DNA of 64,000 nucleotides from Actinomycetota bacterium (GTDB lineage Bacteria; Actinomycetota; Humimicrobiia; Humimicrobiales; Humimicrobiaceae): positions 2,705 to 66,704 of the forward strand of contig JAQVDY010000006.1 in assembly GCA_028698215.1 (NCBI GenBank), given 5' to 3'. This document shows, piece after piece, positions 1-64,000 of the stretch. The position numbers and the translations under genes are program-made. Each line of letters starts with the position of its first letter. Within the stretch, counting starts at the first letter, position 1. The notes beneath the pieces were generated by a model, which worked only from the letters and a program-made list of their open reading frames with translations, was not told the DNA's origin and ran no database searches.

Positions 1-2261
1 TCCAGGAATGATTTATCGATGGCCAGGTACCCGATCACTTCTTCATTGTTAAATACTGCTTCCGCTGAATCATCATCTTCAGTTAAGGTAAAGCTGGTAC
101 CGCTGCTGGAAGCAAGCGACCAGCCGGTAGGTATGTTAATCTCACTTATGCTAAACTGGGTACCCAGCGGCACTTCAAAGGGGCCGTAGCTGGCAGAAGT
201 GCTGCCGGCAGGTATGGTAACTCCCATTGGCTCAGATATGCCGGCTGCATCCGGAGTTATGTCAAAGTAGAAAGTAATATCTGCGTCCAATGCCTGGCCT
301 ATGTTTTTAGTTATGGTTACCTGGCCTTTAGCCGTGTTGGGGGTATTGGTAAAACTAACCTGGGAAGTAGAGCCTACGGTAACCGAAGCACTCTTTCCGG
401 CAGGAAGGCTAAAAGATGCACTGGCATCTCCCCCGGTTTCAGTAACCAGGTAATCGCCGGCGGGAAGGTTTCCCACTGTGGTTGACTGGTTGTAAGGGCC
501 GCCTTCCGGAACGGTGATAGATACGGTAGTGCTATAGGGGTCAGCTACATTCTGCTGGACAATGGTAAAGTTAAAAGTACCATACAGGCCATCGGTGGTA
601 GCTTTATTTATTTTTATGGAACCGTACTGGTCATTGGGGGTATTGGTAAAGCTGGCAGTAGCAGTTGCCCCTGCAGTTACGGTTACTGTCTGGTCTGCCG
701 GCAGGCTAAAGGAAGCGCTTTCATTGGTGGACCCTACCTCTTTTACGGTGTAGCTGCCCGGCTCCAGGTCAGATACAGTGGCAGAGCCGCTGTAGTTTCC
801 GCCGCCGCCGGTAATGGTAATAGAGAGCTGATCTCCTACCTTGTTTCCATTTCCATCCAATATTTCAAACAAAAAGGTTCCGGTTAAGCCTCCGGTAGTA
901 GTTTTATTAATCTTGATAGCACCCTTCTGGCTTTCCTTGGTGTTGTTAAACACTGCAGTGGCAGTACTGCTGTCACTGCTTAAGGTAAAGCTGGTACCGC
1001 TGCTGGAAGCAAGCGACCAGCCGGTAGGTATGTTAATCTCACTTATGCTAAACTGGGTACCCAGCGGCACTTCAAAGGGGCCGTAGCTGGCAGAAGTGCT
1101 GCCGGCAGGTATGGTAACTCCCATTGGCTCAGATATGCCGGCTGCATCCGGAGTTATGTCAAAGTAGAAAGTAATATCTGCGTCCAATGCCTGGCCTATG
1201 TTTTTAGTTATGGTTACCTGGCCTTTAGCCGTGTTGGGGGTATTGGTAAAACTAACCTGGGAAGTAGAGCCTACGGTAACCGAAGCACTCTTTCCGGCAG
1301 GAAGGCTAAAAGATGCACTGGCATCTCCCCCGGTTTCAGTAACCAGGTAATCGCCGGCGGGAAGGTTTCCCACTGTGGTTGACTGGTTGTAAGGGCCGCC
1401 TTCCGGAACGGTGATAGATACGGTAGTGCTATAGGGGTCAGCTACATTCTGCTGGACAATGGTAAAGTTAAAAGTACCATACAGGCCATCGGTGGTAGCT
1501 TTATTTATTTTTATGGAACCGTACTGGCTTACAGGATTATTAACAATATTATGGCCCAGGGCAACTTCTGAACCATCTGCACTGGTAGTTACTTCATACC
1601 AGCCGTTATCTGCAGAATATCCGGCGGGAGCACTTATCTCATGAACAAAATAAGTAGTATTTATATTCAGGTTACCAAAAATGACCTTACCCCCGCTGGA
1701 GGTTTTCCTGTCTATCTCTGAACCTGTATCATTATTAATGCTATATAAACCTATAACTGCTCCGTCCAGAGCATTTCCCAGATTATCCACCTTGTTTACC
1801 TTAATAGAAGCCTGGGGGGGTTGGGTGCAATCAAGGTAAAAGGTTATATGGCTTATTTCCTGGATCATATTGGAGTCGCCCAGCCTGGTAACCGTAGCGC
1901 TGCTGGTACCTACCCCGCTAACCTGGTAAGCCAGTTCGGTAGGAGCAGGATCACTGCCCTCTTTTACCCAGTAGGTGACACTGCCGTCATCATGCTGGAT
2001 ATAACCATATTTACCATTACCTAAACTGGGGCTGTCTCCCCATTTACCGGCTTTTATCAGTACACCAGTTATGATGCATCCGTCTGCGGTATGGGTAACT
2101 CCATCCTTGACACCACCGTCATACTTAATCCAGCCATCACCTTCTTCGATGCCGGAATCAGCAAAAACGGTATTGATTGGTACTAGTAGCATCAACAGCC
2201 CTACCACCACCATAAAGGATGCCAATTTGGTTCCTATTGAATATTTGCTTCTCTTAAACAT
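1..2261 (-). CDS. Large secreted repetitive surface protein (adhesin/pilin-like). It has an N-terminal signal peptide and SpaA/Cna-B-type prealbumin-fold domains followed by Ig-like repeat units. It is partial, and its C-terminal part runs off the window start.
   Basis: Minus-strand ATG at 2261 with a GGGGGG RBS 4 nt upstream. The translation MFKRSKYSIGTKLASFMVVVGLLMLLVPINTVFA is a signal peptide. The motif TTYFVHEISAPAGY is typical of SpaA-like isopeptide/prealbumin-fold domains. It is followed by ~299-aa units (KINKATTDGLYGTFNF...) repeated almost identically, with no stop down to position 1. It is absent from the ORF track only because it leaves the window. Confidence 0.6.
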   Translation of the reverse strand, partial: MFKRSKYSIGTKLASFMVVVGLLMLLVPINTVFADSGIEEGDGWIKYDGGVKDGVTHTADGCIITGVLIKAGKWGDSPSLGNGKYGYIQHDDGSVTYWVKEGSDPAPTELAYQVSGVGTSSATVTRLGDSNMIQEISHITFYLDCTQPPQASIKVNKVDNLGNALDGAVIGLYSINNDTGSEIDRKTSSGGKVIFGNLNINTTYFVHEISAPAGYSADNGWYEVTTSADGSEVALGHNIVNNPVSQYGSIKINKATTDGLYGTFNFTIVQQNVADPYSTTVSITVPEGGPYNQSTTVGNLPAGDYLVTETGGDASASFSLPAGKSASVTVGSTSQVSFTNTPNTAKGQVTITKNIGQALDADITFYFDITPDAAGISEPMGVTIPAGSTSASYGPFEVPLGTQFSISEINIPTGWSLASSSGTSFTLSSDSSTATAVFNNTKESQKGAIKINKTTTGGLTGTFLFEILDGNGNKVGDQLSITITGGGGNYSGSATVSDLEPGSYTVKEVGSTNESASFSLPADQTVTVTAGATATASFTNTPNDQYGSIKINKATTDGLYGTFNFTIVQQNVADPYSTTVSITVPEGGPYNQSTTVGNLPAGDYLVTETGGDASASFSLPAGKSASVTVGSTSQVSFTNTPNTAKGQVTITKNIGQALDADITFYFDITPDAAGISEPMGVTIPAGSTSASYGPFEVPLGTQFSISEINIPTGWSLASSSGTSFTLTEDDDSAEAVFNNEEVIGYLAIDKSFL

Positions 2262-2291
2262 GTGACCCCCCATTTATGTTAAGTTCTTAAA

Positions 2292-2400
2292 ATAAAAAAA
2301 CCGGCTGAATTAGCCGGTTACGCTACTTGCTCCACTTTTCCCAAGCGTCCAGATTGAGGAAAAGCTTCAAAGCATCTAAACTATTAAAACATATTTTATA
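2292..2400 (-). ncRNA. Candidate small RNA or cis element, copy A. It has a ~70-nt conserved core followed by an intrinsic terminator, and is driven by a strong sigma70-like promoter (TTGACA-18-TATAAT, plus coordinates 2417-2446).
   Basis: The core 2320-2378 is duplicated at 2717-2775 with one mismatch. The hairpin AACCGGCT-GAAT-AGCCGGTT (2299-2319) is followed on the minus strand by a U-run (plus-strand A-run 2291-2300). It has no coding potential. Confidence 0.3.
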
Positions 2401-2460
2401 ATACTATTAGTATTTAATTATATTTGTTTGATGAACTCCTTGTCAAATTTTTTTTCTTTT

Positions 2461-2619
2461 TTATTTACCATACTTGAAATCCTTGGATCCCTTAACATGT
2501 TTCCAGTGTGATAGTCTTCTTTTAGATACCCAAATCCTGGCCATGATTAAAATACCCGCTGCCGCTAAGCAAAGACCTATTACTGAAAACAAAGGATCAA
2601 ACCCTATACTGGTAAACAC
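2461..2619 (-). CDS. Possible small hydrophobic peptide (52 aa, GTG start) with one predicted TM/signal segment.
   Basis: There is an AAGGAAG RBS 8 nt upstream of the GTG at 2619. The translation is VFTSIGFDPLFSVIGLCLAAAGILIMARIWVSKRRLSHWKHVKGSKDFKYGK. The region is AT-rich and intergenic, so this is weak. Confidence 0.15.
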   Translation of the reverse strand: MFTSIGFDPLFSVIGLCLAAAGILIMARIWVSKRRLSHWKHVKGSKDFKYGK

Positions 2620-2689
2620 TTTTTTACTTCCTTAATTTTTTGGAGCCTGACAATATCGGCAATCCCCTCAAGCCCCAATTTTTAAAGCA

Positions 2690-2790
2690 CAAAAAAAACC
2701 GGCCTAATTAGCCGGTTACGCTACTTGCTCCACTTTTCCCAAGCGTCCAGGTTGAGGAAAAGCTTCAAAGCATCTAATTAATTTATGTTT
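2690..2790 (-). ncRNA. Candidate small RNA or cis element, copy B. It is a paralog of 2292-2400 and has its own intrinsic terminator.
   Basis: Same core as copy A. The hairpin AACCGGCC-TAAT-TAGCCGGTT (2697-2717) is followed on the minus strand by a U-run (plus-strand A-run 2689-2696). Confidence 0.3.
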
Positions 2791-2978
2791 TATTAATTTT
2801 AATACAAAGTCACCCTAAAAATCAAAATATATTTTATTTTTTTTCAATTTTATAAACCATTAATTTTATATATTAATTTATATATAAATACTTGACAAAC
2901 ATAATCATATTTATTATCATTAAATGTATTAATACTTTTATATTTAATAATATAAAAGATTATACGAAAACAAGGCAT

Positions 2979-3036
2979 AAAAAAGAGGGGAGTCAATTTT
3001 AAAAAGCCTGGACGCCACTTTTTAACGACTCCCCTC
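2979..3036 (-). terminator. Rho-independent terminator closing the long minus-strand operon that ends with the binding-protein gene.
   Basis: A 10-bp GC-rich stem GAGGGGAGTC (2985-2994) pairs with GACTCCCCTC (3027-3036), with an inner AAAAAG/CTTTTT extension. On the minus strand it is followed immediately by UUUUUU (plus-strand A-run 2979-2984). It lies ~100 nt downstream of the stop at 3135. Confidence 0.5.
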
Positions 3037-3134
3037 AATAAGCATAGTATCATACAAATATTATAGTTTGCAATCAAATTTTATTTTATAATTTTTAGAC
3101 TTGCTACAAACCTTAGCTGTATAAAAAAATTACC

Positions 3135-3956
3135 CTACTGTAGCACAAACCACTTATCATAAATTTCAGCAGCAGTTCCATCCTGGGCCATCTGGGCGAT
3201 AGCCTGGTTTATATCTTCTAATATTTGCGAATTCTTGCCCATGGCAATTACAAAATCACGCTTGGATTTAATGGTGTCCAATACCCGGTAAAGCATTCCA
3301 TCCTGGTTTAGAATATTAATGGCAATAGGCTTTGAAATTAAAACCCCCTCTATATTCTTAGCCTTAAGATCGTCCATCATAACCTTTATATCCTCATAAT
3401 CGGCTATCCTGTACCTGGCCAATACCTCTTCGGACAAGCCCTCCTTGGCGGTCCTTAATATGCCCACATCCTTGCTGGCCATATCTTCCTTAATCATTAT
3501 CTGGGTATCACTTAAACTTATCAGTAAATACTCCAAAGTATAATAGGCATCAGAATAATCAACTGCATTCTTTTTATCCTCCAAAATTGGCAGGGCAGAA
3601 ATAGCCAGGTCAATGTTGCCCGCATCCAGCTCCTGGTAAAGGGAATCATAGGCTACGGATTTTATCTCTATCTCTTTTCCCAGCCTGTTTCCGATTTCGG
3701 TAATGACATCTATGTCAAAACCTTCAGCCTTGCCCTCCTGGTTTAAAAACTCAAAAGGGGGATAGGAGGTATCTGTGCCCACTGTAAGCTTGGGAACCTT
3801 GCTTAAATCACGGCCGGTCCCATTGGCAGACATGCTGCTGGCCAGCTCGGTTACCCGGCAGCTTACTACCGGTGACATTAGTACTATTAAAACCACTAAT
3901 GCTGCGGACAGCACCAGTGCTGAAATTACTCTTTTACTCCATTTTATCTTAATCAT
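3135..3956 (-). CDS. Periplasmic/lipid-anchored substrate-binding protein of the polar amino acid type (SBP family 3). No cognate ABC permease or ATPase genes are adjacent.
   Basis: There is an N-terminal hydrophobic anchor. The motifs GTDTSYPPFEF and AEGFDIDV fit the PBPb fold pattern. Size is 273 aa. Confidence 0.6.
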   Translation of the reverse strand: MIKIKWSKRVISALVLSAALVVLIVLMSPVVSCRVTELASSMSANGTGRDLSKVPKLTVGTDTSYPPFEFLNQEGKAEGFDIDVITEIGNRLGKEIEIKSVAYDSLYQELDAGNIDLAISALPILEDKKNAVDYSDAYYTLEYLLISLSDTQIMIKEDMASKDVGILRTAKEGLSEEVLARYRIADYEDIKVMMDDLKAKNIEGVLISKPIAINILNQDGMLYRVLDTIKSKRDFVIAMGKNSQILEDINQAIAQMAQDGTAAEIYDKWFVLQ

Positions 3957-3966
3957 TACTGGTCCT

Positions 3967-5808
3967 TTAAAAAATCTCTTCCGGTTCAGGAAAACCTAAA
4001 CTATTTACAAAATATTCATTGAACTTGGGATGGGTGGTTAATTCCAAATAATTAATTTTCTTAGCCAGGTTTTCTGCTTTCTTCCTGTATTTGGATGAAA
4101 CCAAAACCTGCTTGGCCCCTACTCCGGCAGCATTACCAACCTGTACAATCTTTCCTAGATCCACCTGGGGAAACATGCCTATGTTTATGACATTCTTGGG
4201 GTCTATATAGGAGCCGAAGGCTCCGGCAATTATAATTTTGTCTATCTGGGTAAAGTCTATCTGGGCATTATCTAGCAGTATATCTATGCCCGTTCTCATG
4301 GCTCCCTTGGCCAGCTGGATCTCCACGATATCCTTCTGCCCGATAGAAACATAGTCCCGGCCTGGCTTGCCGGACAATAGATACTGCATCCCTTCCTGCT
4401 CATCTTTAAAAATACAATTAGAATCCTGGACAAACTTGCCCCTGGTATCTATAAGGTTAGCCTTTCTTAATTCGGCTATACAGTCCAGTATGCCAGAACC
4501 ACAAATACCGGAAGGCTCCTTGTCGCCTATGGTCTGAATGGAAGGCTGGCAGGTGGCTGAGTCTATGGCCACCCTTTCAATGGCCCCGGGAGCAGCCCTC
4601 ATCCCGTAACGGATATGGGCTCCCTCAAAAGCAGGCCCGGAAGCAGTGGATACACTGGTAATTCCACTGCTGGTCTTTAAGGCAATCTCGGTATTGGTGC
4701 CAATATCAATACCTATAATATTTCCCTTAAGCTGGTCAATATCTGCAGCCAAAACCATAGCCAGGTGGTCAGAACCCACAAACCCGGCAATAGGTGGAAG
4801 CAGGTAGACATATCCTCCGGGGGCAATATTTATTCCCAGCTGCCAAGCCTTAACGCTTAAAGCCTGTCCGGTTAAAGACACAAAGGGAGAAAGGCTTAGC
4901 TGCCTTACCGGCAAGCCCAGGAACAGGTGGTGCATGGCGGTATTGGCTACCAAGGTTATCTCATTTATCTGTTTCCGGTCAATCTGGTGATCCTGGCAAA
5001 GCTTTCCTATAGCCTGGTCAATACCTGAAGTAACCACTTCCTGTATTTTTTTTAGGCTGTCCCCACCTGCCAGGGCAAAATTAAGCCTGGACATCACGTC
5101 TTCACCGTAAGATATCTGGGGATTCATTATACCCCTGCTGCCCAAGGTAGCTCCGGTAGACAGGTCCACTAAAAGAGCCGCAATCTTGGTAGTGCCTAAA
5201 TCTATGGCCACGCCATAATTATGGCCAGCCTGATTTCCGCCCTCGACATTAATGATTTCTGTGCCCCGCAAGCTAACCGTTACCTTCCACCCGTTATCCC
5301 TTAAGGTTTGGGGCAGCAGCGAAAGGGCTTTAAAGTCAATATTATCAGCCTTAACCTTATAATTTTTTTCCAGCAGGCCAGCTATGCGGTCAAAGTCAGG
5401 GGTAACATCTTCCAGGGTAGCCGGGCTAACCTCCACCCAGTATTTTTGGCATACTGGATCAGGCTCTACCTCCCTGCCGGTACCGGAAACCTGTAGTTTC
5501 TGCTCTTCGCTTAAAGAAGAGGCAGGTATGTAGATATTAAGGTCCCGGTCAAATACCTGCTGGCAGGCCAGCCGTACCCCCTTGCTTATCTCTTCCGGTA
5601 AAAGAACCTTTTTTTCCTGGCCGCTTACCGCAGTATCAGCAGCATCCAGAACTATTATCCTGCACTTGCCGCAGGTTCCCTTGCCTCCGCAGACAGACTT
5701 AATGCCAATCCCTGCTTCTAATAAAGCTTCCAAGCCATTGGCAGGCCGGTCCAAGTAGAGCCTTTTTCCTATAGGCTCCACCTCTATTCTGATTTTATTT
5801 TTGGCCAT
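3967..5808 (-). CDS. RACo-type protein: an N-terminal plant-type 2Fe-2S ferredoxin domain fused to an ASKHA-fold ATPase (DUF4445-like). It is a homolog of the reductive activator of corrinoid Fe-S proteins.
   Basis: The motif CGGKGTCGKC...LACQ is a 2Fe-2S signature. DLGTTKIA and GIDIGTNTEIAL are ASKHA phosphate-1 and phosphate-2 motifs. The 613-aa length matches RACo architecture. Confidence 0.6.
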   Translation of the reverse strand: MAKNKIRIEVEPIGKRLYLDRPANGLEALLEAGIGIKSVCGGKGTCGKCRIIVLDAADTAVSGQEKKVLLPEEISKGVRLACQQVFDRDLNIYIPASSLSEEQKLQVSGTGREVEPDPVCQKYWVEVSPATLEDVTPDFDRIAGLLEKNYKVKADNIDFKALSLLPQTLRDNGWKVTVSLRGTEIINVEGGNQAGHNYGVAIDLGTTKIAALLVDLSTGATLGSRGIMNPQISYGEDVMSRLNFALAGGDSLKKIQEVVTSGIDQAIGKLCQDHQIDRKQINEITLVANTAMHHLFLGLPVRQLSLSPFVSLTGQALSVKAWQLGINIAPGGYVYLLPPIAGFVGSDHLAMVLAADIDQLKGNIIGIDIGTNTEIALKTSSGITSVSTASGPAFEGAHIRYGMRAAPGAIERVAIDSATCQPSIQTIGDKEPSGICGSGILDCIAELRKANLIDTRGKFVQDSNCIFKDEQEGMQYLLSGKPGRDYVSIGQKDIVEIQLAKGAMRTGIDILLDNAQIDFTQIDKIIIAGAFGSYIDPKNVINIGMFPQVDLGKIVQVGNAAGVGAKQVLVSSKYRKKAENLAKKINYLELTTHPKFNEYFVNSLGFPEPEEIF

Positions 5809-6226
5809 GCTTCTCAGATTCTTCCTTTATAAACTGTTCGAACTCAGGCCCAGCTTTCATCAGGTTGGCTAAGTCTTCATCCAGGTTGTCCGGTTTTATC
5901 TTAGCTATCCAGCCTTCATCATAAGGAGACTCATTGATGAGCTCCGGTTCATCTTCCAAATCTTCATTTACCTCTACTATTTCTCCGGTAACCGGGGCAT
6001 AAAGCTTGCCTACCCATTTGCCTGATTCCAGGCTGGAAAAAGGCTTGCTCTGCTCTACCTTGGCTCCGGCCAGGGGCAGCTCTATATAGACTATATCACC
6101 AGCCAGTTTCTGGAAGAAATCAGTAGCTCCCATAATTACCATGCCGTCGTCATCTGCCTTGGCCCAGAAATGGTTTTTTTCATAATAAAGGTCATCTAAA
6201 AATTCATATCCTGCTATTTCCATCAT
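5795..6226 (-). CDS. Glycine-cleavage H-protein-like lipoyl-carrier protein.
   Basis: The segment SLESGKWVGKLYAPVTGEIVEVNEDL aligns with the H-protein lipoyl site ESVKAASD(V)YAPVSGEVVEVNE, including the lipoyl-lysine. Size is 143 aa. Confidence 0.6.
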   Translation of the reverse strand: MMEIAGYEFLDDLYYEKNHFWAKADDDGMVIMGATDFFQKLAGDIVYIELPLAGAKVEQSKPFSSLESGKWVGKLYAPVTGEIVEVNEDLEDEPELINESPYDEGWIAKIKPDNLDEDLANLMKAGPEFEQFIKEESEKHGQK

Positions 6227-6232
6227 TTCCTC

Positions 6233-7423
6233 CTATTTTTTGCTTTCCAAACTATTTAATACCAGTTCGGCTATATCCCAGACCTTAATTTTTTTATTAA
6301 GGTCTTTTTTCTTTTTCTTCAATGCGGTAGATATGGTTCGCTCACACTGCTGGCAGCCCGATATTACCACGTCCGCATCCGTTTCTATTATCTCCCGGGC
6401 TTTACTGCCGGCAATTTCAGCCGCCAGGTCCGCATCCAGCGATTCCAGGTTGCCGCCTCCGCCGCAGCAATTAGCCTTAGCCCTGTTTTTGGCCAGCTCT
6501 ACAAACTGCAGCCCCGGCACCGCCCCTATAACTTCCCTGGGTTCCTCAAATACCCCCGAGTTTCTGCCCAGGTCACAGGGGTCATGATAAGTAACTTTAA
6601 TGTCCATGGGACCCAGGTCCAGCCTGCCCTCTTTTATCAGGGACAGCAGGTACTGGGATATGTGCATAACCTCAAAATCCATATCCTCTCCTGCCAGCTG
6701 GCTGTATTCATGCTTCCAGGTATGGTAACAGGAAGGGCAGGAAGTTACAAGAATTTTTGCTCCTTTTTGCTTAACCGTGGCTATGTTAAACCGGGCCAGC
6801 TCCCTGGCTTCCTCTTCCATCCCCGCTGAAAGCAGGGGAAATCCGCAGCACCATTCCTGTTCTCCCAGCAAGGTAAAATCCACTTCAGCCTGCTGGAAAA
6901 TCTGGATAATGGACCGGGGAATGGAAAAGGTGCGGGGTGAAAAAGAAGAGACACAGCCCACAAAGTAGACCACTTCCGCCTTATCCTTTAGAAATTGCTC
7001 CGGCTCTGCCCCCGGAAGCTGCTTTACCCAGTCAGCCCGCCCTTCATTGGTATCAAAGGTCACATTATGGCCTTCTGCTATACGTTTTTTTAACATATCC
7101 AGAACTTCCGGATAACGGTGGCTGTCCACCAGGTCCAGCCGGGCTGCTTTAAATATTTCCTTTAAATCTACCCCGCTGGGGCATTCATTGGCACAATAAT
7201 TACACAGGGTACAGGTATAAATCTTTTTTGAAATTTTATCCGTATAGCCAATAGTCCCTTTTTCTACCGCTTCCAATAAGCTTAATTTCCCCCGGGGAGT
7301 AACACTTTCATCCAAAGTCTGCTTGTAAATAGGACAAACTGCCAGACAGTTGCCGCACCTGCTGCAGTTAAACAGGGCGTCGGACAGGTTAGCTATATTT
7401 ATTTTTGATTCTTTTTTTACCAT
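6233..7423 (-). CDS. Fe-S oxidoreductase subunit with two 4Fe-4S ferredoxin motifs and two CCG (HdrD/GlcF/LutA-type) domains. It is a likely partner of the adjacent FAD lactate dehydrogenase.
   Basis: The motifs are CSRCGNCLAVCP and CTLCNYCANECP, followed by CCGFP and CCGGGG CCG motifs. Confidence 0.65.
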   Translation of the reverse strand: MVKKESKINIANLSDALFNCSRCGNCLAVCPIYKQTLDESVTPRGKLSLLEAVEKGTIGYTDKISKKIYTCTLCNYCANECPSGVDLKEIFKAARLDLVDSHRYPEVLDMLKKRIAEGHNVTFDTNEGRADWVKQLPGAEPEQFLKDKAEVVYFVGCVSSFSPRTFSIPRSIIQIFQQAEVDFTLLGEQEWCCGFPLLSAGMEEEARELARFNIATVKQKGAKILVTSCPSCYHTWKHEYSQLAGEDMDFEVMHISQYLLSLIKEGRLDLGPMDIKVTYHDPCDLGRNSGVFEEPREVIGAVPGLQFVELAKNRAKANCCGGGGNLESLDADLAAEIAGSKAREIIETDADVVISGCQQCERTISTALKKKKKDLNKKIKVWDIAELVLNSLESKK

Positions 7424-7445
7424 ATCCTTACCTTATGTTTATAGG

Positions 7446-8825
7446 TTAACTGTCAAAATACATTTTGCCTGGATTCAAGATATTATCAGGGTCAAACGCT
7501 TTTTTAACCCTTTTCATCAGGCCGAAAACATCATCGCTTATTTCCATCTTAAGGTACTTGGCTTTGCTGATGCCGATGCCATGCTCACCGGACAGGGTCC
7601 CTCCCAGGGCAATAGTGGCTTCAAATATCTCTTCAATGACCTTTTCCACTTTTTCCTGCTCCTCCGGTATCCTCAGATCGGTAAGCAGGGTGGGATGCAG
7701 GTTTCCATCCCCGGCATGGCCAAAAGTGCCAATCATCATATCATATTTCTGGGCTATGGCATTAACTGCCTCTACCAGTTCCACTATCCTGCTGCGGGGA
7801 ATGGTGGCATCTTCCAATATAGTAGATGGTTTAACCCTGGCCAGCGAAGACAAGGCCGCCCTGCGCGCCGCCCATATGGTATCCCTTTCCTGGGCCGATG
7901 TAGCTACCTGGCAGGATGATGCATTATTTTTCTGGCAGACCTTCTTTACCGTTTCTGCTTCCGCTTCCACCGCTCCCTGCTGCCCGTCTACCTCTATCAG
8001 CAGCATGGCCCCTATACTCCTGTCCAGGCCTATGCCCAGATAGTCTTCAATGGCATTTATGGTCACATTATCCACAATTTCCAAGGTGGCGGTGATAATT
8101 CCCTCCGCCACTATATCCCTTACTGTCTGGGCCGCATCAGTAAGCTGGCCAAACAAAGCCAGCAGGCTGGCCCTGGCCGGAGGTACCGGAAGCAGTTTTA
8201 AGGTAGCCCTGGTAACAATACCCAAGGTACCTTCTGAACCAACTATAAGGTCCTTTAAATTATAGCCGGTCACCCCTTTGACCGTCCTGGTTCCCAGGTT
8301 AACTATCTCCCCGGTAGGAAGCACCACTTCCATGCTGCTGACATAATCCTTGGTTACCCCATACTTCAGGCCTCTCAGCCCCCCGGCATTTTCAGCAATA
8401 TTTCCTCCAATGGTAGAGCAATTCATACTCCCCGGATCGGGAGGATAAAAAAGATTATACTTTCTGGCAGCCAGGTCGACCTCTTCAGTAATGGCCCCTG
8501 CCTCTGCCTCTATTAGCAGGTCCACCGGGTTGACCTCAAAAATACGGTTCATGTTAACCGTGGCCAGTATCAGTCCCCCTTTTACCGGCAGGCAGCCGCC
8601 GCTTAACCCGGTAGCTGCTCCCCGGGGAGTAACCGGGATGCCCTCCTGGTAGGCCAGCTTCATTACCTGGCTGACCTGTTTTGCATTCTGGGGTCTTACC
8701 ACCGCCTCCGGAAGGTACTCCAGGCGGGTGGAATCATAGCTAAAAGCAATCATATCCTCCGGATCAGTAAACACAAAATCCTGGCCGACAATTTCCTGTA
8801 ATTGTTGCAGATACTTTTTTTTCAT
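7446..8825 (-). CDS. FAD-linked oxidase of the GlcD / D-lactate dehydrogenase (Dld-II/LdhA) type.
   Basis: There is an N-terminal FAD_binding_4 pattern (PRGAATGLSGG) and a C-terminal FAD-oxidase_C pattern (GHAGDGNLH). Size is 459 aa. Confidence 0.7.
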   Translation of the reverse strand: MKKKYLQQLQEIVGQDFVFTDPEDMIAFSYDSTRLEYLPEAVVRPQNAKQVSQVMKLAYQEGIPVTPRGAATGLSGGCLPVKGGLILATVNMNRIFEVNPVDLLIEAEAGAITEEVDLAARKYNLFYPPDPGSMNCSTIGGNIAENAGGLRGLKYGVTKDYVSSMEVVLPTGEIVNLGTRTVKGVTGYNLKDLIVGSEGTLGIVTRATLKLLPVPPARASLLALFGQLTDAAQTVRDIVAEGIITATLEIVDNVTINAIEDYLGIGLDRSIGAMLLIEVDGQQGAVEAEAETVKKVCQKNNASSCQVATSAQERDTIWAARRAALSSLARVKPSTILEDATIPRSRIVELVEAVNAIAQKYDMMIGTFGHAGDGNLHPTLLTDLRIPEEQEKVEKVIEEIFEATIALGGTLSGEHGIGISKAKYLKMEISDDVFGLMKRVKKAFDPDNILNPGKMYFDS

Positions 8826-8880
8826 GTTATTTACCTGTTATTGTTGATAAAAAAAGTATTGGGTAGGTGGCGATGGGAAA

Positions 8881-10161
8881 CTATTTTTTTAGAAATGGCA
8901 TAACATAAGGCCCTTCTGGAATTACGGTAACTTTTGCATCTTTCCCATACCGGGCAAACCCAATATCTAAAGCTTCCGAAACCGAATTAACCAATTTAAG
9001 GGTATCTTCAGGTATACCCTGGCCGCAGTCCGTCAGGCAATGGCTGTACAAATATATCTCCGCTTTTTTCCTGGCCTTTGCCAGCTCTTCCAGCTCCCAC
9101 TGGTCTATTTTAAAATAGTCGGTATTGCAGATCCTGTCCATGAACCGGCCTAAATCCTTTTCTGATTTTAGGAGCTGTGTAAATTCCTGGCTGCCTATTT
9201 CCTGGATGCACTGGGCAGCAATAATTATCATGCCGTCCTGTTTTACCGCAGGCAGGCAGCCTACCATGCCTTTTACAGCCTGATAGACATTTACATCCAG
9301 GGGCAGGCCGCCTCCGGTAGTAATAACTATATCTGCCTCCTGGCTAATTTCTGCCCTGCTGGACTTAAGGCAGAACTCTGCCCCCTGCCGGTGGGCCGTT
9401 ACCAGGTCACCGCAGAATATGCCGGTAACCTGCTTTTCCTTGTTAATAGTCACATTTACTATAAAATCTACCCCTGCTTTCTTTGCTATTTCAGTAGCCT
9501 CTTCATGGAAGGGATTGCCGTCCAGCACCCCGGTGGTGGAATGGCTGGACTCCAGTATGGCCGGGCCATGAAAGTATTTAAACATATCCATATAGCTAAT
9601 GCCGGGGCATATGGATTTTCTTCCTCCAGAAAAACCGGCCATAAAATGGGGTTCGATCAAGCCGGTTAAAATTTTAAAGTCAGCTTTTAGGTAATTCTTA
9701 TTTAAAATGACGGGAGTGCCCTGGGAAGTCTGCCCAATATCCTGGCAAGACTGACGGTCCCGGGCATCATGATTTATAATGCGGTAGGTTTCAGCTATGT
9801 TTTTGCCTACCAGCTGTTCTAACTCTTTACCTACATTGGGCCGGTGCAGCCCGGTAGCAATGAGTATGGTAATGTTTTCCCGGGCTATGCCATAGCTTTC
9901 CAGCTCCGCCAGAAGCACCTCTAAAATCAACCGGGTAGGCACTGCCCTGGTGGAATCTGAAATAATGATACAAACATCTTTTTTGCCTGCCACCAGTTTC
10001 TCCAGCGGCTGGCTGTCAATGGGGTTTTTAATACTTTCAGCGATTTTCTGCTCAGGATGGTCCACCGGTTTAGTGGGCCTGGTTTCCAGCACATACAGCA
10101 GGTTCCTTTCCGGAACCTCTACCTCTAGTTTGGTATTGCCGTAATCTAGTTTTATTCCCAT
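8881..10161 (-). CDS. larA: Nickel-pincer-nucleotide-dependent lactate racemase family protein (LarA / DUF2088).
   Basis: A 426-aa protein with LarA-like N- and C-terminal domain patterns, and the conserved His/Lys-rich segments typical of LarA. larBCE are not in the window. Confidence 0.55.
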   Translation of the reverse strand: MGIKLDYGNTKLEVEVPERNLLYVLETRPTKPVDHPEQKIAESIKNPIDSQPLEKLVAGKKDVCIIISDSTRAVPTRLILEVLLAELESYGIARENITILIATGLHRPNVGKELEQLVGKNIAETYRIINHDARDRQSCQDIGQTSQGTPVILNKNYLKADFKILTGLIEPHFMAGFSGGRKSICPGISYMDMFKYFHGPAILESSHSTTGVLDGNPFHEEATEIAKKAGVDFIVNVTINKEKQVTGIFCGDLVTAHRQGAEFCLKSSRAEISQEADIVITTGGGLPLDVNVYQAVKGMVGCLPAVKQDGMIIIAAQCIQEIGSQEFTQLLKSEKDLGRFMDRICNTDYFKIDQWELEELAKARKKAEIYLYSHCLTDCGQGIPEDTLKLVNSVSEALDIGFARYGKDAKVTVIPEGPYVMPFLKK

Positions 10162-10164
10162 AAT

Positions 10165-10713
10165 TTACATTATTGCCCTATACAAATCCTTATGTGGTGA
10201 TGCTATTACCCTGTAATCTACTAAAAAATCTTTTTCCCGGGCATAAGATATGGCTGCCGAAATTGATTCATTAACTGAAGATACATCACCATTGATTATG
10301 ACCATATTTTTGCCGCCAATAGCCCTGGCGATCCTTATCTCTACCAGGTCTACCGATGTAGCTTTAACCGCAGCATCCGCAGCCACGATAATAGAAGGCG
10401 AAGTAAGGGTTTCTACCACGCCTATGGACTTCCATTCCTTTACCTCCGAAGCCTGGTTGATAGCAGAAAACAGCTCGGGGTAAACATTGGATACAGCCCC
10501 ATAATCTATGATAAAGTTTTCATTTTCATCTACTACTACCTGCAGGGAATTGGATACAGCGCTAACGCTGCCCGCAAATACAATATAATATTTTCCCGGA
10601 CAGATGGTTTTAGCATCCAATATCCTTACATCTGAGGCCTTGACCAGAGTATCTATGGCCCCAATTCCAATAGCAATACTGCGAAACTCTACAATTCCAA
10701 TAGACTTTTCCAT
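10165..10713 (-). CDS. BMC-T shell protein (tandem BMC domains, PduT-like). It carries the conserved pore cysteine for a 4Fe-4S cluster.
   Basis: There are two BMC domains. The motif KTICPGKYYIV matches PduT KTICPGKF around Cys38. Confidence 0.7.
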   Translation of the reverse strand: MEKSIGIVEFRSIAIGIGAIDTLVKASDVRILDAKTICPGKYYIVFAGSVSAVSNSLQVVVDENENFIIDYGAVSNVYPELFSAINQASEVKEWKSIGVVETLTSPSIIVAADAAVKATSVDLVEIRIARAIGGKNMVIINGDVSSVNESISAAISYAREKDFLVDYRVIASPHKDLYRAIM

Positions 10714-10732
10714 TAATCTAATTCCGCCCTAT

Positions 10733-11104
10733 CTATTTTTTGTTTTTCTTCTTTCCGCCGCTTACCTTGGCCGGTTTTTCCTGTTTACGGCTTCGTGACC
10801 GGGGAAAAGTGCCCTTGCCGTCACGAACCATCTTGCCCGATATAATTTTTTCCAAATCAGGATGAGGCCTGGGTATTATATGTACACTTATGATTTCTCC
10901 AATCCTCTTGGCTGCTGCTGAGCCTGAGTCCAAAGCAGCCTTAACTGCGCCTACATCGCCGGATATGATTACGGCAGCATAACCGCTGCCTACATAAGCC
11001 TTGGATATAAGCTTAACATTGGCCGCCTTTACCATAGCATCTGCAGCTTCGGTGGCCCCCACCAGTCCCCTGGTTTCAATAAGTCCTATTGCTTCCCCGT
11101 TCAT
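10733..11104 (-). CDS. BMC-H shell protein (PduA/EutM-like) with a ~30-aa Lys/Arg-rich C-terminal tail.
   Basis: The sequence [32 protein letters not shown]...[11 protein letters not shown] is canonical BMC-H. The tail is [28 protein letters not shown]. Confidence 0.8.
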
Positions 11105-11128
11105 CGGTTAAAATCTCCTTTCAAAGCC

Positions 11129-12547
11129 CTATTTCACAAAGTTCATAGAGCGGTACATAGTTATTTTTCGCTGCCTGGTGAAAGTCCTGGGGGTGGTATG
11201 CCCTTCCCCGGTAGCACCAGCCAGGGTCCAGGATGTTCCGCCTGTGGCCAGGGTTCCGGCGCTTCTTTGAGAAGCCCCGTTGACAATAAAATTAGTAGTG
11301 CCGATCTTCTGGCCATAATAGGTTATACGGCTCAGGTCTTTGGAATGGACCATAGCGGTATGCCTGAAACCATGCTCTACTTCACAGGCCATATCTACTG
11401 CCTGCTCAAAGGTATCTGCAATCAATATGGGCACTATGGGCATAAGCTGCTCATGCTGTACCAGCGGATGGGAAATGGAATCTGCCACAAACACCGCCAG
11501 CTTAACCGAGTTGTCCACATTGATGCCTGCCTGCTGCAGGATTACCGGGCAATCCTTGCCCATCAATGGTTTAACTATCTCTCCATCTTTTACTACCAGA
11601 CCGGTTACCTTGGCAGCCTGATCCGGGTTTAGTACCACTGTCTTGTTTTTAGCAATGGCAGAAAGGAACCTGTCAGCCACGCTTCTCAGTACAATAATTA
11701 CCTTCTCGTCATTACACAATATATTGTTGTCAAAAGCAGCTCCAAAGGCGATTTCGCTGGCTGCCAGTTCGATATCTGCGGTATCGTCTACCACTGCCGG
11801 CGGATTGCCGGGTCCGGCGCCAATAGCCTTCTTGCCGCTCTTCATAGCCATATCCACTATCTGGGGCCCCCCGGTAGCACAAATTAAATTTATATCCGGG
11901 CTTTTAAACACGGCAGCTGCATTCTGCATCTTGGCTTCCCTGGTAGCGGTAATAAGGTTGGGAGGCCCGCCGGCATCCACTATAGCCTTATGAACTACCT
12001 TAAAGGATTCCAGGGTACACTTATTAGCTGCCGGATGAGGCAGGAATACCACTGAGTTTCCTGCGGAAACCATGATTATAGTATTATTGATAACCATGGG
12101 AGTAGGGTTGGTCATAGGAGTTATAGCCCCTATCACTCCCCATGGAGCCATCTCGAAAGTCTGGGTTCCGTCATCACTGCTAAAAGTGGTAACTTCCAGC
12201 TCTTCGGGACCCACTGTCCAATCGATAGCCACTCTTACCTTTTCTTTTTTATCCTCAAAGTTGCCCATCTTGGTTTCATCTACACTTAACCTGGCAAAGT
12301 TTTCTATATGCTTTCTGCATTCCCTGCGGATTGAATCCACTATCTTGTAGCGGATATCTTTACCCATAGCGGATAGTTGCTGTTGAGCTACTTTTGCTGC
12401 CTTTATGGCATCCTCAATATTATCAAACAAACCATCAGCAGAGGTAACCACAGATGAAGCCTTAAGGCTGGTAGAATTTTGGCTAACCGAAAGGTTATCC
12501 ACCACACTTCTTACTATTCTCTCTACGGTTTTTTCATCTATAGCCAC
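11129..12547 (-). CDS. CoA-acylating aldehyde dehydrogenase (PduP/EutE-like) with an N-terminal encapsulation peptide.
   Basis: It is ALDH-superfamily throughout, with the catalytic Cys region ILCNDEKV. The N-terminal amphipathic helix EKTVERIVRSVVDNL, followed by a Ser/Thr linker, resembles the PduP encapsulation peptide. Confidence 0.75.
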   Translation of the reverse strand: MAIDEKTVERIVRSVVDNLSVSQNSTSLKASSVVTSADGLFDNIEDAIKAAKVAQQQLSAMGKDIRYKIVDSIRRECRKHIENFARLSVDETKMGNFEDKKEKVRVAIDWTVGPEELEVTTFSSDDGTQTFEMAPWGVIGAITPMTNPTPMVINNTIIMVSAGNSVVFLPHPAANKCTLESFKVVHKAIVDAGGPPNLITATREAKMQNAAAVFKSPDINLICATGGPQIVDMAMKSGKKAIGAGPGNPPAVVDDTADIELAASEIAFGAAFDNNILCNDEKVIIVLRSVADRFLSAIAKNKTVVLNPDQAAKVTGLVVKDGEIVKPLMGKDCPVILQQAGINVDNSVKLAVFVADSISHPLVQHEQLMPIVPILIADTFEQAVDMACEVEHGFRHTAMVHSKDLSRITYYGQKIGTTNFIVNGASQRSAGTLATGGTSWTLAGATGEGHTTPRTFTRQRKITMYRSMNFVK

Positions 12548-12581
12548 ATCTTACCCCCTGTAAATTTCATTACTTTGTAAA

Positions 12582-13583
12582 TCAATTGATCTTAATACCT
12601 CTTTCTTTTGCTTCGTCTCTAGCCAGCGGGGTTAATATAACATTGGGGCCCAAAGTTATGCCGGTATCCCTGTACTGGTCCAGGTCATCTGCAGTAATTA
12701 CCAGTTTTCTGCCATTGCTGCTTTCAGGAGCCGATGGCACTTCTATTGTCTGGGCCTGGTCATTAGCAGAGCTTGAATTGATGCTTTTCAGTACATTGAT
12801 ATCAGTGATCTCTCCTGCATAACTGCCGTCAGGAATCTCCGGGGGAGTCCCATTGGCATTAGCCATCTGCGGCGCAATAGGGGCAATACAGGAAGCATCA
12901 ACTACTTCTACCAAGCTGCCGTTAACAATATCAGCCGCATTGGCATCATCAGTATCCACATGCATCTCAGTTTTAAAATCAGGAGCAACCCTTACCTGCA
13001 CATTATTAAAGGTAAGGCCTTTTGGCCCGGGTACCCTTACATCAACTTCATCATTGTCTTTTAGGCCAAAGTAGTTGGCATCCTCGGTACACATATGTAT
13101 GTGACGGTTTGCCCTTATGACCCCTTCTTTTAGATAAACCACGCCTTTAGGTCCCACAATCACCGCGGAGGAAGTGCCCTCCAGCTTGCCGCTGGGCTTA
13201 ACCGGGGCGTCTACCCCCAATATGATGCAGTCAGTTTTAGCCAACTCCACCTGTGACCTGTCCCTTAAAGGCCCCAGGATCCTCACATTCTGCAGGGCAT
13301 TAAGTTTAGGTCCTACCACTGTGACTGTTTCTTTGGCTGCAAATCCGGGGTTATAAAGTTCCCTTAAGGGAGTAAGCTTGTAGCCCTTGCCAAACAATGT
13401 ATCCAAATCTTCCTGGCAAAGGTGGACATGCCTTACTGATACCCCGCATACTATTTTCCTGTTACCTGTTTTTACCTGTCCCATATCCTGGCTAGCAACC
13501 GCCTTCTGAGGTACTTTTGGCTCGGACTGCAGTTTTTCCATTACGCTAATAACCACATCCCGAATTAGTTTTTCGGTATCCAC
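12582..13583 (-). CDS. PduL-type phosphotransacylase with an N-terminal encapsulation peptide and an uncharacterised ~110-aa C-terminal extension.
   Basis: There are two PduL repeats with the motifs RHVH and RHIHM. The N-terminal helix is EKLIRDVVISVMEKL. The C-terminal segment RKLVITADDLDQYRDTGITLGPNVILTPLARDEAKERGI is not part of canonical PduL. Confidence 0.7.
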   Translation of the reverse strand: MDTEKLIRDVVISVMEKLQSEPKVPQKAVASQDMGQVKTGNRKIVCGVSVRHVHLCQEDLDTLFGKGYKLTPLRELYNPGFAAKETVTVVGPKLNALQNVRILGPLRDRSQVELAKTDCIILGVDAPVKPSGKLEGTSSAVIVGPKGVVYLKEGVIRANRHIHMCTEDANYFGLKDNDEVDVRVPGPKGLTFNNVQVRVAPDFKTEMHVDTDDANAADIVNGSLVEVVDASCIAPIAPQMANANGTPPEIPDGSYAGEITDINVLKSINSSSANDQAQTIEVPSAPESSNGRKLVITADDLDQYRDTGITLGPNVILTPLARDEAKERGIKIN

Positions 13584-13625
13584 TTTAAAATACCTCTCTT
13601 TTATTTAACAATAAATAATTTTGGC

Positions 13626-13901
13626 TTATTCACTAGGTAAAATCAGGTCCAGATCCTGATGAGGTCTAGGAATAACGTGAACTGAGAGAAGTTCTCCTAC
13701 CCTTTTTGCGGCAGCAGCACCAGCGTCAACAGCTGCCTTTACTGCGCCTACGTCGCCTTTAACTATAACTGTTACCAAGCCGCCGCCGATTCTTTCCTGG
13801 CCCATCAAGGTAACATTTGCAGCTTTAACCATTGCGTCAGCTGCTTCTACTGATCCTACTAGTCCTCTGGTTTCGATTAAACCAATTGCTTCTCCTGCCA
13901 T
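13626..13901 (-). CDS. BMC-H shell protein (PduA/EutM-like).
   Basis: The sequence [32 protein letters not shown]... is canonical BMC-H. Size is 91 aa. Confidence 0.85.
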
Positions 13902-13974
13902 TTTTGTTTCTCCTTTTTTATCTTATGGTTTACGAATTTATAATTATAAACAAAAATAAATATTTTAGTAGTGT

Positions 13975-14769
13975 TTATTTATTATTATCCAATATATTAG
14001 ACACTATTTTAGTTATCAGCCTGGACAGCTCATCCTTGGTCATAGTGATGGTGTCCCCGCTTCTGCCAGCCCCGGTCTCCGGGCCCAGCTGCTCTGAATT
14101 TATCCTGCATCCTGCATAATGCTGGTCCATTCCCCATTCCTGCCTGAGCTTTAGCATCTTTTCCACATTTTCCTTATCTATTAAGTTAATCTGTCCCAAC
14201 TGCCTGGCCACCAGGTAAATCTTGGCAAACAGCTCCATGCTCTCCATCCGGTAATAAGCCTGGTATACATCTGAGCCTATAGACAGAGCCCCATGGTTTT
14301 CCAGTAAAAAAGCATTATGATGGGGCAGGTACTCCCGGATATTATTAGGTATCTCTTCCGTGGAAGGGGTTCCATATTTGGTGAGAGGTATGGATCCCAA
14401 AGCTATAACCACTTCCGGAATAACACACTGGTCCAAAGCCATCCCTGCACAGGCAAAACCAGTAGCTGTAGGGGGATGGGCATGTACCACTGACCCCACA
14501 TCCGGCCGGTTTTTATAAACATCCAGATGCATCTTGATTTCTGAAGAGGGCTCCAGCTCCCCTTCCAGCTTACGTCCTTCCCCATCTACCTTAATCAGCT
14601 GGTCGCTGGTAAGATAGCCCTTACTTCTTCCGGTAGGGGTGCATAGGTACAGGTTATTATCCATCTTAACCGATACATTGCCGTCATTGGCAGCTACCCA
14701 GCCCTGGGCATATACCCTATGGCAGATCTCTATAATGTCTTTCCTGTGCTCGCTCTCGCTTTTAGTCAT
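13975..14769 (-). CDS. Class II aldolase/adducin-family enzyme (fuculose/rhamnulose-phosphate-aldolase-like) with a C-terminal encapsulation peptide.
   Basis: The segment VVHAHPPTATGF has the class II aldolase zinc-binding H-x-H motif. A ~45-aa C-terminal extension ends in the amphipathic helix TKDELSRLITKIVSNIL. Confidence 0.65.
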   Translation of the reverse strand: MTKSESEHRKDIIEICHRVYAQGWVAANDGNVSVKMDNNLYLCTPTGRSKGYLTSDQLIKVDGEGRKLEGELEPSSEIKMHLDVYKNRPDVGSVVHAHPPTATGFACAGMALDQCVIPEVVIALGSIPLTKYGTPSTEEIPNNIREYLPHHNAFLLENHGALSIGSDVYQAYYRMESMELFAKIYLVARQLGQINLIDKENVEKMLKLRQEWGMDQHYAGCRINSEQLGPETGAGRSGDTITMTKDELSRLITKIVSNILDNNK

Positions 14770-14792
14770 TTAACTTCCTTTATTACATATAA

Positions 14793-15368
14793 TTAACATC
14801 TACACATGGCTGACGTAAGCCACCTTAATACCTGGGGATCTGGATTAGCTATGACCTTCTGGCCGATTAAAGCTCCCTTTTCTGCCAGGTACTCTGAGGC
14901 CACCCTTACTGCTTCCTGCACTGCAGCCAGCTGGCCGGTTATTACAAAAAAGCTGTTAACCCCGCATCCCCGGGCCAGCCTGAAATCCATAAACTCCACT
15001 TCCGCCGTGTCCACTGTAATATCTGCAGCATTGATAAGATAAGCCATCTGCATTGATTCCACTATCCCTATCGCTCCCAGCACCGCCGGGCTGATCTTAC
15101 CGCTTATGGCCCCTATGACCTTGGCATCTATACCCCCTATAATCTCGGTGCTGTACAGATGCTTGCCCCCCATATTTACCGCTACCTCCACAGAAGTATC
15201 CAGGGCATCCATCTCTCCCTCTACCAGGGTAAGGTATTTCCCCGGACAAAGGGAAGTGGCTACCAGCAGGTTAACCTGGGAAGCCTTTATCAGGCTGTCG
15301 GTAACCTCTACGCCCCTGGCTATGCTTTTAAACTCCATTACTGCTATATTTCCGATATTGTCTTTCAT
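14793..15368 (-). CDS. BMC-T shell protein (tandem BMC domains, PduT-like) with a conserved pore cysteine.
   Basis: There are two BMC domains. The motif TSLCPGKYLTL corresponds to the PduT Cys38 region. Confidence 0.7.
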   Translation of the reverse strand: MKDNIGNIAVMEFKSIARGVEVTDSLIKASQVNLLVATSLCPGKYLTLVEGEMDALDTSVEVAVNMGGKHLYSTEIIGGIDAKVIGAISGKISPAVLGAIGIVESMQMAYLINAADITVDTAEVEFMDFRLARGCGVNSFFVITGQLAAVQEAVRVASEYLAEKGALIGQKVIANPDPQVLRWLTSAMCRC

Positions 15369-16699
15369 TATCCTTTACCTATCTCCACATAATCAGAAGT
15401 TATGTTTAGCACTTTTCCGCTGATGGAGCTGTGGATCCTGGCTCCCAGTTTACCTTGGGGTATATCTGCTACCAGGCCGCCTTCCGGTACCAAATCGCCC
15501 ACTTTCACCACTGGAGATGAAGGCGCTCCTACGTGCTGGCTGAAATAAAGCTTGACTTGTTCCACCTTCCCGGTAAAATCTACCAGCTCAGTTTCAGGAT
15601 AATGGTCTATTTCCAGCCTTTGCCTAAGCCTGCTTACCGGAATCTTGCGGTAAGCCTTAAATTCATTGGCTTCTAAATCCTTCCTCTGGTGAGGATTCTT
15701 GATCCCCCTCTTGGCCAGCTCCACTTTAAGATGGTTGAAAATAGCCCGGGGAGAAAGGTCCACTATGCAGGCATACAGTTCACACAAGCCGCAGTCGCAG
15801 CATAAATAGGCATAATCGAAATTTTCTATATCCTGTTCATTTAGCTCTCCCTTGTACAGCCTCTTCATCATCTCATCAGGGAAAAGATCATGCCCTAACA
15901 GGTAGCGGGGGCATAGGTCAGTGCACATCCTGCAGCTAAGGCAGGCTGCCTGGCCCCTTTTGATCTGGCCTGAGGCTGACCTATTTTTCTGTACAGTCAC
16001 TATATTGTCTGCAGGCAGCACCATTATGGACTTGGTGGTTTTCTTTACTGCATAACTGTCCTGGTCAATCAGCTTGCCCATCATGGGACCTCCGTCATAG
16101 ACGGCGTATTCATCCGCAGTTATGCCTCCCACATAATCCAATAATAGTTTGACCGGGGTGCCTACCGGCACCTTTATGGTGGTTGGATTGGCAACTTCCC
16201 CGTTTAAGGTAACATATTTCTGGGTAACCTTGATTCCCTTGACCGCCTGGGCCACATTAAGCAGGGTTTCCACATTTATAACTACACAACCCACCATCAG
16301 GGGAATGCCCCCTTCCGGGACAATCCTGCCCGTAGCTTCATACACCATAGTCTGCTCATCACCTGCCGGGTAGAAATTCCCCATCTTGCAAAGCTCAAAA
16401 TCAAAGCCCTTTTTCTGGTAGCTTTCGATGGCAGCAATAGCTTTTTTGTATTTGGCTTTCAGGGCAATGATTACCCTTTTAGCGCCAGTAAGGTTAGCAG
16501 CAATTTTTAACCCTTCCAGCACTGTAGCAAATTCCTTTTCCAGCAACTGTTTGTCCACATCGATTAACGGCTCGCATTCAGCCGCGTTTACTATAAGGTT
16601 TTCAATTTTGGCATCCAGTTTTACATGAGTGGGAAAACCTGCGCCTCCGGCACCAACTACGCCGGCATCCTTGATACTATCAATTTCTTTACTTGCCAT
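15368..16699 (-). CDS. PduS/RnfC-like flavo-Fe-S oxidoreductase (NADH-binding plus two 4Fe-4S clusters).
   Basis: It has an RnfC-type N-terminus (VVGAGGAGFPTHVKL) and the cluster motifs CLSCRMCTDLCP and CCDCGLCELYAC. Size is 443 aa. Confidence 0.65.
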   Translation of the reverse strand: MASKEIDSIKDAGVVGAGGAGFPTHVKLDAKIENLIVNAAECEPLIDVDKQLLEKEFATVLEGLKIAANLTGAKRVIIALKAKYKKAIAAIESYQKKGFDFELCKMGNFYPAGDEQTMVYEATGRIVPEGGIPLMVGCVVINVETLLNVAQAVKGIKVTQKYVTLNGEVANPTTIKVPVGTPVKLLLDYVGGITADEYAVYDGGPMMGKLIDQDSYAVKKTTKSIMVLPADNIVTVQKNRSASGQIKRGQAACLSCRMCTDLCPRYLLGHDLFPDEMMKRLYKGELNEQDIENFDYAYLCCDCGLCELYACIVDLSPRAIFNHLKVELAKRGIKNPHQRKDLEANEFKAYRKIPVSRLRQRLEIDHYPETELVDFTGKVEQVKLYFSQHVGAPSSPVVKVGDLVPEGGLVADIPQGKLGARIHSSISGKVLNITSDYVEIGKG

Positions 16700-16700
16700 A

Positions 16701-16967
16701 TTACTCCAAATCTATTTTGTCAACTTTTGCCACTATGGCAGCATCGACATTTTTTTTACGGGTAATTTCAGTTCTTTTTGCCGTACTGCCCGTCACAATT
16801 AATCCAATTTCCCCCTCACCCAGGCCTACGGTGTCTACCGCCACAAAATATTCCGGCCTGCGGCTCAAATCTGTTTCCAGGCACTGTACCAGAAGTATCT
16901 TAAAACCTTCCAGGGTAGGGTCCTTTATAGTGGACGTAACTTTTCCTATTACTTTTACCAATCTCAT
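16701..16967 (-). CDS. BMC-P vertex pentamer protein (EutN/PduN/CcmL family), paralog type A.
   Basis: An 88-aa protein with the EutN_CcmL pattern (MRLVKVIGKV...VAVDTVGLGEGE...IVAKVD). Confidence 0.75.
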   Translation of the reverse strand: MRLVKVIGKVTSTIKDPTLEGFKILLVQCLETDLSRRPEYFVAVDTVGLGEGEIGLIVTGSTAKRTEITRKKNVDAAIVAKVDKIDLE

Positions 16968-16973
16968 AACTAT

Positions 16974-17264
16974 TCATCCGTTAATCACTTTGCCACCCTC
17001 AAGGTCAATACTGTCTACCAGCCCTACTATGCAGCCCCTTATGGGTATACTCCTGATACCCATAACCTTGCAGATAGTAACCCCGTTTTCAATCCAGTAG
17101 ACCAGGCTTCCTGAAGCAGCATTAAGGTAATCAGCCACAATTATCTTCCTGCCCCGGGTCCTGCCGTCAGGATCCAATGGCTCCAGCACCAAAAGCTTTA
17201 TTCCCTGCAGCCTTTCGTGCTTACTTGTGGACACTACATTGCCTATTACCTTACCCAGCCTCAT
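16974..17264 (-). CDS. BMC-P vertex pentamer protein, paralog type B.
   Basis: A 96-aa protein with the EutN_CcmL pattern (MRLGKVIGNVVST...). Confidence 0.7.
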   Translation of the reverse strand: MRLGKVIGNVVSTSKHERLQGIKLLVLEPLDPDGRTRGRKIIVADYLNAASGSLVYWIENGVTICKVMGIRSIPIRGCIVGLVDSIDLEGGKVING

Positions 17265-17265
17265 C

Positions 17266-18030
17266 TTAAAATATTACCTCTATTTGGTGTTGTTTAAAAA
17301 GATCAATATAACCAGCCTGTGGTTTCTTGTCTGTAATTATAGTATTAATGTCAGCCATTAGGCAAACCCTATTTAACGTGACCTTGCCAAATTTAGAGCT
17401 GTCCATAAGCAATACGGCCCTTGCCGAATTTTTAATTATAGAACGCTTTATAAAAATATTGTAGGGGTTGGGTTCAGTTACCCCTGCATCCAAAGATATG
17501 CCGGCGGCAGATATAAAGCAAAAGTCTAAATTTATGTCTTTCAGCAAGCCTGCTGCCAGAACCCCGTAAAAACTATTGGTCAGCATGTTGAGCTCGCCCC
17601 CGGTAGAAACCACCTTGATTTCAGGATTACCCTTAAGCTCATTTATGATTTCCAGCCCGTTGGTAATCACAGTTATATCGGGAATACCTTTAAGCCTGCG
17701 GGCCAGGGCCAGGCAAGTAGTAGAGCCATCTAAAAAAAGGCTGTCTCCCTTGCTAACCAAAGCAGTAGCCTTGGCCGCTATAATATCTTTTTCAGCAGTA
17801 TGTATCCTGTCCCGGAATTTGCTGGGAATCTCATGGGAGGAATCATTTAGGGCCAGGGCTCCCCCGTATACCCTTTTTAATACCCCTTCTTTTTCCAAAA
17901 CCGCCAGGTCCCTTAATACCGTCATTTCCGAAACATTGAACATGTCTGAAAGTTCGGAGGTCTTGATGCGGCCGTCCTTGTTTATAATCTTGGCGATTTC
18001 CAACTTTCTTTCTGCTGAAAGCATATCCAA
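17266..18030 (-). CDS. DeoR-family transcriptional regulator (HTH_DeoR plus DeoRC sugar-phosphate-binding domain).
   Basis: The N-terminal HTH is SELSDMFNVSEMTVLRDLAVLEKEG. The C-terminal DeoRC pattern is present. The annotated start is TTG; an internal ATG at 18024 is the more likely start. Confidence 0.75.
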   Translation of the reverse strand: MDMLSAERKLEIAKIINKDGRIKTSELSDMFNVSEMTVLRDLAVLEKEGVLKRVYGGALALNDSSHEIPSKFRDRIHTAEKDIIAAKATALVSKGDSLFLDGSTTCLALARRLKGIPDITVITNGLEIINELKGNPEIKVVSTGGELNMLTNSFYGVLAAGLLKDINLDFCFISAAGISLDAGVTEPNPYNIFIKRSIIKNSARAVLLMDSSKFGKVTLNRVCLMADINTIITDKKPQAGYIDLFKQHQIEVIF

Positions 18031-18197
18031 ATCCAGTTATGTTATTTGTTATTAGTTTATGTTTATTTCTGTGGTTTGTCAATTTCCATTTAGCAGGGCA
18101 ATATCTCTTTCCACCCCCGTACAAAGCGCATATATGCGGTATTTATATCAAATTTTCAGTTGATTTATTTTAACTGGGCAATAGTATAAAATTAAAA

Positions 18198-18215
18198 TAC
18201 AATCATTAGATTGTA
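18198..18215 (+). promoter_or_regulatory. Inverted repeat TACAATC-ATTA-GATTGTA, a candidate BlaI/CopY-type operator overlapping the promoter of the downstream regulator gene.
   Basis: A perfect 7-bp dyad with the TACA/TGTA core typical of BlaI/MecI/CopY boxes. It lies ~40 nt upstream of the ATG at 18254, downstream of a TTGATT -35 (18160-18165). Confidence 0.4.
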
Positions 18216-18253
18216 TATAAAATTTTTGCCGCAGCAGTAGAAGGAGGCCGCAA

Positions 18254-18640
18254 ATGAAGGATAAAGAGACTAGAAAAAAGTCACAGGAAATAGGCATAAG
18301 TGGCCTAAACAGCATCAGCAACCTGGAAGCCAATATCATGAAAATCATATGGGAACGAAAAAAGGCCACGGTAAGGGAAGTTCATGAACTGATGCTAAGA
18401 AAGGAAATAGAGAAAAAGAAAGATAGTTTTATACCTTACACCACGGTTATGTCTACCATGAATACTTTAGCTGAAAAGAAACTTCTAAACCAGGATAGGG
18501 CTGCAAAAACTTATATCTATTCCCCGGCAGTGACTAAAACCGAACTGGCAAAAAGCATTTTCCAGACAGTGGCAGACAAGATTCTGGCTGGAACCAATCA
18601 GCAAAACAGGGTAAACAAGTTTATAAGCAGCATGCAATAG
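18254..18640 (+). CDS. BlaI/MecI/CopY-family (penicillinase-repressor-type) winged-helix transcriptional regulator. It is the only plus-strand gene in the BMC locus.
   Basis: The segment NLEANIMKIIWERKKATVREVHELM...YTTVMSTMNTLAEKKLL matches the Penicillinase_R pattern. A GGAGG RBS is present. Size is 128 aa. Confidence 0.65.
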   Translation: MKDKETRKKSQEIGISGLNSISNLEANIMKIIWERKKATVREVHELMLRKEIEKKKDSFIPYTTVMSTMNTLAEKKLLNQDRAAKTYIYSPAVTKTELAKSIFQTVADKILAGTNQQNRVNKFISSMQ

Positions 18641-18643
18641 CCT

Positions 18644-18913
18644 TTATTGCCCTATCTTGATACTGTCCACCTTGGCTACTATGACCGAATCAATGCTTTT
18701 TTCCCTGGTCCGTTCAGTCATGCGCGCCGAACTACCGTTAACCACCAGCACCCTTTCTCCGATGCCTACCCCTACCAGATCCACTGCTACCACGAAGGGG
18801 TCCAGCAGTTTGCCTTCCAGGTCTACTGCCTTTACCACCATTAGTTTTTTGCCTTCCAGGCTGCTGTCTTTCTGGGTGCATACTACATTACCTATCACTT
18901 GGCCTAAAACCAT
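18644..18913 (-). CDS. BMC-P vertex pentamer protein, paralog type A.
   Basis: An 89-aa EutN_CcmL pattern. It is most similar to the 16701-16967 product. Confidence 0.75.
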   Translation of the reverse strand: MVLGQVIGNVVCTQKDSSLEGKKLMVVKAVDLEGKLLDPFVVAVDLVGVGIGERVLVVNGSSARMTERTREKSIDSVIVAKVDSIKIGQ

Positions 18914-18922
18914 AATTATCCG

Positions 18923-19198
18923 TCACTCCCTGTTAATATTAACCTTGTCTATCAAAGCTACTATGGTAGCGTCAGTAGGCACATCCTCCTGGTCAAAAGC
19001 CCAGGTAGCTTCAGATCCGTCCTCATAGCCTACGATATCCCCTATGCCTGCAGAAGTGGCATCCAGGGCTACCAGGAATGTTCCCTGTTCCTCTCCCGTC
19101 TCCAGGTCAATGGGCTGGATAACCTGTATTTTTTTTCCTTCCAGTCCCTGGTGCTTAATGGTAGCCACCACATTGCCTATAACTTTAGCATAATACAA
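18923..19198 (-). CDS. BMC-P vertex pentamer protein, paralog type B.
   Basis: A 91-aa EutN_CcmL pattern (MYYAKVIGNVVATIKHQGLEGKKI...). Confidence 0.7.
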   Translation of the reverse strand: MYYAKVIGNVVATIKHQGLEGKKIQVIQPIDLETGEEQGTFLVALDATSAGIGDIVGYEDGSEATWAFDQEDVPTDATIVALIDKVNINRE

Positions 19199-19234
19199 TT
19201 GACATCATCTCCAGATAAGATAATAGCACAACCG

Positions 19235-20158
19235 CTAATTTTGACCAACCGCCAACTTAGCCGCCTTCAAAGTGTTTTTTAGCAGCATGGCTATAGTCAT
19301 GGGCCCCACTCCGCCCGGCACCGGAGTTATGAAACCTGCTTTGGGCTCTACCCTTATAAAATCCACATCCCCTATAAGGGTGGTGCCTTTCTTTTCGAAA
19401 TCCTCTCTTCTCCATTCCAAAAGCTCAGGGCCGGCCTGGGCTGCTTCTATCCTGTTTATGCCTACATCTATAACTGCTGCTCCCGGCTTTACCATTTCCT
19501 CCTTGATCAGGTAGGGGACCCCTGCCGCTACTATCAATATATCCGCATCCCTGGTATGAGCCGCCAGGTCCTTGGTCTCTATATGGCATACAGTTACTGT
19601 AGCCCATTCATTTAACAGCAGTAAAGCAGTGGGTTTTCCCACATTTTCGCTATGGCCCACCATGGTGGCATTCTTTCCCTTGATAATTATATCCTCCCTT
19701 TTTAGCAGCTCTATTATGCCGGCAGGAGTAGCCGGCAGGAGGCAATCCTGCTGTGCTACCAGCTTGCCCATATTGAAAGGGTGGAATCCATCCACATCTT
19801 TTCCGGGATCTATGGCTATCAGTACCTGGCTGGTATCCACCTGTTGCGGCAAAGGCAGCTGCACCAGTATGCCGTGTATATCATCCCTGCGGTTAAGTTT
19901 GTTTATCTGGGCTAAAATATCAGGGGTATTAACCGTACTGGGCATATTTATGGTCTCTGATTTTATGCCCACCTGGCGGCAGCCTTTCTCCTTATTAGCC
20001 ACATATACCTTGGAGGCGGGGTTATCCCCCACCAGTATCACTGCCAGTCCCGGAACTATCCCCTTTTCCTGTTTTATCCGGCTAACTTCAATTTCTACTT
20101 CCTGTTTTATCTGGGCAGATATATTTGCCCCATTTATTAGCTTAGCTATATTGATCAC
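19235..20158 (-). CDS. folD: Bifunctional 5,10-methylene-THF dehydrogenase / methenyl-THF cyclohydrolase.
   Basis: Full-length FolD pattern. Size is 307 aa. Confidence 0.85.
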   Translation of the reverse strand: MINIAKLINGANISAQIKQEVEIEVSRIKQEKGIVPGLAVILVGDNPASKVYVANKEKGCRQVGIKSETINMPSTVNTPDILAQINKLNRRDDIHGILVQLPLPQQVDTSQVLIAIDPGKDVDGFHPFNMGKLVAQQDCLLPATPAGIIELLKREDIIIKGKNATMVGHSENVGKPTALLLLNEWATVTVCHIETKDLAAHTRDADILIVAAGVPYLIKEEMVKPGAAVIDVGINRIEAAQAGPELLEWRREDFEKKGTTLIGDVDFIRVEPKAGFITPVPGGVGPMTIAMLLKNTLKAAKLAVGQN

Positions 20159-20188
20159 CCCTCAGTGTTGCGAAGTTTATAAAGTTTT

Positions 20189-21910
20189 TTAAAACAAGCC
20201 TACAATATTACCGTCCTGGTCCAGATCCACCCTGGTTCCTGCCGGAACTTTGGGGAGCCCGGGCATGGTCCTCATCTCTCCCAGCAGGGGATACAAAAAT
20301 CCTGCCCCTGCCGAAACCCTTATATCCCTGATAGGCACCCTGAACCCGGTAGGCCTTCCCTTTAAATTTGGGTCATGGCTTAAAGAAAGGTGGGTTTTGG
20401 CCATACATATGGGAAGATGGGCAAAACCCTGCCTGGTATAGGTCTCCAACTTTTTCCGGGCTTCCGGCAAGAAATCTACCCCATCCGCCCCGTAAATCCT
20501 GGTAGCTATGGTCTCAATCTTTTGCTCAATCGGCCAGTCCAGGGGATACAGGTAACCAAACTCTGATTTCTTTTCCGCCGCTTTTACTACTGCTTCCGCC
20601 AGCCCTGTGCCCCCGGCTCCGCCTTCCAGCCACACCCGGCTGACTACCGCATCCTCGGCTCCGGCTGCTGCTGCTTTTTCCCTGATGGTTTCTATCTCCT
20701 GGGAAGTATCGGTATCAAAATGGTTAATGGCCACTACCACCGGCACCCCATGCAGTTTGACGTTTTCTATCATCTTTTCCAAATTCTGGCAGCCCTTGGC
20801 AACCGCCTCCACATTAGGGGTTTCCATAAGCTGCCGGTCTACCCCCTGGCCGGGTATAAATTCAAAGCCGCCCCCATGCATCTTAAGCGCCCTTACCGTG
20901 GCCACAATTACTGCCGCATCAGGCTTAAGCCCAGAATACCTGCACTTTATATTAAAGAATTTCTCTGCCCCGATGTCCGCTCCAAACCCGCTTTCGGTAA
21001 CCACATAGTCTCCCAGCTTTATAGCCAGCTGATCAGCCAAAATAGAACTGTTTCCATGGGCTATATTGGCAAAAGGACCGGTATGTACAAAGCAGGGGGT
21101 ATGCTCAATGGTCTGCACCAGGTTGGGTTTTATGGCATCTTTTAACAGTACAGCCATAGCTCCCGCGCATTTTAGGTCTTCTGCAGTAACCGGACGGCCG
21201 TCATAGGTGGAGCCTATAGTCATCTTGCCCAATTTTTCCCTCAAATCCTTAAGGCTGGTGGTTAAAGCCAAGATAGCCATTACTTCACTGGCAACAGTGA
21301 TATCATAACCGGTTTCCCGGGGTATGCCGTTTAAAGGTCCCCCCAGCCCCACCACTATATTGCGCAGGGCCCTGTCACTTACATCCACTACCCGGTTTAA
21401 GGTTATGCTGAAAGGATCAATATTAAGGTCATTGCCCTTCATCAGGTGGGTATCCAGAAAAGCAGCCAGCAGGTTATGGGCAATTCCCACCGCATGGATA
21501 TCCCCGGTAAGGTGCAGGTTAAAATCTTCCATGGGCAGCACCTGTGAATATCCGCCCCCTGCTGCTCCCCCCTTGATCCCAAATACCGGACCCAGTGAAG
21601 GCTGCCTGATACAGGTAATGGTCTTTTTCCCTATTTGGTTTAAGGCCATGCTAAGCCCTATGGTAGTTACTGTCTTGCCCTCTCCCAGGGGAGTGGGGGT
21701 AATAGCGGTTATGTCTATGTACTTTCCATCAGGCCGGTCTTTTAAGCTTTCCAAGGCAGACAGGTTTACCTTAGCCTTGTAATTTCCATAAAGCTCCAAA
21801 TATTTTTCATCCAGCCCTACCGAATCGGCAATTTGGTAAATATGCTTCATGTCCGCAGCCTGAGCTATTTCTATATCGCTCTTCAAACCGGCTCCTTTCT
21901 TAAGTAGCAA
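20189..21910 (-). CDS. fhs: Formate--tetrahydrofolate ligase.
   Basis: Full-length Fhs/FTHFS pattern. Size is 573 aa. Confidence 0.85.
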   Translation of the reverse strand: MLLKKGAGLKSDIEIAQAADMKHIYQIADSVGLDEKYLELYGNYKAKVNLSALESLKDRPDGKYIDITAITPTPLGEGKTVTTIGLSMALNQIGKKTITCIRQPSLGPVFGIKGGAAGGGYSQVLPMEDFNLHLTGDIHAVGIAHNLLAAFLDTHLMKGNDLNIDPFSITLNRVVDVSDRALRNIVVGLGGPLNGIPRETGYDITVASEVMAILALTTSLKDLREKLGKMTIGSTYDGRPVTAEDLKCAGAMAVLLKDAIKPNLVQTIEHTPCFVHTGPFANIAHGNSSILADQLAIKLGDYVVTESGFGADIGAEKFFNIKCRYSGLKPDAAVIVATVRALKMHGGGFEFIPGQGVDRQLMETPNVEAVAKGCQNLEKMIENVKLHGVPVVVAINHFDTDTSQEIETIREKAAAAGAEDAVVSRVWLEGGAGGTGLAEAVVKAAEKKSEFGYLYPLDWPIEQKIETIATRIYGADGVDFLPEARKKLETYTRQGFAHLPICMAKTHLSLSHDPNLKGRPTGFRVPIRDIRVSAGAGFLYPLLGEMRTMPGLPKVPAGTRVDLDQDGNIVGLF

Positions 21911-21934
21911 AAGTTAAATTACGATGTGGCTTAA

Positions 21935-21963
21935 ATTATATATAAATAAATAACCTGTTACAA
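21935..21963 (-). promoter_or_regulatory. Sigma70-like promoter (TTGTAA-17-TATAAT) reading into fhs.
   Basis: The -35 is at plus coordinates 21958-21963 and the -10 at 21935-21940, with exact 17-bp spacing. It lies ~25 nt upstream of the fhs start. Confidence 0.4.
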
Positions 21964-22006
21964 ACCAATTAAAAAATATTTAACTGCCGGACAAAGGCCA
22001 TTCCAT

Positions 22007-22043
22007 AAAAAAAGGGAAAGAGATAGAAATCTCCTTCCCTTTT
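22007..22043 (-). terminator. Intrinsic terminator after the lipoprotein gene.
   Basis: The hairpin GGGAAAGAGAT-agaa-ATCTCCTTCCC has A/T runs on both sides, a U-run on the minus strand. Confidence 0.4.
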
Positions 22044-22068
22044 AATTGTAAAATTATCTTAATATGAG

Positions 22069-22668
22069 CTATTTCTCTGTGGCCTGCAGGCTTAGATGGA
22101 CCTCTCCATCGGAATCCATGATAAACACATTAACATTATAGTTATCGTTATCGGCAATAATCGTGGAAGTGGTGCCTTCTTCATCTTCATAGGTCTGCTG
22201 GCTGGTAATATTCCAGCCGGACATCTCCTGTTTATACCATTCAAACAGTTCAGTGCCGGATCCGCCCTGGTACTGGCCTAATATGCTAAACTGCTGCTGG
22301 CCGCCTTCCTGGCCGGAAGCGCTGGTAATAATATTTAAATCGGAAGGAACGGGGATCTGGCTGGGAAAATCATCAGGGATACTTAAATTTTCCCCGGAAC
22401 TAATAGTGGTTTCGCCATCTTCAGTAGTAATGGTAGCTCCTTCATCATCAGAGCTGATACTGAATTGCTCACCGTCTTCTCCGGTAATATTTACCTCCCC
22501 GCTGCTTAAATCCACATCTATATCCTGGCCTTCAGAAGCAGCTGCACTCTCAATTATTTTCTCCGTTATTTTTTCAGCGGCACAACTACAACCTGTAAAC
22601 AAGAAGGCAGCTAGTAGCATGGCTGCCGAAATAGCTATGATTTTCTTCATTTTTGCTCCTTTGACCAT
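22069..22668 (-). CDS. Acidic Gly/Ser/Thr/Asp/Glu-rich lipoprotein of unknown function.
   Basis: A signal peptide with a lipobox (LFTGC). The mature part is low-complexity and acidic. Confidence 0.5.
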   Translation of the reverse strand: MVKGAKMKKIIAISAAMLLAAFLFTGCSCAAEKITEKIIESAAASEGQDIDVDLSSGEVNITGEDGEQFSISSDDEGATITTEDGETTISSGENLSIPDDFPSQIPVPSDLNIITSASGQEGGQQQFSILGQYQGGSGTELFEWYKQEMSGWNITSQQTYEDEEGTTSTIIADNDNYNVNVFIMDSDGEVHLSLQATEK

Positions 22669-22740
22669 TATTATTTATGGGCTACAGCCTCAAAAGTAAT
22701 ATAATTTTTTTTAAGGAAAAATACAACCAGCAAAAAACAA

Positions 22741-24558
22741 TTAGCCCTTGCTTCCGGAATCAATCTGGTAAAAACTCATAAAGGCATCATCTGGAATTTC
22801 TACCCGGCCAATTTTTTTAAGCCTCTTTTTGCCTTCCTTCTGCTTTTCCAAAACCTTTCTCTTCCTGGTAATATCTCCCCCGTAAAGGCCGGAGGTGACA
22901 TCCTTCCGGTAAGGCGCTATTCTCTCCTTGGCTATGATCCTCTTGCCGATGGCCGCCTGTATAGCCACTTCAAAATTCTGCCGGGGTATTATTTTTCTTA
23001 ATTTTTGGGCCAGCTCCCGGCCTAAATAATAAGCTTTATCCCGGTGTATGATAGTAGAAAGCTCATCAATCATATCACCAGCAATAAGCATGTCCATCTT
23101 GACCAGGTCTGAAGCCCGGTAATCCAAAAGCTCGTAATCCAGAGAGGCAAAACCGCTAGTGACTGATTTTAGCAGATTAAAGAAATCTACAATAATCTCT
23201 GATAAAGGCATCCTGTATTTAATCTCTACCCTTTCCATGGAAAGATACTGCATATCCACAAACTCCCCCCGCTTGCCGTTACAAAGCTTCATTACTTCCC
23301 CGATATAGTCCTTGGGGGTTATAACCGTAGCATTTACATAAGGCTCCTTGATGTTTTCAATCTTATCCAGGGCAGGGAAATCCGAAGGCCTGGTAACCTC
23401 TACTTCCTGGCCATCAGTAAGCACCACCATATAGGCAACATTGGGGGAAGTGGTAATCAAGCGCAGGCCGTATTCCCTTTCCAGCCGTTCCTTGATTATT
23501 TCCATATGGAGAAGCCCCAAAAAACCGCAGCGGAACCCGAACCCCAGGGCCTGTGAGGATTCAGGCATAAAATCCAGGGAGGAATCATTTAAGGCCAGCT
23601 TGTTTAAGGCATCCCTTAAATCTTCATAGTCTCCCCCTTCTATGGGAAAAAGGCCGCAGTATACCATGGGCTTGGGTTTCTTGTATCCAGGCAGGCTCCT
23701 GGCTGCCGGCTTCTGGCTGTCAGTTATGGTATCGCCCACCGTTATATGTTCCACTTCCTTAATACCGGTAATGACATAGCCTACCTCTCCGGGACCCAGG
23801 GATGCCTTGGCTATCATCTTGGGGGCCAACAGGCCCACTTCTTCTACCTCGGTGGTAATTTTTTCTCCCATAAACCTTACCTTTATCCCCTTGGCAATGC
23901 TTCCGTTTACCACCCTGATTAAGGCTACAACCCCCCGGTATATATTATATTTGGAATCAAAGATGAGGGCCTGCAGCGGCTCATCCATGCTCCCTCCGGG
24001 AGCTGGAACCCTTTCTACTATGGCTTCCAGTATCTTGTGAACTCCCTCGCCGGTTTTAGCGCTTACCCTGATGATGTCTTCACGGCTTACCCCTAAAATC
24101 TTGGATAGCTCTTCTTCCACCTCTTCTACCCGGGCACTTTTTAAATCGATCTTGTTTACCACCGGAATTATTTCCAGCTCATTATCCAAAGCCAGGTATA
24201 TATTGGCCAGGGTCTGGGCCTGTATGCCCTGGGTGGCATCCACTAGAAGTATGGCCCCTTCGCAGGCAGCCAGGCTCCGGGAAACCTCATAGCTGAAATC
24301 CACATGCCCCGGGGTATCAATCAGGTTAAGGGTATAGGTATTGCCGTCTACGCGGCTGTGGTACAGAACCCTTACCGCATGGGACTTAATGGTAATACCC
24401 CTTTCCCTTTCCAGGTCCATATCATCCAGGTATTGATCCAGCATATCCCGGGCACTTACCGTATCAGTAACTTCCAATATCCGGTCCGCCAAAGTGGACT
24501 TGCCGTGATCGATATGGGCGATTATGGAAAAATTCCTTATAAGCCTGTTCTCAGTCAT
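22741..24558 (-). CDS. lepA: Elongation factor 4 (LepA).
   Basis: It has the GTPase motifs AHIDHGKST and DTPGH, and a LepA C-terminal region. Size is 605 aa. Confidence 0.9.
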
Positions 24559-26142
24559 CTACCTCTTAAAACCCCTGTCCTTGAATTTTTTAAACAAATT
24601 TATGGCAAATTTAATTTCATCCATTTTAAACCAGTAAGTTAAAGCTATATATATTACCGCGGCTGCCGCTATAGTCAACCCCAGGCTGATGATAAGGGGC
24701 ACCAGCCCTTGGTAGGCATAGCTTTCCAGCAGTTTCCATATGCCGTATACGCATAAAGCCATAACCGCGGAAGCCAACATCATTTTACCATAGGAGACGG
24801 CAATCCTTTTACCTCCCAGGTTACCTACCTTTTTGCGCAGTATTACCAGCAGCGCTACGGTGTTAAATGCCGCTACCAGGGAAGTAGACAAGGCCAAGCC
24901 TCCTACATCCATAAACCTTATAAGCAGCCAGTCCAAACCGAAATTAACCACAATAGACACCGCCGCCACCTTTAAAGGGGTTTTGACATTCTTGAAAGCA
25001 TAAAAAACCCGGTTCAGTATCATCAAAAGCCCAAACCATACCAGGCCCAGGCTGTGAAATACCAGAATATAGGCCACTGTCCGGGTATCCTGGGCTGAAA
25101 AATTGTAATGTTCAAACAATACCTTGATTATGGGGGAGCTTAACATGACCAGGCCTACCGTGGCCGGAAGCATAATATAACCTATCTCCCTTACCCCCAG
25201 GGAAAAACTCTCTTTTAATCCCTTCCTGTCATCTGCTGCTGCCTGCCTGGAAAAAAGAGGATAGAGCACAGTTATAACTGCTACTGAAAACACCCCCAGA
25301 GGCAGATTGGCTACCCTCCAGGACAAGGTAAGGGCGGTAGTATTTCCGGCCCCCAAACCCAGGGCAAAGAAATTATCGACGCTGTTATTAAGCTGTACCG
25401 CTCCCAGGCTCAGCAATATGGGCAGCATCAGGGAAAATATTTCTTTTACTGCCTCATGTTTAAAATCAATACGAAAACTGTATTTCAGGCCCGAAACCTT
25501 AAGCTGGGGCAGCTGCACCAGAAGATGTAGAACCGAGCCAACCATCACTCCTATGGCCATGGAGATGATGCCGGTATGCCTGGCTAAAAGGATTACAGCT
25601 ACAATAGTGGCTACATTCATCACCATTGGGGCCAGGGAAGGCACCGTAAACAGGTTATGTGAATTCAGTATGCCGGTTACCAGCCCGGAAAGGCCCAGCG
25701 ATAGCAAAGAAAAAATCATTATCCTGCTCATCACCACAAACTTGCCTATATCCATCTGGTTGTCTGCAATATTAGAAAGCAGTACCCCGATCTGGGGGGA
25801 AAATATAAATATAAATACCGATATTACTATAAAGGCGACAATCATAATATTAGTCACTGAACTTACAAAGCCCTGCAGCTCCTTCCTTTTGGAAGAAGCC
25901 AGATAAGAAGAGTATATGGGTATAAATGCAGCAATAATTAAAGACTCTGCGAACAAGACCTTAAACAGGTTGGGTATAAAATGGGCCCAGGTAAAAGCAT
26001 CGGTGTCATAACTTATGCCAAAATATCCAGCCAGAATCTGGTCCCTTACCAGTCCGCTTACCTTGGACAGCAAAATGGCCAGTATTACTATAACCGTAGC
26101 ATTAAATATCCTTTTACGGGACAAGAAACTGTCCTGCTGCAT
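24559..26142 (-). CDS. murJ: Lipid II flippase MurJ/MviN.
   Basis: A 527-aa polytopic membrane protein with the MurJ pattern. Confidence 0.75.
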   Translation of the reverse strand: MQQDSFLSRKRIFNATVIVILAILLSKVSGLVRDQILAGYFGISYDTDAFTWAHFIPNLFKVLFAESLIIAAFIPIYSSYLASSKRKELQGFVSSVTNIMIVAFIVISVFIFIFSPQIGVLLSNIADNQMDIGKFVVMSRIMIFSLLSLGLSGLVTGILNSHNLFTVPSLAPMVMNVATIVAVILLARHTGIISMAIGVMVGSVLHLLVQLPQLKVSGLKYSFRIDFKHEAVKEIFSLMLPILLSLGAVQLNNSVDNFFALGLGAGNTTALTLSWRVANLPLGVFSVAVITVLYPLFSRQAAADDRKGLKESFSLGVREIGYIMLPATVGLVMLSSPIIKVLFEHYNFSAQDTRTVAYILVFHSLGLVWFGLLMILNRVFYAFKNVKTPLKVAAVSIVVNFGLDWLLIRFMDVGGLALSTSLVAAFNTVALLVILRKKVGNLGGKRIAVSYGKMMLASAVMALCVYGIWKLLESYAYQGLVPLIISLGLTIAAAAVIYIALTYWFKMDEIKFAINLFKKFKDRGFKR

Positions 26143-26272
26143 ATAAATACCTCTTGATATAATGAAAAAAGAATTATATCATTTAAGTTCTTTTAATTAT
26201 AATATTTTTCAATTTTAGTAAAAAGTGCTAAAATTGTGGTCCGTAACTGGAATTGAAAGGATAAGATAGGTT

Positions 26273-26539
26273 ATGCCTAATATTAAATCACAGGAAAAAA
26301 GAGATAGACAGAATATAAAAAGCAGGACTAAAAACAGGGCCCTTAAGACCAAGATAAGAAATATTCAGAAAATCTTTTTGCAGGCAGTAGAGGAAAAAGA
26401 TGTGGAAGCAGCCAAGAAAAACTTGAGCCTGCTGTATAAAGCTTTGGATAAAGCTGCAAAAAATAGCGCTGTACACGACAACTTTGTAGCTAATAAAAAG
26501 TCCCAGGCAGCTAAAAAAATGGCTTTGCTTAAGTCTTAG
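26273..26539 (+). CDS. rpsT: 30S ribosomal protein S20.
   Basis: The sequence MPNIKSQEKRDRQNIKSRTKNRALKTKIRN is typical of S20. Confidence 0.9.
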   Translation: MPNIKSQEKRDRQNIKSRTKNRALKTKIRNIQKIFLQAVEEKDVEAAKKNLSLLYKALDKAAKNSAVHDNFVANKKSQAAKKMALLKS

Positions 26540-27528
26540 GCTTCCATAATTTCTATTATCATTTTAAACATATGATCGGCAGCTTTCTGCGTATCGCGGA
26601 AAACCCGGTCATATTTGTTTATGATGCCTAAAATCCTGGCCAGCTGCCCCGGACGGTAACCAGAAGCGAATTTTTTGTATTTGGCAATCACCCTGTTTTG
26701 CATATAGGTACTGGACCTGATATTTTCCCTTATATAGTCCTGTCCTTCCTGGTCCAGGTTATGGGCAAAATAAGCCATAGACTTAAACAAGCGGTGAAGC
26801 AGGGTAACCGAAGCCAGGGAAACCTTAACCATATCCTGGTTTAGCTGAACCATGGCATCCATGGCCTGCAGTGCTCCTGCCTTATCCCTTTTGCCTATAA
26901 AATCTACCAGGTCAAAAATCTGCATGTTATACACCCTGGTCACCAGCCGGCTAACTGCCGCCTGGTCAACTGTACTGTCCTGCTGGCCGCTGGCATAACA
27001 GTACAGCTTTTCGTATTCTCTTTTTAACGCATCCAGCCTGTATTCCACGCTTTCCAAAAAGCTTTCCAGGGCCCTGCCGCTAAACTTTATGCCGTCCAGC
27101 TCTGCTTTTTCCTTAAGCCAGCTTTTAGCGTTTTCTGCAGTAGGTTCCTTAATTTTTTTTATGGTACCATGGCTTCTGGCTGCTTTTAAGAATTGGGGGT
27201 TAAGCTTTTCTGTGGTAGAGGTCATAACCAAGAAATTCCCTCCGGAATCTAATTTGTCCAGCTCCGCTGCCAGGCCTTTGAGCAGGGAGGAGGGACAGTC
27301 CTGGAGGTTTTTTAAGACCAGTACCTTATTATCTGAGAAAAAGGAGGGGGTGGATAAAAATGTAACCATATCAGCCAGGTCCGTTGTTTCATAATTTTCA
27401 TAAACCTTGTAGTCGGTATCCAGGTTTACCTTGCCTTTTATCCCCTTTTTAACCGCTGCCACCCTTTCTTCCAGTATGGAGCTGCTCCTGCTGATATAAA
27501 GGATAGCGGGCTTAGCTTTTTTGGCCAT
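26536..27528 (-). CDS. holA: DNA polymerase III delta subunit.
   Basis: A 330-aa protein with the HolA pattern, in the conserved comEC-holA/rpsT neighbourhood. Confidence 0.7.
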   Translation of the reverse strand: MAKKAKPAILYISRSSSILEERVAAVKKGIKGKVNLDTDYKVYENYETTDLADMVTFLSTPSFFSDNKVLVLKNLQDCPSSLLKGLAAELDKLDSGGNFLVMTSTTEKLNPQFLKAARSHGTIKKIKEPTAENAKSWLKEKAELDGIKFSGRALESFLESVEYRLDALKREYEKLYCYASGQQDSTVDQAAVSRLVTRVYNMQIFDLVDFIGKRDKAGALQAMDAMVQLNQDMVKVSLASVTLLHRLFKSMAYFAHNLDQEGQDYIRENIRSSTYMQNRVIAKYKKFASGYRPGQLARILGIINKYDRVFRDTQKAADHMFKMIIEIMEA

Positions 27529-28879
27529 GTTTTTCCCTCTCTGTCAAATACAGGTATAATAATAACAATAAACAGGATAAAAGCACATAATAGATTACCA
27601 CTGCCGCCAGGGGCAGGGAATCAATTTCAAACCACAGAAAACCAATCCCTGCCACCCGGGAGGCCATTTTTTCCATATAGCCCAACAGGGGTACCGCTGC
27701 TGCCAGAAATTTGGCTCCGGCCGGGGGCCAGATCAATATTGATGCCGAAGCCAAGAGTAAAACAGCCATAAGCAGGTAGAACACCGGCAGCACCCCTATA
27801 TTGGACAGCAGACTGCCTAAAGAGGCCATGCCAAAGAAATAGGCATTCAAGGGCAAGGTAACCGCCAGTATGCAAACAGAAACATTCAAGATTTTAAATA
27901 AAAAAAACCTGGACCAAGGCAGCAGTTTTTCGGCCATAGGTACCATAAATATTATGGAACCTATGCATAAAAAAGATAACCAGAACCCTATATCCTTAAA
28001 AAATGAAGGCTTTAAAAGCAGCAAAAAAGCGTAGGCGCTAAAGTAGATTGCAGTTTTGCTGTAGGCTCTTTTCCAGGACCGGGCTAAAACTGAACAAGCC
28101 AGCATAAAGGTGGCCCTCATTAAACTGGCTTTAGGCCCCACTATGAAGTTAAAGGCAGCCAGCATTAATACCACCGGTACCCATTGCCACCTGCTTTTGG
28201 AACAAAAATAGGTAAAACCATAAGCCATAACTGAAATATGCATACCGGAAATAGCCAGTATGTGATAGATTCCCGCCTGCTCAAAATCCCGCAGCAGCCG
28301 GGAACCGAGGTTAGCCCGGTTTCCCAGCATAATTGCTTCCGCTAAAGCAGCATGCCGGTAGGAAAGGTACCGGTAATAAGTATTGGACAGGCAATGGTAT
28401 GCCTTTTTTCTTAGGGTATAAATGCTGGCGGGAGCAGGGCGCAAATTTATCCTTTTTGCCACCCACCTATCCCCGTCAATTACCCCCTCCAGCTGTACAT
28501 AATCGTCCCTGGCCAGCATGGTTTTATCAGCAGCTACCTCTATGTAACCTGCAGCAACCTTTTTACCCTCTATAAACAGCTGTCCGGTTTTCAGGCTAAA
28601 CTGCTGGCGCGCCCCTTTTAGCTGGGGATGGCTGGCAATTCTGCCTTCCGCCTTAAAATTACCGCTTAACTCTGCCTTAAATACATCAGCATCAGCATTC
28701 ACACCGTAACTTAGCCATCCCAGCAGCATGAATACAACCAGGCCAGCCGCCTTGAAGATTGCTGACCTCTTCTTCTGCCTTAACCAGGCCGAAACTGCCA
28801 ATCCCGGTATCAGCATCAGCAGCAGCGGCAACAACACATAGGTTTTTAGATCCCACCGTCCGGCCAGCAGCAGCCCCAT
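27512..28879 (-). CDS. comEC: ComEC/Rec2 DNA-uptake channel protein, short form lacking the metallo-beta-lactamase domain.
   Basis: A 455-aa polytopic membrane protein with the competence-domain pattern. It overlaps holA by 17 nt. Confidence 0.65.
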   Translation of the reverse strand: MGLLLAGRWDLKTYVLLPLLLMLIPGLAVSAWLRQKKRSAIFKAAGLVVFMLLGWLSYGVNADADVFKAELSGNFKAEGRIASHPQLKGARQQFSLKTGQLFIEGKKVAAGYIEVAADKTMLARDDYVQLEGVIDGDRWVAKRINLRPAPASIYTLRKKAYHCLSNTYYRYLSYRHAALAEAIMLGNRANLGSRLLRDFEQAGIYHILAISGMHISVMAYGFTYFCSKSRWQWVPVVLMLAAFNFIVGPKASLMRATFMLACSVLARSWKRAYSKTAIYFSAYAFLLLLKPSFFKDIGFWLSFLCIGSIIFMVPMAEKLLPWSRFFLFKILNVSVCILAVTLPLNAYFFGMASLGSLLSNIGVLPVFYLLMAVLLLASASILIWPPAGAKFLAAAVPLLGYMEKMASRVAGIGFLWFEIDSLPLAAVVIYYVLLSCLLLLLYLYLTEREKHGQKS

Positions 28880-28914
28880 AGTAATTCCTGCTGCCCAGTA
28901 AGCCGGATAGCCTC

Positions 28915-29514
28915 CTATATGGATATTAAATCTTTTATGTCCTGAAATTTCTTATCCCCTATACCCGCTACTTTTTTCAGGTCTTCCACAGTATTAAAAG
29001 GGCCCTGCTGCTGGCGGTAATCCACAATTTTTTGGGCAGTGGCAGGGCCTATCCCCGGAAGGGTCTGCAGCAATTGGCTGGAGGCCGAATTAATACTGAT
29101 AAGGCTGCTGCCCTGGCTCTGCCCAGCCGCCGGAATAAATATTTTTTCCTCATCAATCACTTTTCTGGCTAAATTTATGGCCTCTAAACCTGCATCTTTT
29201 CCCGGTCCCCCTGCCATAGCCAGCACATCTGATACCCTGGCCCCAGCTTCCACCTCATATACCCCGGCCCTTGCTACCTGGCCGCAGATATAAACGGTAA
29301 CCATAGCGGTGCTTGCATCCTGGGGGTCACAGTAACTTTCCAGGATATTATCCTTGGTCTTTAGGTCTGCTTTCATCTTTAGGTATAAACCTGAAAACAC
29401 GGCCAGCAAAACTACCAGAAAAGCAGCCACCATGAGGTAGAAATGCTTCTCCCGGCAATAGCGCAACCTGTCTAAAAATAGTTTTAACCTGTAGAACTTT
29501 TCCATTTTATGCAT
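28915..29514 (-). CDS. comEA: ComEA competence DNA-binding protein (TM anchor plus SLBB plus tandem helix-hairpin-helix).
   Basis: The C-terminal segment LQTLPGIGPATAQKIVDYRQQQGPFNTVEDLKKVAGIG is an HhH pair. Confidence 0.8.
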   Translation of the reverse strand: MHKMEKFYRLKLFLDRLRYCREKHFYLMVAAFLVVLLAVFSGLYLKMKADLKTKDNILESYCDPQDASTAMVTVYICGQVARAGVYEVEAGARVSDVLAMAGGPGKDAGLEAINLARKVIDEEKIFIPAAGQSQGSSLISINSASSQLLQTLPGIGPATAQKIVDYRQQQGPFNTVEDLKKVAGIGDKKFQDIKDLISI

Positions 29515-29557
29515 TTACATATTAGCATAATTGCCTAATATTAAAAATATTAATATG

Positions 29558-29586
29558 TTGATACCTGAAAAGAATATCATCATAAT
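29558..29586 (+). promoter_or_regulatory. Sigma70-like promoter (TTGATA-17-CATAAT) for the DJ-1/PfpI gene.
   Basis: Exact 17-bp spacing. An AGGAGG RBS lies at 29594-29599. Confidence 0.4.
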
Positions 29587-29607
29587 AACAGCTAGGAGGT
29601 ACTTGTA

Positions 29608-30111
29608 ATGCGTAAAATATTAATGCTGATAGAAGATTACTTTAGGGATGAAGAAGTTATTTATCCCTATTACCGTTTTATGGAGGCCGGTTTTGAAGTG
29701 GTTACGGTGGGCCCGGAAAAGGGAAAGGCCTATTATGGGAAATTTGGTTATCCCCATACTGCAGACCTGGCCCCGGAAGAGGCTGACTTAAACCAGGCGG
29801 CAGCAGTGATAATACCGGGCGGCAATGCTCCCGATAAGATGAGGATAAACCCAGGCCTGGTAAAACTGGTAAAAGATGCCTGCCGACAGGACAAGGTAGT
29901 TGCCGCTATCTGCCACGGGGGATGGATGCTGGTAGAAGCAGACATACTGAAAGGCAAAAAAGTAACCGGGTATATAGCCATAGCTACTGACCTAAGAAAT
30001 GCGGGAGGGCGATATTTGGACCAGGAAGTGGTAGTAGACGGTAAAATGGTTACTTCCCGGAAACCGGCAGACCTGCCTGCTTTCTGTAAGGCTATACTAA
30101 AGCTGCTTTAG
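29608..30111 (+). CDS. DJ-1/PfpI-family protein (intracellular protease or glyoxalase-like).
   Basis: The segment AICHGGWMLVEADILKGKKVTG contains the nucleophile-elbow Cys-His motif. Size is 167 aa. Confidence 0.8.
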   Translation: MRKILMLIEDYFRDEEVIYPYYRFMEAGFEVVTVGPEKGKAYYGKFGYPHTADLAPEEADLNQAAAVIIPGGNAPDKMRINPGLVKLVKDACRQDKVVAAICHGGWMLVEADILKGKKVTGYIAIATDLRNAGGRYLDQEVVVDGKMVTSRKPADLPAFCKAILKLL

Positions 30112-30124
30112 TCCAGGAAAACCT

Positions 30125-32632
30125 TTATTTAATCACCAGGTTAACCAGCTTATCCGGTATAACGATGGTCTTTACAATTTGTTTGCCGTCAATGAAACGC
30201 TTTACATTTTCTGAAGACAGGGCTTGGGCTTGAAGTTCATCCTGGCTGAGCCCCGCTTCCAGCTCCGCTTTATCCCTTACCTTGCCGTTAACCTGGAACA
30301 CAATGGTAACCGTATCCTCCCTGGCTGCCTGCTGGTCGTATACCGGCCAGGGAGCCCGGTGGATACTATCCTTCCGGCCCAGCATATGCCACAACTCTTC
30401 GGTCATAAAGGGAGCCATGGGGGATAAAAGGATTAGAAGGTTTACTATAAGTTCAGCAGCCAATTCCTTATTCTTGCTGCTATCCTTTATTTCTTCATCA
30501 TATTTGTAAAGCAGGTTTACATATTCCATCAAGGCACTGATAGCAGTATTGAAATTAAACCTTTCCAAAATGTCATCGCTTACCTTTTTTATGGTCTGGT
30601 GCAGCTTCTTATAGGATTGTTTCTCTATCCCTTTAAGCTGGTCTTCTTTTACCTTGGCCCCATCTTTTACCCCGCTCATCCATGAAGCCTTGCTGCTTAC
30701 CAGCCTCCATACCCTGAGCAGGAAACGGTTGGCACCCTCCACCCCGCTATCGCTCCAGTCTACTGCTGAATCAGCCGGGCCCATAAACAGTATGTACAGC
30801 CTCAAAGTATCAGACCCGTACCGGCTATATATCTCGGAAGGCCTTACCAAATTGCCCCTGGATTTAGACATCCTCTTGCCTCCCAGGTTTACCACCCCAT
30901 GGGGAAAATACCTGGTAAAAGGCTCCTTAAACTTTATCAGGCCGGCATCATAGAGAACCTTGGTAAAGAACCTGGAATATATAAGGTGCATGGTGGCATG
31001 CTCGATACCTCCGATATACTGGTCTACCGGCATCCAGTAATCGGCTTTCTCCGGGGTAAAGGCCTGCTGTCCATCATGAGGACTGCAGTACCTTAAAAAA
31101 TACCAGGATGAGCATACAAAAGTATCCATGGTATCGGTTTCCCGCTTGGCCTCCTGTCCGCATACCGGGCAGATGGTATTAACAAACTGGTCGCAGTAGG
31201 CCAGTGGTGAAAGGCCGGTAGGCTTAAAATCCACATCATAGGGAAGCTCCACCGGCAGCTGGTCTTCGGGAACCGGTACTATGCCGCAGTGGTCGCAGTA
31301 AACTATGGGTATAGGCGCTCCCCAGTACCGTTGCCTGCTGATTAACCAGTCTTTAAGCTTGTAATTTATTTCAAACCTGCCTATATCTTTTTCCGCCAAA
31401 TGCTTGGTAATTTCCTGTTTGCCCTGTTCTGAATCCATGCCGGTAAAGGGACCGGAATTTACCATAATACCCCTACCTTCATAGGCAGCATCCCCTACCC
31501 CGGAAGGTTTGCCGGTAGCCGATATTACTTCCCGTATAGGTATCTGGTATTTCCGGGCAAAATCAAAATCCCTCTGGTCATGGGCAGGTACGGCCATAAT
31601 AGCGCCGGTGCCATATTCTATCAGCACATAATTGGCTATCCACACCGGTATCCTTTCCCCGCTCAAGGGGTTTATTACATATCTGCCGGTAAAACAGCCG
31701 ATCTTTTCAGTTTCTGCCGAACCCCTCTCTACATCACTCTGCTTGCTTATAAGCTGCTTAATTTTTTCCACCTCTGCCCGGTAACCTTCTTCGGTAACTA
31801 TGCTGCCCAACAGCTTATGTTCAGCTGCCAGGATAAAAAAGGTAGCTCCGTATAAAGTATCAGGCCTGGTGGTAAACACCGGTATGCTGATATCCTCTTC
31901 GCCTTCCAGCTTAAAATTGACCACCGCCCCCTCGCTCCTGCCGATCCAGTTTTTCTGGATGGTCAATACCCTTTCCGGCCAGCCGGGTCTTATGACTTCC
32001 ATATCATCAATAAGCCTCTGGGCGTACTTGGTTATCTTAAAAAACCACTGGGACAGTGTCTTCTTTATTACCGGGCTGTCACAGCGCTCACACTGGCCTG
32101 CAATGACCTGCTCATTGGCCAGTACCGTCTGGCAGGAATTGCACCAGTTAACCCCCGCTTCCTTTTTTTCAGCCAGGCCCATCTTATACAGAAGCAAAAA
32201 CAGCCACTGGGTCCATTTGTAATAATCAGGTTCGGAGGTAATGATTTCGTCTTCAAAATCATAGGTCATACCCATCCTTTTTAAAGCTACCCTCATCTTC
32301 TCTATATTGGCCATGGTGCTTTTCTTGGGATGAATGCCGCTTTTGATAGCCGCATTTTCTGCAGGCAGGCCAAAAGCATCAAACCCAATAGGATGCAGCA
32401 CATTATGGCCTTTCCTGTTCAGTACCCTGGCTACCACATCACCTATGGTATAATTACGGGCATGGCCCATATGGGGCTCTCCTGAAGGATAAGGAAACAT
32501 TTCCAGCATATAGTATTTAGGATCATCTTTGCTGGTTTTTAAAGAATATATATGGTCTTGGTTCCATTTTTCTATCCACTTTTTCTCTACTTTTTGCGCA
32601 TTGTAGTCTTGGTGGTTGGTTGATTTGTCCAA
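30125..32632 (-). CDS. leuS: Leucyl-tRNA synthetase.
   Basis: The motifs HMGH and KMSKS are present. Size is 835 aa. Confidence 0.95.
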   Translation of the reverse strand: MDKSTNHQDYNAQKVEKKWIEKWNQDHIYSLKTSKDDPKYYMLEMFPYPSGEPHMGHARNYTIGDVVARVLNRKGHNVLHPIGFDAFGLPAENAAIKSGIHPKKSTMANIEKMRVALKRMGMTYDFEDEIITSEPDYYKWTQWLFLLLYKMGLAEKKEAGVNWCNSCQTVLANEQVIAGQCERCDSPVIKKTLSQWFFKITKYAQRLIDDMEVIRPGWPERVLTIQKNWIGRSEGAVVNFKLEGEEDISIPVFTTRPDTLYGATFFILAAEHKLLGSIVTEEGYRAEVEKIKQLISKQSDVERGSAETEKIGCFTGRYVINPLSGERIPVWIANYVLIEYGTGAIMAVPAHDQRDFDFARKYQIPIREVISATGKPSGVGDAAYEGRGIMVNSGPFTGMDSEQGKQEITKHLAEKDIGRFEINYKLKDWLISRQRYWGAPIPIVYCDHCGIVPVPEDQLPVELPYDVDFKPTGLSPLAYCDQFVNTICPVCGQEAKRETDTMDTFVCSSWYFLRYCSPHDGQQAFTPEKADYWMPVDQYIGGIEHATMHLIYSRFFTKVLYDAGLIKFKEPFTRYFPHGVVNLGGKRMSKSRGNLVRPSEIYSRYGSDTLRLYILFMGPADSAVDWSDSGVEGANRFLLRVWRLVSSKASWMSGVKDGAKVKEDQLKGIEKQSYKKLHQTIKKVSDDILERFNFNTAISALMEYVNLLYKYDEEIKDSSKNKELAAELIVNLLILLSPMAPFMTEELWHMLGRKDSIHRAPWPVYDQQAAREDTVTIVFQVNGKVRDKAELEAGLSQDELQAQALSSENVKRFIDGKQIVKTIVIPDKLVNLVIK

Positions 32633-32655
32633 TGACAGGTCCTCTCTAACGCTTT

Positions 32656-33036
32656 TTAACTATTCCAATCTATAACTTCAGAATCTTTCCACAACCGTTC
32701 CAGCTCATAATACTGGGCTACATCATTGGTAAAGATGTGAATTACGAAGTCATCATAATCGGCAAGGATCCAGCTGCCTTCCTGTACCCCGTTAACAGCT
32801 ACCGGCCTTATGTTTTTATCCTTTAAAGCCTTGCTTATGTCTTCAAATATCCTGGCAGTAAGCCTTACGTTCTTGGCACTGATGATTAAGAAATAATCAG
32901 TAATAACCAGCCGATTACGCATATCCAGTATCTTTATGTAATCAGCCTGTTTTTCATCGGCAATCCTAGCGGCTAATTTTACTGATTCTATAATTTTATT
33001 GGTTACGGTTTCCTTATTACTGATTGGTGTAATCAC
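32656..33036 (-). CDS. rsfS: Ribosome silencing factor RsfS (Iojap).
   Basis: A 126-aa protein with the RsfS pattern, positioned between the LCP gene and leuS. Confidence 0.75.
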   Translation of the reverse strand: MITPISNKETVTNKIIESVKLAARIADEKQADYIKILDMRNRLVITDYFLIISAKNVRLTARIFEDISKALKDKNIRPVAVNGVQEGSWILADYDDFVIHIFTNDVAQYYELERLWKDSEVIDWNS

Positions 33037-34756
33037 TCCCTAAAATCACGCTAATGTCTACATTATCCACATTATTGTCCGACGATTCTATTATTCCCAC
33101 CCCCAGCTGCTGCTGGATACTCTGGGCTAGTTCTGACACCCCTTCATTAGTGGTAAACACCACAATTTTTGTCTGGTCATAATCCCAGTTGTCCGCATTC
33201 TTGGTTTCCACAACTTCCATTACTGCAGTATCGGCATTAATACTGTCATTTAAGATACCCTCTGCAGTAGTAGCCAAACCGGCAGTGCCTTCCCCGTTTA
33301 ATATATTTATCTTAATCAGCCCCGCAGAAGTTTCCTCCTGAGCGGTCTCCTGGCCGGCTGCGCTGCCTATGGAGTTGGGGTCAAAGTCCTGGCCCAATAT
33401 TACTGCTATCTGGGCCTGGCTGAAACCTTCATTGGTAACTATGCTTCCTGCCTTCAAGAAACTCAACAGCTCTTCTGCCGCTGCCATTACCTGGCTTTCG
33501 GTGGAAGAAACCACTATCTCGGTAGAGGCATAATCGAAATTATCAGCATTGCCTACTTCCATTACCTCGAACTTCTTGGTTCCGTTTTCATAGCTTAATC
33601 CTTTTATTAAATCCCCCGCCTGTCCGGCTATACCCGGGGTTCCTGCCCCATTTAGTATATCTACCGTAACCGTCTGGTAGCTTTGGGTTTCCTGCACTTC
33701 AGCTACCTCCTGGTCTGAGAAGATATCACTAATGCGGGAAATGTCCGGCACGTAATAGGTTTGCCCCTCCAGTTCCACCGAGGATATATCCAGGCCGTAT
33801 ACCAGGTCATTGGTGCTCTCAATTTTGGCAAAGGTAGCCAGGGTCTTGGACAACTCTTCCAAGTTTAAATCAGTATCAATATATCCGTTTACGGCAGAGA
33901 GGTTTTCACCCAGCTGCTCGGGACTGTCACCATTTATCTTAATCAACAAAGCATTAAACACCGATTTTTGTTTCTTGGTATCTTCAGTACTTATTTCCCC
34001 TTCGCCCCCGCTGAATTTCTCCAGATAATTAACTGCAGTAATTCCATCCATATTATTGGGGCCTGCTTCCAGGGTTGCCTCGGTTCCATCATCCAGGGTT
34101 AAGGTAACTGAGCTGTCCAGGGGAACGGTTATCCCTCCCAGGCTGTTTACCACATTTATTATGTCCATCAGTATATAATGGTCGGTATCTACTCCCAGGC
34201 CGTTTTTCATAGTCAGCCCCAGCAGGTCCATACCCCCATACTCTACTGACTTGTCCATACTCTCCAGACCAAAACCAGGAATTTCCATTAAGGTTTTTAC
34301 CGGCATGCACAAAGAGGTTAACCGGTTTTGGGCACTATTGAAGCTGGTGAATATAATGGAATTCATCTGAGGCTCCAACAGGTTTTCCCGGGCGCCGGCC
34401 ATTATGATATTAACATCCTGGTTTAGCAGCAAATCCTCAGGAATAGTAATGCTTTCCTGGGCTGCCGGCTCATCATCTGAAAAAAACCGGTTGCGTATAA
34501 ACCGGTAGGCAAACACAATACCTGCGGCCACCACAACCAGTATAAGCAGGATAGCTATAGTGGACACTATAGCCCGGTTTCTTCTTCTGCGGTCCTTTAC
34601 CCTTCGGGAACGGTATCCGCCGTTTTCAACATCTTGGTCTTCTTCCTCATCGGATTCCGAGCTCAGCTCGAAATCATCATCCTTGAAAAAATCTTCCAGG
34701 TCACGATCTTTCCTACTATTATGGCTATATTTGTTGTCATCATCATTGGAAGTCAT
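33017..34756 (-). CDS. LytR-CpsA-Psr (LCP) family cell-envelope phosphotransferase with two tandem LytR_C-terminal domains.
   Basis: It has a cytoplasmic Arg-rich tail, one TM segment, an LCP core (NIIMAGARENL...), and two repeats of the ILNGAGTPG/ILNGEGTAG LytR_C pattern. Confidence 0.65.
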   Translation of the reverse strand: MTSNDDDNKYSHNSRKDRDLEDFFKDDDFELSSESDEEEDQDVENGGYRSRRVKDRRRRNRAIVSTIAILLILVVVAAGIVFAYRFIRNRFFSDDEPAAQESITIPEDLLLNQDVNIIMAGARENLLEPQMNSIIFTSFNSAQNRLTSLCMPVKTLMEIPGFGLESMDKSVEYGGMDLLGLTMKNGLGVDTDHYILMDIINVVNSLGGITVPLDSSVTLTLDDGTEATLEAGPNNMDGITAVNYLEKFSGGEGEISTEDTKKQKSVFNALLIKINGDSPEQLGENLSAVNGYIDTDLNLEELSKTLATFAKIESTNDLVYGLDISSVELEGQTYYVPDISRISDIFSDQEVAEVQETQSYQTVTVDILNGAGTPGIAGQAGDLIKGLSYENGTKKFEVMEVGNADNFDYASTEIVVSSTESQVMAAAEELLSFLKAGSIVTNEGFSQAQIAVILGQDFDPNSIGSAAGQETAQEETSAGLIKINILNGEGTAGLATTAEGILNDSINADTAVMEVVETKNADNWDYDQTKIVVFTTNEGVSELAQSIQQQLGVGIIESSDNNVDNVDISVILGSDYTNQ

Positions 34757-35391
34757 TTTGGTTTACCTCCGCATATATTATTCCAAATTATACTTGTATC
34801 AGGATGCAATTGATGCTCCCTGCTTACATTAAAAATTATATTGTTCTTATATACCTCTATCAGGCACCGGTCAAGGTCCCGGCAGGATAACTGCCTTAAC
34901 CCGGCCAGTCCCTGGTAATTCCTGGTCTCTTCTATTTTATCAGAAATAAATAAAATTTTTTCCATCAGGGACATATCAGTGCATCCTACCGTATGGCACC
35001 GGATAGCCTTTAAAATTTGGCTATCAACAATATTATAGTCCCTTGCCGCTAAATAATCACCCACTAAACTATGAAGGATTGGTTTACACCCTAATTCAAA
35101 GTCCGTAAGGTTTAATTTATTTGCCCTGGCTATATCAACCAATTCTTCATATGTAAATATTTTACCATAATCATGCAGAATACAGGAAATACAAAGCTTA
35201 AAAAAAGTATTAATATTCGATTTTTTTCCATTTTTTAATAGATACAAGCCTGCTAATTTAAAAGAATAGCTTAAAGTCCCCAGGGTATGGGCATAAAGCG
35301 GGGGAGGCATTACTTCTTTCATGCTTTGGAGCAACTGATTTAGATAACTGTCTTGCTGTATGGTCAGTACGCTATTATTTATATAATCCAT
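34753..35391 (-). CDS. yqeK: HD-domain bis(5'-nucleosyl)-tetraphosphatase YqeK.
   Basis: HD-domain motifs are present, and it is positioned directly after nadD. Confidence 0.7.
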   Translation of the reverse strand: MDYINNSVLTIQQDSYLNQLLQSMKEVMPPPLYAHTLGTLSYSFKLAGLYLLKNGKKSNINTFFKLCISCILHDYGKIFTYEELVDIARANKLNLTDFELGCKPILHSLVGDYLAARDYNIVDSQILKAIRCHTVGCTDMSLMEKILFISDKIEETRNYQGLAGLRQLSCRDLDRCLIEVYKNNIIFNVSREHQLHPDTSIIWNNICGGKPK

Positions 35392-36037
35392 GTTTTAAGA
35401 TGTAATGGCTTATCCCTTCCGGCACCAGGTAATCAATTGGCCTGTTTTGTTTGATTCGGTTCCTGATATCAGTAGAGGAAATAGCTAAAGCAGGAACCTC
35501 CATCACAAAAATCTTTTTATCCCCGTCCTGTTTATCGTTAAACAGTTTCTCTTTTAAATCATCTATCTTGGCCAGATTATAGCCAGGCCTGGTAGCCGCT
35601 ATAAATTTGGCCAGTGATATTATTTCCTCGGTGTCCTTCCAGGAAAGTATTTCTAGAATAGCATCAGCCCCGGTTATAAAGAACAGGGAAACCTTCTCCC
35701 CATATATCTCTCTTAATTTTCTTACCGTGTCTATAGTGTAAGATTTGCCCTGGCGGTCAATCTCGACCCTGGATACCACAAAATCATTGTTGGAAGCGGT
35801 AGCAATAACCGTCATCAAATACCGGTCTTCCGCACTGGCAATTTCGCTGGTCACCTTATGGGGCGGATCAGAGGCAGGAATAAATATAACCTGGTCCAAA
35901 TTAAACTGGCTCAAAGCTTCTTGGGCAGTCACCAGGTGGCCGTGATGGATAGGGTTAAAAGTACCCCCCATAATGCCTATCCTGGTAAGCCCGCCCTTAA
36001 CCTTGTAAATACTATTTTCGTATTTGTCCTTCTCCAT
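35375..36037 (-). CDS. nadD: Nicotinate-nucleotide adenylyltransferase.
   Basis: The segment GIMGGTFNPIHHGH carries the HxGH motif. Confidence 0.9.
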   Translation of the reverse strand: MEKDKYENSIYKVKGGLTRIGIMGGTFNPIHHGHLVTAQEALSQFNLDQVIFIPASDPPHKVTSEIASAEDRYLMTVIATASNNDFVVSRVEIDRQGKSYTIDTVRKLREIYGEKVSLFFITGADAILEILSWKDTEEIISLAKFIAATRPGYNLAKIDDLKEKLFNDKQDGDKKIFVMEVPALAISSTDIRNRIKQNRPIDYLVPEGISHYILKHGLYK

Positions 36038-37271
36038 ATACTACAAACTTGTTGGTAGTTATTTCTTTTAATCCCATAGGACCCCGGTGATGCAGTTTCT
36101 GGGTACTTATGCCGATTTCAGCTCCCATACCGAATTCTCCCCCATCAGTAAACCGGGTGGAAGCATTGACATTAACCGTAGATGAGTCCACCCTCTGGAC
36201 AAAATAATTGGCATGGCTGTAGCTGGCAGTGATAATGGCATCGGTATGATGGGAACCATAATGGTTGATATGGTCTATGGCCTCCTGCAGGCTGGATACC
36301 ACCTTTACCGCCATTTTAAGATCCAGGTATTCGGTATACCAGTCCTGCTGCTGGGCCGGCTCCAGGTCCGGATATATTTCCATAGCCTTATTGCATCCCA
36401 CTAATTTTACCCCCAGACTGTGTAGCTTGGAAGCCAAGCGGGGCAGCATATCACCAGCCACCTGTTGATGGACCAGCAGCTTTTCAGCCGCATTGCAGAC
36501 ACTGGGCCTCTGGGTTTTGGAATTTACCACTATACCTTCCACAACTTCATATTCTATCCCTTCCAGCGCCTGGTCAATATATAGATGGCAATTTCCCACC
36601 CCGGTTTCAATAACCGGAACCCGGGAGTTAGCCACCACGCTGTCAATAAGCTCTTTACCTCCCCGGGGGATAAGTACATCCACATATTCTCTCAGCTGCA
36701 TTAGCTTTACTGCATCTTCCCTCTGTACCGTGGGTATAATCTGAATGATATCCTGGCTGAAACCATGCTCGGACAGCACCTTTCTCATAATATCTACCAA
36801 AACCATATTGGAATTTATGGCAGTAGAGCTGCCCCTTAGTATGACGCAGTTTCCCGCTTTAAGGCATAACACCGAAGCGTCAACGGTAACATTGGGCCTG
36901 GCCTCATATATAATGCCTACCACTCCCAGAGGTACCCTTATATTTTTTAACATCAGGCCATTGGGAAGATTGTAGCCAAATATTACTTCCCCTACCGGGT
37001 CATTGTAATCGATGACCTGGCTGATGCTGCCTGCTATCTTCGCTATCCTGGCCTCATCCAGCATTAACCGGTCCAGCATGCTGTCAGATATGCCCATTTC
37101 TTTGGATTTAGACATATCCAGCTTATTCTTTTCCACTATCAGGCCGGCATTCCCTGTTAGGGCCTGGGCTATGCCTTTTAAAACCTCGTTTTTCTGGTCA
37201 GTTCTGGCAGCAGCAATAGATGAAGCGGCAGCTTTGGCCTTCCTGGCAATTTCTATAACCACATCACTCAT
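36012..37271 (-). CDS. proA: Gamma-glutamyl phosphate reductase.
   Basis: Full-length ProA pattern. Size is 419 aa. Confidence 0.9.
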   Translation of the reverse strand: MSDVVIEIARKAKAAASSIAAARTDQKNEVLKGIAQALTGNAGLIVEKNKLDMSKSKEMGISDSMLDRLMLDEARIAKIAGSISQVIDYNDPVGEVIFGYNLPNGLMLKNIRVPLGVVGIIYEARPNVTVDASVLCLKAGNCVILRGSSTAINSNMVLVDIMRKVLSEHGFSQDIIQIIPTVQREDAVKLMQLREYVDVLIPRGGKELIDSVVANSRVPVIETGVGNCHLYIDQALEGIEYEVVEGIVVNSKTQRPSVCNAAEKLLVHQQVAGDMLPRLASKLHSLGVKLVGCNKAMEIYPDLEPAQQQDWYTEYLDLKMAVKVVSSLQEAIDHINHYGSHHTDAIITASYSHANYFVQRVDSSTVNVNASTRFTDGGEFGMGAEIGISTQKLHHRGPMGLKEITTNKFVVYGEGQIRK

Positions 37272-37319
37272 AATGCCCCCATTAATTTTTATTTAATATA
37301 ATATAAAGGCAGTCAACAA

Positions 37320-38456
37320 TCAACTTTTAAACACCACCAGGCAATCCCTGTGCACGATTTCACTGCATAGCTCTGAACCATACTCTGCCTCTATCTGCGC
37401 ATGGTTTTTACCCAAGACATCCCTTACCTGCTGATGGGAAAAATTACTGATGCCCTTGGCTATAAGCTGCCCCTCGGTATCAAAAATCTTTAAGGTATCC
37501 CCTTCATTAAACTTGCCCCTTACTTCCACTACTCCCACCGGAAGCAGGCTTTTGCCCTGATTAACTATAGCTTCCCTGGCTCCCTTATCTATAACTATGG
37601 ATCCCTTGGTCCTCATGCCGAAAGCAATCCACCGTTTTACGCTTTTTACTCTTTTATGCTTCTGGGGTACAAACAGGGTCCCTACCTCTTTTCCGCTGAT
37701 TATATCCTCCAAAACCCCGGGCCTCCTGCTGTTGGCAATTACCATGGCTATATTGGAAAAACTGCAAATCCTGGCTGCTTTAATCTTGGACGCCATTCCC
37801 CCCAGGCCGTATATGGAGCCGGCCCCCCCGGCCAACCTTTCAATATCCCCGGTAATTTCCTGTACTGTACTTATTACTTTAGCCTCCCTATCCTGCTTGG
37901 GGTTTTTATCATAAAGGCCTTCTATATCAGACAGCAGAATCAGCAGTTCAGCTTCAGTAAGGCTGGCGGCCAGGGCTGCCAGCTGATCATTATCGCCAAA
38001 CTTAATCTCATCTACAGCCACGCTGTCATTTTCATTTATTACCGGTACAATACCCATTTCCAGCAAGGTATTTATGGTGCCCCTGATGTTTAAGTACTGC
38101 TGCCTGCCGGTAGTATCTTCATGGGTAAGCAGGATCTGCCCTACTTTTATTCCTTCCTTGGCCATAAGGTTACGGTATATCCTCATCAGCTCTACCTGCC
38201 CCACCGCCGCTGCCGCCTGGAGCTGGGCCATCTTTTGGGGCCTGCCTTCTATATTCAGCTGCTGCAGCCCGGCGGCGATAGCTCCGCTGGTTACCACGAT
38301 GACCTGGATGCCTTTTTCCCTGAGCCCGGTAATCTGCAAGCAGAATTTACGCATGTTTTCCATATCTATGCGGCCTTGTAAAGTAGTAAGGCTGCTGGAG
38401 CCTATCTTTACCACTATCCTGCCTAAATTTTTCAAATATTTTTTCCTGCTTTCCAT
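37320..38456 (-). CDS. proB: Glutamate 5-kinase with a C-terminal PUA domain.
   Basis: AA-kinase fold plus PUA. Size is 378 aa. Confidence 0.9.
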   Translation of the reverse strand: MESRKKYLKNLGRIVVKIGSSSLTTLQGRIDMENMRKFCLQITGLREKGIQVIVVTSGAIAAGLQQLNIEGRPQKMAQLQAAAAVGQVELMRIYRNLMAKEGIKVGQILLTHEDTTGRQQYLNIRGTINTLLEMGIVPVINENDSVAVDEIKFGDNDQLAALAASLTEAELLILLSDIEGLYDKNPKQDREAKVISTVQEITGDIERLAGGAGSIYGLGGMASKIKAARICSFSNIAMVIANSRRPGVLEDIISGKEVGTLFVPQKHKRVKSVKRWIAFGMRTKGSIVIDKGAREAIVNQGKSLLPVGVVEVRGKFNEGDTLKIFDTEGQLIAKGISNFSHQQVRDVLGKNHAQIEAEYGSELCSEIVHRDCLVVFKS

Positions 38457-38457
38457 T

Positions 38458-39753
38458 TCAATCCTTTAGCTCAAATACCAGTTTACCTATGATCACTGTT
38501 GCCCCTGTTTCCACCCCCAGCTGTTTTAGCTTGTCCCCTATATGCTTTTTTTGAAGCCTATGCCTTAAGTAGTTAAGACCCTCTTCATTTTCCAGGTCGG
38601 TCATCTGGACCATGCGCTCCAGCTCACTGTTTTTTACCAGGTATTCAGTTCCTATCTTTTCTATCTCAATTCTATCACTTGCCGCCCCGGTATTGTATAT
38701 ATTATATACTTTGTATTCCTGTTTCTTTTCTTCCTCCATAACCGGAGCTTTTCTTTGCTCCTGCACCGTTTTGTCCAGGATCCTTACCAGCTGATCCAGG
38801 CCCTGGCCGGTTACTGCCGATATAAAAAGTATGGGCTGTTGGGTATGCTTTCTCAGCTCTTTTGTAATATCATCGCCAGTACTAAAATCTGCTACCAGGT
38901 CTATCTTGTTTACCACTACTATATGCCCTTTTTTTGCCAGCATGGGACTGTAAAGCTCAAGTTCTTCCTTTAAGGTCAATAAATCCTGCTCCAGGCTTGA
39001 CTGCTGGTAGATAACCCGGGCCAAATCCAGTACAAATACAATCACCGAGGTCCGCATGATATGGCGCAAAAACTTATCCCCCAGGCCGGTGCCCTTATGG
39101 GCTCCTTCTATCAGTCCCGGGATATCAGCTATTACAAAGCTGCTGTCGCCGGCTGACACTACTCCCAGGTTAGGCACCAAAGTGGTAAAGGGGTAATCCG
39201 CTATCTTTGGTTTGGCTGCAGTAATCCTGCTGATAATAGTAGATTTTCCGGCATTGGGAAAACCAACCAGCCCCACATCTGCCAATAGCCTTAGCTCCAG
39301 CTTTATCCACCGGTCCTGGACTTTTTCCCCGTATTCGGCAAACCCTGGAAATCTCCTGGCCTGGGAAGTAAAACTGGCATTGCCCCTGCCTCCTATGCCT
39401 CCCTGGGCCATGAGCACCTCTTTTCCCTCCTGGTTCAGGTCTGCTACTACTTTTCCATCTGATTCCTTAACTACCGTACCCACCGGCACTTCTATTATCA
39501 GGTTATCCCCATCTTTGCCGTTACGGTTATTGGCCAGCCCGCTGCCCCCGTTCTGGGCCTTAAAATGTACCTTTTTCTTAAAATTATAAAGGGTACTCTG
39601 GCTGGAATTAGCCCTGATTATAAGGTCACCGCCCCGTCCGCCACTGCCTCCGCTGGCAATTTTTCTTCTCTTGGCTTTCAGGTTAAAAAAGCTGACCATG
39701 CCGTTTCCGCCATCACCCGCTTTTATATTTATTTTAGCTTCATCTAAAAACAT
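38458..39753 (-). CDS. obg: GTPase Obg/CgtA.
   Basis: It has an Obg fold N-terminus (MFLDEAKINIKAGDGGNG), a G domain and an Obg_CT domain. Confidence 0.9.
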   Translation of the reverse strand: MFLDEAKINIKAGDGGNGMVSFFNLKAKRRKIASGGSGGRGGDLIIRANSSQSTLYNFKKKVHFKAQNGGSGLANNRNGKDGDNLIIEVPVGTVVKESDGKVVADLNQEGKEVLMAQGGIGGRGNASFTSQARRFPGFAEYGEKVQDRWIKLELRLLADVGLVGFPNAGKSTIISRITAAKPKIADYPFTTLVPNLGVVSAGDSSFVIADIPGLIEGAHKGTGLGDKFLRHIMRTSVIVFVLDLARVIYQQSSLEQDLLTLKEELELYSPMLAKKGHIVVVNKIDLVADFSTGDDITKELRKHTQQPILFISAVTGQGLDQLVRILDKTVQEQRKAPVMEEEKKQEYKVYNIYNTGAASDRIEIEKIGTEYLVKNSELERMVQMTDLENEEGLNYLRHRLQKKHIGDKLKQLGVETGATVIIGKLVFELKD

Positions 39754-39907
39754 AATAATAAAATAATATGGTTATAGGTTAATTATTATATTAAATGATT
39801 GGTATAATTGCCATAAAGGGGATTACTGGCCAAAGCCTTAACCTTATACTGCCGTATTTTATACAAATTTTCTAGGCTTTTAGTAACTGCTATCTTATAA
39901 TCTACCC

Positions 39908-40741
39908 ATGACTTTATTTATCTATTTAGTAGTTACCGGTTTTTTTGCCGGCTTCATAGGTTCGGTCATAGGCATTGGAGGCGGAGTGATTATGGTGCCC
40001 CTGATGGTGCTGGTTTTAGACATACCCATACATTTTGCCCTGGGCAGCAGCATAGTAGCCGTGTTGGCCACTTCAGTAGCCGGCTCCCGCCGCTATATCC
40101 GCCAGAAATTAACCAATGTCAACCTGGGATTAAGCCTGGTGCCTTTTACAGCCGCAGGGGGCATAATAGGGGGGCTGGTAGCCTCCCGTCTGCAAAGCAA
40201 TATACTTTTGGGAATTTTAGGTGGGTTTGTGCTGGTAATGACTTATATCATCTATAGGAAGAACAGCAAAGGCACAGAACAAAAAGTGACCGGAGGTTCC
40301 GGTAACTCCCTGTTTGGTTCCTCCTACTATGACCATGCCCTGCAGAAACAAATAAGCTATGACCCCAAAAACCTGCCTTATGGATTGGGGGCATCCCTGG
40401 CCGCAGGCATGGCTTCGGGCCTGCTGGGTATAGGGGGAGGAGCCATAAAAGTGCCAGCCTTGAACTTGCTCATGGGGCTTCCTCTAAAAGCAGCCACCGC
40501 TACCAGTAATTTTATGATAGGCATAACCGCAGCCGCTTCCTCCATTATTTATATAACAGGAGGCTATGTGAACCCTTTTATAACAGCTGCATTAGTAATA
40601 GGTGTTCTGGCCGGGGGCACTTTAGGCTCCCATGTGGCCGCACGGGTAAAGAACATAGTAATAGTAAGGATTATGCTGGTGGTATTTACCTTGATCGGCA
40701 TAAACCTTCTGCTGAAAGCCTGGGGGGTGAACCTATACTGA
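39908..40741 (+). CDS. TauE/SafE-family (DUF81) membrane exporter.
   Basis: A 277-aa polytopic membrane protein with Gly-rich TM repeats. Confidence 0.7.
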   Translation: MTLFIYLVVTGFFAGFIGSVIGIGGGVIMVPLMVLVLDIPIHFALGSSIVAVLATSVAGSRRYIRQKLTNVNLGLSLVPFTAAGGIIGGLVASRLQSNILLGILGGFVLVMTYIIYRKNSKGTEQKVTGGSGNSLFGSSYYDHALQKQISYDPKNLPYGLGASLAAGMASGLLGIGGGAIKVPALNLLMGLPLKAATATSNFMIGITAAASSIIYITGGYVNPFITAALVIGVLAGGTLGSHVAARVKNIVIVRIMLVVFTLIGINLLLKAWGVNLY

Positions 40742-40742
40742 G

Positions 40743-41078
40743 ATGAATAAAACCCTTTACAGGATTTTCACCATAGGCCTGCTAGCCGGCATAGCGGTCA
40801 TGCTGGCCGGATACATTTACAGCTTTGCTTCCAGCATCAGCCCGGAAAATATGTCCATGGATACTAATAATTTAATTAATTTATTTACCGCCCGCCGGTT
40901 TTCCCCAGACCTGCTTTTATACCTGGGGCTGGCCGTAGTTACCCTGACTCCGGTAGCAGGAAGCATATTCGCCCTGGCCTATTATTTAATCCATAAACAA
41001 TACCGTTTTGCCGCCGCTGCGGCAGCTATACTGCTGGTACTGGCAGCAGGAGTATGGATTGGCTACCTAAGAAGCTAG
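40743..41078 (+). CDS. DUF1634-like small membrane protein, a frequent TauE partner.
   Basis: A 111-aa protein with 3 TM segments, coupled to the upstream gene with a 1-nt gap. Confidence 0.5.
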   Translation: MNKTLYRIFTIGLLAGIAVMLAGYIYSFASSISPENMSMDTNNLINLFTARRFSPDLLLYLGLAVVTLTPVAGSIFALAYYLIHKQYRFAAAAAAILLVLAAGVWIGYLRS

Positions 41079-41320
41079 GTTTATGCTAAATCCAGCTTAG
41101 TAGCTAAATCCCGGGCTGATAGGGCTATCTCCGCTATTTCCATCTTAGGCTATACCTAAAAAATTAAGCCCACTGCTGTTACCATCTTAGGCAATAAAAA
41201 TTCCATTTTTGTCCTATTTTATGAAGCAGGTAACATCAATAATAATTTTGTGTTCAAACTGTTGTCCTGCTGCCTGGTAGGCTGTAAATTAAAATCCAAA
41301 ACTACATCTGCTACCCTTTT

Positions 41321-42688
41321 TTAATCCTGAGCAGCCAAGGCATAAAGCTGGTCAATACTCATACCAAAAGCGTCCTTTACATAGTTTTGAAACTGTTCTA
41401 TGCCTTCCATATACAGGTCCTTTACCTCAAAGCCGCTGTATACCTCACCAAAGTGTGCCCTAACCGTCTGGGGATCAGGTTGCTCGCTGTCAAATTTACC
41501 GGTTTCCACTAAGTATTCGTAACTGGCAGAAGTATCGTCTTTATCTGCCTGAACCTTGTATTTCCCCTCATCGGGGTAGTACCAAATAGCTAGCAAATAG
41601 TCGTTAATCTTCTTTAAAAACACCACGCAGTTATTTTCCCATTGGTCAGGACGGCTGCCCCATTGGGGTATATTGATAGCAATACTTAGGTTTTGAGCCT
41701 CGTCCTTGTATGAACACAGGGCATCTGATTCTATGTAGTTTTCAAAACCCAAACCGGCCAGATTGCTTATGACAGGCTGGTAATCCTTATAGTTTTGGTC
41801 AGAATGGCTGAGGTACTGAAAAATGCTTATACTGTTGTTTTGGACATCAAAAAAGATGTTGTTTTGAATTTCACCATAGTAAGGCAGGTTCATGGCATTA
41901 ATGGATTCGTCGAAGTTTTCATATTCAATAGAGGACTTCATGTCTTTTAGAACACCTGCTACATCTTCAATATGATTGTATACCGCGTCAATTTGAGCAT
42001 TATTACGGTTTTTGCGCACATAAATTCTTGATATGCCGGTAATAGGCATCAGGTCGAAAAAATGGGCAACATCGGACAGTGAATTGAGATTATAATTATC
42101 TTCTATCAGTTTTTGATAATCCGAAGGGTCGTCAACAGCAGCCCTAAACCGGAGGGTACAGCCTTCTACATAATCATAGTCGTAATCATCCTCTCTGATG
42201 GTTCCGATATCGCATTCAGCTTTTAATCCATCTTTAATCTCTGAACCATGAATAGCCACAAAACCATCGCTGCTAAAAAGATCAATATTTTGCTGGATGC
42301 TCTCCTGGGCATTATCCCCCATAATCTCCGATACATAAGTAATAATGTCTTCCGGTTTACCCTGCGCCGTTAAATATAAATAATAAAAGTTGTTTTCAAA
42401 CGCTGCCGCATATACAGCATATCCCTCCGGGAAGGCGATATTGGAAAACAGGTTCATTTCTTCCCCCCACAAGTCCGAGGGAAGTCCTGCACTGACTTCA
42501 GGTGTTGGCTGTTCCCCTTCCTGGGACTCGACCGCTGCCGGCTCTGTTGCAGCGGGTTCTGTTTCTGCAGTTTCTGTTTCCATCACCTTAGCTGGGCTGC
42601 AGCCTATACCGAGCACTGATATCATTAAAATCACCAAAGAGACTAAAAAGAACCTTTTTATGGCTTCGCCATTGACCTTCCTGATCAA
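41321..42688 (-). CDS. Secreted/lipid-anchored acidic protein of unknown function.
   Basis: Signal peptide with Cys (VLGIGCS) and a Pro/Glu/Thr-rich linker. I recognise no domain. Confidence 0.4.
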   Translation of the reverse strand: MIRKVNGEAIKRFFLVSLVILMISVLGIGCSPAKVMETETAETEPAATEPAAVESQEGEQPTPEVSAGLPSDLWGEEMNLFSNIAFPEGYAVYAAAFENNFYYLYLTAQGKPEDIITYVSEIMGDNAQESIQQNIDLFSSDGFVAIHGSEIKDGLKAECDIGTIREDDYDYDYVEGCTLRFRAAVDDPSDYQKLIEDNYNLNSLSDVAHFFDLMPITGISRIYVRKNRNNAQIDAVYNHIEDVAGVLKDMKSSIEYENFDESINAMNLPYYGEIQNNIFFDVQNNSISIFQYLSHSDQNYKDYQPVISNLAGLGFENYIESDALCSYKDEAQNLSIAINIPQWGSRPDQWENNCVVFLKKINDYLLAIWYYPDEGKYKVQADKDDTSASYEYLVETGKFDSEQPDPQTVRAHFGEVYSGFEVKDLYMEGIEQFQNYVKDAFGMSIDQLYALAAQD

Positions 42689-42958
42689 TATGCACCTTTC
42701 CTTCCGGCAAATATAATAGTTTTTGCCCTCAATTTTGTATTATTAGTATATAACTATAGTATTATATATATGTTTACAGCTGGTAGCAAATAAAACCTAT
42801 ATTTTTGTTATAGATTATGGCAGGGTTAAATATCTTAGAAAAATTATTTTCTATCCTGGGCCCTGGCTTATCATTAATGCCAAGGTCCTGGATTCTATTG
42901 AAGATTACTGCTTTTTTCTGTTGTCTGGGAAGCAGGGTCAACCGCTAAACAGGTTTAA

Positions 42959-43405
42959 TTAAACCAAGCCCAGCCGGGAAGCCATATCCCGGGCCCACTG
43001 TTCCGCCCTTTCCTCTTCACCTGAAGCTAAAGGGCCCTCTTTACCCTTTACTATAAAGCCCTGTGGTTCCGCAATCAGGTTTGCCCCTGCCCTTTTTAGG
43101 TACTTGGCTATCTTACCGGCACCGTCACCGGATAATTTAATGTTCATCCTGGTATCAAAGCTGGCTGCCTTTACTGTTGCCAGCTGTCCGGGTTTTAGTC
43201 CGGACAGAAACTCCTTTATCCTGGCCGTAGGTCTCCAAGCTATTATTGGTGCGCCAACTATTAAAACTTCTAGCCCTGACATCGGTTCCGGCTTATAATC
43301 CTGGACGGCTACTGCCTTGGCTTCCGGTCCCAGGTTGCGGGCCATGGCTTCAGCTATGATTTTAGTATTGCCGTAGTTGCTGTCATATATTACCAATGCT
43401 GGCAT
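42959..43405 (-). CDS. Flavodoxin-fold protein.
   Basis: The sequence MPALVIYDSNYGNTKIIAEAMA has a flavodoxin-like N-terminus. Confidence 0.6.
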   Translation of the reverse strand: MPALVIYDSNYGNTKIIAEAMARNLGPEAKAVAVQDYKPEPMSGLEVLIVGAPIIAWRPTARIKEFLSGLKPGQLATVKAASFDTRMNIKLSGDGAGKIAKYLKRAGANLIAEPQGFIVKGKEGPLASGEEERAEQWARDMASRLGLV

Positions 43406-43474
43406 ATTCCCCCTCCTTATGCCTGATAGACATATAAGAATCTTTCCCCTATCGAAATGGATTTAAGACAAAGG

Positions 43475-43500
43475 AAATAAAAAAGGCCCCGTAAGGGGCC
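43475..43500 (-). terminator. Intrinsic terminator after rpmA.
   Basis: The hairpin GGCCCC-GTAA-GGGGCC is followed on the minus strand by UUUUUUAUUU. Confidence 0.6.
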
Positions 43501-43507
43501 TTACAAT

Positions 43508-43747
43508 TTAAGATATAATATTTACTACCTTGTTGGTAGCAAACTCTACCTTGCCATCAGTTTTGGCAAACAGGGTGTAGTCCCTTCCCAAACCAACATT
43601 TTTGCCTGGCTTGAACTTGGTTCCCCTTTGCCTTACTATGATACTCCCCGCCTTTACAGCCTGGCCGCTGGAGCTTTTTATACCTAAAAATTTAGGGTTA
43701 CTGTCTCTTCCATTCCGGGTGCTTCCAACACCTTTTTTAGTAGACAT
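43508..43747 (-). CDS. rpmA: 50S ribosomal protein L27.
   Basis: Canonical L27 sequence. Confidence 0.95.
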
Positions 43748-43760
43748 AAAATCACCTCAA

Positions 43761-44096
43761 TTATTTAACTTTTATCTTCTCTGTATGCAGAACTGTAAGT
43801 GGCTGTCTATGGCCAATCTTTCTCTTGTATCTTTTCTTGGCCTTAAACTTAAAGGCAATTACCTTATCAGCCCTAATATGCTCCTTGATAGTAGCTTCTA
43901 CCTGGGCACTGCTTACTACAGGATTGCCCACCTTTATATTCTTGCCGTCGGAAATCAGGTTAACCTCTTTAATGCTAACCTTATCGCCTTCCTTGCCCTG
44001 GATATAGTCCACTACTACATCCTGGTTTTCTTCCACCTTATATTGTTTTCCGCCACTAGTAATTATAGCGTAAATTTTAGCCTCCTTAAATTTCAT
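43761..44096 (-). CDS. rplU: 50S ribosomal protein L21.
   Basis: Canonical L21 sequence. Confidence 0.95.
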   Translation of the reverse strand: MKFKEAKIYAIITSGGKQYKVEENQDVVVDYIQGKEGDKVSIKEVNLISDGKNIKVGNPVVSSAQVEATIKEHIRADKVIAFKFKAKKRYKRKIGHRQPLTVLHTEKIKVK

Positions 44097-44156
44097 AAAA
44101 GCTTAAATCACAGACAGAAATCTTAACATAATATTTAACAGGGTGTCAATTATATT

Positions 44157-44498
44157 TTATTTGAGAACCAAAACTTGTCCGGCCAGCAATCCTTTGCTCT
44201 GCAACACCCCTGCCCTAAACTCCAGCACCTGGTCTGCTGTTGGTAAAAAACCAGTGACCCTAAAGGGCTTAAGGCCTTTATAAATCTTGACTACCCGTCC
44301 CCCCTGGTCGATAAAAACAGCATCAATGCTATAGCGCATTCCTATGGTATGAATACTGCGGCATCCCTTTATGGCCAGGCATTGGCCCTGGTCTAACCTT
44401 GGCCCTACAGTAAGCCCGAAAGTTTTCTTAAAAAAACTGCGGGCCTGCATTACCTCTTCCGCTATAACCTGCCCATCATCCAGCCTTACCAGCTTCAT
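44157..44498 (-). CDS. DUF192 (COG1430) family protein. The listed ORF extends to 44564, but the ATG at 44498 (MKLVRLDDGQ...) is the more likely start.
   Basis: The pattern GLM...GMxF...IHTxGMRxxIDxVFID..G.VV matches DUF192. The longer ORF would overlap the regulator gene by 67 nt, whereas the shorter start gives a TAATG stop-start overlap. Confidence 0.5.
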   Translation of the reverse strand: MKLVRLDDGQVIAEEVMQARSFFKKTFGLTVGPRLDQGQCLAIKGCRSIHTIGMRYSIDAVFIDQGGRVVKIYKGLKPFRVTGFLPTADQVLEFRAGVLQSKGLLAGQVLVLK

Positions 44499-44962
44499 TA
44501 TTTGTCCAGGCACTCCGGTGGATATTTGTTTTCCTTCAGGTAATAGGCAAAATGCTTTAGCCACATGGGCTTCCCATGTGGGTTTTTTTGTATAAACTCA
44601 ATGAACTTAACCAACCTTTTCATGGTAGCATCACTGATTGTATGCTCAATCTTGCAGGAATCAATCTCCGCCTGGACCTCATCAACCCCTAAAATATCCG
44701 ATAAAAATTCCACCAGGACCCGGTGCCTGGTATATATCTTCTTGGCAATGGCATAGCCTTTATCAGTAAGGGTCACCTTGCCGTATCTCTGGTGATCGGT
44801 TAAGTCCAGGTCCTGCATCTTGTACAATATCTCGGTTACGCTGGCAGGATTGATTTCCAGTTTCTGGGCAATATCTTTTACTCTTACCTCGTCTTCTTCA
44901 ATATCAATCTCATAGATTGCTTCCAGGTAATCTTCAATATTGGGAGATAATTTATTTTCCAT
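44498..44962 (-). CDS. DtxR/MntR-family metal-dependent transcriptional repressor.
   Basis: An N-terminal HTH with a DtxR-type dimerisation/metal-binding pattern. Size is 154 aa. Confidence 0.7.
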   Translation of the reverse strand: MENKLSPNIEDYLEAIYEIDIEEDEVRVKDIAQKLEINPASVTEILYKMQDLDLTDHQRYGKVTLTDKGYAIAKKIYTRHRVLVEFLSDILGVDEVQAEIDSCKIEHTISDATMKRLVKFIEFIQKNPHGKPMWLKHFAYYLKENKYPPECLDK

Positions 44963-46466
44963 CAGAATATAATTCGCTTACTAATTTATATACTTTTTTG
45001 TAATTCTCAAATTTATCCTGGTATTTTTCCTTTAGTTGGGGATCAGGTGCAAATTCCTGGTTAATCTTTACAAACCTGGGCACCGCTTCTTCCAAAGTGA
45101 ATTTTTGGGTTCCTTTGCCGGCCAGCATCATAGTAGCCAAGCATCCGGCTTCACTGATGCCCATCTGCTTTATAGGTTTACCCGTAACTGCAGCTTTCAG
45201 CTTCAATTCATAATCAGATTTAGCTCCCCCTCCTACTGCCCTGAGCTCATTTATTTTCAGCCCGCATTTTTCCGCCAGCTCTATATTGAAAGCAATTTCA
45301 AATATCAAGCCTTCAATCAAGGCCTTGAAAATATCTACTTTGGTAGTAGCCAGGTTCAACCCTATAATGGATCCCTTGGGTATAGGATCATGGTAAGGCG
45401 TACCTGACCCTGAGAAGTAGGGAAGGGTATACATGGGGGAAGGATTATAGTCCAGCTGGGAAAAATACTCTTTAAACAAGCTGGTCCCCTTTGCTTTTGC
45501 CTCTTCCTTTTCCTGGTTGCAGATAACATCCCGGTACCATTTAAGAACGCTTCCCGAGGTGAAGTTATAGACAAAGCTCACATATTTTCCATCCACTGCA
45601 TGGGCGCGGGTAGAATAATCATTTTCAAAAAGCTCATCTTTTAATATCAGCTCATCCATGGCTGGTGTAACACATTCCACTGTACCCATGCCATCGGCGG
45701 CTATGCCCCCTTTTATGGCCCCTACTCCCAGGGCTGCAGACTGCTGGTCATGGGCACCGGTAACTATAGACACTTTAGCTCTAAATCCAAGGTCTTGGGC
45801 TATATCTTCCCTCACATATCCGATTTCCACACCAGAAGGGCAGGGTTTGGAAAAGAGATCCATATCAATATTGCACTTATCTAGAATATATTTGGACCAT
45901 TCCTTTTTCCTTATATCAAAAAACAGGGATGTGGAACACAAGGGGTGGTTCATCCTGGTTTCTTCCAGCCCTAATAAATGATGGAAAAGATCTTCGGTAA
46001 ATAAAAATTTCTTGGTTTTGGCATAAATTTCCGGCATCTTTTTTTTCACCCAGTATATCTTGTTTAAAGCAGTAACATACTGGGGAGGAAGACCGGTAAT
46101 ATTATATAGCTCCCGGGCAGGGATAATACTCAAGATTTCTTCCAGCTCATCCACACTTCTGGAATCAGTGGAATAAATGGTATTGTATAATATGTTTCCG
46201 TCCTTATCTATGGGAGTAAAGCTTTCCCCAATAGTAGAAACCGCCAGGGCGGTAACCGGATCCTTTTTTACTTCAGGGCTGGCATTGACCTCCCTGATAA
46301 CATTGAATACCTTGTCCCACATGGGCTTTACTTCAAATTCCACCCAGCTTGGCTGGGGGAATATAAGATTATAATCGGCATAGGAACTTCCCAAAGCACG
46401 GCCTTCTTCATTGAAAGCTATGGCTTTAGCCCCGGTAGTGCCTACATCGACACCTAATATGCTCAT
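44952..46466 (-). CDS. FGGY-family sugar kinase (glycerol kinase, xylulokinase, fuculokinase or rhamnulokinase type).
   Basis: It has the FGGY_N motif MSILGVDVGTTGAKAIAF and an FGGY_C domain. Size is 504 aa. Confidence 0.75.
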   Translation of the reverse strand: MSILGVDVGTTGAKAIAFNEEGRALGSSYADYNLIFPQPSWVEFEVKPMWDKVFNVIREVNASPEVKKDPVTALAVSTIGESFTPIDKDGNILYNTIYSTDSRSVDELEEILSIIPARELYNITGLPPQYVTALNKIYWVKKKMPEIYAKTKKFLFTEDLFHHLLGLEETRMNHPLCSTSLFFDIRKKEWSKYILDKCNIDMDLFSKPCPSGVEIGYVREDIAQDLGFRAKVSIVTGAHDQQSAALGVGAIKGGIAADGMGTVECVTPAMDELILKDELFENDYSTRAHAVDGKYVSFVYNFTSGSVLKWYRDVICNQEKEEAKAKGTSLFKEYFSQLDYNPSPMYTLPYFSGSGTPYHDPIPKGSIIGLNLATTKVDIFKALIEGLIFEIAFNIELAEKCGLKINELRAVGGGAKSDYELKLKAAVTGKPIKQMGISEAGCLATMMLAGKGTQKFTLEEAVPRFVKINQEFAPDPQLKEKYQDKFENYKKVYKLVSELYSDGK

Positions 46467-46489
46467 ATCTAAACCTTTCTGTTAAATGG

Positions 46490-46774
46490 TTACTCTGCTA
46501 ATTCTTCTTCTACCTCTTCCCTTCCGGCTTCAAGTTCAGCTTCCTGCTCCGGATCATGAGCCAGCAGCAGTGTCTGGAATTCCCCCATATGGGTCTTTTC
46601 CTCTTTGGCTACATCCAAAAGAATTTTCTTCATATCACTGTTTTTGGTTAGATTGGCCATCTGCTCATAAAGATTAATGGCATCCAGTTCAGCAATGATG
46701 GCTGCCCTGAGTATTTCTTTATCCAGGTCTTCCGGTTTTACCTGACTTAAATCTATAGGTATATTTGACAGCAT
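46490..46774 (-). CDS. EncFtn-like (encapsulated-ferritin-type) ferritin-like protein with an acidic C-terminus. No encapsulin shell gene is nearby.
   Basis: The segments AAIIAELDAINLYEQMA and VAKEEKTHMGEFQTLL parallel the EncFtn helices, including the ExxH iron-site motif. Size is 94 aa. Confidence 0.5.
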   Translation of the reverse strand: MLSNIPIDLSQVKPEDLDKEILRAAIIAELDAINLYEQMANLTKNSDMKKILLDVAKEEKTHMGEFQTLLLAHDPEQEAELEAGREEVEEELAE

Positions 46775-46858
46775 CTCTGCCTCCTAAAAAATATTGATAA
46801 TTGCTTCAATTATACAATATTTATTCGATTTAGTTAAAAGTATAGAGACTTAAAAAAA

Positions 46859-46936
46859 TGGTCGGGATGGGGGGATTTGAACCCCCGGCCTCAGCGTCCC
46901 GAACGCTGCGCGCTAACCAGGCTGCGCTACATCCCG
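46859..46936 (-). tRNA. tRNA-Pro (anticodon CGG) with encoded CCA.
   Basis: I hand-folded a cloverleaf with a 7-bp acceptor stem, GG in the D-loop, the anticodon loop UUCGGGA, the T-loop GGTTCAAATCC, and a 3' ACCA. Confidence 0.85.
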
Positions 46937-46938
46937 TC

Positions 46939-48045
46939 TTACAGTTTATCTATCACTTTTTTTGCATCCTCTAAGCTGGAAATGGTAAAGAAATCCTTCT
47001 TGGCTAAACTTATGCCTCTTAAGCCTTTAAATATCCAGCTTAGGTATTTCCTGAATTCCTTAACTGCTTTTTCCGGCCCCTTAAACTTTACCATAAACTC
47101 CAGGTAGCAAAAAGCAAAGGTTTTTAGCCAGTCCAGATCCGGCTGCTCCCTTGATACACAGCCTGATAATCCCAGCAGTATATCAGCAAAAATCCACATG
47201 CTTCCCTTGGAGCTCCTGCCGATCATGATACCATCGCCGCCAGTATATTGTAACACTTCCTGGGCCCTTTGGGCATTATTAATATCTCCGCTGACTATAA
47301 CCGGAATGCTTACCGCCTGCTTTACCCGGCCTATCAATTCATAGTTTACCGCTCCCCTAAAACCCTGTTTAACTGTCCTTCCATGAATGGCTAAGGCCTT
47401 GGCTCCGTTTTCCTGGCAAACTTGGGCAAATTCTACTACATTAAGCTGGTTCTGGTCCCATCCCAGCCTGAACTTAACCGTTACCGGTATCTGTATGGCA
47501 TTAACTACTGATTTTACTATGGCTCCCGCCCTGGTCAAATCCTGCATCAGCCAGCCTCCGCTTTGAGATTTTAATATCTTGGGCACCGGGCAGCCCATAT
47601 TCAGGTCAATTATATCTGCTTCCGGCTGAAGCTTGCGGGCCGCTTCTGCCATAATAAGGGGGTCTGTACCAAAAATCTGTACAGCGCAGGGCCTCTCCAT
47701 AGAGGTTACCCGGGCCAGGGCCAGGCTCTTTTTATGATGGTAATGAAGCCCATAACTGGTAATCATTTCACTATAGGTTAGGCCGCTGCCAAAAAAAGAT
47801 GCAAACAGGCGGTAGGTGTTATCACTGATGCCGGCCAGGGGGGCTGATATTACTGGATTGGCTATGGCCACATTTCCTATGCTAAAACCGCTGCCTGCTA
47901 AGTCCAGCCCTCCCCGGCTCCCGGCCAGCCTGCCATCCAAATATTTTTCCCATTTACCCAGGGCGCCCTTATCCAGCTCCTGCTGGGCCGATAGGTAGGA
48001 TAAAACCAAATCCTTTAATTTTAAAGCCAGGTTGTTCACATCCAC
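46939..48045 (-). CDS. tRNA-dihydrouridine synthase (Dus family), with an N-terminal extension if the listed start is right.
   Basis: It has the Dus FMN-binding TIM-barrel pattern. The stop lies 2 nt from the tRNA-Pro gene. Confidence 0.75.
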   Translation of the reverse strand: MDVNNLALKLKDLVLSYLSAQQELDKGALGKWEKYLDGRLAGSRGGLDLAGSGFSIGNVAIANPVISAPLAGISDNTYRLFASFFGSGLTYSEMITSYGLHYHHKKSLALARVTSMERPCAVQIFGTDPLIMAEAARKLQPEADIIDLNMGCPVPKILKSQSGGWLMQDLTRAGAIVKSVVNAIQIPVTVKFRLGWDQNQLNVVEFAQVCQENGAKALAIHGRTVKQGFRGAVNYELIGRVKQAVSIPVIVSGDINNAQRAQEVLQYTGGDGIMIGRSSKGSMWIFADILLGLSGCVSREQPDLDWLKTFAFCYLEFMVKFKGPEKAVKEFRKYLSWIFKGLRGISLAKKDFFTISSLEDAKKVIDKL

Positions 48046-48182
48046 CTTTATTTTCTATGCTGTTTACGGTTCTATTGTCATTAACATTCTAATGGAAGCC
48101 TTACCAGGGTACAATTAGAATTTGATTAGAGACATTATTGAGCTATAATCGATAAAGATTATTAATTTATCAGGAGCAAAAA

Positions 48183-48707
48183 ATGACCCCAAGCAGCAAA
48201 GGCAAACAGGCTTACCAAATAGCTTTTAAGCTGGACCAGGATTATGGTGAATGTTCACAGGCCACCCTTAAGGCCCTGCAATCCGTATTTGAAATGGAAG
48301 ATGAAGATATATTCAGGGCCATAGGGGCACTGGCTGGAGGAGGCGGGGGTAGATGTGACGGAAGCTGCGGGGCTTATGCCGCTGCCATGTTTTTTATGGG
48401 CATGTTTGCCGGTAGAAATTATGCCGATTTGGGAGCTGACCCCGATGACCCTGCTGCCCATAAGCAGAGGGACCAGCTGTTTGCTTTAACCGATAAGCTG
48501 TACCGCAAGTTTATTGATGCCTATGGGAGTATTAACTGCGCCGATATACACCGTAAGCTATACGGCAGAGCCTATTATCTCAGGGATAGAGAAGAAATAG
48601 AAAAATTTTTGGCCAATGGGGGCCACAGTGCCCAGGGCGGGCCTTCTGTATGCGGAAATGCGGCCCAGTGGGCAGCAGAAATAATAGAGGAATTCCTAAA
48701 GGTTTAA
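48183..48707 (+). CDS. C_GCAxxG_C_C-family putative redox-active protein.
   Basis: The segments ECSQATLKALQ and GGGGGRCDGSCGAYAAAMFFMG match the family signature. Confidence 0.6.
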   Translation: MTPSSKGKQAYQIAFKLDQDYGECSQATLKALQSVFEMEDEDIFRAIGALAGGGGGRCDGSCGAYAAAMFFMGMFAGRNYADLGADPDDPAAHKQRDQLFALTDKLYRKFIDAYGSINCADIHRKLYGRAYYLRDREEIEKFLANGGHSAQGGPSVCGNAAQWAAEIIEEFLKV

Positions 48708-49478
48708 ATCCATAATAATCTGAAGCCCTTTTAAGGTAAGGTCCTGGTCATAAACCGGCTTATAGGTGCTTTTATCTTTCATCAGATAAGCCAGGCCGCC
48801 GGTAAATATTATTTTTGGCCGGAAACTGGGGTCAGTGCCATTCTGCTCTTCAATAATCTTGGACAGCAGGTAATCCACCTGGCCCAAAAACCCAAACAAT
48901 ATACCGGCCCTTATTCCGTCATAGGTGTTCTTGGCAATCACCTTTTGGGGCCAGGCCAGATCCACTTTGGACAGCCGGGCTGCATAACTGAACAAGGCTT
49001 CAGAAGATATCTCAATCCCGGGAGCTATTACTCCCCCCACATAGTCTCCCTGCGAAGAAATTATATCGAAAGTGGTGGCAGTACCAAAGTCAACCACTAC
49101 TGCCGGATACCCGTACAGCTTTACCGCTGCGGCTGAATTGGCAATACGGTCAGCGCCAATTTCCCGGGGATAATCATACTTGATATTTATTCCTAATTGG
49201 CCCATGCCCGCTTCTACCATAAATATGTTTAAGCCGAAATATCTCTGGCCCATCTTCTTTAGCTCTTCATTAATCCTGGGAACCACGCAGGAAACAGCTA
49301 TATGGTTAACCTGCCCCGGCTGGTAGCCGCAGTTCTTCATAAAAGACAGCACCGAAGAGCCAATTTCGTCTGAAGTTTCATGCCTGGGGGTAGCCATTCT
49401 CCAGGAATTGGCCAGCCGGCTTTCTTCAAACAGGCCGATTACAGTTTGAGTATTACCTACATCTATGGCTAAAAGCAA
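48696..49478 (-). CDS. coaX: Type III pantothenate kinase.
   Basis: MLLAIDVGNTQTVIGLF carries the ASKHA N-terminal motif. Size is 260 aa. Confidence 0.85.
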   Translation of the reverse strand: MLLAIDVGNTQTVIGLFEESRLANSWRMATPRHETSDEIGSSVLSFMKNCGYQPGQVNHIAVSCVVPRINEELKKMGQRYFGLNIFMVEAGMGQLGINIKYDYPREIGADRIANSAAAVKLYGYPAVVVDFGTATTFDIISSQGDYVGGVIAPGIEISSEALFSYAARLSKVDLAWPQKVIAKNTYDGIRAGILFGFLGQVDYLLSKIIEEQNGTDPSFRPKIIFTGGLAYLMKDKSTYKPVYDQDLTLKGLQIIMDLNL

Positions 49479-49561
49479 CTAAACCTCCTTTTAATGGCTG
49501 TAATTATAAGGGGTAAATTATAATTTAAAAAGTTTTTTCAAAGGTTTTCCACCCGCAAAAG

Positions 49562-50434
49562 TTAAAGACCCAGCTTTAAGTCTTCTGCTTTTACCACTTT
49601 TTCACTAAATTTTTGTTCTTTAATATACTGGGCTATTTTCTTTTGGCCTACTTTAAAATAAGGGCTTATCTCCATTAAGGGCACCAGCACAAAATTCCTC
49701 TGGCTGTACCCAGGATGGGGAATGGTTAAAAAATCAGAGCTAATGCGGACTCCTTCCCAGTAGATTATATCAATATCTATGGGCCGGGGGCCGTAACGGC
49801 TGCTTTTATGGCCGCGGCCCAGGCCGTATTCTATTCCCTTTATGAAACCCAGGAATTCAAAAGGGCCTATGGTGCTGTCCACCAACAGTCCTGCAGCCAT
49901 ATTTAAAAAATCAGGCTGACCGGGTTCATACATGGGCTGGGTTTTGTATATGGAGGAAAGAGTGTCCACTTTAACCCCCGGATGGGCTTTCAGCTTTTCT
50001 ATAGCCTGCCTTAAGCAGCCCAGCATGTCACCCTGGTTGCTGCCTAAACTTAAAAAAACCTGGCTGGTTTTTGGCTGCCGGCGGCATTTATAAACTACCT
50101 GCACGCTGTTTAAGTCCTCCTGGATAGGGGGCTGTGTTTTACTGACCGCCACCTTTACAGCCTGGGCCTGGCTAAAATTATCCATTATGGATTGTGCTGC
50201 CTGTTGGGCCAGGCTTTCCAGCAAGTCAAATTTATGGCTGCCGCTTATCTGTTTTACCAGCTCTATTACCTGGGAATAATTAATAGTTTTTTCCAGCTTG
50301 TCCCGGCCTCTAAAATCCTGGGGCTGGGGAGTGATAGTAATATCAAATACAAAGGGCTGGCCTTTTTCCTTTTCCTGTGGATTTACCCCATGGTAGCCGT
50401 AAAGGGTCAACCCGTTTATCTTAATTTTATGCAT
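49562..50434 (-). CDS. folBK: Bifunctional dihydroneopterin aldolase (FolB) / 6-hydroxymethyl-7,8-dihydropterin pyrophosphokinase (FolK).
   Basis: The N-terminal FolB pattern is LTLYGYHGVNPQEKEKGQPF. The C-terminal HPPK pattern is LGSNQGD...NFVLVPLMEI. Confidence 0.8.
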   Translation of the reverse strand: MHKIKINGLTLYGYHGVNPQEKEKGQPFVFDITITPQPQDFRGRDKLEKTINYSQVIELVKQISGSHKFDLLESLAQQAAQSIMDNFSQAQAVKVAVSKTQPPIQEDLNSVQVVYKCRRQPKTSQVFLSLGSNQGDMLGCLRQAIEKLKAHPGVKVDTLSSIYKTQPMYEPGQPDFLNMAAGLLVDSTIGPFEFLGFIKGIEYGLGRGHKSSRYGPRPIDIDIIYWEGVRISSDFLTIPHPGYSQRNFVLVPLMEISPYFKVGQKKIAQYIKEQKFSEKVVKAEDLKLGL

Positions 50435-51642
50435 TAGCTCACCGCCCGGATAGCCTGGACCATGTCCAGCATATGCCTGGTTTCTTCTACATCATGCACC
50501 CTAAACAACCGGGCACCGTTAATATAGCTGTACGCCGCTGCTGCCAAACTGGGCAGCAGCCTTTGCTCTACATTGAGCCCGGTAACCTTTTCTATGAAGG
50601 ATTTCCTGGAAACACCCACCAAAACAGGGTAGCCCAGCTGCCCCAGCTGGTCCAGGCCTTTTATAATCTGCAGATTATGCTGGGCGGTCTTACCAAAACC
50701 TATGCCTGGATCCACTATTATCCTTGAAGGCCCTATCCCTGAAGATACCGCCCTGCGGGCAGCTGAATCCAAATACCAGTAAATTTCTTCCACCACATCC
50801 TGGTAGGTGGGGTTTAGCTGCATATCAGCGGGAGTACCCTTTATATGCATCAGTATTACTGAAACCCCGCTGTCTGCAGCCACTGCTGCCATACCCTTAT
50901 CAAAACTTAAAGCACTGATATCATTTATAATATCAGCCCCTGCTTCCACCGCCGCCCGGGCTATTTCAGACCGGTAGGTATCTATGGAAACCGGATGGGG
51001 GAAACGGGCTTTTATGGCTTTAATTACCGGAATAGTCCTTTCCAGCTCCTGCTTTAAGCTGACCGGATTGGATCCCGGCCTGGTAGACATGCCTCCCACA
51101 TCTATGATGTCCGCCCCCTGGGCAATCATTTGTTCTGCCCTGGGCAATGCTTGCTGGACCTGCAAATACCGGCCCCCATCATAAAAAGAATCAGGGGTTA
51201 CATTAAGTATGCCCATAATGGCATAACCGTGCTCCAGGTCAAATTGTTGAGATCCCAGTACCAGCCTGGGCTTAAGCCGGGGCCCGCCCAAAAAGTCGTC
51301 CAGGTGCCGGGCCAGCTCTTTTAAGCCAAAAGGCTGAATCTTTATCTTCCTAGCTAGACTGGCTAGCATGCTGTCAGTGCCGATAATAATGACCTGGGTA
51401 AGCCCTTCCTTTTTTAGCAGGCTTTCTTTGGAAGTAACTACATCCCCTCCCCTGGCCAGGGCTTCCTGTTTCAATATATTGGCAGCTATATGGCTGATTC
51501 CGCTAACCTCGACCGCCAGGGGCAAAACCTTGGAAGCCATAATTTTATTGCCGGCCCGGGTAGAGCCTATACGGGCAAAAACCTGTTCGGCTTCCTTCCT
51601 GCACTTAAACCTTAAACCCCTGACTTTTATGCCTTGGGCCAT
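50434..51642 (-). CDS. folP: Dihydropteroate synthase with an extra ~125-aa N-terminal domain.
   Basis: The FolP core starts at about residue 128 (GILNVTPDSFYDGG). The first ~125 aa are an unassigned domain. Confidence 0.8.
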   Translation of the reverse strand: MAQGIKVRGLRFKCRKEAEQVFARIGSTRAGNKIMASKVLPLAVEVSGISHIAANILKQEALARGGDVVTSKESLLKKEGLTQVIIIGTDSMLASLARKIKIQPFGLKELARHLDDFLGGPRLKPRLVLGSQQFDLEHGYAIMGILNVTPDSFYDGGRYLQVQQALPRAEQMIAQGADIIDVGGMSTRPGSNPVSLKQELERTIPVIKAIKARFPHPVSIDTYRSEIARAAVEAGADIINDISALSFDKGMAAVAADSGVSVILMHIKGTPADMQLNPTYQDVVEEIYWYLDSAARRAVSSGIGPSRIIVDPGIGFGKTAQHNLQIIKGLDQLGQLGYPVLVGVSRKSFIEKVTGLNVEQRLLPSLAAAAYSYINGARLFRVHDVEETRHMLDMVQAIRAVS

Positions 51643-51644
51643 AT

Positions 51645-52214
51645 TTACCGGCCCCCATTGCTGATTAAGGCCATCACTTCAGCCCGGGTAGCATGATTAT
51701 TCCTGAAAATTCCCCTTACTGCCGAGGTGACCGTTTTACTTTTTGGCTTTTTTACCCCCCTCATGCTCATGCATAAGTGCTCGGCCTCCACTATCACCAT
51801 CACCCCTCTGGGCTCTATGGTTTTTAAAATGGTATCGGCCACTATACTGGTAAGCCTTTCCTGTACCTGGGGCCGCTTGGCTACCAGCTCCAGCACCCGG
51901 GTAAGCTTGCTCAAGCCCACTATTTTCCCCGTTTTATTAGGTATATAGGCAATGTGGGCCTTCCCTATAAAGGGTACCAGGTGATGCTCACATACCGAAT
52001 AAAATGGAATATCCTTGACCAATATTATTTCATCATGATTTTCATCAAACATGGGACCCAGAACCTTGGCAGGATCCTCACCAATTCCAGAAAAGATTTC
52101 CTCATACATTTCTGCCACCCTTTTAGGGGTGCCTATCAGGCCCTCCCGGCCAGGGTCTTCTCCAATGCCCTTAAGGATCAGGGCCACACCTTCCTCTATC
52201 ATTTTCTTATCCAC
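51645..52214 (-). CDS. folE: GTP cyclohydrolase I.
   Basis: The motif is [10 protein letters not shown]. It has a GTG start with a GGGAG RBS. Confidence 0.9.
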
Positions 52215-52340
52215 AGGCTTACTCCCAGCCTAAAATGGTAAATATAGTAAATATTATAAAAGATTATGGGCTAAATGGTAGTAAAATAAGAATTTAGTGC
52301 CAGCAGGCTCAAATATATAGCCGCCTGCTATCAAGGAAAG

Positions 52341-53375
52341 TTATTGATAACCAAATTTTTTTAATTTCTGATAATAGAAATCCCTGTTTTCCCTCATCAT
52401 ATCCAGTATATCCAGGCTGTAGGGGCATTTATCTTCACAACTGCGGCACTGGGTGCATTCCTTTAGCTTATCCACCTCTTGGGTTCTCTGGGGGGTTAAA
52501 TATTCCTTGAGGGGAAACTGGTCATAGACTACTTTTAAAAAATTAAGCTCATAAATATCTATACCCTGCGGACAGGGCATGCAATACCTGCATCCCCGGC
52601 AAAATTTATCACCCAGCTTTTCCCTAATTTGGGCTATCTTTTCCCAATCCTGTTCATCCAAGGTTTCTGGGTTTTCCATATGTTCAATATTCTGCTTAAC
52701 CTGGTCCAAAGACTCCATCCCCACCACCGGCACTATCCGGTCATACTGCTTAAGATACTTCAGGCACAGGCCGGCATCCTCTAACCTGCCTCCACCCATT
52801 GGTTTCATCCCCAGTATGCCGATATTGTTGTCTACCAGCCGCCGGTAAATTTTATCCCGGGTAAACTCTACCGCCACAAAATTGGCAGGCATCATTATTA
52901 CTGAAAAATCCGGCAGCTGATAATACTGCTCAATAATTTCAGAACTATGGCAGGAAAAACCTATATGCCTTACTTTCCCCTGGCTCTTTTGTTTAATCAG
53001 GGCATCCACTACCCCATTGGCCAGCAGCTTTTCCAATTTTTCCTGTTTGGAAACATCATGAAACATGAAGATATCCAGGTAATCAGTACCCAGCCGGGAA
53101 AGGCTGGTGTCCAGCTGCTGCAGGAACTCTTTTTTATCAGTGCTTAAAGACTTGGAGGATATGACCAGGGAATCCCTGATACCGGATATGGCCTGGCCCA
53201 ATAACTCTTCGCTATGGGGATACATATGGGCAGTATCAATAAAATTAACACCCAGCTCATGGGCCTGCCTGACCAAAGTTATTGATTGCTGCCGGGCAAC
53301 CCTGGCAAACTGAATGGCCCCAAAACCTATCTGGGATACCTTTAATTTGGTCCTGCCCAGAATCTTGTATATCAT
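52341..53375 (-). CDS. Aldo/keto reductase fused to a C-terminal Cys-rich Fe-S cluster domain.
   Basis: An AKR N-terminal TIM barrel is followed by the C-terminal motifs [11 protein letters not shown] and [12 protein letters not shown]. Confidence 0.7.
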
Positions 53376-55246
53376 GATGGCTGGGTGCTGTCCTGTTTGG
53401 CCGGTTTGTGGCTCTTTACATCAGACAGAAGGTCCAAGACATCCTTGCGGTGCAGGGTTTCTTTTTCCACCAGCTCCTGGGCCAGGCGGGCCAGGGCTTC
53501 ACTGTTTTCTGTAATTATTTTCTTGGCCTTCTCGTAACTGCCAATAATAATGTTATGTACTTCATCGTCTATCAATGAAGCCACTTTATCACTGTAATGG
53601 GGCTTGCTGGCTATGTCCCTGCCCAAAAATACTTCGTCTTCAGACTCTCCCTTAAAGGTTATGGGCCCCAGCTTTTCGCTCATGCCGAATTCAGTCACCA
53701 TTTTGCGGGCCAGCTTGGTGGCCCTATCCAGGTCATTCTGGGCTCCTGAAGTAACATCGTCAAAATTAAGTTCTTCGCTTACCCTGCCTCCCAGCAACTG
53801 GGTAATATTATCCATCAATTCACTCTTTGATTTTAAAAACCTGTCTTCCTCCGGCAAAGACATGACATAACCTAAAGCCCTGCCCCTGGAAATTATGGAT
53901 ATCTTATGTATGGGATCGGTATTGGGTAAAACATAAGAAAGCATGGCATGGCCTGACTCATGATAGGCAATTATTCTCTTTTCCTTTTCACTGATGACCC
54001 TGTTTTTCTTTTCTGGTCCGGCTATCACTCTTTCCACCGCCTCTTCTATTTCCAGCATGGTTATCTTCTTTTTGTTTCTCCTGGCCGCCAGCAGAGAAGC
54101 TTCATTAAACAAGTTAGCCAAATCAGCACCGGTAAATCCCGGGGTCTGTTTAGCTATGGTTTTTAAATTAATATCTTTATCTAATGGCTTGTTCTTGGAA
54201 TGGATTTTAAGTATCTCTTCCCTGCCGTTAAGATCGGGCCTGTCCACTACTATCTGGCGGTCGAATCTTCCCGGACGGAGCAAGGCAGGATCCAGGATAT
54301 CGGGACGGTTGGTAGCTGCTATAAGTATTACCGTGCTGTCTGCATCAAACCCGTCCATCTCTACCAGCAGCTGGTTTAAAGTCTGTTCCCTTTCATCATG
54401 GCCGCCTCCTAGGCCAGCGCCCCTATGCCTGCCCACAGCATCAATTTCATCCATGAAAATAATGGAGGGCTGATTGGCTTTGGCCTGGGCAAATAAATCC
54501 CTTACCCTGGAAGCACCCACACCTACGAACATTTCCACAAACTCTGAACCGCTTATGCTAAAGAAAGGAACCCCTGCCTCTCCTGCCACTGCCCTGGCCA
54601 GTAAAGTCTTGCCAGTACCCGGAGGCCCGAAAAGAAGCACCCCTTTGGGTATCTTGGCCCCTATCTCCTTAAACTTTTTAGGGTTTTCCAAAAATTCCTC
54701 TATCTCCCTTAGTTCTTCTACCGCTTCATCTACCCCGGCTACATCTTTAAAAGTGATTCTCTGCTTGCCTTTATTGGACAGCCTGGCCTTGCTTTTGCCA
54801 AACTGCATCACCTTGGAGCCTCCGCCCTGTAGCTGGTTCATCATAAAAAAGATAAGGCCGAACATGATGATGAAGGGTAAAGCGCTGATCAAAATTTGAA
54901 TCCATATGGACTGCTGCTGGTTATTTACCACAAAGGGCACATCTTCATCCAGCAATAGCTGGCTAATGTCATAGGTGTCTAAAAAGGCAACCTTAAACGG
55001 AGTGCCGTCTACCAGGGTGCCCTCTACCGCACTATCTTCCCCCATTACCACCAAGGGCTCTTCCGTACTTATCCTGTTCTCACCTATCATCTGTATAAAT
55101 TCATTAATGGTGAGCTCTTCTGTTTGCTGGGATAAAAACAGGGGATTTCTAAATATCAAAAACATAACCACGATCAGCAGTATTAGCAATGCAATATTTT
55201 TAAAACTTCTATTTCTAAAACCCTTATTGTCAGGTTCTTTATTCAA
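53372..55246 (-). CDS. ftsH: ATP-dependent zinc metalloprotease FtsH.
   Basis: An AAA module (GPPGTGKT) plus an HEAGH-type zinc site (HESGHA). Size is 624 aa. Confidence 0.95.
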
Positions 55247-55320
55247 ATTAAAACAACTCCTCTTTCCAGAAAATTAGGCAATATTTAATCCTCTAGATTG
55301 CCCATTTGATAATAATATAA

Positions 55321-55899
55321 TTACTGCTCATTTTCAATATACCCGATAAAAGGAAGGTTTCTATATTTTTCGGCAAAATCGAGGCCATAGCCCACTACAA
55401 ATTTATTGGGAATTTCAAAGCCCTTATACTTTATATCATTCTGCTGTTTGCGGGGAACTTTCTTATCCAGCAGGGCACAAACTTCAATGGATTTGGGATT
55501 CCTGGCCCCCAGGTTTTTAATCAAATAATTAAGGGTTCGGCCGGAATCAACAATATCCTCTATTATCAAGACATCTTTTTTTTCGATATTGAACTCCAAA
55601 TCCTTGGTTATCCTTACTATACCGGAGCTAACTTTGGAATTGCCATAGCTGGACACTGCCATAAAATCAAACACTACTGGAATCTGGACATGCCGGCAGA
55701 TATCTGCCACAAAAATAAAGGAGCCCCGGAGAATTGAAACCAGTACTGGAGTCTTTCCCCTGTAATCATCAGTTATCCTCTGCCCCAGCTGCCTTATTTT
55801 TTCCTGCAGCTTATCCTCTTCAATTAACACTTTAATTTTGGTGCTTCCGTCTATCACCATCAAACCGTCATCATCTCTTTGGTATCTATAGCTGTTCAT
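55321..55899 (-). CDS. hpt: Hypoxanthine phosphoribosyltransferase.
   Basis: The PRTase motif is VLIIEDIVDSGRTL. Confidence 0.9.
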   Translation of the reverse strand: MNSYRYQRDDDGLMVIDGSTKIKVLIEEDKLQEKIRQLGQRITDDYRGKTPVLVSILRGSFIFVADICRHVQIPVVFDFMAVSSYGNSKVSSGIVRITKDLEFNIEKKDVLIIEDIVDSGRTLNYLIKNLGARNPKSIEVCALLDKKVPRKQQNDIKYKGFEIPNKFVVGYGLDFAEKYRNLPFIGYIENEQ

Positions 55900-55915
55900 A
55901 ATACCTCTTTTTGCC

Positions 55916-57364
55916 TTAGTCTTGCCATATTTTTATATGTAGAACCTTTTTGGTCCCGGAAGTTATTCTGGCCCTATGGTCGACCCTGTGTCCTCCAACC
56001 CAAATAATCTTTTCCTTATCTACAAATATGGGAACCATACTCTTCTGATAGCCGGGAATTTTAAGGTCTGTAAAAAAATCCTGTAACTTTTTATCGCCGG
56101 TTAAGCCTAAAGGCTTAAACCTGTCGCCTTTTTCCCAATTCCTTATTTTAACAGGAAACCTAATTTTACCATAATCCAGGAATGCTTCAAAACGGTTTGC
56201 CAACTTATGGCAATCATCCTCCGGCCGGTCAATTATAGCGGCCTGCAGCTTCAGCCCAAAACCCGGCAGCGTTTGGATGCTTCCATCCATATTTTTTAAT
56301 TCATACTCCAGCTCTGCCGGCTGCAGCAAGTGCGAATACCTGGCCGGCAACTGGCCTTTTAGCAGGTTATTTATAAAATATAATTTCCCTGCCTGTTTGA
56401 TTACCAATACTTCCCGGCAGGGCTGTATTTGCCTGGTCTCACTGCTGACTGCTATCTTTATTATACCTTCTATATTCTTGCTGCTTATATTAACCAGGTA
56501 TCCCCTTATCCGGCCCAACGCTTCTATTACCACCCTTCTCTGCAGTGCCGGATGCAGGCGGCCCAAATCTTCAGTATTTAGACTCATTAGCAATGTTTTA
56601 TGCTGCAAGGAGTAAATTTCTGCCTGTCCGGACAGCCACCCTTCCGCTTGGCCCGAAAGGTAGCCGTCTTCCAGGCGGGCCGTTTCTGCAGCCCTTAAAA
56701 TATTAGGTTTCGCATTAGGCCAGATGTTTTTTTGTATAAAAGGCAGCAGCAAATTCCTGATCCGGTTACGCCTGTACTTGTTTTCTACATTGGTACTGTC
56801 CAGGCAATAATCAATACCTTCTTTTGCCAGGTAATTTAAGATATCGTTCCTCCAGGTCTCAATTAGAGGCCTGACTATATTGCCGGAGACCGGCTTTATG
56901 CCGCTCAGGCCCCTGGTTCCGGAACCCCTGAACAGGTTCATCAATACTGTTTCTATCCTATCATCAGCATTGTGCCCCAGTGCTATGCGGCTGCATCCCA
57001 GCTCGGCTGCAGCTTCTGTTAGCAGAGAAAGCCTTACCTTGCGTGCTGCTTCCTGGAAGGACAGCTGCTTTTCCTGGGCTACCCGGGCTGCATCCACAGT
57101 CCGCAAGACCATGTTTAAACCCATATCTGCACATAAATCCTTCACAAACCGGGCATCTACCCTAGACTGGCCCCGGCGGGTAACATGGTCCAAATGAAAA
57201 ACATGGATGCTAAGCTGGTACCTGGGGGCAAGCTGGGACAATACCTGAAGCAGGCATACAGAATCAGGCCCCCCGGATACGGAGACTAAAACCTTGTCAT
57301 TAGGCTTTAGCATGGAGTATTTGGCAATAGTGCTATTTACTTCTGACACCAAATCTGTAGGCAT
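55916..57364 (-). CDS. tilS: tRNA(Ile)-lysidine synthetase.
   Basis: The PP-loop is SGGPDS. Size is 482 aa. Confidence 0.9.
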   Translation of the reverse strand: MPTDLVSEVNSTIAKYSMLKPNDKVLVSVSGGPDSVCLLQVLSQLAPRYQLSIHVFHLDHVTRRGQSRVDARFVKDLCADMGLNMVLRTVDAARVAQEKQLSFQEAARKVRLSLLTEAAAELGCSRIALGHNADDRIETVLMNLFRGSGTRGLSGIKPVSGNIVRPLIETWRNDILNYLAKEGIDYCLDSTNVENKYRRNRIRNLLLPFIQKNIWPNAKPNILRAAETARLEDGYLSGQAEGWLSGQAEIYSLQHKTLLMSLNTEDLGRLHPALQRRVVIEALGRIRGYLVNISSKNIEGIIKIAVSSETRQIQPCREVLVIKQAGKLYFINNLLKGQLPARYSHLLQPAELEYELKNMDGSIQTLPGFGLKLQAAIIDRPEDDCHKLANRFEAFLDYGKIRFPVKIRNWEKGDRFKPLGLTGDKKLQDFFTDLKIPGYQKSMVPIFVDKEKIIWVGGHRVDHRARITSGTKKVLHIKIWQD

Positions 57365-57366
57365 AA

Positions 57367-58386
57367 CTAAGGCAAGCCCATCCTTTCCCTCATATATTCA
57401 GCAGTAGATTCAGGAGTAGTTATGTTTATATTTACCCCGGTTCCCATCTCAAACCCGGCCTTGATGGTAAGCTTGGGCAAAAACTCCAGATGCCAGTGAT
57501 AATAATGGCTGGCATCAATGGCGCTGGGGCTGGTATGTATATAATAGTTGAAGGCAGGATTACCCAGTTCGCGGTAAAAGAAATCCAGAACCAGTTTAAG
57601 GCAGGAGGCCAATGATTTTTTCTGGGGCCCATCAATATACTCAAAATTAGAGCAATGGGAGCGGGGCACGATCCAGGTTTGGTATGGAGACCCGGAAGCA
57701 AAAGGCTGAAGCACCATAAAATGACGGTTCTGGTATACTACCCTTTTCGCTTCCCGGCTTTCAAACTTTAGCATATCACACATGGCGCATTTTTTATTCC
57801 GGTTAAAATAATTGATAGTGCCCTCAAGCTCTTTACCCAGCACAGGAGGTATAAAGGGGAGCCCGAACAACTGTGAATGGATATGATCCAGGGAAGCTCC
57901 TGCTTCCCTGCCCTGATTATGCATGATAATTATGGACTGGATTCTATCATCAGCCTTAAGTTCATTAATTCTATTCTGGTAGGCGTCCAGCATAGCCATA
58001 ATCTCTGGGGGTGACAACAGGGCTATATCACATATATGGCGGGGGGAAGCAATTATTACCTCATGTACCCCAAAACCGGTCATGGTACGGTATAAGCCTT
58101 CTTTGCCGCTGTGCAAATCTACCTCTGGTATCAAGGCGGGAAACTTATTGGGTACCACTCTTACCTGCCAGCCTTCACTATTAGGTTTACGTTTCTTACC
58201 TGAATCCAAGGCATATACTTCCCGGGGGGTCATGCCTTCATTGCCGGCACAGAAAGGGCAGGTATCATTATTGGCTTCCACAGGCTTACTTTGCGGCACG
58301 CCTCTAAATTTATCCGGCCGCTTGGCCCTTTCAGTGGCAATTATGACCCAATCGCCGGTTATTAAGTCTTTTCTGAGTTGGGGCAA
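57367..58386 (-). CDS. GalT-type HIT-family hexose-1-phosphate nucleotidyltransferase. It is UDP-glucose:galactose-1-P uridylyltransferase-like, and an ADP-glucose phosphorylase-like role is possible.
   Basis: The zinc site is CPFCAGNE, and the His-x-His-x-Gln active-site motif is HIHSQL. Size is 339 aa. Confidence 0.7.
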   Translation of the reverse strand: MPQLRKDLITGDWVIIATERAKRPDKFRGVPQSKPVEANNDTCPFCAGNEGMTPREVYALDSGKKRKPNSEGWQVRVVPNKFPALIPEVDLHSGKEGLYRTMTGFGVHEVIIASPRHICDIALLSPPEIMAMLDAYQNRINELKADDRIQSIIIMHNQGREAGASLDHIHSQLFGLPFIPPVLGKELEGTINYFNRNKKCAMCDMLKFESREAKRVVYQNRHFMVLQPFASGSPYQTWIVPRSHCSNFEYIDGPQKKSLASCLKLVLDFFYRELGNPAFNYYIHTSPSAIDASHYYHWHLEFLPKLTIKAGFEMGTGVNINITTPESTAEYMRERMGLP

Positions 58387-58448
58387 AATTATGTACTCCT
58401 TTTAAAAAAACCGTTATTATATTTACTTTAAGTAATATTTGCAACTTC

Positions 58449-58802
58449 CTAAGATGAAAGCAACTCCCTTATCTTGGCCTTCAATGGGCCTAAATCTGAG
58501 GACTTGACCAGGTATTCATTGGCCGCCCAGGTGGAAAAATCCTGGGAATATTCTCCATAGGCAGTATAAAGTATTATGGGCACCTTCTTGTCCATCTTCC
58601 TTATCTTATGCATAAGTCCGATGCCGTCTAGGCCCTCCATCTTGATATCTATGGTTATAAGGTCGGGCCTGGCCTGGATATAATACTGGTAACCCTGGTT
58701 ACCGTCCTCTGCCGACCACACCTGGTAGCCCTCTTCGGTAAGCTCAGCCTCATAAAGGTTTCTGAGATTGTCTTCATCTTCCACTATCAGTATTGTTTTC
58801 AT
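58449..58802 (-). CDS. Stand-alone response-regulator receiver domain (CheY-like).
   Basis: A 117-aa REC fold with conserved Asp residues (VEDEDN, TIDIKM). Confidence 0.8.
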   Translation of the reverse strand: MKTILIVEDEDNLRNLYEAELTEEGYQVWSAEDGNQGYQYYIQARPDLITIDIKMEGLDGIGLMHKIRKMDKKVPIILYTAYGEYSQDFSTWAANEYLVKSSDLGPLKAKIRELLSS

Positions 58803-60558
58803 GTTTGCCTCCGGCTTCAGGCAATTTTATGGTAAAAATAGTATTATCCTTTTTGCTGTAAACGTCAATTTCTCCCTTATGCTCGGTTATCAATGTTTTG
58901 GTAATGGCCAGGCCCAGGCCGGTGCCTTCCTTCTTGGTAGAATAAAAGGGAAGAAATATCTTATCTATATCCCCCTTTTCAATAATGGAGCCCCTGTTTC
59001 TGATACGGACCTCGGCCCACCCTGCCTTGCTGCCTACCTGGATGCTTATCTTCTCCCCGCTATAGGATGCCTCTATGGAGTTCTTGATCAGGTTTATAAA
59101 AGCCTGCTTAAGTTTTTCCGGAGACCCTTTCACCCATAACTCCTGGCCCGGAGGCAGGCCAGAGCTTACATCAATTTCCAGCTTGCGGTCCCGGGCATAG
59201 GCCCCGGTTATCTGTACGCATTGGGCCAGGATATGGCCCAGGCTTATTACCTTTAGCTCTTCTTTTTTTCCGCTATGGCTGTACTGCAGGGTCTGGTTTA
59301 CTATATTTTCCAGCCGCTCTACCTCCTGTATAATTATATCCATGCTTTCAGTATCAGTTTTGGCTCCCTTAAAGTGATCTTTTCTAAGCCTCCGGGCATA
59401 ACCTCCAATAGCGGCTAATGGATTCCTGATTTCATGGGCTACATGAGCCGCAAATTCACCCAGCTGGGCTAATTTTTTTAAACCCTCCAGGGTTTCTTCC
59501 AGATGCACCCTTTCCGTAATGTCATCCATAATAATTATAATGCCTTCAGTTTGGGACTGGCTGTCCTTTAGAATGGACAGGTTCAGGTTACAAATTTTGC
59601 TGCCGTGGCCCAGGTCCGCTTCTACCCTGCTAAGGGTACGGTTTTTATCAGCTTTTATTACTTTTTTTAACAGCCTTTTTATGTTTCTGCCCCTGATTTT
59701 TAAATTAGCTGCAGCCACCGGCCTGCCTAACAGCTGCTGCCTGGTGGCTGACAGCATACGGCAAAAACTAAAATTGCAGGCATTGATGTTAAATTCTGTA
59801 TCTAGTACACAGATTCCAATAGGGATATTTTGCAGTATGTTTTCATTGTATTCCTTTAAGTATCTTATCTTTTCATTGACTTTAACCAGCCGGTTAACTA
59901 TATGTTTTAGGTCATGGTAAGCATTGGCATTCTCTATAGCCAGGGCTGCCTGCTGGCTTAGCATGCCTAAAAAACTTATGTCTTCTGCAGTAATCTCCCT
60001 GCGGTTATATTTGTTATCCACTATCATCAATCCCAAACGGCGGTTAAAGGAAGCCAAAGGGATAATACAGAACTTACCGTAATCTATAAAAGAGAGCAGC
60101 TGCGGCTCAACTTTACCCTGGAATCCAGGCTGGTCTATATCAACATTTATAACTTTGTTTTTATGGTATGCCTGGGCAGCCAGCTTTCCGGAGTCAAGGC
60201 CGATTTTAATATATTTTATTTGCCGGTCCAGTTCGGAACTATAGCCCTTCTGGCAGCTGTCATGGTTCAGGAAATCTTCCAAGGAGCAATTTATTTGCTT
60301 TATATGCTGCCATATACGGTGGGCATCCTGGTAACTGTCCGGCCCTACCGCCAACCTGCCTTCCAAATATTTTTGGCTGCTGTCTGCTAAAAAAAGATAG
60401 GCCCGGTTAAACCCGAATCCATCCCCGAAAGTAACTCCGGTAAGGATAGTGCGTAAAATCCGGGGCAGGTCCAGGGTAGAGGAAACATACTTGGATATTA
60501 AATACAGTATATTAAGTTTCCTTAAGGTAGAACTTTCTTCATTTTCCCTTATTTTCAT
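58774..60558 (-). CDS. Cytoplasmic sensor histidine kinase (GAF, PAS, HisKA, HATPase_c) with no TM segments.
   Basis: The H-box is HVAHEIRNPLAAI, and the G2 box is GTGLGLAI. The start overlaps glgA by 20 nt, and the end overlaps the REC gene by 29 nt. Confidence 0.8.
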   Translation of the reverse strand: MKIRENEESSTLRKLNILYLISKYVSSTLDLPRILRTILTGVTFGDGFGFNRAYLFLADSSQKYLEGRLAVGPDSYQDAHRIWQHIKQINCSLEDFLNHDSCQKGYSSELDRQIKYIKIGLDSGKLAAQAYHKNKVINVDIDQPGFQGKVEPQLLSFIDYGKFCIIPLASFNRRLGLMIVDNKYNRREITAEDISFLGMLSQQAALAIENANAYHDLKHIVNRLVKVNEKIRYLKEYNENILQNIPIGICVLDTEFNINACNFSFCRMLSATRQQLLGRPVAAANLKIRGRNIKRLLKKVIKADKNRTLSRVEADLGHGSKICNLNLSILKDSQSQTEGIIIIMDDITERVHLEETLEGLKKLAQLGEFAAHVAHEIRNPLAAIGGYARRLRKDHFKGAKTDTESMDIIIQEVERLENIVNQTLQYSHSGKKEELKVISLGHILAQCVQITGAYARDRKLEIDVSSGLPPGQELWVKGSPEKLKQAFINLIKNSIEASYSGEKISIQVGSKAGWAEVRIRNRGSIIEKGDIDKIFLPFYSTKKEGTGLGLAITKTLITEHKGEIDVYSKKDNTIFTIKLPEAGGKHENNTDSGR

Positions 60559-62020
60559 TTTTGGCAGAAAGATAAAGTTGCTGGTAGCTTGCTGCTGAAC
60601 TCTTCCAGGAAAAATCCTTGCTCATTCCGTTTACCATGATCCTTTTCCACTGGGCTGGGTCCTGGTAAAAAGAAAGGGCAGACTTTAAGGCTTCCAGCAT
60701 ATGGCTGGTGGAATAGGGTGAGAATTTAAACCCGGTGCCTCCCGCCGCTATATCCTGCTGGCTGCTTATGCCCTGTATGGTATCAGACAAGCCCCCCGTA
60801 TCCCTGACCACCGGAACAGTGCCATATCTCAGGCTGATTAGCTGCCCCAGGCCGCAGGGCTCATAAAGGGAAGGCATCAAAAACATATCGCACCCGGAAT
60901 AAATAAGGCGGGCCAGTTTATCGCTATAGGCAATATTTACGCTCAGCTTCCCTTTATACTTGCGGTTATAGTCCTGTAAAAGCTTCTGGTAATGCTGGTC
61001 ACCTGTTCCCAGCACTATTAGCCTAAATCCCATATCCAGGATACTTTCCAAAGCTTCCACCACTAAATCCAGCCCTTTTTGGGCTGATAGCCTGGACACT
61101 ATGCCTACCAGGGGAGCTTTATCCGGTTCCCGGTTAAAATAATTTTTCAACAGGTATTTCTTGCATTCCGTTTTTCCTTGCAGGTTGCTTTTACTGTACC
61201 TGGTACACAGGTTCTGGTCCCTTTGTGGATCCCATAATTGGTAATCTATGCCGTTTACGATACCGGTTAAATCCTTTCGCCTGGATTTTAAAACCCCTTC
61301 CAGTTTTTCCCCGTACAGGGAGGTCAATATCTCCTGAGCATAGGTAGGGCTCACCGTGGTTATCTTATCCGAAAACACTATGCCTCCCTTCATGAAATTT
61401 ACCTGGCCAAAGAACTCCAGCCTATCGGTAGAAAAATATTCCTTTTCCAGGCCTATCATATCCAGCACCCGGCTGCTGTAAATTCCCTGATACGCCAGGT
61501 TGTGGATGGTAAACACGGTAGAAGTAGAGCTGAAAAATTCTTTTTCCAGGAAATTAGATTCCCTTATCTGGTGAAGGTATACGCTTACCAATGCGCTGTG
61601 GTAATCATTTAAATGGATAATGTCCGGAGCCAGGTCCAGCTCTTCCAATGCTGCCAGCACTGCTTTGGAAAAAAAGGCAAACCTTAAAGGATTGTCCCTG
61701 TAGTCTCCCTTGGGAGTGCCGTAAATGTAGTTGCGGTCAAAAAAACGGTCGTTTTTTATAAATATAAACCGTATACCCTGCTCGCTGCCTTCCAAAAGAT
61801 CATAAAACTCTTCCTGAAAATCATTCATGGCCACATTCAAGCCCTGCTTTATGGCCTTAAACTGATGTTGACCGCTAAAAATACGGGGGTAGAAAGGCAT
61901 AACCACCACACACTCTAACCCCTGTTGGGTAAGGGCAGCAGGCAGGGCCCCTACCACATCCGCCATGCCCCCGGTTTTAGCAAAGGGTACCGCTTCTGTA
62001 GAACACATGGCAGTCAGCAT
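60539..62020 (-). CDS. glgA: Glycogen synthase (ADP-glucose type).
   Basis: The segment FAKTGGMADVVGALP contains the KTGGL-type motif. Size is 493 aa. Confidence 0.9.
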   Translation of the reverse strand: MLTAMCSTEAVPFAKTGGMADVVGALPAALTQQGLECVVVMPFYPRIFSGQHQFKAIKQGLNVAMNDFQEEFYDLLEGSEQGIRFIFIKNDRFFDRNYIYGTPKGDYRDNPLRFAFFSKAVLAALEELDLAPDIIHLNDYHSALVSVYLHQIRESNFLEKEFFSSTSTVFTIHNLAYQGIYSSRVLDMIGLEKEYFSTDRLEFFGQVNFMKGGIVFSDKITTVSPTYAQEILTSLYGEKLEGVLKSRRKDLTGIVNGIDYQLWDPQRDQNLCTRYSKSNLQGKTECKKYLLKNYFNREPDKAPLVGIVSRLSAQKGLDLVVEALESILDMGFRLIVLGTGDQHYQKLLQDYNRKYKGKLSVNIAYSDKLARLIYSGCDMFLMPSLYEPCGLGQLISLRYGTVPVVRDTGGLSDTIQGISSQQDIAAGGTGFKFSPYSTSHMLEALKSALSFYQDPAQWKRIMVNGMSKDFSWKSSAASYQQLYLSAKNENKGK

Positions 62021-62153
62021 CAGGCAACCTCCTTTTATAGTTAACTTAATCCTATTATTACTCTAACTGTTTTAAATGTGAAATGTAAAAAAAGTTTAAT
62101 TGCTTTTGCCCTTCATCTTTGATAATTTTAATAAAAAGCAACTTTTACCATTT

Positions 62154-64000
62154 ATGAGAAATAAAATACCAACCTTGCTAACCGAAGATGATATCTACCT
62201 GTTCAATGAAGGAAACCATTTCCGGCTTTATGAAAAATTAGGGGCACATGCCTTACAGGACGGCTATTATTTTGCCCTGTGGGCTCCCAATGCCCAAAAG
62301 GTATCGGTGTTTGGGGATTTTAACCAGTGGAACAAGGAAGGCTTTCCCCTGCAGCCCAGGTCAAATTCAGGCATTTGGGAAGGGTATGTGCCAGGCCTGC
62401 CTGCAGGAAGCCTGTACAAATTCCATATTATATCCCGCTATAACGGCTATGAGGTAGACAAGGCTGACCCTTTTGGCTTTTGCTTTGAACAACCTCCCCG
62501 CACCGCAGCAGTAACCACTAATTTTGATTACCGCTGGCAGGACCAGGATTGGGAACAGCAGAGACCCAGGGTAAACAGCCTGGATTCACCCTGGGCGGTC
62601 TACGAGCTCCACCTGGGCTCCTGGGCCAGAAAGGGGGAGCATAACCAATGGTTTACCTACCGGGAGCTGGCCCCTATGCTGGCAGACTATATTAAACGTA
62701 CCCATTTTACCCATGTGGAATTCATGCCGGTAATGGAGCATCCTTTTTACGGCTCCTGGGGTTATCAGATTACCGGTTTTTTCAGCCCTACTTCCCGCTA
62801 TGGAAGCCCGGAAGATTTTATGTATTTGATAGATTACCTGCACCAGCAGGGCATAGGGGTAATATTGGACTGGGTCCCCTCCCATTTTCCTGCCGATCAG
62901 CACGGGCTGGGTTTTTTTGATGGTACCCACCTCTACGAACATGCCGATACCAAAAAAGGGCTGCACCCAGACTGGGACTCCCTGATATTTAACTATGGCC
63001 GCAATGAGGTCCAGTCTTTTCTGGTAAGCAATGCTTTTTTCTGGCTGGAAAAATATCATATAGACGGCCTGAGGCTGGATGCAGTGGCTTCCATGCTATA
63101 TTTGGATTATTCCAGGAAAGAAGGCCAGTGGATCCCCAACCAGTATGGGGGAAATGAAAACCTGGAAGCCATTGATTTCTTGCGCAAGCTCAACACCCAG
63201 GTATATGAACACTATCCCCATGTCCAGACCATAGCCGAAGAGTCCACCTCCTGGCCCATGGTTTCCAGGCCTACCTATGTAGGCGGATTGGGGTTTGGGC
63301 TAAAATGGGATATGGGTTGGATGCACGATACCATAGAATACTTTAAAAAAGACCCGGTTTACCGCAAGCATCACCAGGACTTACTTACTTTCCGCATGAT
63401 TTATGCCTTTCAGGAAAACTTTATGCTGGCCTTGTCCCACGATGAAGTGGTGCATGGAAAGGGTTCCATGCTGGGCAAGATGCCTGGTGACTACTGGCAG
63501 AAATTTGCAAATTTAAGGCTGCTGCTGGCCTATATGTATACCCAGCCCGGAAAGAAAATGCTGTTTATGGGCATAGAGCTGGGCCAATGGTCGGAATGGG
63601 ACCATGAAAAAAGCCTGGATTGGAGCCTGCTGGATTACGAGGCTCACCAGAAATTAAACCGGCTGGTAAGCGATCTTAACAGCCTGTATAGGAATGAACC
63701 TGCACTGCATCAGCTGGATTTTTCCTATCAGGGCTTTTGCTGGGTAGACTGCAGCGATTACATGTCCAGCGTAATCTCTTACCTGCGCCAGGGAAAAGAT
63801 AATTCGCAGGTAATGCTAATAGCTGCTAATTTTACTCCGGTAATCAGGGAAGGATACCGCCTGGGAGTACCCCTTGAGGGATACTGGCAGGAGATAGTTA
63901 ATACTGACTCCCAGGATTATGGGGGCAGCAATGTGGGCAATCTGGGGGGACAAAAAAGCCGTGCTATCCCCTATCACGGCCAGCCCTGCTCCGTTAACCT
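62154..64000 (+). CDS. glgB: 1,4-alpha-glucan branching enzyme, N-terminal ~615 aa. It is partial and continues beyond the window.
   Basis: Frame-0 translation from the ATG at 62154 gives a CBM48 region followed by a GH13 catalytic domain (GFFSPTSRYGSPEDFMYLID...DGLRLDAVASMLY). It has no stop before position 64000, and is missing from the ORF track only because it leaves the window. Confidence 0.85.
   Translation, partial: MRNKIPTLLTEDDIYLFNEGNHFRLYEKLGAHALQDGYYFALWAPNAQKVSVFGDFNQWNKEGFPLQPRSNSGIWEGYVPGLPAGSLYKFHIISRYNGYEVDKADPFGFCFEQPPRTAAVTTNFDYRWQDQDWEQQRPRVNSLDSPWAVYELHLGSWARKGEHNQWFTYRELAPMLADYIKRTHFTHVEFMPVMEHPFYGSWGYQITGFFSPTSRYGSPEDFMYLIDYLHQQGIGVILDWVPSHFPADQHGLGFFDGTHLYEHADTKKGLHPDWDSLIFNYGRNEVQSFLVSNAFFWLEKYHIDGLRLDAVASMLYLDYSRKEGQWIPNQYGGNENLEAIDFLRKLNTQVYEHYPHVQTIAEESTSWPMVSRPTYVGGLGFGLKWDMGWMHDTIEYFKKDPVYRKHHQDLLTFRMIYAFQENFMLALSHDEVVHGKGSMLGKMPGDYWQKFANLRLLLAYMYTQPGKKMLFMGIELGQWSEWDHEKSLDWSLLDYEAHQKLNRLVSDLNSLYRNEPALHQLDFSYQGFCWVDCSDYMSSVISYLRQGKDNSQVMLIAANFTPVIREGYRLGVPLEGYWQEIVNTDSQDYGGSNVGNLGGQKSRAIPYHGQPCSVN

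Follow-up and report, generated by a model that had tools for sequence, protein, structure and literature searches.

The window analyzed here, a 64,000-nucleotide stretch of an Actinomycetota bacterium genome (GCA_028698215.1, JAQVDY010000006.1:2705-66704), harbors a minus-strand operon of about 15 kb in which the genes of a PVM-like microcompartment are followed by those encoding LarA, GlcD, GlcF, GcvH, RACo and SBP3, the genes under study forming its tail (Table 1). The three genes and the terminator reported in a preliminary description of this DNA were recovered at their coordinates, as minus-strand open reading frames (ORFs) and as a hairpin with a U-run behind it (folding energy -27.1 kcal/mol, z -4.08), but the array into which they had been grouped proved incomplete in extent, as it constitutes the distal end of the microcompartment operon. 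The CCG-domain Fe-S subunit gene directly precedes that of the H-protein homolog, as had been described, with a spacing of 6 nt in the window (6-130 nt across loci), and the last 14 nt of the GcvH gene are shared with the beginning of RACo. Pfam scans of the window, encompassing most ORFs of at least 90 aa and all the long minus-strand ones, detected no corrinoid protein, no methyltransferase apart from folP/DHPS and no GcvT, GcvP or GcvL, in agreement with the absences noted previously.

Table 1. Features of the operon and of its upstream neighborhood in the window.
Feature	Coordinates	Strand	Support
Intrinsic terminator, operon end	2979..3036	-	Hairpin fold, then UUUUUU
Family-3 solute-binding lipoprotein SBP3, 273 aa	3135..3956	-	Pfam SBP_bac_3
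RACo/AcsV-type [2Fe-2S] ferredoxin-ASKHA ATPase, 613 aa	3967..5808	-	Fer2 + RACo_linker + Raco_middle + RACo_C_ter
GcvH-like single-domain lipoyl carrier, 143 aa	5795..6226	-	Pfam GCV_H, NCBIfam gcvH, 1ONL/1DXM alignment
GlcF-like Fe-S subunit	6233..7423	-	Pfam CCG x2 + Fer4
GlcD-like FAD subunit	7446..8825	-	FAD_binding_4 + FAD-oxidase_C
LarA-type nickel-pincer 2-hydroxyacid racemase	8881..10161	-	Lar_N + LarA_C
PVM-like microcompartment genes, upstream in same operon	10165..18030	-	Pfam
BlaI-like repressor (synteny anchor)	18254..18640	+	Pfam + identity to L007 gene
FolD (synteny anchor)	19235..20158	-	Pfam + identity to L007 gene
Fhs (synteny anchor)	20189..21910	-	Pfam + identity to L007 gene

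Microcompartment and lactate genes

The microcompartment portion of the operon encompasses genes for DeoR, EutN, a PduS-like protein, BMC-T, a class II aldolase, BMC-H, PduL, an aldehyde dehydrogenase (AldDH), BMC-H and BMC-T, and the same gene order was observed in six related loci (L001, L004, L009, L087, L092 and L095). The PVM-like type of bacterial microcompartment (BMC) is defined by class II aldolase, AldDH, PduL, BMC-H/T/P and DeoR genes, usually without an alcohol dehydrogenase (PMC4207490), and this defining set is present here. The microcompartment is presumed to be the source of lactate, and the microcompartment-lactate island is situated between blaI and RACo. We found no mention in the literature of LarA or DUF4445 in PVM-like loci.

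The best solved match of LarA is the broad-spectrum lactate racemase 9EID (E 3e-107), with which its LHRP, EPH, GGRK and HGP motifs align; we take these to match the NPN-binding and catalytic residues His108, His174, Lys184 and His200 (L. plantarum numbering). LarA scores just below the cut-off of the corresponding NCBIfam model (433 vs 460), and no larB, larC or larE was found in the window. GlcD is a predicted subunit of an FAD-dependent D-2-hydroxyacid (probably D-lactate) dehydrogenase, scoring 515.8 bits against TIGR00387 glcD (cut-off 567.9). GlcF presents two [4Fe-4S] ferredoxin motifs and two complete CCG domains (C...CCG...CxxC twice). It lies under the NCBIfam glcF cut-off (76 against 333), and its best curated relative is TfrB, the thiol-oxidizing B subunit of thiol:fumarate reductase (197 bits, cut-off 385), which favors the pairing with a lipoyl carrier. 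In the nearest clade of GlcF paralogues (49-52% identity), neither GlcD nor GcvH adjoins the gene, which weighs against it.

The GcvH-like lipoyl carrier

The 143-aa protein matches Pfam GCV_H (E 1.3e-42), exceeds the NCBIfam gcvH equivalog cut-off (TIGR00527, 130.4 over 115.85) and that of NF002270 (146.3 over 117), and is 40-50% identical to solved H-proteins. The lipoyl-lysine context attributed to it previously is supported by the alignment of its ESGK with the ESVK of 1ONL and 1DXM, and the lysine is kept in all 121 members of its clade; the protein contains no cysteines. In the H-protein of E. coli, Glu12/14, Ser67 and Asp68 hold the aminomethyl-lipoate (Glu14 and Asp67 in pea; PMC7733448). 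Throughout the clade, the Glu14 position is occupied by Phe (119 members) or Tyr (2), Lys+1 is Trp, Ser+3 is Gly in 121/121, and Asp+4 is replaced by Lys (105) or Arg (16). In the window protein, the corresponding signature reads HFW and K-W-V-G-K in place of the acidic aminomethyl pocket. The acidic pocket that binds aminomethyl-lipoate is thus gone from the whole clade, with the lipoyl lysine retained. Genes for T, P or L proteins were found neither in the window nor in any related locus examined.

Joint inheritance of GlcD, GlcF and GcvH

The operon was compared with about 17 related Actinomycetota loci. GlcD, GlcF and GcvH occur together in 11 loci, with the GlcF-GcvH adjacency kept, and are jointly absent from five; the one exception is L001, which presents a C-terminal remnant of GlcF (E 1.6e-10) at the former GlcDF site. 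Between loci, the identity of GcvH normally lies 10-14 points above that of RACo, an excess that is lost in L001, and the L001 GcvH is the sole outlier at three otherwise invariant clade positions. Its faster evolution and its substitutions look like relaxed constraint after the loss of GlcDF. A gene-neighborhood check for conservation of the block further identified the order LarA-GlcD-GlcF-GcvH-RACo-SBP3 in at least eight other loci.

Two additional contexts, which bring the independent contexts sampled for the triad to three only, associate an H-like protein with GlcDF and contain no RACo. In the Desulfitibacter-like loci L112 and L113, a Firmicutes-type homologue, the gene order is GlcD-GlcF-GcvH-Lpl(AB)-LipT-like-LipS2-LipS1, and the last four make up the same lipoylation set as is found with sHdr-LbpA (PMC6067878, PMC10332631). 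The L112 assignments include LipS1 (241, over 230), LipS2 (229/270), the GG-reductase family (186, over 158.8) and a lipoate ligase carrying the LplB part. In P0361 (Anaerolineae, two assemblies), three H-like domains, GlcD and GlcF form a single protein; these H-like domains lack the lipoyl lysine, so that the fusion indicates physical association, not lipoyl chemistry. Across the three systems the CCG subunit is conserved (38-43% identity), whereas the FAD subunit is variable (24-37%).

The pairing of a CCG protein with a lipoyl carrier, put forward in the preliminary description, is hence supported by joint presence and absence, by the lipoylation genes of L112, by the P0361 fusion and by the clade-wide loss of the pocket. 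These comparative data indicate that the H-protein-like carrier shares its inheritance and its losses with the FAD/CCG lactate dehydrogenase, a putative pairing that is undescribed and spans three phyla.

RACo and SBP3 in Wood-Ljungdahl clusters

The RACo architecture proposed for the 613-aa protein was confirmed by its four-domain Pfam set and by an end-to-end alignment of residues 8-607 with residues 6-620 of the solved corrinoid activator 3ZYY (E 4e-106). C40, C46, C49 and C82 are unchanged in 32 orthologues, the ASKHA motifs are likewise invariant, and the protein scores 426 bits against NCBIfam AcsV, a narrow model of the 'exception' type with a cut-off of 800. SBP3 (SBP_bac_3, E 3.8e-33) has a lipoprotein signal and a lipobox Cys33 that is invariant in eight orthologues. 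Its earlier depiction as an orphan holds, inasmuch as Pfam scans revealed no permease or ATPase in the window and none was found beside SBP3 in related loci.

In relatives devoid of the island, the gene order is AcsB-AcsC-Fhs-FolD-(rSAM, M56, BlaI reversed)-RACo, with SBP3-AcsE next in L007; AcsB-AcsC lie upstream of RACo in L007, L094 and L105. SBP3 directly follows RACo in all close relatives but L094 and L105, an adjacency that is also present in L007, which has no BMC or lactate genes, and AcsE (264 aa; 2YCI, E 1e-67) follows SBP3 in L001, L007, L008, L087, L090, L104, L106 and the P0120 contig. Fhs, FolD and BlaI have the same order in the window as in these relatives, directly upstream of the island, and the window BlaI, FolD and Fhs share 69%, 74% and 84% identity with the L007 genes located between AcsB-AcsC and RACo. 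Within the window, no AcsE was found after SBP3 and no AcsB or AcsC before Fhs. Orthologues that branch within the clade of the window RACo lie inside a CODH/ACS cluster without LarA, GlcDF, GcvH or BMC genes, and the next RACo clades (41-50% identity) neighbor MeTr, B12-binding and MT1 genes.

RACo is thus a predicted reductive activator of corrinoid proteins, and both RACo and SBP3, the latter a predicted extracytoplasmic lipoprotein, are putative resident accessory genes of the Wood-Ljungdahl cluster. Their inclusion in a lactate module was not upheld, with RACo occurring in that cluster without lactate or BMC genes and AcsE trailing SBP3. A canonical CoFeSP or methyltransferase partner, which according to the preliminary description would account for RACo conventionally, is present in orthologous loci but not within the window.

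Proposed mechanism and alternative explanations

We favor, with somewhat better than even confidence, the explanation that the operon tail comprises two co-transcribed units: a GlcD-GlcF-GcvH cassette, together with LarA, and the Wood-Ljungdahl genes RACo-SBP3. Starting from the gene content, synteny, co-occurrence pattern, fusions and residue signatures observed here, we infer a substrate, a direction of electron flow, lipoylation of the carrier and a re-oxidizing partner. The microcompartment, through its class II aldolase, acylating aldehyde dehydrogenase and PduL, would presumably convert a deoxy-sugar phosphate to L-lactate, which LarA would racemize. The FAD subunit GlcD would oxidize D-lactate to pyruvate. 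In GlcF, the electrons would travel through both [4Fe-4S] clusters and on to the pair of CCG domains, where the lipoyl disulfide of the dedicated H-protein-like carrier would be reduced. The dihydrolipoyl carrier could then be re-oxidized by an enzyme encoded elsewhere, the simplest candidate being a dihydrolipoamide dehydrogenase that forms NADH; no lipoate ligase, lipoate synthase or Lpd was found in the window. By textbook values, the D-lactate/pyruvate couple lies at about -190 mV and free lipoamide at about -290 mV, making the transfer uphill, so that product would have to be removed, or the potential of the protein-bound lipoyl group shifted, for the reaction to proceed. RACo, for its part, would spend ATP on moving an electron from its [2Fe-2S] cluster to the inactive Co(II) corrinoid iron-sulfur protein, yielding Co(I).

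An alternative assignment, in which GcvH serves RACo rather than GlcDF, for instance as the reductant of its [2Fe-2S] cluster, and adjoins GlcF as a by-product of the position of the island, appears unlikely to us. It would fit the overlap between the GcvH and RACo genes in the window, L008, L087 and L095 (-14 to -62 nt), the natural GcvH::RACo fusion present in three assemblies, L001 included, and the order cooC1-acsD-acsC-acsE-acsB-gcvH-acsV of acetogenic Clostridium (PMC5651825, PMC4600107), in which the role of the cluster gcvH is acknowledged as unknown (PMC5039349) and for which a dgcvH-dacsV strain is on record (PMC12723745). However, GcvH is missing from all five RACo loci without GlcDF (classes A and B), the fused GcvH of L001 is the one that evolves faster and is altered at otherwise invariant positions, and L112 and P0361 pair the H-like protein with GlcDF without any RACo.

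Two further readings were considered. That all five genes form one machine, in which RACo would be an ATP-driven reductase or activase targeting either the lactate enzymes or the carrier, with SBP3 delivering or sensing substrate, is in our view highly improbable, notwithstanding the single operon with one terminator, the stability of the LarA-(GlcD-GlcF-GcvH)-RACo-SBP3 order while RACo is only 56-68% identical between loci, and the direct adjacency of LarA and RACo in L004 and L106. The RACo orthologues of the CODH/ACS cluster, the AcsE gene that follows SBP3 in most relatives and the extracytoplasmic location predicted for SBP3 all argue against it, and the ATP cost per electron would render a catabolic role uneconomic; the suggestion of an activation system for the lactate enzymes found no support. 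We assign the slimmest chance to an ordinary H-protein of glycine cleavage or glycine synthase, encoded near Fhs and FolD (13 kb upstream) as part of C1 metabolism and with no special link to its neighbors. The equivalog and subfamily cut-offs that it passes and its identity to solved H-proteins agree with such a role, but the pocket positions Glu14, Ser+3 and Asp+4 (roles in PMC7733448) are replaced in the entire clade, the T, P and L genes are lacking from the window and related loci, and GcvH is gained and lost with GlcDF.

Comparison with known systems

The window RACo shares its four-part architecture, Cys ligands and ASKHA motifs with RACo of Carboxydothermus hydrogenoformans (3ZYY/4C1N) and acetogen AcsV, and its orthologues are likewise encoded with AcsB, AcsC, Fhs, FolD and AcsE. 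It differs in belonging to the same transcription unit as microcompartment and lactate genes, with no corrinoid gene nearby, and in its relatives a lipoprotein gene is wedged between RACo and AcsE. The clostridial gcvH-acsV pair (PMC4600107, PMC5651825) resembles the window in gene order, the H-protein gene immediately preceding that of the activator, but from locus to locus the window GcvH follows the presence of GlcDF and not that of RACo, and it has no adjacent lpdA. PVM-like loci (Axen 2014, PMC4207490; Sutter 2021, PMC8217296) share with the window the class II aldolase, AldDH, PduL, DeoR and BMC-H/T/P genes and the lack of an alcohol dehydrogenase; the window differs in carrying LarA and GlcD-GlcF-GcvH at the 3' end and in being embedded in a Wood-Ljungdahl cluster.

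GlcDF/Dld-II dehydrogenases likewise combine an FAD_binding_4/FAD-oxidase_C subunit with a subunit containing two ferredoxin motifs and two CCG domains, and the position of the window pair after a lactate racemase fits D-specific oxidation. The window pair differs in its third, lipoyl-carrier gene and in that both subunits miss the glcD and glcF cut-offs. The electron acceptor of known GlcDF/Dld-II enzymes is usually taken to be a quinone, or as unknown, and not a lipoyl protein.

The Hdr-like comparison drawn previously is one of analogy only. In sHdr-LbpA systems (Cao et al. 2018, PMC6067878; Tanabe et al. 2023, PMC10332631), a CCG protein gene also lies beside that of a single-domain GcvH-like carrier, and dedicated lipoylation genes are adjacent; the set that comes after the carrier in L112 (Lpl(AB), LipT-like, LipS2 and LipS1) is the same, though none of these lie in the window. 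In contrast, HdrA, HdrB1/B2, HdrC1/C2, DsrE and TusA were not found in the window by Pfam, its CCG protein belongs with GlcF/TfrB and has a GlcD FAD dehydrogenase as partner, its carrier has none of the two conserved N- and C-terminal cysteines of LbpA (PMC6067878), and its presumed substrate is a 2-hydroxyacid instead of sulfur. The Ehe hydrogenase-HdrB-GcvH cluster of Culexarchaeia (PMC9723716) differs in its archaeal origin, in its association with a membrane hydrogenase and in the lack of a GlcD-type dehydrogenase. It resembles the reading favored here in that, in a genomic proposal concerning organisms without CoM/CoB, the lipoyl group of GcvH would be the disulfide substrate of an HdrB/CCG protein.

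Gene content and operon layout

The three open reading frames that the preliminary description had placed beyond the lactate dehydrogenase genes were recovered at the positions it gave, all on the reverse strand, and RNA folding supported the terminator it had proposed after them (see table). The hairpin had been missed by a terminator consensus scan because of its long loop. In an alignment with solved H-proteins, the ESGK of GcvH lies opposite their lipoylated ESVK, and residues 8-607 of the window RACo aligned with the solved activator RACo (3ZYY; E 4e-106). The reading frames of GcvH and RACo overlap by 14 nt, at the stop of the former and the start of the latter. These genes form the distal end of a single long reverse-strand operon that runs from a DeoR regulator through EutN, a PduS/RnfC-like flavo-Fe-S protein, BMC-T, a class II aldolase, BMC-H, PduL, an acylating aldehyde dehydrogenase, BMC-H and a second BMC-T to LarA, GlcD, GlcF, GcvH, RACo and SBP3. 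Pfam scans of the long ORFs in the window detected no corrinoid protein, GcvT/P/L or ABC permease, and the sole methyltransferase was folP; with this exception, the reported absence of corrinoid protein, methyltransferase and GcvT/P/L partners stands.

Features of the window, in order of position
Feature	Position	Strand	Description
SpaA/DUF5979 surface-protein gene	3-2261	-	large; continues past window start
Perfect duplication within this gene	83-382 and 980-1279		300 nt; spacing 897 nt
Direct repeats in AT-rich spacer	2294-2379 and 2692-2777		86 nt; 97% identical
Terminator hairpin	2979-3036		six U after hairpin; fold -27 kcal/mol, z -4.1
SBP3	3135-3956	-	273 aa; family-3 solute-binding protein; lipoprotein signal
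RACo	3967-5808	-	613 aa; Fer2 + RACo_linker + Raco_middle + RACo_C_ter (Pfam)
GcvH	5795-6226	-	143 aa; Pfam GCV_H E 1.3e-42; NCBI gcvH equivalog cut-off passed
BMC-T	10165-10713	-	PduT-like C-P-G-K motif
BMC-T	14793-15368	-	PduT-like C-P-G-K motif
PduS/RnfC-like protein	15368-16699	-	flavo-Fe-S protein
BlaI-like repressor, then 123-aa ORF	18254-19028	+	no Pfam match for the 123-aa ORF
FGGY-family sugar kinase	44952-46466	-	candidate rhamnulo-/fuculokinase; ~27 kb from microcompartment locus

Downstream of the operon, each 86-nt repeat opens with a terminator-like hairpin (AACCGGC...GCCGGTT and a T-run). In four other assemblies, the contigs from this organism all stop soon after SBP3, probably on account of the repeats in this part of the sequence.

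In PVM/GRM5 organelles, an aldolase yields lactaldehyde, from which lactyl-CoA and subsequently lactyl phosphate are formed. LarA presents the nickel-pincer motifs and has a broad-spectrum lactate racemase as its best solved match; together with a D-specific FAD dehydrogenase of the GlcD type encoded after it, it would provide a coherent route from L-lactate to pyruvate. The cysteine of the C-P-G-K motif found in both BMC-T proteins is presumably a ligand of a pore [4Fe-4S] cluster. The presence of these motifs and of the PduS/RnfC-like protein, in a locus lacking alcohol dehydrogenase, suggests that NAD+ is regenerated by electron export through the shell. No sugar isomerase was found to accompany the FGGY-family kinase in the window. 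The locus is PVM-like in the definition of Axen et al. (PMC4207490). Neither this 2014 survey nor that of Sutter et al. in 2021 (PMC8217296) mentions a LarA or DUF4445 gene, and our literature search found no description of a microcompartment with DUF4445, or with a lactate racemase and an aldolase.

Related loci and position of the island

Related loci were taken from genomes, metagenomes and contig look-ups, and the window proteins were mapped onto each of them. RACo homologs are abundant in Actinomycetota MAGs at 55-68% identity, and the closest match among GTDB representative genomes has 66%. The loci fall into four classes. Class A lacks the island of microcompartment and lactate genes and presents AcsB-AcsC-Fhs-FolD, then a radical SAM gene, an M56 peptidase and BlaI on the opposite strand, and then RACo; SBP3-AcsE follows RACo in L007, but not in L094 or in L105, the Acs genes of which were verified by Pfam. 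Class B (L004, L106) reads BMC-LarA-RACo-SBP3(-AcsE), and class C (L001) reads BMC-LarA-GcvH::RACo fusion-SBP3-AcsE. Class D comprises the loci with the full order of the window (L008, L009, L087, L092, L095, L098, L104 and the P0120 contig).

Directly upstream of DeoR, the window retains Fhs, FolD and BlaI (84%, 74% and 69% identity) in class A order, and BlaI also immediately precedes DeoR in L001, which places the island exactly between blaI and RACo. The four classes are intermixed in a neighbor-joining tree of RACo, indicating gain or loss of the island, in whole or in part, on more than one occasion. A tblastn search of the window for AcsB, AcsC, AcsE, the radical SAM protein and BlaR recovered only Fhs, FolD and BlaI. 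In island-free relatives, this place is taken by a complete M56 (BlaR-like) peptidase gene and a gene for a radical SAM protein, so the 123-aa ORF next to BlaI may be a remnant. The embedding of a fucose/rhamnose-type microcompartment and LarA in the Wood-Ljungdahl cluster of uncultured Actinomycetota bears on the way in which these putative acetogens get rid of the electrons that sugar oxidation releases.

RACo and SBP3

The simplest reading of the window RACo is that it serves a Wood-Ljungdahl organism as AcsV, the ordinary activator of the corrinoid protein (CoFeSP). Among orthologs, the Cys ligands and the ASKHA motifs do not vary, and RACo clades at 41-50% identity adjoin methyl-THF methyltransferases, B12-binding proteins and MT1-type methyltransferases. 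In most relatives the 264-aa gene downstream of SBP3 is AcsE (2YCI E 1e-67; 1F6Y E 1e-56), and the Wood-Ljungdahl pathway is known in the lineage of the window (PMC7325909). The preliminary description had held that a nearby CoFeSP or methyltransferase partner would give RACo such a conventional role; orthologous loci do provide these partners (AcsE after SBP3, AcsB/AcsC), but the window itself does not, with no AcsE after SBP3 and no AcsB/AcsC before Fhs. The adjacency of LarA and RACo in the class B loci had also raised the notion of RACo as a LarA reactivase, which was rejected on account of RACo orthologs in CODH/ACS clusters without LarA. The lipobox cysteine of SBP3 is invariant, indicating that this protein is extracytoplasmic, and its presence after RACo in the island-free L007 indicates that it travels with RACo and not with the lactate genes.

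Sequence signature and distribution of GcvH

Across the 121 members of the GcvH clade, the lipoyl lysine is invariant and Glu14 (pea numbering), otherwise universally conserved, is replaced by Phe or Tyr. Counting from the lysine, position +1 is Trp, Ser+3 is replaced by Gly and Asp+4 by Lys or Arg throughout. In E. coli, the acidic and polar residues at these sites first bind the aminomethyl-lipoate arm of the H-protein and later let it go (PMC7733448). The window GcvH looks like a lipoyl carrier that gave up aminomethyl transport; it contains no cysteine and so also falls outside LbpA as strictly defined by Cao et al. The signature H-F/Y-W … G-K-W-x-G-K/R tells these carriers from true glycine-cleavage H-proteins, both of which are presently called GcvH by annotation pipelines. 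A plasmid search with GcvH matched canonical gcvH only. Further multi-domain relatives among cluster representatives (P0480, P0494; P0366, P0372, P0458, P0508) are fusions of DGC and GCV_H domains and proteins in which the GCV_H domain is repeated two or three times in tandem.

GlcD, GlcF and GcvH are jointly present in 11 loci and jointly absent in five (classes A and B), with L001 as the single exception. Decayed remains of the GlcF C-terminus, encoded in two frames (E 1.6e-10), lie within the 371-nt gap before GcvH in L001, indicating a deletion of GlcDF in this locus. Among class D pairs, the conservation of GcvH exceeds that of RACo by 10-14 identity points; this excess is gone in pairs involving L001, which alone also deviates at three GcvH positions that do not vary otherwise. 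Constraint on GcvH would therefore seem to hinge on GlcDF.

When 1.8 billion cluster representatives were searched exhaustively, GcvH of the K-W-x-G type proved to constitute a broad subfamily. A member with 50% identity and the same signature, from a cluster that includes a Desulfitibacter sp. protein, is encoded in L112, a Firmicutes-type locus with the order GlcD-GlcF-GcvH-Lpl(AB) ligase-geranylgeranyl-reductase-family flavoprotein-LipS2-LipS1. The genes after GcvH make up the dedicated set for lipoate assembly known from sHdr-LbpA (PMC6067878, PMC10332631). The best match of the search was P0361, a 1391-aa Anaerolineae protein found in two independent assemblies, in which three H-like domains are fused to GlcD and GlcF; these domains lack the lipoyl lysine, so the fusion shows association and not lipoyl chemistry. 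The pairing was sampled in only three independent contexts. Among the three systems, the CCG subunit has 38-43% identity and the FAD subunit 24-37%, as expected if CCG subunit and carrier served different dehydrogenases as a shared module for electron output. Among curated families, GlcF comes closest to TfrB, which is a CCG protein acting on thiols.

The nearest GlcF paralog clade lies between recF and gyrB without GlcD or GcvH, and is neutral with regard to the pairing. On three unrelated contigs (L107, ~6100-8540; L108; L109) the order is recF-(277-aa protein, no Pfam match)-CCG protein-dciA-gyrB-gyrA, with the CCG protein at 49-52% identity. Upstream of the triad in L112 (363-5203) are a methyl-THF:corrinoid methyltransferase-like gene, an ECF transporter (CbiQ and two ATPases) and an aldo-keto reductase; this second case of a methyltransferase-like gene near the triad may be coincidental.

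Proposed mechanism and alternatives

On balance we lean slightly towards the following mechanism, the chemical steps of which we infer from the genomic arrangement. L-lactate derived from the organelle would be racemized by LarA and D-lactate oxidized by GlcD through its FAD, with the electrons passing via the GlcF clusters to the CCG site, where the lipoyl disulfide of the carrier would be reduced. The carrier would be re-oxidized elsewhere, most simply by dihydrolipoamide dehydrogenase; RACo would use ATP to repair oxidized CoFeSP independently of the lactate unit, and SBP3 would act as a surface binding protein. By textbook potentials, electron transfer from lactate to lipoamide is ~100 mV uphill. 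The window contains neither lipoylation genes nor an Lpd gene.

In the first working reading, GcvH-RACo was equated with the clostridial gcvH-acsV pair and the adjacency of GlcF was incidental; it was dropped as the main account in view of the gene order in L112, the domain fusion in P0361 and the faster evolution of GcvH where it is fused to RACo. An electron path from GcvH to RACo, which could coexist with the carrier acting for GlcDF, is retained as a minority possibility. GcvH overlaps RACo in most class D loci, whereas GlcF and GcvH are 6-130 nt apart, GcvH and RACo are fused in L001, and acetogenic Clostridium clusters end in ...acsB-gcvH-acsV (PMC5651825, PMC4600107), where the role of gcvH is acknowledged as unexplained (PMC5039349). 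Yet, the exceptional L001 aside, no RACo locus without GlcDF has a GcvH, and the fused copy bears signs of relaxed constraint. In a further related locus (L012, 1385-4234), an N-terminal extension brings the called RACo ORF to 711 aa, and 288 nt separate it from GcvH in place of the usual overlap.

Comparison with known systems

To our knowledge, very few roles of lipoate are known, namely in 2-oxoacid dehydrogenases, acetoin dehydrogenase, glycine cleavage and, since 2018, sHdr sulfur oxidation. We propose tentatively, and with more doubt than confidence, that GlcD-GlcF-GcvH is the first carbon-metabolism counterpart of sHdr-LbpA, a widespread FAD/CCG class with a lipoyl carrier as acceptor, here perhaps also feeding RACo. 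If so, a carrier for lactate-type FAD/CCG dehydrogenases would be a further role of lipoate, and an electron acceptor would be named for the large "GlcDF/HdrD-like" group in anaerobes without quinones or CoM/CoB. The class, known so far from Actinomycetota, a Firmicutes-type lineage and Chloroflexota, would have as acceptor a dedicated cysteine-free H-protein-like lipoyl carrier without aminomethyl transport, which some lineages would equip with its own LipS1/LipS2/sLpl(AB) lipoylation genes. Were the reduced carrier to feed RACo, lactate oxidation would be coupled to the reactivation of the corrinoid protein of the Wood-Ljungdahl pathway, which would also hint at why gcvH lies beside acsV in acetogens. 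The cassette also offers a lead on the long-unexplained gcvH and lpdA genes of acetogen Wood-Ljungdahl clusters.

In the literature, we found neither a GlcD-GlcF-H-protein cassette nor a microcompartment locus with LarA or RACo described. For GcvH with GlcF, GlcD or HdrD, the search returned a single, genome-based proposal, in which GcvH provides the disulfide for HdrB in Culexarchaeia (PMC9723716). The nearest known system by logic is sHdr-LbpA, the HdrA/C, sulfur transferases and LbpA cysteines of which are missing from the window system. By enzyme family, the window dehydrogenase belongs to the GlcDF/Dld-II type, to which a carrier is added.

Follow-up and report, generated by a model that had tools for sequence, protein, structure and literature searches.

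Predicted lactate racemase and candidate D-lactate dehydrogenase genes directly follow the shell genes of a probable aldolase-type microcompartment locus in an uncultured actinobacterium

Results

Gene organization of the locus

The window, a 64,000-nucleotide stretch of DNA from an uncultured anaerobic actinobacterium (Actinomycetota), carries a block of bacterial microcompartment (BMC) genes followed by three genes encoding LarA, a GlcD/LctD-like FAD dehydrogenase, and an Fe-S/CCG subunit (Table 1). Pfam domains confirmed the identities and coordinates that a first-pass annotation had assigned to the three genes, all on the minus strand. Gaps read from the sequence were 3 nt between the last shell gene and larA, 55 nt between larA and glcD, and 22 nt between glcD and the CCG gene, matching the 3-55 nt and the position immediately downstream of the shell genes reported in that annotation.

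Table 1. Features of the microcompartment locus and its flanks.
Feature	Coordinates	Strand	Evidence
Intrinsic-terminator-like hairpin and T-run	2697..2717	-	8-bp stem, 5 GC pairs, then TTTTTTGT
Family-3 solute-binding lipoprotein, last operon gene	3135..3956	-	Pfam SBP_bac_3 4e-33; signal/lipobox-like N-terminus
RACo-type [2Fe-2S]/ASKHA ATPase	3967..5808	-	Pfam Fer2, RACo_linker, Raco_middle, RACo_C_ter; PDB 3zyy 4e-106
GcvH, lipoyl carrier protein	5795..6226	-	Pfam GCV_H 1e-42; passes both NCBIfam GcvH cutoffs
2x[4Fe-4S]/2xCCG subunit (HdrD/GlcF/Dld-IIB-like)	6233..7423	-	396 aa; Pfam CCG x2 2e-35, Fer4_8 (4Fe-4S dicluster)
GlcD/LctD-like FAD dehydrogenase	7446..8825	-	459 aa; Pfam FAD_binding_4 1.2e-40, FAD-oxidase_C 1.5e-74
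LarA, predicted lactate racemase	8881..10161	-	426 aa; Pfam Lar_N 2.6e-67, LarA_C 6.3e-30
PduT-like tandem BMC-T, last shell gene	10165..10713	-	Pfam BMC x2; 3nwg 3e-42; PduT 3n79 1.6e-32
BMC-H shell protein, lysine-rich C-terminal tail	10733..11104	-	Pfam BMC
CoA-acylating aldehyde dehydrogenase	11129..12547	-	Pfam Aldedh; NCBIfam PRK15398 522 bits > cutoff 403
PduL-type phosphotransacylase	12582..13583	-	Pfam PTAC 8e-71; NCBIfam PRK15070 above cutoff
BMC-H shell protein	13626..13901	-	Pfam BMC
Class II (FucA-family) aldolase, signature enzyme	13975..14769	-	Pfam Aldolase_II 3e-48
Second PduT-like BMC-T (SLCPGKY)	14793..15368	-	Pfam BMC x2
PduS/RnfC-like flavin/Fe-S protein	15368..16699	-	Pfam Complex1_51K, SLBB, Fer4_17, RnfC_N
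Two BMC-P (EutN/CcmL) vertex proteins	16701-16967, 16974-17264	-	Pfam EutN_CcmL
DeoR-family regulator, head of conserved block	17266..18030	-	Pfam HTH_DeoR, DeoRC
Two extra BMC-P genes	18644-19198	-	Pfam
FolD	19235-20158	-	Pfam
Formate-THF ligase (FTHFS)	20189-21910	-	Pfam

Among the shell proteins, the PduT-like protein next to LarA carries a pore cysteine (KTICPGKY), the BMC-H protein beside the aldolase gene was 87-99% identical across related loci, and both BMC-P vertex genes were kept in those loci. Encapsulation-peptide-like helices were found at the N-terminus of the aldehyde dehydrogenase (MAIDEKTVERIVRSVVDNL), at the N-terminus of the phosphotransacylase, which also has a C-terminal extension of ~100 aa, and at the C-terminus of the aldolase (...DELSRLITKIVSNILDNNK); LarA and the GlcD-like protein have none. 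The aldolase matched a YgbL-type structure (6vop, 1.4e-25) and Escherichia coli FucA (~2e-22); it reached no NCBIfam equivalog cutoff, and the 3-oxo-tetronate-4-phosphate decarboxylase type scored as well as FucA. The Planctomycetes-Verrucomicrobia microcompartment (PVM) serves L-fucose and L-rhamnose, and the metabolosome encoded here is probably of this aldolase type (PVM-like), splitting deoxy-sugars.

The first-pass annotation had treated positions 6233-10161 as the unit; its genes stand, but its boundary does not, since the conserved operon runs on through GcvH, RACo, and the solute-binding lipoprotein. The GcvH gene lies 6 nt past the CCG gene, shares 14 nt with the RACo gene, encodes the lipoyl-lysine motif ESGKW, and keeps its place after the CCG gene in most of the related loci. 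RACo, a reductive activator of corrinoid proteins, is a constant partner at the locus in the Actinomycetota clade and still follows LarA in two variants (L051/L052 and L071) where GlcD, CCG, and GcvH are missing; the solute-binding protein gene after it is likewise conserved. No intergenic terminator-like site was detected from the shell genes to position 3135, and the operon probably ends at the hairpin at 2717-2697. Together with the tight gaps and promoter-like sites upstream of DeoR (one at 18082-18054), this makes co-transcription of the three genes with the microcompartment genes, which had been proposed as likely, plausible. Farther upstream, the extra BMC-P, FolD, and FTHFS genes (18644..21910) were restricted to contigs of this one organism (L001/L002); in other relatives that position is taken by acetate kinase, BlaI/M56, HAD, or transposase genes.

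As the first-pass annotation had noted, the window has no larB, larC, or larE: a Pfam search covering virtually all ORFs of at least 100 aa revealed no AIRC, DUF111, or LarE-type protein, and larBCE were also absent from the 10 kb of contig that follow. Acetate kinase and lactate permease were not found in the window, alcohol dehydrogenase was not found at the microcompartment locus, and the operon contained no sugar isomerase or kinase; an FGGY kinase gene lies at 44952-46466, 27 kb from the operon.

Conservation of the gene order in related loci

A PduT-like shell gene lay directly upstream of LarA in 32 of the 36 ortholog loci with enough upstream sequence, down to 59% identity, and because of this recurrence the adjacency is not due to chance. 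GlcD was directly downstream of LarA in 26/35 ortholog loci, and the arrangement is conserved across many uncultured Actinomycetota metagenome-assembled genomes. The two variants that keep LarA and lack GlcD/CCG indicate that the dehydrogenase is either not essential or encoded at another site. Acetate kinase adjoins DeoR in two relatives (L053 and L006). A Mahella-like Bacillota locus (L115), whose LarA shares 72% identity with a protein of Mahella sp., has the order DeoR, aldolase, LarA, aldehyde dehydrogenase, acetate kinase, shell genes, phosphotransacylase, PduS, PduT, EtfB, EtfA, and GlcD-like; Etf takes the place of the CCG subunit beside the FAD lactate dehydrogenase, and RACo and GcvH are absent. 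This is a recurrence of the combination of aldolase microcompartment, LarA, and lactate dehydrogenase in a rearranged locus, and with the conserved order in Actinomycetota it strengthens the earlier proposal that the BMC is coupled to LarA and a D-lactate dehydrogenase. The searchable microcompartment and LarA literature contained no description of such a coupling, in agreement with the first-pass view that it is not a standard component of described BMC loci.

Other LarA relatives bear on another explanation, in which the genes form a general DL-lactate utilization module that consumes environmental lactate and merely shares an operon or neighborhood with the BMC, without metabolite handover. 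Among 95 more distant LarA loci, just 2 had any BMC gene, and several relatives lie in shell-free lactate operons (L062/L063, L138, L110). In L062/L063, a 64% identical LarA directly follows EtfB, EtfA, and an LctD-like gene, an arrangement matching the lct operon type (PMC9303578); L138 has the order GH106 alpha-L-rhamnosidase, fused GlcD-GlcD, CCG, LarA, and L139 has sugar ABC transporter, DeoR, LarA, FGGY kinase. The lactate dehydrogenase, rhamnosidase, and sugar-kinase genes around LarA in these relatives also strengthen the proposed coupling of the module to the BMC. Planctomycete and Poribacteria relatives gave no informative gene context. LarA beside GlcD-type (COG0277) and Fe-S (COG0247) oxidoreductases is, moreover, a known generic context (PMC7583248). 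Nevertheless, we consider this explanation unlikely, since the locus has no lactate permease, LarA keeps its place next to the shell gene at a 3-nt gap and across so many divergent loci, and in the rearranged Bacillota locus, which also has an FAD lactate dehydrogenase, LarA sits between the aldolase and the aldehyde dehydrogenase.

Sequence features of LarA and the dehydrogenase subunits

The closest solved relative of the window LarA was the broad-spectrum LarA of Isosphaera pallida, LarA(Ip) (9eid, 3e-107, 42% identity), and its NCBIfam score of 433 bits fell just under the equivalog cutoff of 460. When the residue roles known from the structure of LarA(Ip) with D-lactate (PMC11851776) were mapped, R72, H106, H172, K182, H198, Y293, Q294, and K297 were kept in the window protein and in 112-113 of 113 orthologs. 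In this comparison with a characterized LarA, proposed in the first-pass annotation, all cofactor, catalytic, and lactate-binding residues were present: the cofactor-tethering Lys, the Ni-binding His, and both catalytic His, as well as the Arg, Tyr, Gln, and Lys that bind the carboxylate and 2-OH groups. The protein is thus predicted to be a nickel-pincer-nucleotide dependent 2-hydroxyacid (lactate) racemase and, having no terminal extension, is probably cytosolic.

The GlcD-like protein is proposed to be an FAD-dependent D-2-hydroxyacid dehydrogenase and the candidate catalytic subunit of a D-lactate dehydrogenase. Its top solved match was LctD from the lactate dehydrogenase/Etf complex of Acetobacterium woodii (7qh2, 6e-103), almost equaled by a "glycolate oxidase" (9qgz, 1.5e-98), and its best NCBIfam model was glcD (TIGR00387, 516 bits vs a cutoff of 568). 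The CCG subunit has 18 cysteines, all of them located within two CxxCxxCxxxC and two C...CC...CxxC motifs; the protein scored under all NCBIfam cutoffs (best TfrB, 197 bits vs 385) and is proposed as the candidate electron-output subunit. Its domain set equals that of the D-lactate-specific DVU3027/3028 enzyme (PMC4481167), and the FAD enzyme is proposed to prefer D-lactate over glycolate.

The glcD and "glycolate oxidase" matches would also suit a different substrate: the compartment might process glycolaldehyde (from pentulose-1-phosphates) or another aldehyde, with the FAD/CCG pair acting as a GlcDF-type glycolate dehydrogenase and LarA racemizing, for example, glycerate or 2-hydroxybutyrate. 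The aldolase matches do not single out a specificity, the position equivalent to the LarA(Ip) pocket residue Gln357 is Glu in 101/113 orthologs, and the nearby GcvH, FolD, and FTHFS could handle C1 units derived from glyoxylate or glycine. We regard this as rather improbable, however. Glycolate is achiral, which would leave a conserved racemase beside the dehydrogenase unexplained; the glcD score is below cutoff and GlcE is absent; LarA keeps every lactate-contacting residue, and 12 of the 113 orthologs retain Gln at position 356; relatives occur in EtfBA-LctD lactate operons and beside a rhamnosidase; and FolD/FTHFS are adjacent in this organism only.

Discussion

Proposed route from L-lactaldehyde to pyruvate

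We propose, with a probability of roughly 0.6, that the three genes encode a "lactate exit" module that works in the cytosol and serves an aldolase-type (PVM-like) metabolosome, in a scheme whose substrates, flux direction, encapsulated proteins, and LarA activity we infer. Within the shell, the class II aldolase would cleave a 6-deoxy-ketose-1-phosphate of the L-fuculose-1-phosphate or L-rhamnulose-1-phosphate type, releasing DHAP and L-lactaldehyde. The CoA-acylating aldehyde dehydrogenase would then produce L-lactoyl-CoA and NADH, and the phosphotransacylase would form L-lactoyl-phosphate. Against the presumed deoxy-ketose phosphate stand the aldolase's lack of an equivalog-level match and scores that do not favor FucA. 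The scheme is also weakened by the missing sugar isomerase and kinase in the operon, by the absence of acetate kinase, lactate permease, and larBCE from the window, by the near-equal "glycolate oxidase" match of the FAD subunit, by the LarA score below the equivalog cutoff, and by the two variants that have LarA but no GlcD/CCG. Outside the shell, acetate kinase, whose gene adjoins the locus in close relatives and is missing from this window, would yield L-lactate and ATP; LarA would convert L-lactate to D-lactate, whose oxidation to pyruvate would fall to the FAD/Fe-S/CCG enzyme, a two-subunit protein of the Dld-II type. The conserved arrangement thereby suggests how the L-lactate of the organelle becomes pyruvate, and comparative genomics supports the lactaldehyde-to-pyruvate route via LarA put forward in the first-pass annotation.

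As the locus has no alcohol dehydrogenase, electrons would leave the shell via the PduS-like flavo-Fe-S protein, a proposed NADH-oxidizing relay of the compartment, and the pair of PduT-like Fe-S shell trimers. Those from the dehydrogenase would reach an acceptor by way of the Fe-S and CCG clusters of that enzyme, with the Wood-Ljungdahl pathway as the sink. Soda-lake relatives of these anaerobic Actinomycetota carry this pathway (PMC6146748), and such a sink fits the C1/corrinoid genes in the operon and its surroundings, with FTHFS and FolD on the upstream side and GcvH and RACo on the downstream side. The lactate-exit scheme gives no role to GcvH, RACo, or the solute-binding protein, although their conservation equals that of the module.

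The missing means of NAD+ recycling by an alcohol dehydrogenase, the PduS-like and PduT-like proteins, and the position of the last PduT-like gene 3 nt upstream of LarA could also be accommodated if the module ran backward as an electron sink, with PduS/PduT electrons reaching the Fe-S/CCG subunit, pyruvate reduced to D-lactate, and LarA equilibrating it with L-lactate. This direction seems very improbable: characterized FAD/Fe-S lactate dehydrogenases of the same architecture oxidize lactate (PMC4481167), it is hard to see what purpose a racemase would serve if lactate were a fermentation product to be excreted, a better sink is available in the Wood-Ljungdahl context (PMC6146748), and the Etf-type partner in the Bacillota locus matches the lactate-oxidizing Lct system.

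Comparison with known systems

PVM and PVM-like metabolosomes were reportedly covered by Axen in 2014 and Sutter in 2021. Like a PVM, the locus has as its signature enzyme a class II aldolase that bears a targeting helix at the C-terminus, along with a CoA-acylating aldehyde dehydrogenase, a PduL-type phosphotransacylase, a DeoR regulator, several BMC-P paralogs, and, in close relatives, acetate kinase; the acid expected from the oxidative branch is lactate. PVM compartments with class II aldolase, DeoR regulator, and acetate kinase serve fucose and rhamnose (PMC4207490). Unlike them, the present locus belongs to anaerobic Actinomycetota, with a further version in a Mahella-like Bacillota. It has no lactate/malate-dehydrogenase-type or alcohol dehydrogenase for NAD+ recycling but encodes a PduS-like protein and a pair of PduT-like BMC-T proteins instead, and it is tied to LarA and an FAD D-lactate dehydrogenase. 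In the searchable portion of BMC catalog text and supplements, PF09861, PF02754, and PF01597 did not appear.

GcvH-type lipoyl proteins are presumably also encoded beside a CCG-domain protein in sHdr-LbpA systems, but the operon has no sulfur-oxidation genes. Wood-Ljungdahl clusters with gcvH and RACo/AcsV, which we take to combine a RACo-type activase with nearby folate-dependent C1 enzymes, differ in that the operon has no corrinoid protein, methyltransferase, or CODH/ACS.

The FAD/CCG pair shares its domains (PF01565 + PF02913, PF13183 + PF02754) with Dld-II of Desulfovibrio vulgaris (DVU3027/DVU3028) and Shewanella oneidensis. The D. vulgaris enzyme is D-lactate specific by genetics and enzymology, although annotated as glycolate oxidase (PMC4481167). 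The sequences are nevertheless distant, the window proteins pass no equivalog model, and here a lipoyl GcvH gene directly follows. LarA shares all catalytic, cofactor, and D-lactate residues with LarA(Ip)/Sar, a racemase of short-chain aliphatic 2-hydroxyacids (PDB 9eia/9eid), but its pocket has Phe173-Met174 where LarA(Ip) has Leu-Met and the L. plantarum enzyme Phe-Phe, and the plasticity residue Gln357 is mostly Glu among its orthologs.

The lctABCDEF(G) operon of Acetobacterium woodii and Eubacterium spp. encodes the FAD lactate dehydrogenase LctD with EtfAB and the racemase LctF, which supplies the stereospecific dehydrogenase (PMC9303578, PMC11725836). In both systems, a single operon of a Wood-Ljungdahl organism pairs a GlcD-family FAD lactate dehydrogenase with a LarA racemase, LctD is the closest solved relative of the window enzyme, and L062 and the Bacillota locus use exactly the Etf form of lct. 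In the window, however, an HdrD/GlcF-like Fe-S/CCG subunit replaces EtfAB, so that no obvious NAD/ferredoxin confurcation is expected; a lactate permease and an LctA-type regulator are lacking, and the module is joined to a microcompartment operon.

Organization of the operon

The first-pass annotation had placed a lactate racemase (LarA) and a two-subunit FAD/CCG-type dehydrogenase directly downstream of the last shell gene of a bacterial microcompartment (BMC) operon. Pfam domains identified the three genes on the minus strand, and the gaps read from the sequence were 3 nt between the shell gene and LarA, 55 nt between LarA and the FAD gene, and 22 nt between the FAD and CCG genes; the proposed coordinates, gene identities, and spacing were therefore correct. 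Upstream of LarA lies a metabolosome set consisting, in order, of DeoR, two BMC-P, a PduS/RnfC-like flavo-Fe-S protein, a PduT-like BMC-T, a class II aldolase, BMC-H, a PduL-type phosphotransacylase, a CoA-acylating aldehyde dehydrogenase, BMC-H, and a PduT-like BMC-T. In total, the locus contains two BMC-H, two PduT-like BMC-T, and four BMC-P genes. The operon runs on past the CCG gene: GcvH begins 6 nt after it, a RACo-type activase gene overlaps GcvH by 14 nt, and a gene for an exported family-3 solute-binding lipoprotein follows after a further 10 nt. Promoter-like sites were found upstream of DeoR, and the terminator-like hairpin past the solute-binding protein gene was the sole convincing non-coding one on this strand.

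Features of the LarA locus and of the surrounding window
Feature	Position	Strand	Description
LarA	8881-10161	minus	426 aa, Lar_N + LarA_C
FAD subunit	7446-8825	minus	459 aa, FAD_binding_4/FAD-oxidase_C
Fe-S subunit	6233-7423	minus	396 aa, 4Fe-4S dicluster region and two CCG domains
PduT-type tandem-domain shell protein with pore cysteine	10165-10713	minus	directly upstream of LarA
PduL-type phosphotransacylase	12582-13583	minus	PTAC domain with C-terminal extension
GcvH, RACo-type activase, solute-binding lipoprotein	3135-6226	minus	downstream end of the operon
Terminator-like hairpin	2717-2697		past the solute-binding protein gene
Promoter-like sites	18082-18054		upstream of DeoR
BlaI-like repressor	18254-18640	plus	between DeoR and the extra upstream genes
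Extra upstream genes	18644-21910	minus	formate-THF ligase, FolD, extra BMC-P pair
ORF running off the window start	3-2273	minus	at least 757 codons, signal peptide
Direct repeat in this ORF	83-382 and 980-1279		perfect, at least 300 nt, spacing 897 nt
Promoter-like site	2446-2417		before the ORF at 3-2273
Folate biosynthesis cluster	49562-53375	minus	GTP cyclohydrolase I, dihydropteroate synthase-like Pterin_bind, FolB-FolK fusion
ORF	41321-42688	minus	455 aa, no Pfam match
ORF	22069-22668	minus	199 aa, no Pfam match

Short amphipathic helices typical of encapsulation peptides were predicted at the C-terminus of the aldolase and at the N-termini of the aldehyde dehydrogenase and the phosphotransacylase. 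Neither LarA nor the FAD enzyme, both of which aligned end to end with non-compartment homologs, showed an encapsulation-type extension. The phosphotransacylase also carries a C-terminal extension of ~100 aa past the PTAC domain (residues about 230-333), ending ...LVITADDLDQYRDTGITLGPNVILTPLARDEAKERGIKIN. The formate-THF ligase, FolD, and extra BMC-P genes, separated from DeoR by the BlaI-like repressor gene, were seen in this organism only.

Sequence features of LarA

The protein aligned over its full length with solved LarA structures, with the two-domain fold and both Pfam domains (PF09861, 2.6e-67; PF21113, 6.3e-30), and its best solved relative was LarA(Ip), a broad-spectrum enzyme from Isosphaera pallida (3e-107, 42% identity). 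When residues were mapped onto the LarA(Ip)-D-lactate complex (PMC11851776), K182 (tethering the nickel-pincer nucleotide, NPN), H198 (Ni-ligating), and the catalytic H106 and H172 corresponded to K183, H199, H107, and H173 of LarA(Ip). The lactate-binding residues R72 (carboxylate-binding Arg) and Y293, Q294, and K297 (carboxylate/2-OH) were also kept. Cofactor and catalytic residues were conserved in 112-113 of the 113 full-length orthologs, the key positions being invariant or broken by a single sequence. In the pocket, the two residues after the second catalytic His are F173 and M174, and the position equivalent to Gln357 was occupied by Glu in 101 orthologs and by Gln in 12. The score against the LarA equivalog NF033504 fell just below its cutoff (433 versus 460 bits); within the LarA superfamily no other model scored higher, those for malate racemase and LarAH10 included.

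A scan of the 64-kb window agreed with the earlier statement that it holds no larB, larC, or larE cofactor-maturation genes. The source contig was followed for 10 kb past the window, where only glycogen-metabolism and other unrelated genes were located.

The dehydrogenase pair

The FAD subunit scored below the cutoffs of the GlcD models TIGR00387 (516 versus 568 bits) and PRK11230 (352 versus 897), the Fe-S subunit scored 76 bits against the GlcF model PRK11274 (cutoff 333), and no GlcE gene was found, so that the pair has neither the equivalog scores nor the third gene of a GlcDEF glycolate oxidase. The best solved relative of the FAD subunit was LctD of the Acetobacterium woodii lactate dehydrogenase/Etf complex (6e-103), followed by a "glycolate oxidase" (9qgz, 1.5e-98). 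In the Fe-S subunit, both CxxCxxCxxxC motifs and both CCG motifs are complete. A subunit with FAD_binding_4 and FAD-oxidase_C next to a dicluster-plus-CCG subunit is the architecture of the two-subunit D-lactate dehydrogenase Dld-II, and the domain list of the window pair is identical to that of Dld-II of Desulfovibrio vulgaris (PMC4481167). The latter enzyme (DVU3027/3028) is D-lactate-specific by genetics and enzymology, though annotated as glycolate oxidase (PMC4481167). By sequence, lactate and glycolate are both candidate substrates of the FAD enzyme; adjacency to LarA and the replacement by Etf-LctD in two related loci (L115 and L062, described below) favor lactate.

Conservation and gene order

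The window LarA was identical to the protein of an uncultured Actinomycetota entry and was present on several sediment metagenome contigs. In a one-genome-per-species collection, 15 Actinomycetota species had a LarA of 59-73% identity with the gene order of the window, scored from DeoR, or from as far as the contig reached, via the shell and enzyme genes to BMC-T-LarA-GlcD-CCG-GcvH-RACo-solute-binding protein. Further loci came from metagenome contigs and exact-protein-sequence look-ups. A PduT-like gene was immediately 5' of LarA in 32 of the 36 ortholog loci with enough upstream sequence, and GlcD was immediately 3' in 26 of the 35 with enough downstream sequence; among loci with a LarA below 57% identity, a shell gene of any kind was found in just 2 of 95. 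The flanks varied by genome, with acetate kinase, BlaI/M56, HAD/URO-D, or transposase genes beyond DeoR and Pterin_bind, sortase, or surface protein genes beyond the solute-binding protein, which indicates that the 17-gene block is the conserved unit. More distant LarA relatives (44-48% identical) from Poribacteria (L028) and Isosphaeraceae (L038) had unrelated housekeeping or regulatory genes as neighbors and no fucose/rhamnose genes. In one ortholog locus (L010), a 3.5-kb insert between LarA and GlcD was free of metabolic genes; it contained small toxin-antitoxin-like ORFs, an AAA-ATPase, and an assembly gap.

Variant loci

Two loci (L051 and L052) contained BMC-T, LarA, RACo, and the solute-binding protein without GlcD, CCG, and GcvH; in both, the aldolase is preceded by a sugar ABC transporter and by a TIM-barrel gene of the xylose-isomerase-like type. 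This pattern raised the idea that GlcD-CCG-GcvH is one insertable module, which was ruled out by a further locus (L071) in which LarA, GcvH, and RACo are kept and a 39-aa CCG remnant (2455-2571) lies between LarA and GcvH. The remnant indicates that GlcD and CCG were deleted secondarily there.

Loci with a different electron-transfer partner were also found. In L062 and L063, a 64%-identical LarA directly follows EtfB, EtfA, and an LctD-like FAD enzyme, with no shell genes nearby and with PTA, acetate kinase, and methylmalonyl-CoA mutase genes in the neighborhood. In L062 (116-11244), MeaB, methylmalonyl-CoA mutase, its B12-binding subunit, and PTA come before EtfB-EtfA-LctD-like-LarA, and a convergent acetate kinase gene comes after; this gene content suggests that the L062 relative may convert lactate to propionate and acetate. 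The EtfBA-LctD-LarA context of L062 also speaks for a lactate racemase activity of LarA.

A homologous microcompartment locus in a different order was located on a 95-kb bioreactor contig (L115), whose LarA shared 72% identity with a protein from Mahella sp. The genes of this locus are DeoR, aldolase, LarA, AldDH, acetate kinase, two BMC-H, an FBP-aldolase-like gene, BMC-H, PTAC, BMC-P, BMC-H, PduS-like, PduT-like, EtfB, EtfA, and GlcD-like. The Mahella sp. assembly itself held a decayed locus (L137, 11349-13414) still with LarA, EtfA/Etf, and the FAD dehydrogenase, the AldDH and acetate kinase/PduS genes being fragmented. In another locus (L125, 10001-11276), LarA was split across three reading frames, a sign of decay.

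The two lineages differ in the dehydrogenase partner (a CCG subunit or Etf) and share LarA and the aldolase compartment, which argues that the shared function would be lactate oxidation and not a property of the CCG protein.

LarA proteins with 53-57% identity to the Mahella-type LarA occurred outside microcompartments in deoxy-sugar settings: one as the last gene after, in order, a GH106 alpha-L-rhamnosidase, a 914-aa fused double GlcD, and a CCG subunit (L138, 2562-11284), and one flanked by DeoR and an FGGY kinase, with a TIM-barrel isomerase-like gene and a sugar ABC transporter on the DeoR side (L139, 4144-12793).

Proposed route

The window locus resembles the Planctomycetes-Verrucomicrobia fucose/rhamnose metabolosome (PVM) in having a class II aldolase, an AldDH and PTAC with targeting helices, H/T/P shell proteins, and a DeoR regulator. 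Two PVM components, acetate kinase and the NAD+-recycling dehydrogenase, are absent from the window; acetate kinase adjoins the locus in three related loci (L053, L006, and L115), and PduS/PduT-like proteins are present in place of the dehydrogenase. The aldolase matches were at the family level (FucA, about 2e-22; a YgbL-type protein, 1.4e-25), a decarboxylase-type relative scoring roughly as high as FucA, with no NCBIfam equivalog cutoff reached. Indirect support for the proposed cleavage of L-fuculose-1-phosphate or L-rhamnulose-1-phosphate to lactaldehyde comes from LarA relatives located beside a rhamnosidase or an FGGY kinase.

We considered a route of six steps, the first four of which follow the established PVM model (PMC4207490). 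The aldolase would free L-lactaldehyde from a 6-deoxy-ketose-1-phosphate, the aldehyde dehydrogenase would form lactoyl-CoA, the phosphotransacylase would form lactoyl-phosphate, and acetate kinase, whose gene would lie outside the window, would yield L-lactate. Work on Planctomyces reportedly also underlies these four steps. LarA would then invert L-lactate to D-lactate, as expected from LarA chemistry, and the FAD enzyme would oxidize D-lactate to pyruvate, following the Dld-II and LctD precedents. The first-pass annotation had proposed this passage of compartment-derived L-lactate through LarA and a D-lactate dehydrogenase to pyruvate, and the conservation and variant-locus data fit such a scheme. 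With PduS/PduT-like proteins encoded and no alcohol dehydrogenase, electrons may be exported from the compartment lumen. The Wood-Ljungdahl pathway is present in OPB41-class Actinobacteria from soda lakes (PMC6146748); if the window organism belongs to this class, the pathway could serve as the electron sink when the sugar is oxidized completely.

GcvH, the RACo-type ATPase, and the solute-binding lipoprotein

These three genes were as conserved as the LarA module in the Actinomycetota clade and were absent from the Bacillota locus L115. The RACo-type protein contains the [2Fe-2S] ferredoxin, linker, middle, and ASKHA ATPase domains and matched PDB 3zyy over its full length (4e-106); against the AcsV model it scored 426 bits (cutoff 800). 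Neither a corrinoid protein nor a methyltransferase that could partner it is encoded in the operon, which also has no glycine-cleavage partner and no ABC permease; in L053 and L054 only, the gene after that of the solute-binding protein is a Pterin_bind gene. The three genes are probably linked to C1/acetogenic metabolism.

There is a small chance that something more unusual lies behind the GcvH/RACo association. It is quite improbable, in our estimation, that GcvH and the RACo-type ATPase are more than bystanders and belong, along with the PduS/PduT relay and the HdrD-like CCG subunit, to a novel system for routing electrons. Under one variant of this idea, the CCG subunit would pass its electrons to lipoyl-GcvH as dithiol/disulfide acceptor, much as the lipoate-binding protein is placed in sHdr systems. 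Under the other, the RACo homolog would use ATP to reductively (re)activate a metal center other than a corrinoid, with LarA's oxidation-sensitive nickel-pincer cofactor or the shell Fe-S clusters as candidate targets.

Other features of the window

The ORF that runs off the window start is preceded by a promoter-like site with a 12/12 match to the sigma-70 consensus. Given its perfect direct repeat, the product is probably a repetitive surface protein; in L051, a 1741-aa CLIPPER/SpaA protein follows the solute-binding protein gene. Tandem Repeats Finder reported nothing in 1-3200, the 897-nt repeat period exceeding its limit. An aldo/keto reductase with a C-terminal 4Fe-4S dicluster domain adjoins the folate biosynthesis cluster, which fits a heavy reliance on folate-dependent C1 metabolism.

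Significance and relation to described systems

Aldolase-type metabolosomes are among the commonest microcompartments of environmental bacteria; to our knowledge, the fate of their acid product has rarely been considered. A conserved racemase and D-lactate dehydrogenase right after the shell genes would offer a concrete answer in two anaerobic lineages. L-Lactate from L-lactaldehyde would be no dead end, being inverted and oxidized to pyruvate, and the whole deoxy-sugar would become usable for acetogenesis without propanediol excretion. A large LarA subgroup, whose best-studied member is that of Isosphaera pallida, would gain a role in the salvage of deoxy-sugar-derived L-lactate. The related loci show that the electron-transfer partner of the dehydrogenase is exchangeable between a CCG subunit and Etf. 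The locus also ties a microcompartment to RACo and GcvH genes, a conserved link that is so far unexplained.

The earlier remark that a LarA route is not standard in described BMC loci agreed with the searched portions of the LarA literature and microcompartment catalogs, which made no mention of it or of a link between LarA and deoxy-sugar catabolism. In the portions of the Sutter 2021 supplements covered, matches to PF09861, PF02754, PF01597, and PF14574 were branch lengths or genus names only, and the locus type was absent from part 1 of the six parts of the locus-type descriptions. Coupling of a microcompartment to LarA and lactate dehydrogenase was not described in the literature searched on OPB41 microcompartments, on GcvH-HdrD-lactate dehydrogenase, or on lactate racemase-lactaldehyde. 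The pairing of the enzymes themselves is known already: LarA beside GlcD-type and Fe-S oxidoreductases is a recurrent context (PMC7583248), an operon of LarA with LctD has been described as well, and the EtfB-EtfA-LctD-LarA order of L062 and L063 matches the lct lactate operon in layout (PMC9303578).

Follow-up and report, generated by a model that had tools for sequence, protein, structure and literature searches.

Gene content of the locus

The window, the 64-kb stretch of DNA that was analysed, carries a minus-strand bacterial microcompartment (BMC) locus for which the ORF listing places every reading frame where the original prediction had it, and the same genes were called on the source contig by an independent gene caller. 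Pfam matches of the locus ORFs were far above cutoff, among them EutN_CcmL, BMC, Aldolase_II, PTAC, Aldedh, and RnfC_N. The shell set consists of eight genes, divided as predicted into four BMC-P (EutN_CcmL), two BMC-H (single BMC domain), and two PduT-like BMC-T (double BMC domain); nine shell genes had been claimed, but the accompanying list itself gives a total of eight, and a tblastn search in which every shell protein served as query returned no ninth gene in the 64 kb. The cargo comprises a class II aldolase, a CoA-acylating aldehyde dehydrogenase (AldDH), PduL, and a PduS homolog, and two regulators lie within the locus. Three of the proteins carry an encapsulation peptide (EP).

18923..19198, minus strand: BMC-P P1 (vertex pentamer), 91 aa; PF03319 (EutN_CcmL), E=1e-24
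18644..18913, minus strand: BMC-P P2, 89 aa, 'green-clade' paralog of P4; PF03319, E=4e-25
18254..18640, plus strand: BlaI/Penicillinase_R-family repressor; PF03965, E=7e-20
17266..18030, minus strand: DeoR-family regulator, sugar-phosphate-sensing type; HTH_DeoR and DeoRC
16974..17264, minus strand: BMC-P P3, 96 aa; PF03319, E=7e-22
16701..16967, minus strand: BMC-P P4, 88 aa, 'green-clade' paralog of P2; PF03319, E=2e-23
15368..16699, minus strand: PduS homolog, MNdh (metabolosome NADH dehydrogenase), 443 aa; Complex1_51K, SLBB, Fer4_17, and RnfC_N
14793..15368, minus strand: BMC-T^S T1, PduT-like, pore Cys41 (SLCPGKY), C-terminal CxC; two BMC domains
13975..14769, minus strand: class II aldolase, signature enzyme, C-terminal EP; PF00596 (Aldolase_II), E=3e-48
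13626..13901, minus strand: BMC-H H1, 91 aa, canonical; PF00936, E=2e-30, one domain
12582..13583, minus strand: PduL phosphotransacylase, N-terminal EP and extra C-terminal domain of ~45 aa; PTAC at residues 46-218
11129..12547, minus strand: CoA-acylating AldDH, N-terminal EP; PF00171 (Aldedh)
10733..11104, minus strand: BMC-H H2, 123 aa, basic C-terminal tail; PF00936, one domain
10165..10713, minus strand: BMC-T^S T2, PduT-like, pore Cys38 (TICPGKY); two BMC domains
8881..10161, minus strand: LarA-family nickel-pincer 2-hydroxyacid (lactate) racemase, no EP; Lar_N and LarA_C
7446-8825, minus strand: GlcD-type FAD oxidase; FAD_binding_4 and FAD-oxidase_C
6233-7423, minus strand: CCG/4Fe-4S partner (GlcF) of GlcD; two CCG and Fer4

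The analysis shows which genes are present and how their domains are arranged, the motifs for catalysis and cluster binding, the targeting helices, and the synteny over at least 16 species-level genomes, and the cluster is almost certainly a metabolosome locus. It is embedded among Wood-Ljungdahl genes, a feature without earlier description.

The DeoR-family regulator and the BlaI-family repressor were not mentioned in the original prediction. A promoter-like site precedes the DeoR-family gene (18082-18054), which is kept upstream of P3 in most relatives and reaches no NCBIfam equivalog at cutoff. The BlaI-family repressor, on the opposite strand, splits the locus and is in the same place in three relatives (L010, L014, and L015), though it is probably unrelated to the BMC. 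A 360-aa ORF follows the BlaI gene in L010 and L014 and looks hydrophobic over the 60 residues inspected.

Conservation and type assignment

The gene order DeoR-P-P-PduS-T-aldolase-H-PduL-AldDH-H-T-LarA-GlcD-GlcF is shared by uncultured Actinomycetota of the Ca. Humimicrobiia and related lineages, represented by L001-L016 and L043 with aldolase identities of 56-78%. One of these (L006) is a member of the Ca. Humimicrobiia and a protein match (P0109) is named Ca. Humimicrobiaceae; the host is an uncultured, probably acetogen-like actinobacterium that belongs to the Ca. Humimicrobiia or stands close to them. The genome L043 is that of Actinobacteria bacterium ADurb.Bin346, the BMC-P of which are labelled bmcType=MIC4 in the tree of Sutter 2021. 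The MIC4 description in that catalogue includes an AldDh with an N-terminal EP, a PTAC, a pfam00596 aldolase, and a BMC-P triplet that is sometimes accompanied by one more BMC-P of the green clade; its PduS adjoins a BMC-T of PduT type that has a cysteine in the pore. The present locus matches the AldDh EP, PTAC, aldolase, BMC-P set, and PduS/PduT of this description and differs from it in that published MIC4 has an acetate kinase and just one BMC-T and lacks a lactate module. Assignment to the MIC4 type is very probable. The possibility that the locus would prove to be a well-characterized subtype of identical content and order holds in part: MIC4 is a catalogued type, though not one characterized biochemically, and its description differs. 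Four BMC-P genes, originally regarded as unusual, are accommodated by the occasional fourth BMC-P of MIC4.

Shell proteins

The four BMC-P had been proposed to form two A/B paralog pairs, which is correct for P2 and P4 (47% identity, clustering together) but not for P1 and P3, which at 33% identity are no closer than other pairs and belong to separate deep clades of the BMC-P tree. P1, located 36 nt downstream of FolD, forms its own deep clade with the L010 and L014 orthologs. The P3 clade stands apart from the other three BMC-P, and its sister is one of the BMC-P triplet proteins of Bacteroidota and Eisenbacteria loci. In the Sutter 2021 BMC-P tree, two ADurb.Bin346 proteins are paleGreen: BWY60_00574 (89 aa; MIC4 (sat)), taken by length as the counterpart of P2, and BWY60_00005 (88 aa; MIC4 (main)), taken by length as the counterpart of P4.

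H1 is 88-99% identical among relatives and 67% identical to H2. The polybasic tail described for H2 is indeed basic (14 K/R), with a length of about 32-35 residues and not 28; the extension occurs in all orthologs with a variable sequence.

Both BMC-T keep the pore cysteine as predicted, with T1 C41 and T2 C38 falling on PduT Cys38 in end-to-end alignments with 3PAC and 3N79 (T1 also aligns over its full length to 3NWG). For T1, the CPGK motif is present in 16/16 orthologs and the C-terminal C-x-C in 14/16, and the BMC-T tree places it in a divergent clade that is actinobacterial only. T2 is not adjacent to the MNdh gene. It clusters with PduS-adjacent BMC-T from other phyla; its top PDB matches are 3NWG and PduT, and all orthologs retain its pore cysteine in the form CPGK or CAGK. 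A second cysteine-bearing BMC-T is a feature without earlier description.

Cargo enzymes and targeting

The predicted cargo logic, from sugar phosphate through aldehyde and acyl-CoA to acyl-phosphate, agrees with the confirmed families of the aldolase, AldDH (NCBIfam PRK15398, 522 bits vs a cutoff of 403), and PduL (PRK15070, 246 bits vs 209). All of the strings quoted as encapsulation peptides are present, and the three peptides are conserved over 16 related genomes behind variable linkers, with the highest helical hydrophobic moments in their proteins, AldDH included. The AldDH peptide has the conserved motif IDExQIExIVRxVVxNL, the N-terminal peptide of PduL is conserved in orthologs, and the aldolase motif is kept in 16 orthologs. 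AlphaFold places a helix at the terminus, beyond a disordered linker; in the aldolase model the helix spans 245-262 (pLDDT ~85) and follows disordered residues 231-240. The ~45-aa C-terminal domain of PduL, conserved in the actinobacterial clade only, has no Pfam match and a weak profile match to residues 2-46 of E. coli EutQ; this add-on has no earlier description.

The aldolase keeps the equivalents of FucA E73, H92, H94, H155, N29, T43/G44, and S71/S72, retaining the Zn ligands and catalytic Glu, while no equivalent of Tyr113 stands out in the alignment. Its top NCBIfam match is the OtnC decarboxylase model (130 bits vs 250 for the cutoff), with ~112 for the FucA models, and in PDB it is marginally nearer 6VOP/6VOQ than FucA. 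By sequence the enzyme is equidistant from FucA and OtnC-like decarboxylases, and since it falls far below the cutoff of every NCBIfam equivalog, no substrate can be assigned from sequence. Models of the MtnB type cover just its first 100 residues.

The RnfC/PduS-like flavo-Fe-S protein that had been recognized has four Pfam domains: Complex1_51K (9-150), SLBB (162-208), Fer4_17 (252-315), and RnfC_N (380-439). Relative to RnfC 7ZC6, a permutation has put the barrel domain at the C-terminus, as published for MNdh (Sutter 2024, PMC11626177). Its motifs include GAGGAGFPT, CLSCRMCTDLCP, and CCDCGLCELYAC, and its stop codon shares 1 nt with the start codon of T1.

Lactate module

LarA begins 3 nt after T2 and also follows T2 in L001, L003, L005, L008, L012, L013, and L016. 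The homolog lies just under the equivalog cutoff of Ni_dep_LarA (433 bits vs 460), with a broad-spectrum lactate racemase as the best PDB match (9EID, 362 bits). GlcD is likewise just under the cutoff of TIGR00387 glcD (516 bits vs 568), and together with its CCG/4Fe-4S partner (6233..8825) represents a putative D-lactate dehydrogenase. LarA-GlcD-GlcF is syntenic in L001, L005, L008, L012, and L016; the contigs of L003 and L013 end after LarA or GlcD (L013 with GlcD only). Shared ancestry, as opposed to function, could explain part of this synteny, as it is seen within one clade only. The module is presumably cytosolic, and a co-operonic lactate racemase and D-lactate dehydrogenase have no earlier description. 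In L003, a CoA-transferase (PF01144) is directly upstream of the shell genes.

Proposed function and alternatives

The scheme that follows, from aldolase to lactate module, is considered likely as a whole. A sugar phosphate would be sensed by the DeoR-type repressor, and the aldolase, targeted to the lumen by its C-terminal amphipathic helix, would split a ketose-1-phosphate into DHAP and an aldehyde. The substrate would most likely be a 6-deoxy-hexulose-1-phosphate such as L-fuculose-1-P or L-rhamnulose-1-P, sugar phosphates that yield lactaldehyde, with L-lactaldehyde as the most likely product. EP-tagged AldDH would then form acyl-CoA (lactyl-CoA) and NADH, and EP-tagged PduL would regenerate CoA and release the acyl-phosphate. 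Within the shell, MNdh and not an alcohol dehydrogenase would regenerate NAD+, with electrons passing from NADH by way of FMN and two 4Fe-4S clusters in MNdh to a 4Fe-4S at the PduT-like pore cysteines (BMC-T^SE) and on to an acceptor that is presumably cytosolic. Outside the shell, a kinase not encoded in the locus would convert lactyl-phosphate to lactate, which the co-transcribed LarA and GlcD/CCG-FeS dehydrogenase would convert to pyruvate.

Lactaldehyde is favored by a modest balance of the evidence, as the MIC4 AldDh is reported to be closest to those of MUF2 and MUF3 and the MUF2 AldDh to that of PVM (Sutter 2021). In the PVM model, from which this step is taken, lactaldehyde is converted to lactyl-CoA and then lactate. 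The adjoining LarA-GlcD-GlcF module and the CoA-transferase of L003 also speak for lactaldehyde. The same organelle could process another aldehyde if the aldolase cleaves a different ketose-1-phosphate, for instance 5-deoxy-D-ribulose-1-P or methylthioribulose-1-P (radical-SAM by-product salvage), yielding acetaldehyde or methylthioacetaldehyde, or a pentulose-1-P, yielding glycolaldehyde; LarA-GlcD-GlcF would then either form a lactate-utilization operon of their own or serve as a glycolate oxidase. This is unlikely, though the most probable of the alternatives. Class II aldolases are described as promiscuous, the present one is under all family cutoffs and equidistant from several subfamilies, the best NCBIfam model for GlcD is the glycolate oxidase subunit, and profile searches of the 64-kb window returned no fucose/rhamnose isomerase, assignable kinase, or acetate kinase, leaving it devoid of deoxy-hexose genes. 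Conversely, a racemase is senseless for achiral glycolate or acetate and LarA sits 3 nt from the last shell gene wherever contigs reach, the AldDh placement points to lactaldehyde, and the short match to MtnB-type models speaks against this alternative.

NAD+ is probably recycled by MNdh, with the function of MNdh and BMC-T^SE itself drawn from the literature. The mechanism was proposed and experimentally tested by Sutter et al. 2024 (PMC11626177), with support from EPR and voltammetry, and the predicted exit of electrons through PduS and PduT matches it; this Fe-S route is already published and is not new. That most of the recycling falls to an alcohol dehydrogenase or lactaldehyde reductase from another part of the genome, with PduS/PduT accessory or conditional, is unlikely, somewhat more so than a different aldehyde. 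Both systems occur in 1,725 catalogued loci and Salmonella knockouts of either merely slow growth (PMC11626177), the PVM model reduces half of the lactaldehyde to 1,2-propanediol, the view of the genome is 64 kb, and a candidate ORF resembling a Zn-ADH lies a few kb upstream of the L013 locus. However, as originally predicted, Pfam and NCBIfam scans of the 64-kb window identified no alcohol dehydrogenase in or beside the locus, and the core of 16 syntenic relatives contains no unexplained gene (tblastn maps, window proteins). MNdh is strictly conserved, as is the Cys-bearing BMC-T next to it, and alcohol dehydrogenase is likewise missing from 361 published loci with PduS/T (PMC11626177).

Were the PF00596 protein an OtnC-like decarboxylase or epimerase, the signature reaction of the compartment would be something else. 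This is highly improbable: the top matches are the 3-oxo-tetronate-4-phosphate decarboxylase model and 6VOP/6VOQ, but the margin over FucA is small (110 vs 100 bits) with scores far under family cutoffs, the aldolase Zn ligands and catalytic Glu are intact, a decarboxylase would supply no aldehyde to the co-encapsulated AldDH, and EP-bearing PF00596 homologs are the accepted signature aldolases of PVM, GRM5, MUF, and ACI. Finally, the SPU compartment (sugar-phosphate-utilizing, DNA-sugar-degrading) to which the locus had been likened shares AldDH, PduL, PduS/T, several BMC-P, and a sugar-phosphate theme, and a class II aldolase has been noted in an 'SPU-like' locus of Latescibacteria, but Pfam scans refute this identity, since the SPU-defining DERA (PF01791) and RpiB (PF02502) are absent from all locus genes, as is BMC-T^dp.

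The MIC4 metabolosome with Fe-S electron exit remains the preferred reading. Both the type and this mode of NAD+ recycling are known, and the novelty lies in the lineage detail, chiefly the lactate module and the second Fe-S shell protein.

Locus organization and conservation

The microcompartment locus occupies 10165-19198, where all ORFs except one lie on the minus strand. Pfam scores are far above the gathering score for every gene assignment, the aldehyde dehydrogenase (AldDH) and PduL also pass NCBIfam cutoffs, and an independent gene caller run on the source contig (106 kb, JGI metagenome 3300001682) returned the same genes. The original observation is largely right, apart from two errors, in the number of shell genes and in the paralog pairs. 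The count of shell genes was revised from nine to eight, as tblastn searches of the whole 64 kb with all shell proteins recovered no further copy.

Genes of the microcompartment locus, beginning with the first in transcription order (family assignments from Pfam, with additional scores where stated)
18923-19198, minus strand: BMC-P, P1 (first in transcription order)
18644-18913, minus strand: BMC-P, P2
18254-18640, plus strand: BlaI/Penicillinase_R repressor
17266-18030, minus strand: DeoR regulator
16974-17264, minus strand: BMC-P, P3
16701-16967, minus strand: BMC-P, P4
15368-16699, minus strand: PduS homolog
14793-15368, minus strand: tandem-domain BMC-T, T1
13975-14769, minus strand: class II aldolase (PF00596, E=3e-48)
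13626-13901, minus strand: BMC-H, H1
12582-13583, minus strand: PduL (PTAC; PF06130, E=8e-71; above the NCBIfam cutoff)
11129-12547, minus strand: AldDH (PRK15398, 522 bits vs cutoff 403)
10733-11104, minus strand: BMC-H with basic tail, H2
10165-10713, minus strand: second BMC-T, T2

A scan of genomes with the aldolase as query identified 43 loci, the closest of which belong to uncultured Actinomycetota. Sixteen related Actinomycetota loci were found. Ca. Humimicrobiia is the classification of one of them (L006), and one match at the protein level was named Ca. Humimicrobiaceae. When the window proteins were mapped on these loci, a conserved order emerged: DeoR-P3-P4-PduS-T1-aldolase-H1-PduL-AldDH-H2-T2-LarA-GlcD-GlcF-GcvH-RACo. 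This order is complete from DeoR to RACo in L001, L008 and L012, and extends to GlcF in L005 and L016 and to GlcD in L013, at which points the contigs end. The FolD-P1-P2-...-BlaI-DeoR arrangement occurs in L010 and L014. More than 120 protein clusters (90% identity) carry the aldolase at 53-78% identity, which makes this lineage-specific locus common in metagenomes. In the literature covered, which was incomplete, no paper tying OPB41 or Humimicrobiia to microcompartments was found.

The BlaI-family repressor (18254-18640, plus strand) separates P1 and P2 from the remaining locus genes and stands alone here. In L010 (1504-2583) and L014 (2524-3603), BlaI is followed by a 360-aa ORF with a hydrophobic-looking stretch in its first 60 residues, which we guess to be BlaR1-like. 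A scan for promoters and terminators was not significant overall (43 sites vs 33 +/- 5.5 expected), and operon boundaries were for that reason taken from gene spacing.

Assignment to a catalogued compartment type

Comparison with the catalogue of BMC types places the locus closest to MIC4. The 2021 catalogue includes a genome from this actinobacterial clade, Actinobacteria bacterium ADurb.Bin346 (L043), whose BMC-P are tagged bmcType=MIC4; it has the P-P-PduS-T-aldolase order observed here. The 15 catalogued MIC4 loci are described as having an AldDh with an N-terminal encapsulation peptide (EP), a PTAC, a pfam00596 aldolase and an acetate kinase (Sutter et al. 2021). The locus has the N-terminal-EP AldDH, PduL as PTAC and the pfam00596 aldolase, and its PduS homolog lies beside a cysteine-bearing BMC-T of the PduT type. 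An acetate kinase (pfam00871) is absent from the locus genes and from the scanned larger ORFs of the 64-kb window, and may lie in another part of the genome. Further departures from MIC4 are the presence of two cysteine-bearing BMC-T rather than one, a BMC-P set in which DeoR and BlaI separate one pair of genes from the other, an additional C-terminal domain on PduL, and the addition of a lactate module (LarA-GlcD-GlcF; racemase, FAD oxidase and CCG/4Fe-4S partner) to the operon. Gene order is also unlike that of Bacteroidota and Ignavibacteria loci of equal gene content, including the Ignavibacteria named for MIC4, and the AldDH is only 35-41% identical to those of the Bacteroidota/Ignavibacteria loci.

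This assignment replaces the resemblance to the SPU and PVM types in the original prediction. The Clostridia type MUF3 shares N-terminal EPs on both AldDh and PTAC, a C-terminal EP on the aldolase and PduS/T in the middle of the locus, and differs in having one BMC-P and an acetate kinase. PVM, the fucose/rhamnose compartment of Planctomycetes and Verrucomicrobia (Erbilgin 2014), shares the class II aldolase and the DeoR regulator. Neither its acetate kinase nor a lactate/malate-dehydrogenase-type NAD+ recycler occurs in the locus, and the closest genomes are Actinomycetota, whereas PVM is restricted to the two phyla named. PVM recycles NAD+ by reducing half of the lactaldehyde to propanediol, has an acetate kinase, and has another gene order with no lactate racemase or dehydrogenase module; PduS/T are mostly satellite in PVM, unlike here. 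The Elusimicrobia type SPU1 has two BMC-T^S, as here, but its second BMC-T lacks the pore cysteine, and SPU is defined by DERA, its universal signature enzyme, together with RpiB, neither of which (PF01791, PF02502) is matched by any locus gene; an SPU classification was rejected on this ground.

The published MIC4 description would also account for the four BMC-P, which had been considered unusual: MIC4 has a BMC-P triplet (green, grey and orange clades), to which some loci add a further green-clade member. The four genes had further been described as two pairs of A/B paralogs. That description holds for P2 and P4, with 47% identity and a common clade in a neighbor-joining tree, and fails for P1 and P3, which have 33% identity and belong to two different deep clades, each also containing triplet members from the BMC-P of other phyla. 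In ADurb.Bin346, the 89-aa and 88-aa BMC-P, matched to P2 and P4 by length, are both labeled 'paleGreen' with bmcType=MIC4.

Predicted electron export through the shell

In the PduS homolog, PF01512 (Complex1_51K, residues 9-150) is followed by PF10531 (SLBB, 162-208), a 4Fe-4S dicluster domain (252-315) and PF13375 (RnfC_N, 380-439), and the sequence contains a GAGGAGFPT nucleotide/FMN motif and two cysteine clusters. The N-terminus of RnfC (7ZC6, residues 17-84) aligns to the C-terminal barrel, at residues 366-434, such that RnfC_N is permuted to the C-terminus, exactly the permutation published for the metabolosome NADH dehydrogenase, MNdh. Assays, EPR and voltammetry have demonstrated that MNdh oxidizes NADH and passes the electrons to the Fe-S cluster of an adjacent BMC-T^SE bearing a CP(G/S)K motif, and 361 loci have this pair without an alcohol dehydrogenase (Sutter et al. 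2024, PMC11626177). The locus matches that module in its four-domain PduS homolog, the adjacent BMC-T^S with CP(G/S)K, the AldDH in the same operon and the lack of an alcohol dehydrogenase. It is one more such case, for which transfer from NADH to the shell cluster is predicted from gene content. The original prediction of an Fe-S exit in place of an alcohol dehydrogenase was correct, but the mechanism had already been published.

Retention of the pore cysteine in both BMC-T was likewise borne out, with the Cys of CPGK falling on Cys38 of PduT in end-to-end alignments with 3PAC, 3N79 and 3NWG. In T1, the aligned motif is SLCPGKY, and CPGK is present in 16 of 16 orthologs; the T2 cysteine is retained in all orthologs. 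T1 is a divergent paralog restricted to the actinobacterial loci, where it adjoins MNdh, and its gene overlaps that of the PduS homolog by 1 nt. T2 is not next to MNdh and clusters with PduS-adjacent BMC-T of Bacteroidota, Eisenbacteria and Firmicutes. The locus differs from the published module in two ways, by an extra cysteine-bearing BMC-T that is not adjacent to MNdh and by an MNdh-adjacent copy that is a divergent paralog with a C-terminal CxC. BMC-T^S located away from MNdh are reported to have generally lost the cysteine (Sutter et al. 2024, PMC11626177).

The C-terminus of T1 (14793-14815, minus strand) carries a conserved W-[LM]-x-S-S-[LM]-C-x-C motif, SAMCRC in this genome, with the C-x-C kept in 14 of 16 orthologs. 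The motif is missing from T2 and PduT, and could provide a further site for metal binding or a disulfide close to the surface of the trimer.

Encapsulation peptides and the PduL C-terminal domain

An EP was taken as a terminal amphipathic helix of ~15-20 aa tied to its enzyme by a poorly conserved linker. Each of the three EPs originally predicted fits this description. ELVxIVxKIVxNI at the aldolase C-terminus and DTExLIRDVVxNV at the PduL N-terminus are conserved across the 16 related Actinomycetota loci, and IDExQIExIVRxVVxNL at the AldDH N-terminus is conserved in the 11 orthologs with a readable N-terminus, behind linkers that differ in both length and sequence. Helical hydrophobic moments are 0.75 for the aldolase segment and 0.82 for the AldDH segment, the highest within their own proteins, and 0.50 for the PduL segment, which ranks fourth. 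An AlphaFold2 model of the aldolase (44 homologs) shows a helix at 245-262, modeled with confidence, that follows a disordered segment at 231-240. The EP assignments hold on the combination of conserved motifs, variable linkers, hydrophobic moments and the modeled aldolase helix. EPs on PduS, LarA, GlcD and GlcF were rejected, as these proteins have no terminal extensions relative to their family profiles, and the amphipathic C-terminus of the GlcF-like protein was left out because it falls within the TfrB-family alignment.

PduL has an extra conserved C-terminal domain of ~45 residues (12585-12764, minus strand) behind a variable linker, with the motif KKxVITxxDLDxY..GI.V..NVILSPLARDEAxxRGIKI. 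The domain is present in all actinobacterial orthologs and in none of the other 20-plus loci. Searches returned no Pfam match at E<=0.1 and no meaningful PDB match, and the one weak hit, from hhalign, was to E. coli EutQ over its residues 2-46 (probability 29%, pairwise E 6e-4). The domain may act as a second shell-binding or scaffolding module.

Proposed carbon path and the lactate module

The original prediction was sound for the cargo set of aldolase, AldDH and PduL, as for targeting and electron export; the carbon path is less certain. Of the FucA residues, the aldolase retains the zinc ligands (H92, H94, H155), the catalytic Glu73 and those that bind phosphate, with no evident equivalent of Tyr113 in the alignment. 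Scores against FucA models reach 91-112 bits (cutoffs 250-400) and against RhaD 55 bits (cutoff 170), and the protein lies below every NCBIfam family cutoff. In single-sequence and profile comparisons with PDB entries, it is about as close to FucA as to an OtnC-like decarboxylase (6VOP). Neither equivalog scores nor pocket residues place it as an L-fuculose- or L-rhamnulose-1-phosphate aldolase; judged by sequence, it belongs to a separate BMC-associated subfamily of enzymes with the class II aldolase fold.

Lactaldehyde is favored as the aldehyde product for three reasons. The catalogue relates the AldDh of MIC4 to that of MUF2/3, and the AldDh of MUF2 to that of PVM; the PVM model proceeds from lactaldehyde through lactyl-CoA to lactate; and genes for LarA, a GlcD-type enzyme and a CCG/4Fe-4S protein directly follow the last shell gene throughout the clade. 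The LarA-family racemase gene starts 3 nt past T2, and is followed by those of the GlcD-type FAD dehydrogenase and the CCG/4Fe-4S protein. Among the 43 loci, this co-operonic module occurs only in the actinobacterial clade. LarA, GlcD and GlcF are taken to be cytosolic since they lack terminal extensions. No kinase for conversion of the acyl-phosphate to the acid was found among the locus genes and the scanned larger ORFs of the window.

LarA racemases are combined with GlcD-type D-lactate dehydrogenases in known lactate-utilization operons, for example the lct operon of Acetobacterium woodii. There, as in the module here, LarA and an FAD-dependent GlcD-family enzyme form a unit, serving the use of both lactate enantiomers in a Wood-Ljungdahl organism. 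The partner of the dehydrogenase is EtfAB in lct-type operons and a CCG/4Fe-4S (HdrD/GlpC-like) protein here, and the module here, unlike those operons, is fused to a microcompartment operon.

In L003, a CoA-transferase family protein (8-1615; PF01144, 536 aa) lies immediately upstream of the P3-P4-PduS block and occupies the position of DeoR. We guessed it, by its N-terminal sequence, to be propionate/lactate CoA-transferase-like, which, if so, would agree with lactyl-CoA chemistry.

When the rest of the window was searched for fucose/rhamnose isomerases and kinases, acetate kinase and alcohol dehydrogenase, just an FGGY-family sugar kinase was recovered, with a substrate that cannot be assigned (44952-46466, minus strand, 504 aa; best model xylulokinase, 268 bits vs cutoff 380). 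Located ~26 kb from the compartment locus, it is the sole candidate ketose kinase in the window, and lies upstream of an MntR/DtxR-type regulator with an 11-nt overlap (both within 44498-46466, minus strand).

Wood-Ljungdahl setting

The compartment and lactate genes are situated between FTHFS-FolD (19235-21910) and GcvH-RACo (3967-6226) with very short intergenic gaps. Upstream, 36 nt separate FolD from P1; downstream, GcvH and the RACo/AcsV corrinoid activase follow with overlaps or gaps of <=6 nt. Both of these Wood-Ljungdahl/C1 flanks are conserved in relatives, which suggests that the compartment-lactate operon is co-transcribed with genes of C1 metabolism.

A more elaborate reading, which we regard as very improbable, would have the actinobacterial subtype use T1 and T2 as two distinct Fe-S shell ports, wired with lactate oxidation to a Wood-Ljungdahl sink. 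The divergent, CxC-tailed T1, translationally coupled to MNdh, would be the lumenal docking site of the NADH dehydrogenase. The canonical PduT-like T2 would be a second redox gate, giving electrons to or accepting them from the CCG/4Fe-4S protein that partners the lactate dehydrogenase in the cytosol. Oxidation of the aldehyde within the shell and of lactate outside would then share one sink, the Wood-Ljungdahl pathway. If true, the compartment would be part of an acetogen-style electron-balancing circuit, and a dedicated BMC-T^SE acceptor, which the 2024 study could not identify, would have been named.

Other features of the window

Two c-di-GMP-II riboswitch aptamers (RF01786; 2303-2386 and 2701-2784, minus strand; 65 and 70 bits vs gathering score 53.5) lie ~400 nt apart within a 3-kb stretch that has no ORF >=100 aa, and presumably control a gene running off the window start. 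Two ORFs on the minus strand lack family matches: a 455-aa ORF at 41321-42688 (no Pfam or NCBIfam match) and a 199-aa ORF at 22069-22668, between FTHFS and LepA (no Pfam match), which has an N-terminal hydrophobic segment followed by a Cys, resembling a lipoprotein signal, and is otherwise acidic and of low complexity. At 52341-53375 (minus strand), a 344-aa aldo/keto reductase is fused to a C-terminal 4Fe-4S dicluster domain.

Implications

The locus is a further member of a catalogued yet uncharacterized type, with cofactor recycling by a published mechanism. Absent from published descriptions are the occurrence of two cysteine-bearing BMC-T in one such locus, the co-operonic lactate module, the C-terminal domain of PduL and the embedding among Wood-Ljungdahl genes. 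These additions, specific to the lineage, are of use as leads but are no surprise, and refine the catalogue entry without overturning current understanding. MIC4 belongs to the 'incomplete core' types, and the locus provides a well-resolved, complete example of this poorly studied type from an uncultured, deep-branching actinobacterial lineage. It also offers a clear natural example of a metabolosome apparently relying wholly on MNdh/BMC-T^SE for NAD+ recycling, and its two cysteine-bearing shell trimers could aid identification of the cytosolic electron acceptor. The conserved fusion to the lactate module yields a testable prediction for the product of MIC4, lactyl-phosphate or lactate, and hence for its substrate class.
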